NCBI GenBank assembly: GCA_008369845.1
Contig: MRSU01010299.1
Location: forward strand, 1-35,791
Reading direction: 5' to 3'
Origin: Trichomonas gallinae
Lineage: Eukaryota
Length of the DNA: 35,791 nucleotides
In this document: one piece after another, positions 1-35,791 of the stretch
Position numbering within the stretch: position 1 is the first letter of the stretch
Layout: every line of letters starts with the position of its first letter
Position numbers and translations under genes: made by a program
Notes under the pieces: model-generated
The model's database searches: none
Told to the model about the DNA's origin: nothing
What the model saw: only the letters and a program-made list of their open reading frames with translations

Positions 1-168
1 GTTGCTACAGATCTTGGTGCTAACCTTCGTTCTGAAATCGAGCGTATGAAGAAGATGAGAATGAAACGTGGTATCCGCCACGGTCTCGGCCTCAAAGTTC
101 GTGGTCAGTCCACAAAGTCTACAGGCCGTAAGGGTGGTGCTCTTGGTGTCGAGCGCAAGAAAGACTAA
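1..168 (+). CDS. RPS18: 40S ribosomal protein S18 (uS13), 3' end; 5'-truncated by the window edge
   Basis: Frame 1 reads VATDLGANLRSEIERMKKMRMKRGIRHGLGLKVRGQSTKSTGRKGGALGVERKKD*, matching the uS13 C-terminal RGxRHxxGLxVRGQxTKxTGR motif. Codon usage is strongly biased. The TAA stop at 166-168 forms TAAA, the trichomonad poly(A) signal. Not in the ORF track. Confidence 0.96.
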   Translation, partial: VATDLGANLRSEIERMKKMRMKRGIRHGLGLKVRGQSTKSTGRKGGALGVERKKD

Positions 169-588
169 ACTGGCATGAAAACATAATATTACAAACCTTC
201 TCCATATTAAATAAAAAAGAAATATATATACACTCAAAATCCAAGTTTTCATCACTAATTCTTTCCCAAATTTAATTTTTTTATTGATACTTTTCATTGA
301 TTGCTCATTTATGGCTTTAAGCATTCAGGACATCAAGCAAATCGTCTTTTGCCTATAAATACATATTGTTGTTTAAGATATATTTTTTTCATTTATTAAT
401 TATCGAAATTATCTAAATTAATCTTATGGGTTATTATATATTACAGCAAGATAATATGTATGTTAATTCATTATCACTAAATTTTTTAGATATGATATTG
501 AATTATAATTTTAGAAGGTAACATGTGATTTTAAACTCGAATTTTTAAACAATCTATATAAATAAAAAATAACATTCTATAAAATATA

Positions 589-1743
589 TTATGGAACATA
601 AGCAATAATTGCTTTGATTTCTTTCGCCATCAATTCGTCATCTTTGAGCACGTTTTTCGTTGACTTGATGACTGGGCCCAAATCAGACTGTGCAATCGTT
701 TCGTAAACATCATCTTTGTCTCCTGGACTCAGAAGCGATGTTAAAGATTGAAACTGTTTGAAGTAGTATCTAGACTCTTTGTAGTCAAGCATCAGCATCG
801 CGTTCAGCCACTTCGCTGACACCTCTGATAGTTTCGTCATATATCTAATATCTATCTGCTCTGTGCAAATGTTTTTCTTCGCGAACATTAAAACATCAAT
901 GTTATCTGACTTTTCTGCGCATTCTATTGCTTCTTTCTTGAAGAATGGGTGTCTGTTTGCATTCCTTTCAAGAATTTGGAACTTCTTTGGCTCATTTGGA
1001 AGATCATGAATTTGTTTTGAAAAATCTAATCCTGTTTTTATCATGAGTTCGATGCATGCTTGAAGCTGTGCAAGCGAAAGATGTGTTGAATAGAATTCTG
1101 CTTGTATTATTCTGTAGAAACGACGAATTGGAGCAATTAACAAATCCGGGAAATTTCCATTACTATCAAGTTCAACCATACTTTGTAAACATTTATACAA
1201 GGACTCTGCGTATTCGAAATGCGTAGCATTTTGATTGATTAAATGCGCAAATGTCGTGAAAAATAATCTAATTGTATTTTTTCTAAGTCTGATATAGTTT
1301 TTATGACCAAAATCAGACCATCTGATTCTTCTAAGCATCTCTAATTCCAAATTAAACGCGATTGAAAAATCAGGCGTGATTTGTTCTGATTTTGCGCCTT
1401 CTACATCTAACCCACCTCTTATTTGTATATAAGATATGATGTCTCCGATCATTTCATTGATTTTGTTTTCTTTTTCTTGAGGATCAATATTTGTTGGTCG
1501 ATTGTTTGCAATATCCATCAATAATTTGATATATTCGTCCAACTCTTTGTTAATTAGATCAACACTTTGCTGCCATGATGCTTGAACAAGAGAATTTTTC
1601 ACGATACTTACAATATTGCTGATAGTTTGAGGGTTTGTAATATTCTTATCGAGTACATTTTTGAGTTCTTCGATGACTTCTTCTGAATTAAACGTTGAAA
1701 AAAGACATGCATCATTAATTTCATGATATGATGGCTGCGCCAT
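589..1743 (-). CDS. Hypothetical protein, 384 aa, probably alpha-helical
   Basis: Long uninterrupted ORF with coding-like composition between AT-rich spacers; no motif recognised. Confidence 0.85.
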   Translation of the reverse strand: MAQPSYHEINDACLFSTFNSEEVIEELKNVLDKNITNPQTISNIVSIVKNSLVQASWQQSVDLINKELDEYIKLLMDIANNRPTNIDPQEKENKINEMIGDIISYIQIRGGLDVEGAKSEQITPDFSIAFNLELEMLRRIRWSDFGHKNYIRLRKNTIRLFFTTFAHLINQNATHFEYAESLYKCLQSMVELDSNGNFPDLLIAPIRRFYRIIQAEFYSTHLSLAQLQACIELMIKTGLDFSKQIHDLPNEPKKFQILERNANRHPFFKKEAIECAEKSDNIDVLMFAKKNICTEQIDIRYMTKLSEVSAKWLNAMLMLDYKESRYYFKQFQSLTSLLSPGDKDDVYETIAQSDLGPVIKSTKNVLKDDELMAKEIKAIIAYVP

Positions 1744-2205
1744 AATTTTTTTTTATTAGTTTAGGGTCTCCCCTAATTTGTTTATTTTTTGATAATAAAA
1801 TGTTTACATGACAAATTTTAATTAAAATCAATCATTATCAACGATAATATGAACGCTACAGGATGGTACAATTACGAATTCATTAGATTTCAACATATCT
1901 AATTGGAAAAATTAATAAATCATTTATTTAGCTCATCTTCAATTTCAATACACATTCTAGCTGATTTTTATGGTCTATTTACTCGTAAATACTGGAAAGA
2001 TATCAATGTGTGAAACTATATTTGTTTATGAACAAGTGATAAGTGGAAATTGAAGCAGATTTCATCCGAAAAATGAGGAAGCATTAGAAAGCAGAATGAT
2101 GCTTCCGTTGCAATTAAATACAAGAAATTTTCTTGACTAATTAATTCTTAAGGCAAAAATCAATATTATCATAAAAACTAACGAATAATGAAGAATATAT
2201 CATTT

Positions 2206-2715
2206 CTATTGCATTGTTATGTCCGCATTTTGATTTGAATTTTGATTGGGGAAAATTTCTTGTAACAAAATTGGGATCTGTGTATCTATCGCTATATTCG
2301 GTGCGTTTTTCTGCTTTTCACGGCTATTTTTAGTGACCCATCTATTTTTAACATTATTATCTGTTCGAGATTTGAAAAATTGGGCTATTTGTGCCCATTT
2401 AGGCCCTAATTCATTGTATTTCATAACCAAAAGAGCATCTTCTTCCTCTGTCCATGGACCATTTTCAACACCAGACAAATATTTTTTCCATCTATCACGG
2501 CATTGTCTTGATGATCTTCCTGGAACTTCTGCAGCAATTGCATTCCAATCGTATGGGCCTAATTTGGCAATAGCTTGTTTCAACAGTTCATCTTCGAAAG
2601 ATGAGAACTTATGTCTTGAAATTGCTTTTTTATTTCCATCTTTAACGACATCAGGCACAACCTGCATCAAATACTGGAGTGCTGCATCAACTGGATTCGG
2701 GTTGCTTTCTTCCAT
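2206..2715 (-). CDS. R2R3 Myb-like DNA-binding protein (169 aa)
   Basis: Two Myb repeats: FSSFEDELL..WNAIAAEVPGRSSRQCRDRW and WTEEEDALL..GPKWAQIAQFFKSRTDNNVKNRW. Start moved from the TTG at 2790 to the first ATG at 2715 (MEESN). Confidence 0.95.
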   Translation of the reverse strand: MEESNPNPVDAALQYLMQVVPDVVKDGNKKAISRHKFSSFEDELLKQAIAKLGPYDWNAIAAEVPGRSSRQCRDRWKKYLSGVENGPWTEEEDALLVMKYNELGPKWAQIAQFFKSRTDNNVKNRWVTKNSREKQKNAPNIAIDTQIPILLQEIFPNQNSNQNADITMQ

Positions 2716-2734
2716 ATTAAAATTTTTTTTTAAA

Positions 2735-2739
2735 AAAGG
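2735..2739 (-). promoter_or_regulatory. CCTTT (M5-type) core promoter element of the Myb gene
   Basis: CCTTT lies 20 nt upstream of ATG 2715 with no TCAYW initiator in between; matches the T. vaginalis M5 initiator-like motif. Confidence 0.5.
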
Positions 2740-3699
2740 TTTTTGACATGGTTGACAAAAATTGCCATGTAAATAAGAAAAATTTGACAAAACGGATTAT
2801 AATTTTTCATTGCATTCTATATCCATATCAGAGCATGAGCCAAGGCTAATCGAATCTCTCTTTTATGTGAGAAATAAACAAGATTCAATATTCTTCTTTT
2901 TGTGATGATGTAAAAGATGCGAAAATTCATTGAGCTAAATCAATATAGTAGATAATAAATGAGATTTAGTTTCTCTCATTCTATTAGAGTATATAGTGTA
3001 TTATCATATTTACCTACTAAATTTGCTTGGATCTAATCACCTACGTCACAAGACATCGAAAATTAACCAGGTGGATTTTTGTCAAAAATCAGAAGAATAA
3101 CTTCCTAACATTTCATGGAACAAGATTGATAAGGCGGTTTGAAAACCAATTAACGAGCCAGGAAATTCGTGACAACTCATGGATAATTATATCTTAGTAA
3201 GCGAAATTTTTTGTTCATATTCAATTTTACATGTCAAAATTAATTCGAAATCTGACCTGTAAAAACTTTTCGGATTTGCAAATATGAATATCAAACAATG
3301 TTATAAGCAAATTTGTTGATCAAAACGGGATTTGTCAAAAATTGTTGGGAAACATGATTTTAATGATAGTTTCCGCATGCATACAGTTCCATTACAACGA
3401 AAATAGCATCCAAACTGAAAAAAAGATAATGAAAAAAATTGAGTACATATCTTTCAAAATTTTTGAATGTAAATACGTTATTGTTATTAATTATTTCTCT
3501 ATTTTTCTAAATAATTCCATTAAACCAGTATTTTTGTGAAAAGATTTAAAACAACAAAGAAAATCTTATTTTGATTAATACATGGTACATATCAATATTT
3601 TAGGATTAGAAAATTTTCAATACTGTTTTTTAAAAAATACACAAACAATAAAATTATAGTTGCCTATGCATGATAGATTAATATTTTTAATAGAATTAC

Positions 3700-3704
3700 T
3701 CATT
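3700..3704 (+). promoter_or_regulatory. Initiator (Inr) TCATT
   Basis: TCATT immediately upstream of ATG 3707; fits the trichomonad Inr consensus TCA(Y)W. Confidence 0.55.
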
Positions 3705-3706
3705 CA

Positions 3707-6700
3707 ATGATAAATCCAGGTGAGAGATTTGATGCTTTTTCATCAAATCGTCTCAACAAGAAAGATAGTGGATTTTCTTATCAGTTGTCGTCAACTTGCA
3801 CACTAGGACCAAGAAAATACGCTATCTTTACATTTTTTCATTTATTGAATCGATCTGTAACGAGTGCTCCGTGGTTATTTCACTTATCACTCATTTTTAT
3901 GCTATTACAAGTGCTTTCTGCAGCAACCGAGCCTTACAATTCCTACATATGGAGACAAGATAACAAAAAACTCAAAATGTTCTTAAAAGTAATGACAATT
4001 ATATTCAGATACGTACCAAATAACGCTTCAATGCTTGCTGAAAGTATCGTTTTCGGAATTATTGCCTTATTTACATTTTGTCACTTATTTTTGTTCCTTT
4101 CTATTATAATAACACTAAGGAAGAAGAAAAACATTACGATGCAATTGAAAGTTTTCTTTGTTTACAGTTTTGTGATTGTTCCAATCTTCAGATCATGTTC
4201 AATTTCAATTACTGCAAGGCATTTACGATTAATTGTTGAAAAGCCTTCAATGACAAACTTCTTTTTATCAGCTTGTGCTTTACTAGTTTTAAGTACGATA
4301 TATTTCATGACAGCTCTTTGTACATTTGCATTAGGATCATCTCCATCACCTAGAATCGCCAATCCATTAGCAATTTGGGCACCAAACACATGGGAAAACG
4401 TTCAATTTGACATATTAGTTTTGATATGCATGACAATCATCGAATTAGAATGCAATGCCACCGGATTAGTTATATCTATACTCTTAATTGTTAGGCTAGC
4501 TATCCTATTAAGCTTGATTTTCTTACATATTCCCAAAATTTATTTTCTCACACTGCGAGCATATGAATTTGTCAGTGCAATTTTCCTCACATTTGATACT
4601 TATCTGATATTCTTGATCATTCTTTCATTCAAACCTGATTTAATTCCATATTGGATTTTAATTACTCTTTGGTGCGTAATTCCTGTCTTATATTTCTCAA
4701 TTCTCAAGGCAATAAATTTTGTAAGAGTAAGGAAAACATTGGTTAAACTCAAGAATCTCAAAACGCTCGATTTATCGCCTAAACCTTCGAATGATTCATC
4801 GGATGAATTTCTGCAGACATACACAGACTTAAATCTCGGCAAAGACTGGGATGCGCTCTTCGCAGTCAGGATAGCATGCGTCTATGGACTGGACTGCTTC
4901 GCGAACGGTTCATTGATAAGGTTTGTTATGCACACATACGAAAGTCTGCAGTTTAACATGCTTTACATGTCATATTTCATTCCTGATAATCTTACTTATG
5001 TTAAATCTCAGATAGATTCATACTTATCAAGAAAGAATCCGTCACTAGTGGAAAGTGCAATAATTTTCCAGCTGATCACATCAATACAGGAATCATCAAA
5101 CGAACTGAGCCAGGAGATGTCTCAAGAAATTTCGAAGCAAATTTTAAACACGATGAAATGCGAACAGTTTTTGTCTAAATTCTGGGCCGGATGCTATAAA
5201 GGCGACATTTCTCAAATGAGCAGATCAACTTACAACCTTTACCAGAATTTGGCTGATGTATCAGAGGACTGGAAGCAGTTAGTCGTTAGATATCCATATT
5301 CAGTTCCTTTATTAGTCGAATATCTCAAGTTTTTGATAGGAATAGGAAGTCAACACAAACTTGCTGAGTCAATATTATCTGTTCATCCTAAATTAAATGA
5401 AAATATTTTGAGCTCGCTTCAAGAAACAAGTGGAGAGATAAACAGCGTTGTTCTTCACGAAAGTATTGAAGCAGCAGTCGACAGGCGGCCGATTTTAAGT
5501 TTCTATCATGTCAAACTTCGCCTTTTAGCAACAATTATTTGCGCATTTCTATTCAACATCGCAGCAATTATATTAGCTTTTATCTTCTTCGCTAAGTGCT
5601 CGGGCGCTGGCAGTTATCTATATTATTCAGACACAACGTGTAATTTATTGGCACATTCAGTGAATTTGCTTGAGAAAATCGAAACAAATGCAACAAATGG
5701 ACGAGAAACATTCTTCAATCATTCGAAACAGTTGGATCTTTCTATAACAAATTTACTCAAAGTTATGCCTGACAACATCCTAAGGAATTCATCTGGCTTG
5801 GATTACACGATGTCAGTGAAAGTCAACGAGTATCAAAGCACGAATCAAACAGGTATGGTTAAATTTTTAAGATTGTATTCTTATTATACTAGATCAGTGG
5901 CTTTCGTCCCTTATGATGATGATCTAGTTAACTTGATGAGAATCAATACTTTTAATATAACATATTCAGTATTTTTAGCATCAAATGACGAACTCTACAC
6001 GATTCAAAGTCTGATAGGGAAAGGCAACAGATTCATTCCTTTCTTTTACGGGTCAATATGGGCCTTCACTATTATTATAATGATTCCTTTGATTTTCTCC
6101 GGAATACAAAGAATGAAGAGTGAAATGAAATACATTTTTAATCTTTATTTAACAATTCCAAGATCAGTTATCAGCGAATTCATGGAACAGAAAAAGAGTA
6201 GCAACAACAATCCAACGAATCTACCTAACCAATTTGTAAACTCAGCGTATAATCTTGCCGAAGACAAAGAAAAAGAATCAGGATATGAAAATTTCAGCGA
6301 TAACAGAGCAATAGAGAACTTAAAGCTGCTTGTTCACGATCAATCATCTACATCATCAGTTATACCAACAAGATTTGTGCTCAAAATATGGTTCATTTTA
6401 TTCGGAATCACTTTTATGTTATTAATATCAGCTACAGTTGAAGTTGTTTTATTTACAGATTTCGTATCAGAAATCATGCTTTCTCTCCGAACACTACAGT
6501 ACCTTGCAAGAAGAACACTTGGCATTTCTGTTGCTTTACAGGGCATTTTATCTAATTTCACTCTGTTCCCTTATGATTATTGCCAGCAAAGACTACAAGC
6601 AGCAAAAGATTTCAATTCGATTTTGTTGTTGGCGACTGACACAAAAATCATATCGAAAAAGTTTTTGTCATCAGACTCAATTCACAGTCTTGTTCATGAT

Positions 6701-8155
6701 CCAAAGTGTAGCAACCAGTCTGATATTTGCTGCTGGTCATTCGCCAATTTAATTGACTACTTCTTCATTACAGCGACGAAATTATACAATGACACTTATA
6801 AAGAAGATGAAGTGCGAAGATTGTCGAATTTCTATAACGATCTTCTTTATCCTCTTTCTTATAAGTTGCATGAGGATGGATACTACTTCATTTTGAACCA
6901 GTTTACGCTAGAAAAAACTATTTTGTTAAGTATTTTCTTTGTTGTATTTTTCGTTGTTTTGATTTCATCGATTGGCTTCGTCAGACACATTTTGCATGAA
7001 CTTGATGCAACAATTGCTGCTGTTAAACTGCCAATGAAGTACATTCCACCTATTAAAGTACCAGATCTGCCCAGAATCATGCAGTATTTACAAGGAGAAG
7101 CAGACTGGCGAAAAGGGTCAAACGCAAATGAATCAAAAGACGAAAGAGTAGGAAATTATTTGAATATCATAGAATATCCACACGCTTTGTTTGAAGAAGA
7201 CAAAACTCTTTTATACGCAAATCCACCATTTTACAATTTAATTGGAGCGCCAAGGGAAGCCTGCATTGGTTTGAGCTTGGAAGCGATATTCTCAAGACTG
7301 ATGAATTTCACAACAGACCAGAATCATCCTTTTAACCAAGTCATTAAATTTTTCGACACGAAACAAAGTCAAGCAACATGCGTCAAAATATCAACATCAT
7401 TCGAAAGACCTGGCAAGAAATCAAAGAATGTTGAGATAAGAGCAAGCATTATTAATGGAGAAGATGGAAAACACGTTTTCATGCTGAATTTTGAAGACTT
7501 AAGTAATCACGATATGTTGGAAGAAATGTCTAGATACGAAAGACAACTTGCTGAGAGTTTGAAGCACAATTCAATTGCTGTACCACTTCTCAATGCATTA
7601 TCTAATGGAAGTGAAATAGTTCCTAAGCGTTTTTCGATGGCAACAATTGCTTCATTCTCGATATCATACGCGTCAGTGAGAGATGAATATGATGGACAAA
7701 TTGCTGACGGTTGTTCACTTTTCTTGAGATCACAGAGAGAAGTTGGCGCTGTTTTTCCATCAATTGTATTACTGCAGCAAGAGCCACCTCAGTTTTCTTA
7801 TTTGAACATTCCAGATGAATCAGATTCAATTGATGTTCAAGCGATACAAATGGTTCATTTCATCAACGCAATCATTAACTCTTTCAACTCTGCTACACAG
7901 AAATTCAAGATTTCTGTAATGATGAATGTTGGAGAAGTTCAAGTCATTCCTATGAAGACGAAGCTTCCTGTTATCGAAGCATTCGGAGATGGTTACAAAT
8001 CGTTAATTCACACACGCCAAAAGATTAAATACTTAGGAAAATTCTTTGTTACAAAATCAGCTGCAAAGCTTTTATCTGATCTGAACAGCATCACGCTAAC
8101 AGAAGACAGCGAAACGAACTTAGTTATTGTTAGTTCAAAACATTATGATGAATAA
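3707..8155 (+). CDS. Multi-pass transmembrane adenylyl/guanylyl cyclase-family protein with a PAS domain and a degenerate class III cyclase domain (1482 aa)
   Basis: Many N-terminal TM helices, a helical region (WKQLVVRYPYS..EYLKFL), further TM pairs, a PAS-like segment (LFEEDKTLLYANPPFYNLIG..IGLSL) and a C-terminal cyclase-like pattern (ATIASFSIS; ISVMMNVGEV; PVIEAFGD). Architecture matches the trichomonad TM cyclase family. Confidence 0.85.
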   Translation: MINPGERFDAFSSNRLNKKDSGFSYQLSSTCTLGPRKYAIFTFFHLLNRSVTSAPWLFHLSLIFMLLQVLSAATEPYNSYIWRQDNKKLKMFLKVMTIIFRYVPNNASMLAESIVFGIIALFTFCHLFLFLSIIITLRKKKNITMQLKVFFVYSFVIVPIFRSCSISITARHLRLIVEKPSMTNFFLSACALLVLSTIYFMTALCTFALGSSPSPRIANPLAIWAPNTWENVQFDILVLICMTIIELECNATGLVISILLIVRLAILLSLIFLHIPKIYFLTLRAYEFVSAIFLTFDTYLIFLIILSFKPDLIPYWILITLWCVIPVLYFSILKAINFVRVRKTLVKLKNLKTLDLSPKPSNDSSDEFLQTYTDLNLGKDWDALFAVRIACVYGLDCFANGSLIRFVMHTYESLQFNMLYMSYFIPDNLTYVKSQIDSYLSRKNPSLVESAIIFQLITSIQESSNELSQEMSQEISKQILNTMKCEQFLSKFWAGCYKGDISQMSRSTYNLYQNLADVSEDWKQLVVRYPYSVPLLVEYLKFLIGIGSQHKLAESILSVHPKLNENILSSLQETSGEINSVVLHESIEAAVDRRPILSFYHVKLRLLATIICAFLFNIAAIILAFIFFAKCSGAGSYLYYSDTTCNLLAHSVNLLEKIETNATNGRETFFNHSKQLDLSITNLLKVMPDNILRNSSGLDYTMSVKVNEYQSTNQTGMVKFLRLYSYYTRSVAFVPYDDDLVNLMRINTFNITYSVFLASNDELYTIQSLIGKGNRFIPFFYGSIWAFTIIIMIPLIFSGIQRMKSEMKYIFNLYLTIPRSVISEFMEQKKSSNNNPTNLPNQFVNSAYNLAEDKEKESGYENFSDNRAIENLKLLVHDQSSTSSVIPTRFVLKIWFILFGITFMLLISATVEVVLFTDFVSEIMLSLRTLQYLARRTLGISVALQGILSNFTLFPYDYCQQRLQAAKDFNSILLLATDTKIISKKFLSSDSIHSLVHDPKCSNQSDICCWSFANLIDYFFITATKLYNDTYKEDEVRRLSNFYNDLLYPLSYKLHEDGYYFILNQFTLEKTILLSIFFVVFFVVLISSIGFVRHILHELDATIAAVKLPMKYIPPIKVPDLPRIMQYLQGEADWRKGSNANESKDERVGNYLNIIEYPHALFEEDKTLLYANPPFYNLIGAPREACIGLSLEAIFSRLMNFTTDQNHPFNQVIKFFDTKQSQATCVKISTSFERPGKKSKNVEIRASIINGEDGKHVFMLNFEDLSNHDMLEEMSRYERQLAESLKHNSIAVPLLNALSNGSEIVPKRFSMATIASFSISYASVRDEYDGQIADGCSLFLRSQREVGAVFPSIVLLQQEPPQFSYLNIPDESDSIDVQAIQMVHFINAIINSFNSATQKFKISVMMNVGEVQVIPMKTKLPVIEAFGDGYKSLIHTRQKIKYLGKFFVTKSAAKLLSDLNSITLTEDSETNLVIVSSKHYDE

Positions 8156-8220
8156 TATAGATTTGTATTTGTTTATAATAAATTATATGTTTTATTTCAA
8201 GTATAAGTTGAATTATAGTA

Positions 8221-8868
8221 TTAAATATATATAATAACTATTATTACAAAAATCCTAAGGGAAGTTCTGAAACTTGGTCAAAGGAAGCCTATGAAATTCT
8301 TCAGCGTATCATAAAAGAAAAAGATTTCGATGCTATGCAATTTATTGTCAAAGAGAAATACAAGGCTAAGCGATTTAGTCAAGTAATTTTTGAAAATGCA
8401 TTAATTGTTGATAAATTTCAATATACTCGTTTTATAATGGAAATTGATAGAAATGCCTATTTAATTCATTTTATAGTGGAAAAAATGTCATCCAACATTC
8501 GCTTTGTGAAATTTATTATCAAGTCTCATTACTTTAATATTTATCAGTTTCTATTTAGTACCTGTCTAAATGGTCATTAATAAGTTATCAAACTCATTCT
8601 CACTGTTAATGATATAGATATCAACGCAATAGATTGTAAATACAAAAGTACAGCTTTGATTTTTGCTTCATTAAACGGTCAGTATGAAATTGTCAAACTC
8701 ATCCTCGGAGTTTTTGGAATAAATGCCAACGCAAACAATTGTTGCAGCAAAACAGCTTTGATTTGTGCAGCAAAAAATGGTCATCATGAAGATGTCAAAC
8801 TCTTCCTCACTGTTCCAGGAATAGATGCCAATAAGGAAGACATTGACAACAGAGAACTTTTCCTTTAA
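8221..8868 (+). pseudogene. Ankyrin-repeat gene relic
   Basis: ORF-track pieces 8335-8580 and 8656-8868 are in one frame separated by TAA TAA (8578-8583): ..CLNGH**VIKLILTVNDIDINAIDCKYKSTALIFASLNGQYEIVKLIL..KTALICAAKNGHHEDVKLFL. The frame is open from about 8212 without an ATG; 5' boundary approximate. Confidence 0.8.
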
Positions 8869-9177
8869 GATTGAGGTTTTGAAAAGATACAAAGAATTAT
8901 TGCGAAATTATTTTTAGTTTTTTGATTTTTATGAACTAACATCAAAAATATATTAATAACAACAACATATTATGCATATGCATATAGTTTACATATGAAC
9001 ACAGCTTAAATATAATATCTGCAATTTTTTTTGATAAATTTCAACAGTAAAATGAGATTTTGATCAAATTTTTCAATATTTTGCAACTATTCATTGATTA
9101 AATACGAATACTTTAATAATTTGATCGAAATAAAATTTGCAGGGGAATGAAAAGTGCAATAACCCTTCATAAAAATA

Positions 9178-12100
9178 ATGAGTTCCTCGCCGACGTCAAC
9201 TGTCCCGGGGATCTACAAAATTGTGCCACCAGGTGATTTGAAGGAAATTCCTACATCTATTGGTGACAATGTTTTACATTTAGACATAAATTCAAATAAA
9301 ATTATTTCTTTTCCTGACAGATTGCATCAATTAATATCTTTAAACATTAGCAATAATCCTATTACAGTATCTACATTAGGTAATTTGCAGAATTTACGAT
9401 CTTTATCATTAGATTTTTGCAATATCAAAAAATTCAAAGTCTTTCCGAACCTTCCTCATCTAACACACTTATCACTTGTTGGAAATGAAATTACAAATTT
9501 GAAAGATTTTCCTATTTACCCAAATTTAAATTCAATTGATTTTCGAGGAAATCCTTTAGTTTATGATGAGTATCTTCTTATTGCTGCTATTGGATCCCAC
9601 AATCTTTCTAAACTAAATAACACGAAAATACAAGAAAAAACGTTTATCAAAGCTTTTTCAATTTCGCCAATAATTGGTTATTCAATACGCCACGGTAACC
9701 AACTGACCCACCAAGATGATGAGCTTGATAACGCGATATCATTTTTAACTAGTGAGTCTCCATTAAAAATTATCGATTCAGGACAAACGAAAAGCTTAGT
9801 TCCACCGCGTGGCGCGAATTCTTTTAAGTGGTATTACCTAGAAAACTCCAAGTGGATAGATTTGGACTGTCCAACACGCACTCTTCCAATTACGCCATTT
9901 TTATCATTAAAACTCATCAAATGCGACTTCGACGGACTTTCCAGTTACACTGCTACACCTGTAGGATGGGATGAGCAGGGACCAATAAGTTTCCACAACT
10001 CATTTCCAGAGATAATTGGCGACATAACATCCGGAGCAATTATTGCAGCAAATGTCGCAGAAAATACACGAATAATATGGAAAATAGGCGACAAGGAGAT
10101 TGGAAATGGCAGCTACTGCGAAATACCAGAGAATTCAGATGGACTTACGCTGAGTTGCATCTCTGCTTCAGTTTCTGATGCTTTCCCTAATGTCAGTTTT
10201 GCTCCGATTATTTCAGTTTTTACAATACAAAAACCCGATTATGAATTTTCCGAATTTTCTATTACTGAGAATCCTGAAATCAATGCATCACTCGGCATAA
10301 AGATAGAGGCATATCCAGCCAATTCTAAGTTCACTGTTTACATCGACATCGCTGATGATTTGGCGAGCGAATTCAAGAATATTGCATCCGTCGAATTTCC
10401 ATATGAATATTTAATCCCGCCGGATCTCGCTGGCAAATTCATCAGAATATCAGTGAATCTAGGCGATGATGATTTCTTGTACGCTTATTCGAAAGAGAGA
10501 GTCAGAGGCCAAGGACTCAAAAACATTGAAGCAACAATCGTTGGCTCGTACAAAGCTGGGCACCCACACATTTTACTTTTCGAAGACAAAGAATTTGGCA
10601 AAAAATGCAAAATCGAGTGGCTCACATTATCAGACTACGGAGTCTACACTAACTACTCTGTAACAGGACCAGTTTTCACGCCGCCTATTGATGCCGTGAA
10701 CGCGACAATCTGCTGCCACATTATTCCAGATGAAGATGAAACAGAATATGGAGAAACAGTCGTCGAATCTCCTGTTCCTTTAGGCGAAAGCTCTCAACTC
10801 GAGGAGTATAATGTAGAGAAGGCCCCATACGAGGGATCTAAGATAGAGATGGATTCAGAAGGTCAGTGGCAGATATCCAAAGGCACAGAATTAGTTGACG
10901 TTGATTTTTCGGAAAATTTTGTTCCTCAGCAAGAACAAATTGGCGAATATCTCAGATTCTATTCGGACACTAAAGACGTCGTATTCGGTGTCGTGGAGAA
11001 GTCGATCCTCAAAATCAAGTCTGTCGTATTAGAAACAGATGGAGGAGACTACAGTGGAGCTTTAGCTTCGATTTCCGTGAATTATTACGAAGAACCAGTA
11101 GAATACAAAGTTACTTGGATCCGTGTTTTAAGAGGTGGCGACCAAAAGGTCGCTAAAGAAGGCGGAGAATCCTATGCTATCACATCTGAAGACGTCGGCT
11201 GTAAAATAAAGGCAAGAGTTTCGACGCAAAACGAGTCAAAGGATTCGAATATCACGCCTATGATAAGAGCTGGCTTATTCAAGGAAAAAATCATGTCCAG
11301 CAAAATTTTTGTTGGCCAGAGGTTGACCGTTGATGCTGATAAAGGAAGGGTGACATTTTTCAAGTCAATCGATGGTTTCAATTTCACGGAAATTCCAACG
11401 AAAAGAGATTTAAACTTGTTGTGGTGTGACGTGGATTGTTTCATCCGTATTTTGGTGAAGAACAAAAAATACATTTATTATGAGGATTCAGTTGACAGAG
11501 TTTTGCCAACAAAAGTCAAGACTGGCGACAATCTGCAGGTGAAACACATCTTCAGGAAGTCAGACACTAGGACGAATTACAGATGGTATGATCAGTATGA
11601 TGCGATTGTTTCAACAGAAGGTTCTTACGTTGTAAAGAAAAGCGACAAATCTTTAACAATTGTCAATGAAAATCCATCAGACAAAGAGGACTTCGAGCTC
11701 TGCAACATACAGAATATAGTGTCCATGGATTCTCCGCTGAGTCTTGAGCTGCTGCCGAGCGGTTCTCTTTGCATTATCGGCGACTTGGTGTCAGAAGAAG
11801 GCGAGTTTTTCTGGCGAATATGGAGGGACGGCTTCTGCGATGACATTGATAATGGAGGTTCCCCGACTCTTATCTTACTGCCAGCTATGATAGGAAGCGA
11901 GATAGAAGGCGGATGGAGAGCAAACGAGAGAGATAATGTAACATGGATTCCAAAGAAGTATTATGTCGCTCGAGCCCTTCCACAGCCTGTTGCCGTGATG
12001 ACAGAAGAAGATCCGCTCGTTGTTGGCAGCCAGTTGTTTGTGTCAACAGAGAACAGCGACCACTATAGCTTCAAGTTCGAGTGGAAGCGATGGGATGGCG

Positions 12101-12825
12101 ACCAGTTCATTCCTATTAAAGGAGAAACAAACGTCCACATCATCGATGAAGATGACTGCGACTGCTATGTTTGCTGCGATGCCAGATTCGTTGACAAAGA
12201 TGGATTCCTCGGTCCGCCGTTTACAGTGCGCACATCTGAAGTTGTACCACCAGCAAATTACATAGCAATCGAAGGAAGGCCAGTTGTTGGCTCGCTTTTG
12301 GCAGCTGTTTCGAATGATGACTTTGTCAAAAGGTGCAGATTCGAGTGGCAGATTCTTCATGATGGATTTAACTGGACTGTTGTTTCAACCAGATCCAAAT
12401 ACAGGCCAGTGCGTGATGATGTTGGTGCTGTTGTTCGCATTGTTGGCGTTTTCGATGATGAGCAGAGATTTTCTGCAGAACTTGGCCCGATTGAAGACGA
12501 CAGCGAAGAAATCCAAAGTGCTGTTCAACACGCTGTTAAAAGTGGCTCTTTGACGATGAAGGCGAAGGACCACAAGGGTGACATTTTCACAGTCGATATT
12601 GGAAAGAAGAGCTTCACTGTGAAAGGCGGCAAATTTAACTCAGACACTTTCTCGTGGAGGCAATCGAACAACATCGTCGCAACTCCAGGAAGCAGCAGGA
12701 AAATAGACGTCATTATCAACGGAAATGCACTTAGTCTTCTCCCAACAGACACAGATCCACTCGACTGCGATTTGAAGACATACAGAGAATTCGTCCTCTT
12801 AGTCGTCGCAACATTGAAAGGATAA
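9178..12825 (+). CDS. AIR9-like protein: N-terminal leucine-rich repeats plus multiple A9 Ig-like domains (1215 aa)
   Basis: LRRs (LHLDINSNKI, LISLNISNNPI, LRSLSLDFCNI, LTHLSLVGNEI, LNSIDFRGNPL), followed by repeated A9-type signatures W....Y...DxG..I (YAITSEDVGCKIKARV, HIIDEDDCDCYVCC, YRPVRDDVGAVVRI). Confidence 0.85.
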   Translation: MSSSPTSTVPGIYKIVPPGDLKEIPTSIGDNVLHLDINSNKIISFPDRLHQLISLNISNNPITVSTLGNLQNLRSLSLDFCNIKKFKVFPNLPHLTHLSLVGNEITNLKDFPIYPNLNSIDFRGNPLVYDEYLLIAAIGSHNLSKLNNTKIQEKTFIKAFSISPIIGYSIRHGNQLTHQDDELDNAISFLTSESPLKIIDSGQTKSLVPPRGANSFKWYYLENSKWIDLDCPTRTLPITPFLSLKLIKCDFDGLSSYTATPVGWDEQGPISFHNSFPEIIGDITSGAIIAANVAENTRIIWKIGDKEIGNGSYCEIPENSDGLTLSCISASVSDAFPNVSFAPIISVFTIQKPDYEFSEFSITENPEINASLGIKIEAYPANSKFTVYIDIADDLASEFKNIASVEFPYEYLIPPDLAGKFIRISVNLGDDDFLYAYSKERVRGQGLKNIEATIVGSYKAGHPHILLFEDKEFGKKCKIEWLTLSDYGVYTNYSVTGPVFTPPIDAVNATICCHIIPDEDETEYGETVVESPVPLGESSQLEEYNVEKAPYEGSKIEMDSEGQWQISKGTELVDVDFSENFVPQQEQIGEYLRFYSDTKDVVFGVVEKSILKIKSVVLETDGGDYSGALASISVNYYEEPVEYKVTWIRVLRGGDQKVAKEGGESYAITSEDVGCKIKARVSTQNESKDSNITPMIRAGLFKEKIMSSKIFVGQRLTVDADKGRVTFFKSIDGFNFTEIPTKRDLNLLWCDVDCFIRILVKNKKYIYYEDSVDRVLPTKVKTGDNLQVKHIFRKSDTRTNYRWYDQYDAIVSTEGSYVVKKSDKSLTIVNENPSDKEDFELCNIQNIVSMDSPLSLELLPSGSLCIIGDLVSEEGEFFWRIWRDGFCDDIDNGGSPTLILLPAMIGSEIEGGWRANERDNVTWIPKKYYVARALPQPVAVMTEEDPLVVGSQLFVSTENSDHYSFKFEWKRWDGDQFIPIKGETNVHIIDEDDCDCYVCCDARFVDKDGFLGPPFTVRTSEVVPPANYIAIEGRPVVGSLLAAVSNDDFVKRCRFEWQILHDGFNWTVVSTRSKYRPVRDDVGAVVRIVGVFDDEQRFSAELGPIEDDSEEIQSAVQHAVKSGSLTMKAKDHKGDIFTVDIGKKSFTVKGGKFNSDTFSWRQSNNIVATPGSSRKIDVIINGNALSLLPTDTDPLDCDLKTYREFVLLVVATLKG

Positions 12826-13203
12826 TAATCATTTTTTTTATAATTTTTGTTTTTGTTTTGTTTTATTAAATACTTTTGTTTATATGCTAACATTGATTCA
12901 CAAATTCCAAACAATCATTCTTTATCAACCAAGATCATGTTGAAAACTTTATTCCACGACTTTTATAATTTATTCCTCAACAATTTCATAGTATGTCAAT
13001 GTTCTCAGTCATTTATCATATAACAAATGATTGATTTTAATAATTGAGCCAAAATTCTTTATATTCAAACCATACAACCTAATTATTATAATATTTCACA
13101 CGAGCTTATTAGATAATGATGTTTTAAATATAAAAATGAATGAAAATGATAAAATATATAGTTGGAAATATTTGAATATAAAAGAGGTAATGTATATTTA
13201 TGT

Positions 13204-15278
13204 CTAGTTGTATGGAGATGTCGCGTAGAATCCCATCGAGCAGATAGGACACTGAGATCTCTTGTTGACGAACTTGTCGAGGTCATCTCTGCAGACGACA
13301 GCGTGTCCACATGGAATGAGTTTCATCAAGTGGTTCTTTGTGCCGCAGATGCAGCACTTTCCGTGTTCTGGCTTCATTGGTGTTCTGACTCTTATTGGCT
13401 GTGACAGAGCTAAAACATTCGCCTGCTGCCTTGTCCTTCTTGGTGCTCTCTTTATCTGCTTCTTAGCGCCAGCACTGACTAATGCGTTGATAATCTCAGT
13501 CATCTTCAAGTCTTGAGCGAGTTTAAATGGAGAGTGTCCCTGTGTATTAGGATCAGCGCCAGCGGCCAACAATGCTTCAACAATAGGAAGTGAACGAATA
13601 CCTACAGCATTATATAATGGTGTCATGCCAGAATTGTTCACGTGGTCCATGTTGCATTCCTGCAAGAGAATGAGCTGGACGACGTGGACGTTGTTGGATC
13701 TTACAGCAGGGAACAAAGCGTTTTCGTTATCCTCGTTGATCGCGCGTGGATCAGCCCCGTTTTGCAGCAAGTATTCGACGATTTTTTCGTTGCCTGATCT
13801 TGCTGCGGCAAAAAGTGGCAGCTCTTTGCCTCCGATTTCGACATCTGCTCCTCCGTTTACTACAGCCTTGACCACATCGATGCTGCCCGTTTCTATGGCG
13901 CGGATCAAAGGCAGACCGTCTGGTTGAACGGAATTCAAATCAAATCTGTTAGTTAAGAGTTTCTTGATTCCAGCGATGTTCTTTTGCCTGATATAATTAA
14001 AGAGTGTCGCTGGTGGTGGAGGAAGGTCAGCATTGAGCGAGGACATGGCTGCACGAGCTAATGATGGATCATGTTCGCGAATTGCTTCACAAATATCTGA
14101 TTCTCCCATCTCCATGGCGTGAGAGAAGCAGTTTGTGCGACCAAGAGAAGCTGTTGCTCCACTTTGAAGTAATAATTTTGCAATTGCAGTCTGATGGAGA
14201 GAAATTGCAGCATTAATTGGTGTAAGGCTGTCATTGTTGAAAGTGTTGATGTTAACTTGCTTAGAAATGAGCTGTTTGACGAGATCAATATTTCCAGTTC
14301 TAACAGCAATGAAAAGTGCTGATTCTCCTTCAGCATTTTGGAGTTCAAGGTCAGCACCACTGGAAATGAGAAGATCTATAATCTCTGGATTATTATTCAA
14401 AATGGCCATATGCAAAGGTGGCTCCAAAAACGTCTTTGTCTGTGCGTTAACATTTGCTCCATAGTCAAGAAGCATATTCACACACTCATATGCATCATTT
14501 TCGACTGCTGCATGCAACAAAGTTTCATTATCAAAGAAAGGCTCGTTAACATTGACTCCTTCTATGTTCTTTTCAAGCTCCTTGAAGTTGTTGGCGATGC
14601 AGTATTCGAATAAGCTCACCAATGGGCTGTCATAGCTTCTTGGCGCTTTATTTCTTGCTGACGTCATTTCTGAGGACAAAACTTCAGGTGTCAGCTTCTC
14701 ATCGCGAGATGACATCGGAAGCGACATGATATTCTTAATTTCATCTTGAGAAATTCCATTAATATTTTGATCGACGTGAATATCCATGAGTGGCTTTGTT
14801 AATGTCGTGCTCTTGAATTGCACAGCGATAGAAAGTGGTGTTTCGTCAGATTTATTCTTGTGATTTCCATCTGCTCCGTTCTGAAGCAAATATTCAAGAA
14901 AATCAGGTCGTTTAAAGCGAATTGCTGTGAAAACAGGCGTTTCACCCTCAATATTTTCAGTATTTACATCAGCTCCGGACTTAATAAGTGCATAAAAAGC
15001 TTCAGTTTTTCCTTCTTGGATTGCAATTTGTAAAGGAGTGTCTTCTTAAGCAAAATAATGAACGTATCCTTCAGTTTTAGCCTCCAAATCCATTTTCTTT
15101 TCAATTAAGAAGTTAATAACGTTAATAGAGTTGCATTTTGCGGCCATGTGTAAAAGAGTTTCTCCATAATAGAAAAATGAACGTCAAAGTTAGCTGTATA
15201 TATGTCTGTTCCTTCATCCAGCAGTTTCTTGAGCTCCTCGAGATTATCAGTTTCTGCTGCTTGAAAAATTGCAGTCAT
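13204..15278 (-). CDS. Ankyrin-repeat protein with C-terminal RING finger (putative E3 ligase); predicted segments 15278-15183, 15165-15064 and 15045-13204 (679 aa if joined)
   Basis: The ORF-track start at 14889 is a TTG in mid-repeat; the frame stays open to 15045. Two more ankyrin-coding segments lie upstream, beginning at ATG 15278 (MTAIFQAAETDNLEELKKLLDEG). C-terminus CCIC..PCGH..CRDD..CPIC. The join depends on two non-canonical 17/18-nt inserts. Confidence 0.8.
15046..15063 (-). other. Candidate 18-nt non-canonical intron (GTTCATTATTTTGCTTAA)
   Basis: Contains the only in-frame stop between two intact ankyrin repeats; removal gives AKTEGY|EDTPLQIA. Confidence 0.55.
15166..15182 (-). 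other. Candidate 17-nt non-canonical intron (GTTCATTTTTCTATTAT)
   Basis: Frame-shifting insert; removal gives TANFD|GETLLHMAA. Shares its first 7 nt and repeat position with the 18-nt insert. Confidence 0.55.
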
Positions 15279-15302
15279 CGAAATCTGAAAAAACGAACTT
15301 TG

Positions 15303-15846
15303 TTTACACGTCAGATTTTACTTTACATTTTTTGACTTTCTTTCTAAATCTAAAATATACTCAATATAATATGCTTAAGTTTCGATTTTTGTTCATTATT
15401 AAAGAATTAATTTACATGACAAATCATATTTTTAAAATTTCTTTTTAGATTTAGATATATAGTCATTATATTATATTCATATCGATTTTCATGCGATTTT
15501 AGTTCATTAATTTACATGTCAAATAATATTTAGATTGATTTTCTTTTAAGATTTAATTTATACATATTATGATATATTTAAATTTCGATTTTCATAAGTT
15601 TTTTTTCTGATCATATAACTGTCAAATTTTTATATACAATTTCTAAATTTTCTTTTAGATTTAATTTACACACACGATAAATAACCATATTTCAATTTAA
15701 TTTTTTTTATTAGTTATTTTACATGTCAAATTTTAATTTTAAAAAAATAATTTTATTGTATTTATAATATACGAATCATTGTGTGTTTAAATTTGTTATA
15801 TCCATAGATGTGGAAAGTCAGAAAATTGAAGAATTTACATGTCAAA
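15303..15846. repeat. Degenerate tandem array of about 5 units of 100-116 bp in a divergent intergenic region
   Basis: Units start with a TTTACAYGWCARA-like motif at 15303, 15411, 15511, about 15613 (degenerate), 15718 and 15834. The first four share TTTCTTTT(A/T)AGATTTA-like blocks and the first three a TCGATTTT block. Confidence 0.7.
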
Positions 15847-15848
15847 AA

Positions 15849-15853
15849 TCACT
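15849..15853 (+). promoter_or_regulatory. Initiator (Inr) TCACT
   Basis: TCACT directly before ATG 15854; favours this start over 15839, which lies inside the TTTACATGTCAAA motif. Confidence 0.45.
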
Positions 15854-16390
15854 ATGATTGAAAAAGAGCCTGATTGGCTCGGCCCTCGAGTATTCTTCGA
15901 TGTATCAATAGCCGGGAGTTTGATAGGGCGAGTAAAAATTGAATTAAGACCGGATATTTGCCCACTTGCAGCGGAAAATTTTAGACAATTTTGTACAGGA
16001 CAGCACAGACCAAAAGGAATACCTATAGGATACAAAGATACAACTTTTCATCGCGTTGTGCCAGGTTTTATTGTACAAGGAGGCGATTGCGATACAAGAG
16101 ATGGCTACGGGTGCATTTCCATTTATGGAAGGGAGTTCGATGATGAACCATCAGCTTATACATTCGATGAGCCAGGAATTATCGCAATGGCGAACTCTGG
16201 TCCAAATTCAAATGGATGTCAGTTCTTTATTACACTAAATCCTGCTCAAGAACTTAATGGTAGCTACGTAGTTATCGGAAAAGTTATTGAAGGGATGTTG
16301 GCGCTTAGACACGTTGAAAGTGTGCCTTTGAAACCACATAGCGAAACACCATCTCTGGAATGCGTCATATCTGAGTGTGGAGAATTATAA
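15854..16390 (+). CDS. PPIH: Cyclophilin-type PPIase, cyclophilin H (U4/U6 snRNP)-like
   Basis: VFFDVSI..AENFRQFCTG..KGIPIGYK..FHR..QGGD..MANSGPNSNGCQFFIT..ISECGEL. The FRQFCTG, GxPxGYK insert and NGCQFF are PPIH hallmarks. Alternative start at 15839. Confidence 0.88.
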   Translation: MIEKEPDWLGPRVFFDVSIAGSLIGRVKIELRPDICPLAAENFRQFCTGQHRPKGIPIGYKDTTFHRVVPGFIVQGGDCDTRDGYGCISIYGREFDDEPSAYTFDEPGIIAMANSGPNSNGCQFFITLNPAQELNGSYVVIGKVIEGMLALRHVESVPLKPHSETPSLECVISECGEL

Positions 16391-16764
16391 TTGTTTGTAT
16401 TTAAATACGGTTTTGTTAAATGTTTTTATCATTTTCTATTTGATGTGATTTTTTTGCTGGTTTCATGCGAATTACATCGCTAGTGCATATTAACAGCATT
16501 GTTTGAAAACAATTCTGTATTTAAAAACTTTTGTCAGAATGTTATATTTACATGTCAATATTATGTTTACACGTCAAATCATCATCATTTTGAATTCAAA
16601 ATAATCGTTTAATGATTGCATTCTGACAATATTTAATTTCACATATTCATTATCATAATATTGATTATCAGTAGTATTAGCATGTTTTAAAAGTATAAAT
16701 AATAGGAAAGAAAGTTTCATTTTACAATTTAGTGCAATATATTATTGAAATAAATAAACAAAAT

Positions 16765-18246
16765 TTAAGGAACAAGCTTTGCCTTTGTGAAGATGATCCA
16801 TGCAGATATTCCTGCAGCACCGACAATAATTGTTGGAGCGGTGATTAAAAATGTCATAAATGCATTAAATCTAATGAGTGATATAGATATTTTCACGTCA
16901 CAATTATCTCCATACATATATTTAGGACAAATACATTGCTCAAGCAGGCATTTTCCTTTGCAACTTTGAGAACAATTTTTAGTCATCCATCTTGTCATTA
17001 TCCTTACTATTTCTCGTGTTTTATTGAAATTTTCGGTACTAGTTTCATTAATTCCTTTGAGATCACAAAATTGGGATTCGTTTTTCATTCCGAAGTATAA
17101 TCTTTGTATAAATTTGTCATATTCTGTGGTAGTAAGTCGATCTTGTGGGTATGAGCCGCAGGTAGTATAAATTGTATTAGTAGTTTGGATATATTTTGAA
17201 CCGTAAAACTTAACAATATCAGCGTGATAAATCTTTTTATATGTTATATTGAAAACCTTATTACAAACAGATTTATAGTATTCTTCATTGAGATTCTGAT
17301 TAGAAAATTTTGGAGCAGTTTTGAACGAACTAAGTTGTGTGCATTGCAGGTAAAGAATAGCTTTAGCATCGTTTGTTTTGTTTTCTAAATTTAGTGGATC
17401 AAATACATTTGGATCAATTTTTGTTCTATCTGTCCATTTGTTGTAAATAGTTTTGAATTTTCCATTCACATTCTTGCAAAGGTTGATCAGCTCATTTGAG
17501 TTATTAAAATTAATTATATCAATTATAAATTCGCTGATGAGATAAAAGGCGCTGCTGATATTATTGGACTCAGTCACTCTGGTAAGGCTTATTGGATCGT
17601 TATCATTTATAAAATTTATGATATTATCATAGCAATTTGGAGAGATTTGGTTGATATTTGTATTAAGGTATTCATCAATATCTGTAAAATTCTCCAAATT
17701 TAATATTGGCGAAGAAATCCATCCAAATGTACTAAATCTTGAATATTTTAACTTGAACCAGGAAGCTATAGTGCCTTGAAGTCCACCTGCGATGATTGTA
17801 AAGTTATATGTACAGTCCCCTAATGTGTCGTTAATTTTACATATTCGATTTTGGTGAGAGAAATTATCAAGATATATCGCAAGGTCTTCCATTATTTGTT
17901 CTACTGTAAGATATGTATAATCAACGGTTCCATTTTCGAATTCAGGAACAGAGTTGGCGAAATATCTTAATTCTGGTATGATTAAACTTGAATTTGTTAT
18001 ATTTGCTAATTCATAAACGGTATGGTTTTCAATATTATCGATCTCATTGATTATATTATTTGAATATCCGAGATAAACGATGGTTGAAAGGTAAGGTTTG
18101 TTTTCTTGGACAAAATCAGTAAAATGATGAAAGCGCTGAATGAAGGTTTTATTATTTGTTAGGTTGAAGTGGTCCAGTGCTTGACTGAAGTTCTCTATGG
18201 AATAATTATTGTAGGAGAATGTCATCTTCGCCAAGAAATAAAACAT
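16765..18246 (-). CDS. Peptidase S28-family homolog, probably inactive, with an EGF-like module and C-terminal TM anchor
   Basis: FSQALDHF..TFIQRF, ELRYFANSVP, YLTVEQIMEDLA, SWFKLKY, YLQCTQL, then CKGKCLLEQCICPKYMYGDNC and a hydrophobic tail. Confidence 0.85.
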   Translation of the reverse strand: MFYFLAKMTFSYNNYSIENFSQALDHFNLTNNKTFIQRFHHFTDFVQENKPYLSTIVYLGYSNNIINEIDNIENHTVYELANITNSSLIIPELRYFANSVPEFENGTVDYTYLTVEQIMEDLAIYLDNFSHQNRICKINDTLGDCTYNFTIIAGGLQGTIASWFKLKYSRFSTFGWISSPILNLENFTDIDEYLNTNINQISPNCYDNIINFINDNDPISLTRVTESNNISSAFYLISEFIIDIINFNNSNELINLCKNVNGKFKTIYNKWTDRTKIDPNVFDPLNLENKTNDAKAILYLQCTQLSSFKTAPKFSNQNLNEEYYKSVCNKVFNITYKKIYHADIVKFYGSKYIQTTNTIYTTCGSYPQDRLTTTEYDKFIQRLYFGMKNESQFCDLKGINETSTENFNKTREIVRIMTRWMTKNCSQSCKGKCLLEQCICPKYMYGDNCDVKISISLIRFNAFMTFLITAPTIIVGAAGISAWIIFTKAKLVP

Positions 18247-18794
18247 TTTTATTTAATTGAGATAAAAGTGGCAGAATTTTTGATTTTTATTTTACATGAT
18301 TTTTTTTTTGACACTTTACATTTATAGTAAAATTTCAAAAAACATGACTATGAAGCATTATACAATACAAACCAACATGTTTATCATTGGTTATTTCTGC
18401 TATTCATCTGTTGTTGCACATCTATAACCATTATACTAATGTCTGCAAATGAAATTATAATTATTTGACATGTAAATAATTTTGCCATGTAAATTATTTT
18501 TTTAAATTTTGATTATTATTGGAATGGAGTATTATTAAGAAAATAATCTAACTGAAATATTATTATATAGCTCAAATGAAATCATTTTATATGGGTATTC
18601 AATATCGTTTTCATTTGTTTTGAAAATCAAAAAATATAATTTTTCTTTTTCCAAAAACAACAGAACATATATCCATATTGAGAAGAGTTAAGTCATATTT
18701 TTAGATTGGAATCATGTAAAATAAAAATTTCAAAAATTATTTTTGAAATGAAAACCATATTAACATTGATTTATTTCAACAAATAACAGCTATT

Positions 18795-19769
18795 TTATGC
18801 GTCAAGATAGAATTCTGGCTGCTCTTTCTTGCAACGATATAATGGAAGTGCGTTCAAACAGTAAAGAATAAAGGAAATAACAGAAATTATTAACGATAAG
18901 AAGCAAAGGACTATAAAGAAATAACCAAAGAATGCGTTTTTGCCACCAATTCCGTGAGTTTGAGCCAAAACAATGTTCTTCTTCATTTTGCTTTCACCAA
19001 TTGGGTAGTTATTGGTTACAGTAACGTTAAACTTGGTTCCAGCTTCAATATCAACGTTCTTAATATAACCAAATAATTTTCTAACAGTTTTCAGTGGGTT
19101 AATTTGGATCCAGTTAATGAAGTGCTCGTTTGTTTGTCCACCTGGGAACAATTCTGATTCGTTATCTCTCAACCAATAATTGTATGCTTGATCGGTCTGG
19201 TTTTTAGCGTTCTTGAAGACTTTTTTGTATTCCTTTTGTGTAATTCCTGTTTCAACGATCGTGTATTTTTCGTCAGCGATCTTAAAAGTATCATTGAATA
19301 CGGACATCGGAAGAGCACCGCATGGAACATTTTTTGGACCAACATCCGGCTGTTTGCAGGTCTTTATGTTACTAAATGATAATCCTTTTAGCTGCTCCCA
19401 GCTTTTAGACTTTGCGTAAGCAAAATGATTCTGATGGAAGTTATCTAGTTGATAATAAAATAGTAAATCACCGCTTACTTTCATTGGAATCTCGACTTCA
19501 ACATTGCATGTTGACTCATTGCAATCTGAATAATCGTATTTAATGTCTAAAAGAGCTCTGTTAGAAGCCATAATAGAGGCACCAATAACCATTGATATCA
19601 GAGCGAATACACCGTAAATGACGGCTGCCCACAAAGGTGTTAAGAATGGCTTGCAGGCCGGAACTTTCTGCTGCTTAAACTTGCTTTCTGCATATGGGAT
19701 TTTCACTTCTGGCTCGCTATCATTTGGTAATTCGATAGTCTCGTGAAGCTCGGATTGCTTCGAATCCAT
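18795..19769 (-). CDS. CDC50/LEM3 family P4-ATPase flippase beta subunit
   Basis: FKQQKVPACKP, FYYQLDNFHQNHFAYAKSKS..QLKG, PCGALPMSVFNDTF, NEHFINW, IGGKNAFFG and two TM helices. First ATG at 19769 with Inr TCATT at 19785-19781. Confidence 0.93.
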   Translation of the reverse strand: MDSKQSELHETIELPNDSEPEVKIPYAESKFKQQKVPACKPFLTPLWAAVIYGVFALISMVIGASIMASNRALLDIKYDYSDCNESTCNVEVEIPMKVSGDLLFYYQLDNFHQNHFAYAKSKSWEQLKGLSFSNIKTCKQPDVGPKNVPCGALPMSVFNDTFKIADEKYTIVETGITQKEYKKVFKNAKNQTDQAYNYWLRDNESELFPGGQTNEHFINWIQINPLKTVRKLFGYIKNVDIEAGTKFNVTVTNNYPIGESKMKKNIVLAQTHGIGGKNAFFGYFFIVLCFLSLIISVISFILYCLNALPLYRCKKEQPEFYLDA

Positions 19770-20641
19770 AGGATTTAAAAAATGAAATAAATATTTTTTC
19801 AATAAAAATTAGGGTCTATCGACATATCTTAAAAATATTATTTCAAACTTAATTTACTAAAAATAAAACATTTTTAGATAAAATAGGGAGGAGTCACCAA
19901 TTCAAAACTTCGATAGAACCAAAAAAACTAGTTTTATTCCTTGTCCTTTTAATATCTTGTTATACATAGTGTACCCAATCCATAGATTCGCTCCAGACGA
20001 TTTATTTTCATTGAAATATAATTTTGTTGCTCAATCGTATCAAAGAGCACCGCAATGTTTATTATATTACTAAACAGGCCATAAATATCTGTATCGTTAG
20101 TTGTTTTGCGTTCTATTTTAATCCTTTTTATATGATCAAAAATTTCATTCATTAATTATGCTTATTTATGAATGTATTATCCATTTATTTGATCTATTTA
20201 TTCAAAATAAGTTATTTACTTCATCGAACTCACATAATATTTTTGAATCAGGAAATATTTTGTATGAACAAAGTTTAGTTATTGGAAATAATTATATCAG
20301 TGCTATATTAGCATAATTTAGTCCACTCAATTCACATGGACATTGATAATAATTAATTCTCAAATGTATAGATACAAACAACTATTAAATTATATAAAAT
20401 ATAATAGCTGGTGTTAAAAAGACCCGTCATATATAATCCGGTGACATATTTTATTTAATTAATTCTCCTTTGAATAATAAATTTGTGATTTTATATGCAT
20501 TATTATCTCAATATGTTCCTTAGCTAGTTATGGTTACAACTTTATTAATGAAAAGGTTATAAATTTCAAAGTTCGACTGTTTCTATTTAAAAAATTCCAA
20601 CATTTTTCGAGGAAAAATTTTTCCGGTGTTTTTTATTTTTC

Positions 20642-21223
20642 ATGTTTCGCAAAAATGATAAAGGCCACGACAAATTCCAGGCAATAGTCGCCCTGATAAG
20701 GGCGAAAGCCTCTAAAGCCAAGCCGATGTATGATATTGCAGTTAGAGGCTTAACACGCGCAATAGAACAAGGCAGAAAAATTGATATTCGTTCAAAGGTC
20801 ATGACTGAGCATAAAATTAGGCAGCAACTTGATGCTTACAACAAAGCATCTGAAATTGGCCGCGATGTTTTGAAGCGTTACGGCGAATTATGGTGTGATC
20901 ATCCTTCAGAAGAAGTTCAGAACCAATACATCGAATTATTCACATATAAAGAGATTCTTGGTCTTCCTGATGTTAATAATTTTTGGAATGCTCATCCTCT
21001 TGCATTGACTGCAGGACAAGGTGACCAAAAAGAGCTTGAAGAGTTAATGGATGACGATGAAATAGCAGAATATCTCCATACATTCGCAAAAGAGCACCAA
21101 ATAAATCAAAAAGGAATGGAATTTTTGCAAATCTTATATCCATACGGCGATGTCCTCGATATGATTCCAACAGGTGCACCAGTATATCCACCTCCACCAG
21201 TTTATCCCCCACCACCACAATAA
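20642..21223 (+). CDS. Hypothetical protein, possibly a divergent IST1 (ESCRT-III-like) N-terminal domain with a proline-rich tail
   Basis: 193-aa ORF with by-eye similarity to the IST1 helical core (AIEQGR..IRSKV; VLKRYGEL; IAEYLHTFAKEHQI); tail PVYPPPPVYPPPPQ. The CDS is secure, the family call tentative. Confidence 0.7.
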   Translation: MFRKNDKGHDKFQAIVALIRAKASKAKPMYDIAVRGLTRAIEQGRKIDIRSKVMTEHKIRQQLDAYNKASEIGRDVLKRYGELWCDHPSEEVQNQYIELFTYKEILGLPDVNNFWNAHPLALTAGQGDQKELEELMDDDEIAEYLHTFAKEHQINQKGMEFLQILYPYGDVLDMIPTGAPVYPPPPVYPPPPQ

Positions 21224-21558
21224 TTCACTGATCCAGATTTTATCTTAAAATTATTTGTTTATTCAATCATAAATAAGCTAATCTTTCATCCATTTACAAA
21301 TTTCTTTAAATGTTTAATTCTAGAAAACACACTTTTCTCGATTAATTATTATTTTCAAAATATATTTAAGTGAGTTCATTCATAATCATATATACATTTC
21401 TGCTCTTTATGTCATGGATATTATAAATATATATGAAACATGTGAAAAAATCGATTTTGATGTTAAAATATAAAATTTTGGAAAGTAAACAAAAACAACT
21501 AATTAATACATTATCTTTATATTCTATCATTAACATACACAAACAATAACACGCCAAA

Positions 21559-22671
21559 TCACTGGGTCTCCTTAGGCATAATCGGAATTAACTTGCAAGA
21601 CTTCTTAGGTAAGTTCTTCTCGACAATGATGGACTTAGCAAGCTTACAAGATCCGAATCGGCCGTACTTCTTCGGCTGAGGAAGGCAGACTTTTCGCCTG
21701 CATAAAGGAATTGTAGATTCAACTTCGATTGTTTTATACTCTACATCGTTCTTTTTCATCTGCTTGATTGGATCCATGACAGTCTGATATATCTCGTTGT
21801 TAATAACTCTCAAGAAACCGGCTGGATTGTCGAATTGCTCGGTGTAACATGAAGAAGAGAAAACAGTGATGCAGGTATCGCTGAAAAACGTTTTTACACC
21901 AGTCGCAATGCACTGGTGAGCTCTGATTAAACGCTTGAGATTATTGTTCTTTAAGAACTCCAGAGTGGCATTGACACCAAATTGGCAGCCATGGCCGCGT
22001 TGGTTCTTAACAAAGTAAGCACTACCATTTGTTGGATCGCTCCACATCAAATCTGAGACTAATCGATCATCATCATATGATATAATGGGCTTTCTAATAC
22101 ATGCAATCTGCTCTACATTTGAGAGAAGAGGGCTGATACCACCATGAACAAGTAAAGTTGTGTCATTTAATATTCCGGCAAGTGGCATAAACGAGAAAAC
22201 TTCATTAAAAAGATCGTATATCTGTATGTCATACCTCTCTAGAACCTGTTCCTTAAATCCATAATTTGCATTTACGTCTGCAAATTCATGATTGCCTCTT
22301 AATAAGAAGCATTGATCAGGATAAGCGAGTTTGATAGTGAACAAAAGTGTTATAACCTCAATGGAAAGGTCACCTCTATCAACATAATCGCCTAAAAATA
22401 TATAATTGGAATATGTTGGAGATCCAGATATCGTAAAAATTCTTAATAGATCTCTGAGATTTCCATGTATGTCTCCAACAATCGTGTAGCATCCATTTAA
22501 ATGTAATAGAGTGCCTTCTGTCTGAAAGATATAAGCAACGTTTTTGAGCAATGTGATTAAATCTTGTTTCTTGAGTGTTGGAATAGTTATAGGTGTTGCA
22601 CCGCTGATGTCAATATCCCTGTTCGGAAGAAATAGCGGGAGATAAGCGTCAAGGATACTGCGGGATAGCAT
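21559..22671 (-). CDS. Ser/Thr protein phosphatase, PPP (calcineurin-like) family
   Basis: GDIHG, GDYVDRG, LRGNHE, HGGISP, DLMWSDP and IRAHQ motifs all intact. Confidence 0.96.
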   Translation of the reverse strand: MLSRSILDAYLPLFLPNRDIDISGATPITIPTLKKQDLITLLKNVAYIFQTEGTLLHLNGCYTIVGDIHGNLRDLLRIFTISGSPTYSNYIFLGDYVDRGDLSIEVITLLFTIKLAYPDQCFLLRGNHEFADVNANYGFKEQVLERYDIQIYDLFNEVFSFMPLAGILNDTTLLVHGGISPLLSNVEQIACIRKPIISYDDDRLVSDLMWSDPTNGSAYFVKNQRGHGCQFGVNATLEFLKNNNLKRLIRAHQCIATGVKTFFSDTCITVFSSSCYTEQFDNPAGFLRVINNEIYQTVMDPIKQMKKNDVEYKTIEVESTIPLCRRKVCLPQPKKYGRFGSCKLAKSIIVEKNLPKKSCKLIPIMPKETQ

Positions 22672-24065
22672 TATTTATATTAAAAAATAAATTGAATAGA
22701 TTCAAAGAGAGATTTCAATTCCAAAATTTATAAATATTACACCTTTTGGACTATAGAAAAACTTTTTTTTCAATATTTTTTCCCAAGTTTTGGATTTTTA
22801 TTTGGTCATTACTTTATTATCGATTTATGTGCATCCCATTTGTCAATGAAGCAGCTCCCCACCAAAAAAGTTTTATATTGGAATAAAATCGAAAATTAGA
22901 GACTAATGACATATCCGATCAGATTTATACATAAAATTAAAAAGAACAAAAAGTGACTCGTTATCAAATTTTTAAAATTTCACTGATATATTATTTACAT
23001 TAAAATATATTCGACAATTGCGGCTGTGTAATTCGACTTCTCAATTTTTCAATGCGTAACAAATATCATAAACCACAAAATTATTGTTGTTATCATATAA
23101 TAAAGCAAAACATTTTTTGAAATCGTAATTTGAAAGTGCAATTTTTTCAATGAATTTTTTCCTTGGATTAATAATTTAATTTATAAAGTTTTTAAAGTCA
23201 AACAATGTTATTTTTAATTTTGTTTTGATATATTCAAAACTTCAAACGTTTTGTTTCAGAATAATATTTTAATGGTAGGATATATAAACTATAATAAAGC
23301 TAATTTTATGTAAATTGGGCAAAACTGAAGGTTGTGAAAAAAACAATAATTTCAGGTGTGATTCTGTTCAGTTCATTATGTCATTATACTTATTATTGAA
23401 TTATAAACATATTTGCAAACAATGGCCAAATGTTTGCGCCCATTCTATTGGCTTCAATAATCTGCTAAATGGGCCACATATTTTTGAGTTGTAATCAATA
23501 TGTGTTTTCATTTATATCAGCAAAAACTCTAATCTTTTACCAATTAAACATGATTTAAACTATAATTTATTCCATCTCCGGTAATACAGCACAAGAAGAT
23601 AAAATTTGATAAAGTTGGCTATTTAGACCCTTTTGAGAACTGTAAAACCAATAAAATAGCATGTTTTGTTTAAAATTAACTAATTTCTCGACAAATCCTT
23701 TTTGATAATCTATAAGTTTATATGTAATCTATATATGAACTCATAAATCATGCGATTCTCCATTATAATCCTTCAATATTGTTTTTTAATAATTTGAATC
23801 TAATATAACAGGAATTGACACAAGTTCGCACTTTCCACATGGTTATTATCAATATTATATATTCTATTATATGCAATTTCTGTATAATTACGATATTTGA
23901 TGGGAAGTTTGATTTTTTTTTTAAGATCAAAGTTGTGGTACTTATCACATATAAAGTATGATATACAAACAACACTAGAATACAAACCAATCAGAAAAAG
24001 ATCATATTCTTAAATATATTCAAAAAATAAAGCATAATTTAAAATAACATGGTAATAATAACACA

Positions 24066-25760
24066 TTATTTGAGAGACTCAAGTAATTTCTTTGATGCAG
24101 CTGCAATATCAGGAAAATCTTTGCAATCAACAAGTTTTTCCAAAATTGGTTTTGCAATTTCGAGATGACTGATTTTAGCTACATAGTAAAGAGCAGGTGG
24201 ATACCCAAGGTTAACAGATCTATCTAAATATCTCTGTCTTTCCGAGTATTTAGTCACTTTTGCAGCAGCGAATGCAAAAGCTCCGTTATTATCATCCATG
24301 TTTGCGCATTTCAAAAACAATTCTTTAGCGAGATCTGCATTTTTCTCGACGTGTTGACCATTGTTTAACAGAATTGCGTAATGGTACATTGCATGTGGGT
24401 TGTTTTGATCACAGGAAGATTTCAGTAATTCCATTCCTTCTTCGATTTCATTGTTATTTAATAAAGCTGACGCCAAATCATACATAGTTCTAGGATTTTG
24501 GTTTGTTCTGTATTCCTTCCTTGCAACCTTCACTGCTTCTTTCGTATTTCCTCTTTTTGTCAATAAAAGGATTAGATTATATGTTGCAATTTCAGATCCT
24601 TTTTCTGATGCTTGCCTGTATAACTCCAGAGCTTTTTCTTCATCTTTTTCAACGCCTTCTCCTTCTTCATACATTCTCGCAAGATTGTTCATCGCTGCTG
24701 CATCTTCTCCACTACCAGCTATTTTCTTTGTAGTCTCGAAATCTCTCTTTACGACACTGACAAGCAGTTTTGCATCTCTATGACCTAATTCAGCAGCTGA
24801 TTCTAGTTCGTCGAAATTTTCACTGCCTAGGCCTCTTAAATACATGCTTTCAGCATCATCCTTTCCTTCTGCCTCTTTAATCAGTTGCTGGAGGACTATC
24901 TGAGAGTTTGTGAAATTGCCGTCAGGTTGGTTGGCTTTTTGCAGCAAAACTCGAAGTTTTTGTGGACTTTTTTCTTTTAGATAATCTAATGATTCTGGTA
25001 AAGCTTTAACATAGCCCTTTTCAGCTGCCATTTCCATATACTTGGCTTTTTCTTCTTCATTGTCTGTGTATATTGAGTAATAATAACACGCACGAGCTAA
25101 TCCAGAATCAGCTGCTGATTTCATGTATTTTTGTTTGAGAGATCTATCAATATCTCTTCTAATAGCGACATTGAATTGAGCTTGAGGGACTCCAGCTTCA
25201 GCTGCCTTCATCAAATAATCTAAATAATTTTGATCGCCTGTTGTTGATAAAATCATTGCGAGATTAAACATTGCTATTGGATAATTTTGATCAGCAGCTA
25301 GTCTGTAGTAGTGTATTGCTTTTTCTGTGTCTTTTTGCAAACCATGAATTCCTTTTTCGTAAAATGAGCCAAGAATATTGTTCGCCGAGGGTATATTAAG
25401 GTAAGAAGCCTTTTCATAGTATAATAATGCCATTTTTGAGTTAGATGTAATAATATCACCAAATTCATAAAGGTGAGCTATCAATAATATAGCATTTTTA
25501 TGATTTTGATCTGCTGCTGATTGCAAATTTATGAGTCCGGTTGATGTATCTTGCAGATAATATTTTCCATTAATTAAATATTTGCCTAATAAATACTCTG
25601 CGGGGCTGTATTTCAATTTTGCGGATTCAAGAAGAAATTCTTTGCCTTTTTGGATTGATTCTTCTTGGTTTTCCTTAAATAACGATCTTGCTTTTTTATA
25701 TAATTCCTTTGCTTTCGAATTTGAATCTGCTGGATCATCTCTTTGCGATTCACATGCCAT
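24066..25760 (-). CDS. Sel1-like repeat (SLR) protein
   Basis: Repeats such as ANNILGSFYEKGIHGLQKDTEKAIHYYRLAADQN and AMNNLARMYEEGEGVEKDEEKALELYRQASEKG. Start 25760 preferred because the extension to ATG 25877 looks like AT-rich UTR. Confidence 0.9.
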   Translation of the reverse strand: MACESQRDDPADSNSKAKELYKKARSLFKENQEESIQKGKEFLLESAKLKYSPAEYLLGKYLINGKYYLQDTSTGLINLQSAADQNHKNAILLIAHLYEFGDIITSNSKMALLYYEKASYLNIPSANNILGSFYEKGIHGLQKDTEKAIHYYRLAADQNYPIAMFNLAMILSTTGDQNYLDYLMKAAEAGVPQAQFNVAIRRDIDRSLKQKYMKSAADSGLARACYYYSIYTDNEEEKAKYMEMAAEKGYVKALPESLDYLKEKSPQKLRVLLQKANQPDGNFTNSQIVLQQLIKEAEGKDDAESMYLRGLGSENFDELESAAELGHRDAKLLVSVVKRDFETTKKIAGSGEDAAAMNNLARMYEEGEGVEKDEEKALELYRQASEKGSEIATYNLILLLTKRGNTKEAVKVARKEYRTNQNPRTMYDLASALLNNNEIEEGMELLKSSCDQNNPHAMYHYAILLNNGQHVEKNADLAKELFLKCANMDDNNGAFAFAAAKVTKYSERQRYLDRSVNLGYPPALYYVAKISHLEIAKPILEKLVDCKDFPDIAAASKKLLESLK

Positions 25761-25924
25761 TATTTGCGGTTTTTCTTCTTTTTTAGACTTTTTTTTGTAA
25801 GCGCTTTTGAAACTAAAAAATGATATCTTTCGAAAATGAACAGTTTTTCTCTTCAATATGTTGTATGTATGAAGCATAATCTAATATTTTAATATAAGCA
25901 TAACAAACAAAGCAATATATTTAA

Positions 25925-26593
25925 TTAATATTCAAATTCATCGATATTAACAGGTGGGGCAATAACAACTGGCTTAAGCTCGTGTTTTAGCTGTCTTCTC
26001 TTATACGGCAAGTTAATTTCACGTTTTCGTTCAAATGTTTTCATTTTATACTTAATAAGCCAAATGGTACTGGTTGTTACAATAGACACAGCAAATGCCA
26101 GGACTATCAGGCAGTGTGAGAGAAATAATGGATAAATTTTCGAATTTAAATAATTTGAAAACGATTCTGTAATATTTTCTTCGAACTTCGTATTGAGAAT
26201 GCTGTAGACTTTGTTAATTAAAGCAGGATCCGATTCTGGATTTTTTATAAAATCTTCGAATATTTTTGCATATGTAGGATACTCGGATTCATTTAGTAAT
26301 ACGTATGGTATTGCAAAACAGAATACTAAAAGGAAAGGAGCCAAATAATTAACAATTGAAAGAAAAGTTGTTTTCATGAAGTGAATTGCAATAATTGAAA
26401 TGATTATCAATGAATCGAGAAATGTAATGACAGTAATTTTTATTGGTATTTTTTCGAAAAAATTTATAGACCATAATTTGGATTGTAATTCAAGTAAAAT
26501 GCGTGCATGTGTGAAAAGCATTGCGACGAAGATAGTCAGTGTTAACACTGATACAACATTTTGAAGCTTTCCAAATCTTCTATAAATTTGCAT
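25925..26593 (-). CDS. Hypothetical four-TM membrane protein (3 TM, loop, 1 TM)
   Basis: 222-aa ORF with four hydrophobic stretches and a charged C-tail; no CCG tetraspanin motif. Confidence 0.8.
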   Translation of the reverse strand: MQIYRRFGKLQNVVSVLTLTIFVAMLFTHARILLELQSKLWSINFFEKIPIKITVITFLDSLIIISIIAIHFMKTTFLSIVNYLAPFLLVFCFAIPYVLLNESEYPTYAKIFEDFIKNPESDPALINKVYSILNTKFEENITESFSNYLNSKIYPLFLSHCLIVLAFAVSIVTTSTIWLIKYKMKTFERKREINLPYKRRQLKHELKPVVIAPPVNIDEFEY

Positions 26594-26598
26594 GAATT

Positions 26599-26606
26599 GT
26601 CACTTT
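26599..26606 (-). promoter_or_regulatory. AAAGTGAC (M2-type) upstream motif
   Basis: AAAGTGAC ends 5 nt upstream of ATG 26593; matches a motif described as enriched upstream of T. vaginalis start codons. Confidence 0.5.
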
Positions 26607-26859
26607 TCAATTATACATGACATTTTTAAACAATTTACTTGACAAATTAATAGTAGATTTATTTTTTTACACGACAAATATGTTTTTATTCGACAAAATT
26701 TTTCAAAATTTTTGACAATTTTACGCGACATTTTTGAATATTACATGTCATATTATTTATATTAAAATTTTTAACAAATTTTACATGACAAAACTGATCA
26801 AAATTTTATTTGACAAATTTTAACAAAATTTTTGAAATTTGTTGATGGAAATTTTTGCA

Positions 26860-26864
26860 TCACT
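26860..26864 (+). promoter_or_regulatory. Initiator (Inr) TCACT
   Basis: TCACTTTT begins 20 nt upstream of ATG 26880. Confidence 0.6.
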
Positions 26865-26879
26865 TTTCAATAGACAAGG

Positions 26880-27248
26880 ATGAGGCTCTTTACTAGCCAG
26901 AGCGGTATTACCATCAAAGTCGGCGAGAACGCAAATGAAAATGATGTGTTAATAAAAACATCTCATCAAGATTCAATTTGGTGCCATTTAGACAATTATC
27001 CTTCTCCACACGTAGTTATTAATGATTCTAATCCTGATGCAGAGACAATACGTGATGCCTATCAGCTTGTTAAGTATTATTCAAAATACAAAGACCATCC
27101 ACAATTGAAAATCATTTCAACAGCAATAAGAAATGTTAAGAGAATCGATCCACAGAAGCCAGGATTAGTTCACCTAAGAAGATCACCAACGAGAAAAACG
27201 ATTCGTACTGATTTCAGCACCCTCAAGAGACTTGGCATCTCTCAGTAA
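26880..27248 (+). CDS. Stand-alone NFACT-R (DUF814) RNA-binding domain protein
   Basis: IKVGENANENDVL..DSIWCHLDNYPSPHVVI..AYQLVKYYSK..VKR..KPGLV matches the NFACT-R pattern vG+na.eNd.L...DiWfH....psxHVi. Confidence 0.88.
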   Translation: MRLFTSQSGITIKVGENANENDVLIKTSHQDSIWCHLDNYPSPHVVINDSNPDAETIRDAYQLVKYYSKYKDHPQLKIISTAIRNVKRIDPQKPGLVHLRRSPTRKTIRTDFSTLKRLGISQ

Positions 27249-27283
27249 TAAAAATTGTTTGTATAGATTAATACTTTTATAAA

Positions 27284-27616
27284 CTAGATTGATTTTTGTA
27301 TATAAATATGATTTGAGCCGATATCAAAAAGCCAATCATAACCAAATTTCATGTCAACCATTCCTATTATAATATCACCCTTTTTTGGCTTGTAAAAACA
27401 AAGTGTGTGACCAATTGCTATATCACTTTTTAAAAATTTTGCTTTGTCACCAAAAGAGACTGCTTCTGGGATATCTGCATCAAAGTGTGAGCATTTCTGC
27501 TGTTTTTTTTTTAGTTGAAATCGCGATTTGTAATAAAAATGTAAAATTTGACCAAGATCTTGATATAATGTTGCTGTACACCTAAAGATCCATCATTTCC
27601 TTTGAAAAATATTCAT
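27284..27616 (-). pseudogene. Interrupted/truncated S1-domain gene (exosome Rrp4/Rrp40-like)
   Basis: ATG 27616, in-frame TGA at codon 8 (27595-27593), then open for 102 codons ending FYKPKKGDIIIGMVDMKFGYDWLFDIGSNHIYIQKSI*. YxPxxGDxxIG..W..DIG resembles the Rrp4/Rrp40 S1 start. Not in the ORF track. Confidence 0.55.
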
Positions 27617-27822
27617 TTGTGAAAAAAATGTCGATATATCTCGAGTAAATATATTAAATATGAATATAATTGATTCATATTTAATTATAATTATTGCAAT
27701 ATTAATGCATTTTCATTTTAATTTTAAATAGAAAACAAAAAATAAAAAATAATATTTCGAGATTTATAATAAAAACAATAGATATTTTAATTGTGTATAG
27801 CAGATATTTAGAACATTGTATA

Positions 27823-28941
27823 TTAGAAAAGGTCGAATCCAAATGGGTTTCCAATCTGTAATTGGATTGCAATATAAGTTTGCGATGATTGGATGCAAAT
27901 ACCGTTGAGAAGGATAGCAATGAAGAAAGTTGCATCTTTGTGACTAATGTAGCAGTTGATTATATACATAAGAAGAAGAGTTTGCGCGATTGGTAGAACA
28001 CTCATGCCAAAAGTCAAAGGACCGAGCGATCGAATGAGCTTTTTAAGCTTTGGTGTTTCTTTGTTCTTGGAAACTCTGAAGAATGGAAGTAAAATCGTTA
28101 TTAACTGGAATTGCAGCATTTTCTTTGTGACAATGAAATTGAGTAAGCAAAATACTCCAGTTGATACTAATATAAATAGGACAGCTGAATTAAAATCTTT
28201 CAGCCATGCAATGACAAAGAATGAAATTAAAGTTATAAGATTCATGTACTGCCAAACGTAAATCACTGTCATGGTGAATCTTGAGTATAAAGACAAGAGT
28301 ATGGAGCGGAAACCAGAGTAATTGACGAGATCTAATGATGGATGAATATAATTATAGTAATTTCTTCCAGAAATGATACCAGCAGGTGAGAACAGGAAGG
28401 TTTCGAAGAAGGATAGTACACCAAATTCTATATAATCTTGTTTCGACATCTTTCCAAAATCGTAAAAGTTTGTTAAATATAAAAATCCTGGGAAAGAAAG
28501 TGACATGAGAATATAGAGAATCGGATAGAATGAGAAATATTTCCTTTCAATGTTAAGTAATTTGATGCATGGAATTGCAAGAAGAACCATCGTAAGATAA
28601 AACAGAGATGTATCAGGTTCGATGAAATCATAACCATATATGTGATAAATCAGGTATAAAAAGAAATATAAACCGGGGAGACCTAATAAGAAAAAGAAAT
28701 CTTGTACAAGCGGAATTTTCACAAGTTGGAATGCATTCAGTGTGAATAATTTCTGTGAAGAGTCATCGGATGTCTTTGACGTATCGTGTAAATCCTCTGC
28801 ATTAAAAATTGGAGTTTTGAGAACGCTGAAAGACTTCAATTTGTGGAAGAAAAGGACACCAGGGCCAAGTGTCATTTTCCATGAGATCAAAAGAAGCATC
28901 GCATGAGGTATAAAATGAACAATTAATGAAAGATCTATCAT
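27823..28941 (-). CDS. Hypothetical multi-pass membrane protein (372 aa)
   Basis: About 8-9 hydrophobic segments; first ATG at 28941 (the track start at 28989 is GTG). Confidence 0.85.
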   Translation of the reverse strand: MIDLSLIVHFIPHAMLLLISWKMTLGPGVLFFHKLKSFSVLKTPIFNAEDLHDTSKTSDDSSQKLFTLNAFQLVKIPLVQDFFFLLGLPGLYFFLYLIYHIYGYDFIEPDTSLFYLTMVLLAIPCIKLLNIERKYFSFYPILYILMSLSFPGFLYLTNFYDFGKMSKQDYIEFGVLSFFETFLFSPAGIISGRNYYNYIHPSLDLVNYSGFRSILLSLYSRFTMTVIYVWQYMNLITLISFFVIAWLKDFNSAVLFILVSTGVFCLLNFIVTKKMLQFQLITILLPFFRVSKNKETPKLKKLIRSLGPLTFGMSVLPIAQTLLLMYIINCYISHKDATFFIAILLNGICIQSSQTYIAIQLQIGNPFGFDLF

Positions 28942-29615
28942 TTTTTTTTTTATATTGAAGATTAAAAATTTACATTTGATATTTGACACGTAAAGTCAAA
29001 AATTAGATTTTGACATTTTGACAAAATGATTTTGACAATTGTCAGAATGTTAAAAAATTTATAATCATAATATTTTCTGTAGTTAAAGGTATATATACCT
29101 GGTATTTACAGCAGAATTCTTCCAAATTAAGGTTATGGGTACAGTAAGACCATAAAACTTAGAAAATCGAAAAAAAAAAAAAGAAATTTATCTTTTAGAA
29201 TGTACAATATACCATATTGATCTAATAGGCTAGTTATATTATTCTAATCACCTTCGCTAGTAGACATAGATTAGTCACTTGATGAATTTTTGACAAATCA
29301 CAAAAATAAGTTGTTAGCTTTCGCTAGTTTGTATTAAACGAATCTACTGCTGATATACTATTGAATGCCATAAAAAAATATCGAAATGCCGATTCTTTAA
29401 TTTTTCCACCAATAAGGTTATAATTCAAAAAATTAAATAATAAGGTTAATTCTCGGTTGCATTAAAAATGATTGATAGCAGGATTTAAACGTTTTCATTC
29501 TTTCTAAGTTATTAAATCTATTGATACACTTGAAGCCATATTTACATACAAAGTATCATGTGTTGATTACATATCCATTGTTGAGTTATGAATGCGAAAA
29601 ATTACATAAAATTTA

Positions 29616-31076
29616 ATGTGTAAATGGAAACATTTAAAGTATTTTTTGATATATCTCTATATATTTCTATGTTTGAGATTCATAAGTAATTTCGAGAAAG
29701 AACTTGAAACCGCTTTTAATATGCAGAATCGAACAAGAGTCTTCGAAATTCGAGAAGAGATAAAATCTGCATTCAAAGATGCATACAACGACTATTTAAC
29801 ATATGCAAAGGGATATGACCATTTAGCTCCAGTAACCAAGCACGGCATTGATCAGTTTGGATTATCATTTTCATTATATGATTCTTTAGATACATTATTA
29901 CTTATGAACTTGACGAAAGAATTTGATATTACTACAGATTACATCATGAAACAAACAAAATACAACGAAAATTTAAATAAATCAGTCTTTGAATTAACAA
30001 TTCGAAATATTGGAGCTTTAATAACTACATTTGAGCAAACAAACGATTACAGATTCCTAAATAAAGCGGAAGAATTTGCGAAAATGATAATTAATTCAAA
30101 AATATTCGATACAAATCTTCATTATCCAAAAGCGCTTTTTAATTTACAAGAAAACAAGTCATATGATCATGATTGGAATTTGTATTCATCAATTCTATCA
30201 GATCTTGGAAGTATGCAAATGGAATTTTTTTCTTTGACGCATCATACGGGAAAAATGATTTATTGGGAAAAAGTAGACTATATTAAGTATCTAGTACAAC
30301 AATATGTTGTTCCTCCATGCTCAATTCACCATGATTATTCTTTTGGTAGACAACACACTTTTTATACTTTCGACGCTTTAGGCGATTCATACTTTGAATA
30401 TCTCCTGAAGATGTATTTGCTTGCCCCATTAAACAGCTCATATTGTCCCTCAGCATTTTACAGGGCAATCAAGCGTGCAACGAAACAATTTCTCAAAACA
30501 TCGATATATGGAAACTACGAGTTCCTAGATACGATCAAAAACAACAAATTCACCAACTCAATGACGCATCTTTCATATTTTCTGCCCGGAACTCTTTTTC
30601 TCGCTGAAAAAACATTTTCAAGTGTAAAACTTTTTTCTGATTTGGGCGACAGACTCATGAAAACTGCCACAGGGATGCACAGGCGAGTGATGACTGGTTT
30701 GAGTGCCGATGAGATGCTGTTCACCCCGTCTTCCGTGCAATTAGTAGTTGATGCATATAAATTAAGGCCGGAATACGTGGAATCTTTGTTTTATTTATGG
30801 CGGGTGAGGCACACATATACAGCAAGAAAGCTTGCATTGGAGTATTTCCAGAATTTAAAGAGATATGCTAAAGTTGGAAATGCATTCACAACAATTTCAA
30901 ATGTTGACTATATAATACAATCACAGGAAGATATAATGGACTCATTCTTTTTGAGTGAGACCCTTAAATACTTATATCTGACGTTTAGTGACGATAATGA
31001 AATATCTCTCGATGATTACGTTTTCACGACTCAGGCTCATTACTTAAAGAAAAAGAATCGATTACAACATATCTAG
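29616..31076 (+). CDS. Class I alpha-1,2-mannosidase (glycoside hydrolase family 47), type II membrane protein
   Basis: N-terminal signal anchor; YAKGYDHLAP, DSLDTLLLM, SVFELTIR, DSYFEYLLK, LRPEYVESLFYLWR, MDSFFLSETLKYLYL, VFTTQAH. Confidence 0.95.
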   Translation: MCKWKHLKYFLIYLYIFLCLRFISNFEKELETAFNMQNRTRVFEIREEIKSAFKDAYNDYLTYAKGYDHLAPVTKHGIDQFGLSFSLYDSLDTLLLMNLTKEFDITTDYIMKQTKYNENLNKSVFELTIRNIGALITTFEQTNDYRFLNKAEEFAKMIINSKIFDTNLHYPKALFNLQENKSYDHDWNLYSSILSDLGSMQMEFFSLTHHTGKMIYWEKVDYIKYLVQQYVVPPCSIHHDYSFGRQHTFYTFDALGDSYFEYLLKMYLLAPLNSSYCPSAFYRAIKRATKQFLKTSIYGNYEFLDTIKNNKFTNSMTHLSYFLPGTLFLAEKTFSSVKLFSDLGDRLMKTATGMHRRVMTGLSADEMLFTPSSVQLVVDAYKLRPEYVESLFYLWRVRHTYTARKLALEYFQNLKRYAKVGNAFTTISNVDYIIQSQEDIMDSFFLSETLKYLYLTFSDDNEISLDDYVFTTQAHYLKKKNRLQHI

Positions 31077-31255
31077 CGTTCAATATCAATGTGTGAGACA
31101 TTGAATAGATATTTTTTTTTTTTTTTCAAATTATTTCTCGATTTGTTTCATTTTTCTAACTACTACTTAAAACACGATTAATTAAATTTTTAAAACAGGA
31201 CAAAATGTTTTATAATGTTAACATCCTATTTTTATAATATTTTATAATATTAATA

Positions 31256-31739
31256 TTAATAAATTTGTTCAAAAAATGATTTTAAATGAGCTGTTTTTAA
31301 AACTGTGTGATATATGTATTGAAATAGTATGATATATATATTATAGAAGAACACACACATTTCGCGAAATGTGAAAAATTCTGTGTCAGCTCTCATACTT
31401 AACGAATGCAATGAATCACTGAGTTTATCACACGTGTTGAGTATGAGAGCTGACAAGAATCTTGTATTTTCAAGATAAACTTCAAAAACTCAAAACTCTT
31501 GTTTCGATGTCTGATGCATCAAAAGATGGCACAAAATACTGGGCATCACCAATTGATGAGTAAGACATCGAATCAGAACGAATATAATTCATAAATTGAA
31601 TTTCATTCTGAGGAATGACTCGAAAACGCGTATTTCGGAATTGTCCGAACGAAATCGACTCAAAACTTGTATATATCATTATAATAATGCATGTAATATA
31701 CTGACAAAGTTTGGAGCAAAAATACATTTCTATCGTCAT
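31256..31739 (-). pseudogene. Possible frameshifted gene relic of unknown family
   Basis: ORF 31739-31482 joins ORF 31456-31256 by removing one T from AGTTTTTGAA (..DIETRVLS|FEVYLENTRFLSALILNTCDKLS..); composition is more coding-like than the flanks. Confidence 0.35.
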
Positions 31740-32621
31740 TGGTACACCTCTTAATCAACATTTAATTTTTGTGTGTTGATAAATACGTATTTATTTGGCA
31801 AAAATATATACAAAAGTGCCACGGCGGTTTTGGAGAGCGCCAGTCCAAGCGCCAAATGTCACTTTTTGCGCCATTTCGACATGTATATTAATATGGTATT
31901 ATTTTTATATTAAAATATTGATATATTTTTTTGCAAAACAAAAAAGAAAAAAAGATACCCTTCAAGCGAGATTCGAACGTAGTACGTTTACTGAGATTGT
32001 GCCGTTTCATTTTTCTACATATATAATGCTCTCCCCTCCTCCTATTGATTGCCAACTCCTGCAATAAAATTGAGAGATGACCGTCAGATTCAAAAATGAC
32101 CCAAAAAATTACATACGGTATCATTAATAAAAATTCACTAAGATTGGCATTTAATTATATGGTAAAAAGTGAAATTACTGAATTATAGATTATGATTCTG
32201 TTCATAGATTTTCAAAATCTATGAACTTGAAAAATACAAGAAATAATTTCGGCTCTATTGTTGAAAATATTATCTAATGCTTACTTAGCAGTAAATACAA
32301 GAAAGTTGGTCGATCGATTTTGCCTTTGGCATGATTTATAATATTTTTCATTGATTGACTGGCCTTTTGAAACAAAAGGGAGATTTAGATTGCATAATCA
32401 TGAGTTTTAGGATCGATATGATGCAAAAATTCAAGGAATAAGAGTGATGACGCAAAGATTATTGTTTTCAACAGCAGTTAAAATGTTAATGTCTTTTTAC
32501 TGGCTAAAAGCCTTCTTACAGGGCATGTTTTACAGGCATAGGATGTTTTGTTATAATAATTTATTGAAAATGAAAAAAAAGAAGATAATTTAAAAATATC
32601 ACATTTTAGAATAGGATCTGC

Positions 32622-33056
32622 TTAAGCATTGCACTTGCAGCCGTTCTCAAGGAAGTAAACGATGAGCATAACAAGGGAGATGATCCACTGCATGGAGGCT
32701 GCGGCGATACCAAGATCAGCGGATGTACCAAGGATGGCAATACCAGTGAGAACGTAGATGACAACACGGAGAATGACTGAGTCAACAAACTTGAAGTACT
32801 GTGGAACGATTACAAGACCGAGCTCAGCAACAGCCATAACAAGTGAAATCAAACCATAAATGAAGAGAGAGCATAACAAATAGTATGATAGGTTAACGCC
32901 AGCATAATCTTTTGGAGCATAGCCTGAACGCACTTTATTTGCGTCGCCATAGTTCAATTTATCATACATATAGAAGCAAGAAGCACCAGCGATGACTTCG
33001 ACAGCGAAGGCAATGAATGGGATAATTCTCTTAACGATGTCTGGAACAGCAACCAT
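32622..33056 (-). CDS. COPI-associated / TVP15-like small Golgi membrane protein
   Basis: Four hydrophobic helices with AEL..PQYFKFVDSVILRVVIYVLTG (the E....yF.Fl....gRg..Y...G pattern); strongly biased codons suggest high expression. Confidence 0.75.
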   Translation of the reverse strand: MVAVPDIVKRIIPFIAFAVEVIAGASCFYMYDKLNYGDANKVRSGYAPKDYAGVNLSYYLLCSLFIYGLISLVMAVAELGLVIVPQYFKFVDSVILRVVIYVLTGIAILGTSADLGIAAASMQWIISLVMLIVYFLENGCKCNA

Positions 33057-33064
33057 CGATCTAA

Positions 33065-33074
33065 AATGAAGTGA
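33065..33074 (-). promoter_or_regulatory. Tandem initiators TCACT-TCATT
   Basis: Minus strand reads TCACTTCATTTTAGATCG-ATG upstream of 33056. Confidence 0.65.
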
Positions 33075-34313
33075 GAATTCGTTAACTTTAAATTTTTCTC
33101 AAAATGCGAAAAAAAAAAAAAAAAACGAACAAAACTTTGTGTGTAACCTCTTTTTTATATCATTTTTTATTTGATTCATTGCGTCATAATAATAAGAATT
33201 ACAGAATATCAAAATTTAACTAGAAAACCTTATCGTTAATATTATTACATATGAAGCATGTAGCAATATTTTTGTACCATTTGAAGAAAGATATTTGAAA
33301 GAAACCGCTCCATTTCAAAAGCAATAATCTAATGTACGTTTATTGCGCTGAAATAATATTAACGTTTTTTTGTTGGTCTACTAAATCTTAAAAATGAGTG
33401 ACATGATCATAATATATTTGATCAAAGATTTTATTCCAACAGTGTTATCAACAGAATCAGAATGTGTATCTATAACATATGATACTTTCATTTTACTTTT
33501 ATCACAAATTGCAATAAATGTATTTTATCTTGTGAAGTCAAAACAATGATGTACACAATGTATAGTCTATTTCTGTTGATCGACCATTTTCGCATCGTCA
33601 TAATACGATAGATTTTTTTTTATTTTGAATATCAATCGTTTGTTTTATCGTTAATCTTTCAAATTAGGGTAACCTAAAAAAGGCAAAAATCTTGGTGCAA
33701 ACTATTTCGTTTTGGATTAGTATTCGTATTTTACTAGCAAATTTAAGTTTGATTATCGGTTCCATGCCATTTCATTTCTGACATTTATACAGTTTTGATA
33801 GTATTTATTGCTAATTGAAAAAAGGTTTTTAGCCGTGTAATCTTCATATCTCTTATTTCTATTATTTTCTACATCATACTAATTATTATCTCCATATTTT
33901 GATATCAAAATTTATTGAACTGTCTTCAGAATCACTTTTCAAGCATATTCCTATATTTACAACATAATGTAACATCGTTTGCTGTATTCCAATGACGTCT
34001 ATCATCAATCTTATTCCTTTTTTAATTTGATTTACTATTTTTTAACTTTTGGCATTAATCGGTCCGTATAGACAACTAGCTTTACCACATACACATCAAC
34101 TACTAACGTTATTATTTAAATTTCGATACGAAACGAGATTCATAATTGTTTTGATCGTGATTTATCAATTTGAAATTTGCAATTTATATGATATATAGTA
34201 TACATATACAATCACATATCAATATTCACTAGTTTTAATTTTTATTGCTTTTTTATTAATTTTTTGTTTTGAGGACAAAAACATGGTAAAATGGAGTCTA
34301 TATAGTTGATAGT

Positions 34314-35417
34314 TTATTTCTTAAGAGTTGATTCAACAGATTTGAAATAATCAATTGCAACGTCTTCAACATATGAATGTTGTCCATTCATACCTGTTGT
34401 AAATGCAACATGGCCACCTTCAGGTGTTGATATGTATGCGACATTTGGTGAATTCTGGATATCTTTGATCGGAACGAATTTCTGAGAAGTAAATGGATCA
34501 TCTTCGGCGTTGAATATAAGGAGAGGTACCTTAGCTTGCATAACTTTGTCGTAGATATTAACGGCGCGATAATAATCATCGCATGTTTGTAGACCTAATT
34601 CTTTGGAAGTCCAAGCATTGTCAAGTTCTCTCAATGTCTTTGCATTCATGCATTCTTTCATCTGTTCTTCTGGAATGAAAGGATTTTTCTTTAATGTCTT
34701 TTTAATGGATTGAAGCATTGGTGGAATGTAGAACATAAGCTGTACTTTACCTTCCAGCTTGTGAGATAGGAATTCTGCATCAATTGGATGAGAAATAGAC
34801 ATAATTGCATCAACATCGTCATATTTCGTAGAATAGATTGCAGCAATTGACGAACCAAGTGAAAATCCGACAATATAAATGCGTGGAGGGTTGGCTGTCT
34901 TATTAAGGTGCTCAATAAGAAAATGAAGATCATCAACACGGAGTGCATCATACAAACGCTTTGTTGTGATTGGAGATCCATTAGCGCCTCTGCATGTAGC
35001 AACGACAACCTTGTAACCAGCTTTCATTCCTTTCATACACATATTGCCTGTGCAAGGTTCGCGCGTTCCACCTCCTAGTGTATGACAAACAACTAGTAAT
35101 GCGGCATTATCAGGTGTATTTGGTGCAACAAACCAGTCAAGAATGACTGTGCCACCATCTGGGAATTTAACTTCTTCTCTTCCTGGTTTAAATGATGCTT
35201 TCTTACGGAATTGTATACCCCAAACAGTAGAAAAGTGACCATTAATGAGCCATGGTGTCGGAACATATGGTTTTTCGATGGATCTCATCTTGGCCAATAT
35301 CGGAGCTATATTTCCGTTCTCGTTCACAATGACGCGCGGTATGTAGCGTCTCGTCAGCCTATAAATGGCTAACAAAACTAAAGCGGCAACGAGAAACAAG
35401 AATAGACCAAAAATCAT
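34314..35417 (-). CDS. Alpha/beta hydrolase of the ABHD1/2/3-YheT family, N-terminally anchored
   Basis: YVPTPWLINGH, FPDGGTVILDW, nucleophile GFSLG, acid NAEDDPF, His GGHVAF. Start 35417 (MIFGLF) preferred; in-frame ATG also at 35450. Confidence 0.93.
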   Translation of the reverse strand: MIFGLFLFLVAALVLLAIYRLTRRYIPRVIVNENGNIAPILAKMRSIEKPYVPTPWLINGHFSTVWGIQFRKKASFKPGREEVKFPDGGTVILDWFVAPNTPDNAALLVVCHTLGGGTREPCTGNMCMKGMKAGYKVVVATCRGANGSPITTKRLYDALRVDDLHFLIEHLNKTANPPRIYIVGFSLGSSIAAIYSTKYDDVDAIMSISHPIDAEFLSHKLEGKVQLMFYIPPMLQSIKKTLKKNPFIPEEQMKECMNAKTLRELDNAWTSKELGLQTCDDYYRAVNIYDKVMQAKVPLLIFNAEDDPFTSQKFVPIKDIQNSPNVAYISTPEGGHVAFTTGMNGQHSYVEDVAIDYFKSVESTLKK

Positions 35418-35791
35418 CTGAAATTTGATTAGTTTACAAATCGCGATCATTTTTACATATCATATTTTGTCAAATGTAAACTTTTTTGTCAAATATTAAA
35501 TAACATAATAAAATATGAACAAACCAGATAAGACAATACTGCAATACAATTATCATTTTCTCGTTAAGACTTCACAATCACTAAATTTCAATCTTCAATA
35601 CGTTAATAATTTATCAAGAAATTGAATTTTTTAGCATCTAACAAAGGGCCATCAAATATTTTTCCGTTATTTCGCAAAAATGCTCGATTGAACAAACTTA
35701 AGTCTTTTGGCCCACACATTTTTAGCCCAGGACTTATCTGATTGCCAACCAAATTAACATTACATATGTCATATGGCAAGCTGAATAATTT

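Follow-up and report, generated by a model that had tools for sequence, protein, structure and literature searches.

Two inserts of 17 and 18 nt in an ankyrin-RING gene of Trichomonas gallinae: likely members of an undescribed class of ultrashort introns

The window examined here, the whole stretch of DNA that was analyzed, comprises 35,791 nt of contig MRSU01010299.1 from the Trichomonas gallinae assembly GCA_008369845.1 and encodes, on the minus strand, a protein composed of ankyrin repeats and a RING finger. The gene extends from an ATG at position 15278 to a stop codon that ends at 13204, and its frame comprises 679 codons once two short inserts are removed. Pfam domains in the joined frame are Ank_2 (E 3e-64) and zf-C3HC4_3 (E 8e-8). 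Exon 1 (15183..15278, minus strand) provides 32 codons from the ATG, matches the N-terminus of the T. vaginalis ortholog, and ends in the first ankyrin beta-hairpin. It is followed by insert 1 (15166..15182, minus strand), 17 nt that stand in phase 0 after codon 32 and shift the frame, by exon 2 (15064..15165, minus strand), 102 nt that encode a single 34-codon ankyrin repeat, and by insert 2 (15046..15063, minus strand), 18 nt that also stand in phase 0 and carry an in-frame TAA. Exon 3 (13204..15045, minus strand) adds 613 codons of ankyrin repeats with a C-terminal C3HC4 RING finger, followed by the stop codon. Each of the two inserts is likely an intron.

A sequence-only reading had described the inserts as a look-alike pair flanking exactly one 34-codon repeat, and their positions, their lengths, the AC directly 5' of both, and the seven bases GTTCATT with which both begin were all reproduced on the minus strand. 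Joining the frame likewise confirmed that one insert shifts the frame, that the other contains a stop, and that no other lesion is present in the 679 codons. The probability that two unrelated pieces would share a 7-base start by chance is ~8e-5 given coding composition and ~7e-4 given intergenic composition. Moreover, the pattern ACGTWYADWWW occurs only three times in the 35.8-kb window, and two of these occurrences are the inserts. A CTAAC..AG or type B branch motif was found at neither insert, and the nearest short GT-AG readings are out of frame, as had been reported. Only two single GT-AG removals preserve the long frame, one of 203 nt and one of 236 nt. Of these, only the 236-nt intron had been named in the sequence-only reading.

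The evidence for excision consists of one assembled contig from one run (X2), among four runs aligned to positions 13100-15500, and this contig derives from a lineage that is ~4% different from the window. The contig is 2045 nt in length, spans 13191-15270 at ~96% identity with 81 substitutions, and contains 35 gap letters, 17 at insert 1 and 18 at insert 2, exactly at the predicted places. It lacks the first 8 nt of the reading frame (its 5' limit is 15270), retains exon 2, runs ungapped through exon 3, and ends 13 nt beyond the stop codon. Runs X3, X4, and X5 yielded short matches or none over the gene. The gaps of 17 and 18 nt also disagree with the short GT-AG readings and, by fixing the lengths, remove the 3-nt slide of the 3' boundaries that had been thought possible. 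A one-base slide of each cut remains, with G on both sides, such that GT..AT for insert 1 and GT..AA for insert 2 give the same mRNA as TT..TG and TT..AG, respectively. Introns of 203 or 236 nt are ruled out for X2, in which the middle exon is kept and the gap letters total 35.

The nature of X2 was evaluated in a control region (15001-35000). The eight other X2 pieces listed lie within open reading frames with an overhang of 0-30 nt at depths of 4.5-1420, and five of 30 bins are empty, whereas X1, a DNA run, is represented there by contigs of 4-6 kb that cross several genes at 22-28x. Because X2 contigs keep to gene limits and X1 contigs run across genes, X2 is very likely a transcriptome; the RNA label given by the tool is itself only a guess, and none of the runs listed as containing this DNA is registered as RNA. 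X1 and X2 have substitutions relative to the window in common. Among 40 listed of about 80 substitutions in the X2 gene, 38 are synonymous, which argues that the gene is under selection. Additionally, both of the X2 amino acid changes found among those 40 substitutions recur in two proteins, P0001 (encoded on a 7373-nt contig) and P0121 (on one of 6116 nt), and in each the predicted start is the TTG that comes first after the stop of insert 2. These starts suggest that the DNA of the X2 lineage probably has the insert-2 stop, although a contig edge could also cause them. A spliceosomal intron is present in DNA and absent from mature RNA; here, the DNA of the window has the inserts and the RNA-like contig, from a lineage 96% identical to it, does not, the DNA and RNA coming from different isolates. 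It should be noted that no gap of 17-18 nt was present among the indels listed for the eight other X2 pieces and that the window pattern adds none, and no non-ankyrin example was therefore found in a search for the class conducted almost exclusively in ankyrin genes.

Among named proteins, T. vaginalis EAY17147.1 is the closest; the representative of its cluster is 83% identical to the window protein, which sets the organism apart from T. vaginalis G3. The window protein, with its ankyrin repeats and C3HC4 RING finger, groups with EAY17147.1 with tree support of 100/100. Both junction peptides that had been predicted from precise removal of the inserts (ANFDGETLLH and TEGYEDTPLQ) are present in the T. 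vaginalis ortholog, which is annotated as an unbroken protein of 682 aa, and both repeats are kept in orthologs. An ankyrin transcript of that length is missing from the published T. vaginalis intron list (PMC12316389 S2), and the T. vaginalis gene is thus probably unbroken at the DNA level. DNA closely related to the window is also present in a bird metagenome.

Of 21 metagenome loci recovered, one (L001) encodes an ortholog, at 43% identity; the other 20 matched the RING only and were set aside. An unrooted tree places the L001 ortholog outside the group formed by the window and T. vaginalis proteins, and orthology and gene style indicate that the organism is likely a parabasalid; an Atlas search returned only generic ankyrins. 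In the L001 ortholog, both of the equivalent hairpins are broken, by 17 and 34 nt, in a frame that is otherwise open for 631 codons. In a comparison of break lengths with the ends kept fixed, scored on five full-length orthologs, a 17-nt piece starting with GT was best at break 1 (244.0 versus 241.8 for 23 nt, a margin of only 2.2 points) and a 34-nt piece was best at break 2 (246.4 versus 238.0 for 31 nt). Lengths of 23-29 nt at break 1 were rejected as an artifact of free-end scoring, in which longer deletions drew more residues into a fixed window. The restored ortholog is 693 aa in length, as is P0003. Break 1 is situated one codon later than insert 1 of the window, and the 34-nt break (L001:10097-10133) can also be parsed as 17 nt, TAT, and 17 nt, with both pieces starting with GT and the product being the same; if this break does consist of two 17-nt pieces, they would enclose an exon of 3 nt. 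Two tandem paralogs are located at L001:7169-8335 and 8654-9856, and the one tested had no Pfam match. In L001:298-1180, after an open frame at 1-297, similar-looking short segments with changing frames and many stops could represent either a decayed gene or further unrecognized introns.

The next ankyrin gene of L001 (gene 2, 12516-14530) is broken at 7 of 11 scored repeat hairpins. When excisions of 0-45 nt were tried using a matrix derived from unrelated ankyrin proteins (345 hairpins), 17 nt was the best length at all seven, by at least 15 bits. Three of the seven pieces have the same sequence, and a spacing of 116 nt, or 99 + 17, separates the first four broken repeats. In the register of the window, in which a piece ends 6 nt ahead of the Thr codon in TPLH, the pieces start with TT (one), AT (three), GT (two), or GC (one); a frame-restoring 17-mer that starts with GT is obtainable at all seven breaks, and the position of these pieces is thus less certain than their length. 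At L001:13960-14000, an intact ankyrin repeat has a hairpin that is longer by two residues (GYPS), and the same in-frame variant was observed in several paralogs.

Predicted proteins of paralogs end in tails that read into the pieces. By eye, 10 of the 21 paralog predictions from an N-terminal ORF search have an out-of-frame TPLH tail that measures 17 nt, one measures 11 nt, four stop within the hairpin, and six end otherwise; no tail with a 1-nt indel was found among the 21. A larger set of 105 proteins, retained after nine cluster mates were dropped and enriched by the tail query used to collect it, contained 62 measurable tails, 60 of which measure 17 nt, together with 23 proteins that stop in the hairpin, 6 with in-frame ends, and 14 unclassed. 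The read-through of the insert, VEFLYL, has an entropy of 0.8-1.4 bits per position versus 2.4-3.1 bits for the three preceding coding triplets, a conservation that is inflated by query bias and recent duplication. Cluster mates of eight paralog sets yielded no clean pair of spliced and unspliced forms, as the mates differ in repeat content. Proteins with many repeats took up most of a profile search of 50% representatives; the best 150 included four new proteins with a 17-nt tail or its start, which add no further taxon. The class is documented in two lineages only, and the paralog proteins may all come from one organism.

Across the 12 pieces available at the DNA level, with the 34-nt break counted as two, 11 are 17 nt in length; the pieces are T-rich and usually begin with GT, and no 3' dinucleotide is shared among them. 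The designation GT-AT/GT-AA, introduced on the basis of the window alone, is thus too narrow, and the common features are instead length, T-richness, and the usual 5' GT. A scan of prokaryote genomes for the insert pattern returned zero matches; a scan of viral contigs returned four (L022-L025:3001-3053), which lie in a phage gene in a different frame and are unrelated chance matches. Evidence from outside the window agrees with two expectations of the sequence-only reading: similar inserts recur at the same ankyrin position, as 17-nt pieces in the L001 ortholog and its paralogs, and removal of the inserts from RNA is favored over decay by this recurrence, the RNA-like contig that lacks both, the junction peptides in the ortholog, and the predominance of synonymous changes among the substitutions listed. 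True excision of the inserts from RNA is accordingly regarded as highly probable, and both inserts likely belong to a class of ultrashort introns that has not been described before.

Several known systems share features with these inserts. U12-type introns have AT-AC or GT-AG ends and an extended RTATCCTT 5' site, and this identity was rejected since the inserts show neither. HAC1 and XBP1 introns cut by IRE1, as well as tRNA-type introns, are ~20-26 nt in length, shift the frame, lack GT-AG ends, and are joined by a ligase; the former need CNG-CNG stem-loops and the latter a bulge-helix-bulge. The inserts resemble both in being tiny, frame-shifting, and non-GT-AG but differ in that neither type of structure is evident and in that they recur in many ankyrin repeats. 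The tiny introns of Stentor and Bigelowiella keep GT-AG ends, which the window inserts lack. At 15 nt in Stentor and 18 nt in Bigelowiella (lengths as relayed in PMC12316389), those introns fall in the same size range and indicate that a spliceosome can act on 15-18 nt; the same source reports U12 components to be absent from T. vaginalis. Nonconventional introns of euglenids, as described in PMC4770533 and PMC6221363, similarly have variable non-canonical borders and a removal mechanism that is unknown, but a stable structure joins their ends, whereas the trichomonad pieces are 17 nt, unstructured, and mostly start with GT, and stable pairing of the ends was not found in junction folds. Non-canonical junction candidates in Giardia, also a metamonad, include some in ankyrin genes and one 30-nt GT-AT junction; in the account of PMC10711314, however, the junctions listed in ankyrin genes span 93-279 nt in lengths divisible by three, are GC-rich, and are seldom spliced, unlike the trichomonad pieces, which are 17-18 nt, AT-rich, and need to be removed for the frame to stay open.

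The closest likeness is to the type B introns of Trichomonas, which are T-rich with a 5' motif of GTWYWD (PMC13548475 Table 2) and are described as 23-28 nt in length, with invariant GT-AG ends and a 3' site fused to TCTAAC (PMC12316389, PMC13548475, PMC6260720). Ankyrin genes with a type B intron are listed seven times in T. stableri (of 81 intron genes; 25 nt) and once in T. vaginalis, with first exons of 96-116 nt (PMC12316389 S2). The window inserts share with type B introns a very short and narrow length, T-richness, the GTWYWD motif (in both inserts), and often phase 0, and several type B introns in ankyrin genes lie near codon 32-38. Unlike type B introns, the inserts are 17-18 nt and lack both AG and a TCTAAC branch motif. 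They thus resemble type B introns at the 5' end but fail three of four type B sequence features tested and are not classed as type B.

The best explanation, to which we assign a probability of about one half, is that the inserts are introns of an overlooked ~17-nt trichomonad class, likely removed by a U2-type spliceosome with the 3' cut set by distance. The spliceosome would recognize the GT-starting 5' end, and the position of the 3' cut would then be determined by the distance from that end rather than by an AG. This presumes that the DNA of the X2 lineage contains both pieces and that the L001 pieces are excised from RNA; the class would be old and would have been lost from this gene in T. 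vaginalis, and the copies in the organism of L001 may have multiplied through duplication of whole 116-nt repeat units. For a spliceosome speak the T-richness of both window inserts and their start, GTTCAT, which conforms to the type B 5' motif, a motif that the L001 pieces match only in part. Moreover, because the branch A of a 25-nt type B intron comes after exactly 17 nt (our count from PMC13548475 and PMC6260720), the same geometry could set the 17-nt cut. Against it stand the lack of AG and CTAAC in both window inserts, a 17-nt piece without a single adenosine for branching (L001:9984-10000), the five of seven gene-2 pieces that start with TT, AT, or GC rather than GT in the best-aligned register, the 13 of 60 tails that lack Val at the first insert codon, and the presence of a frame-restoring GT-AG piece of 14-23 nt at only one of nine L001 breaks.

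These same observations (no AG, no branch motif, an A-less piece, some non-GT copies in the aligned register, and a near-fixed length) would be accounted for by a tentative alternative to spliceosomal removal with a distance-set cut, in which the introns are removed by non-spliceosomal cutting and ligation, through an endonuclease or guide that measures ~17 nt and an RtcB-type ligase, or by a lariat-free step of the spliceosome. Every piece of evidence for excision fits this alternative equally, and the greater conservation of the insert read-through relative to the preceding triplets, in a query-enriched set, suggests a sequence signal. It leaves the GT start and the type B-like 5' hexamer unexplained, and an IRE1-like or bulge-helix-bulge structure is not evident: in single-sequence folding, none of the nine junction regions folded better than shuffled sequence (z from -1.29 to +0.44), with no shared structure, which disfavors removal of the IRE1, tRNA, or euglenid type as well as template switching. 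Were this alternative correct, parabasalids might possess a second widespread mode of mRNA splicing that measures a 17-nt piece and uses no AG, branch adenosine, or lariat, a possibility held as doubtfully as the alternative itself. Such a mode would have escaped notice, with aligners reporting the gaps as deletions and motif filters removing them, and may explain part of the 923 T. vaginalis genes split by frameshift.

Readings without excision, or with a conventional intron, fare worse. It is improbable that the pieces always escape excision, as lesions in the DNA or as tiny mobile pieces, with an X2 lineage whose DNA lacks them and with the window gene and the L001 copies being pseudogenes or truncated variants. 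The X2 gaps could reflect the DNA of that lineage, the T. vaginalis protein is annotated as unbroken, dead repeats are possible in expanded ankyrin families, and T. vaginalis reportedly has 1,465 split genes (bioRxiv 10.64898/2026.08.31.748405). Lesions, however, would have to place two similar pieces at equivalent sites while damaging the 679 codons nowhere else, break the same two hairpins in a 43%-identical ortholog with a 631-codon frame otherwise open, accompany substitutions that are synonymous in 38 of the 40 listed, and leave no 1-nt indel tail in 21 paralogs; the X2-type proteins from two longer contigs also begin after the stop. Retention of the pieces in mRNA, with bypass by ribosomal frameshifting, readthrough, or hopping, is in line with proposals of readthrough and frameshifting for Trichomonas split genes (bioRxiv 10.64898/2026.08.31.748405), but the RNA-like contig itself lacks the bases at two separate frame-restoring sites. 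Against the X2 gaps being artifacts of reverse transcription or assembly, the junction repeat is one base only and there is no stable fold that would drive template switching. No unspliced X2 contig was found among those aligned, though contigs drop minor forms, and both bypass and artifact are considered very improbable. Least credible is a canonical GT-AG intron of 236 or 203 nt or an error in the window assembly: both in-frame removals exist, but the middle exon is retained in X2 and both repeats are retained in orthologs, and independent DNA (L001) has the same kind of AG-less pieces.

With its default settings, STAR has a minimum intron of 21 nt, and gaps of 17-18 nt are reported as deletions. 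Since STAR at default settings and a motif filter were used in PMC12316389 (2025), a class of 17-18 nt could not have surfaced there; that study lists 63 introns for T. vaginalis and 81 intron genes for T. stableri, and all of its T. vaginalis introns are GT-AG, the shortest being 23 nt. Trichomonad catalogs range from 48 to 81 introns, and both recent ones are motif-filtered (PMC12316389, PMC13548475); six motif-unassigned introns in PMC13548475 may bear on the novelty of the 17-nt class. None of the literature consulted, mostly non-subscription text (including PMC6679479, PMC13735942, PMC8529796, and PMC11978803), was found to describe parabasalid introns that are 17-18 nt long or lack an AG. 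If real, the introns would be among the shortest nuclear introns known and would seemingly need neither an AG at the 3' end nor an adenosine for branching, a property relevant to the choice of a 3' site by a reduced spliceosome or by another enzyme. Dozens of ankyrin genes in the organism of L001 would be mis-predicted as truncated. Split T. vaginalis genes have been recounted at 1,465, of which 923 are split by frameshift, with an argument made for readthrough (bioRxiv 10.64898/2026.08.31.748405); the question posed by the 2007 T. vaginalis genome, whether some of these genes reflect unrecognized tiny introns as opposed to pseudogenes, frameshifting, or readthrough, is now testable with existing RNA data.

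Other features of the window lie outside the ankyrin-RING gene. Its divergent neighbor (15839-16390, plus strand) encodes a cyclophilin with a best PDB match to the U-snRNP-associated cyclophilin H (E 6e-58), a likeness that is probably coincidental beside this gene. Two X1 contigs cover this region at ~73x, which suggests a second copy of it. The spacer upstream of the ankyrin-RING gene (15300-15850) contains, on its minus strand, some five motifs that resemble TGACATGTAAA, and many X1 contigs match short pieces of it and of other spacers; the element looks like a dispersed repeat or a promoter motif. High-copy repeats are located at 27447-27563 and 31009-32342, where the summed X1 depth is 1,100-2,900 per bin versus ~27 elsewhere.
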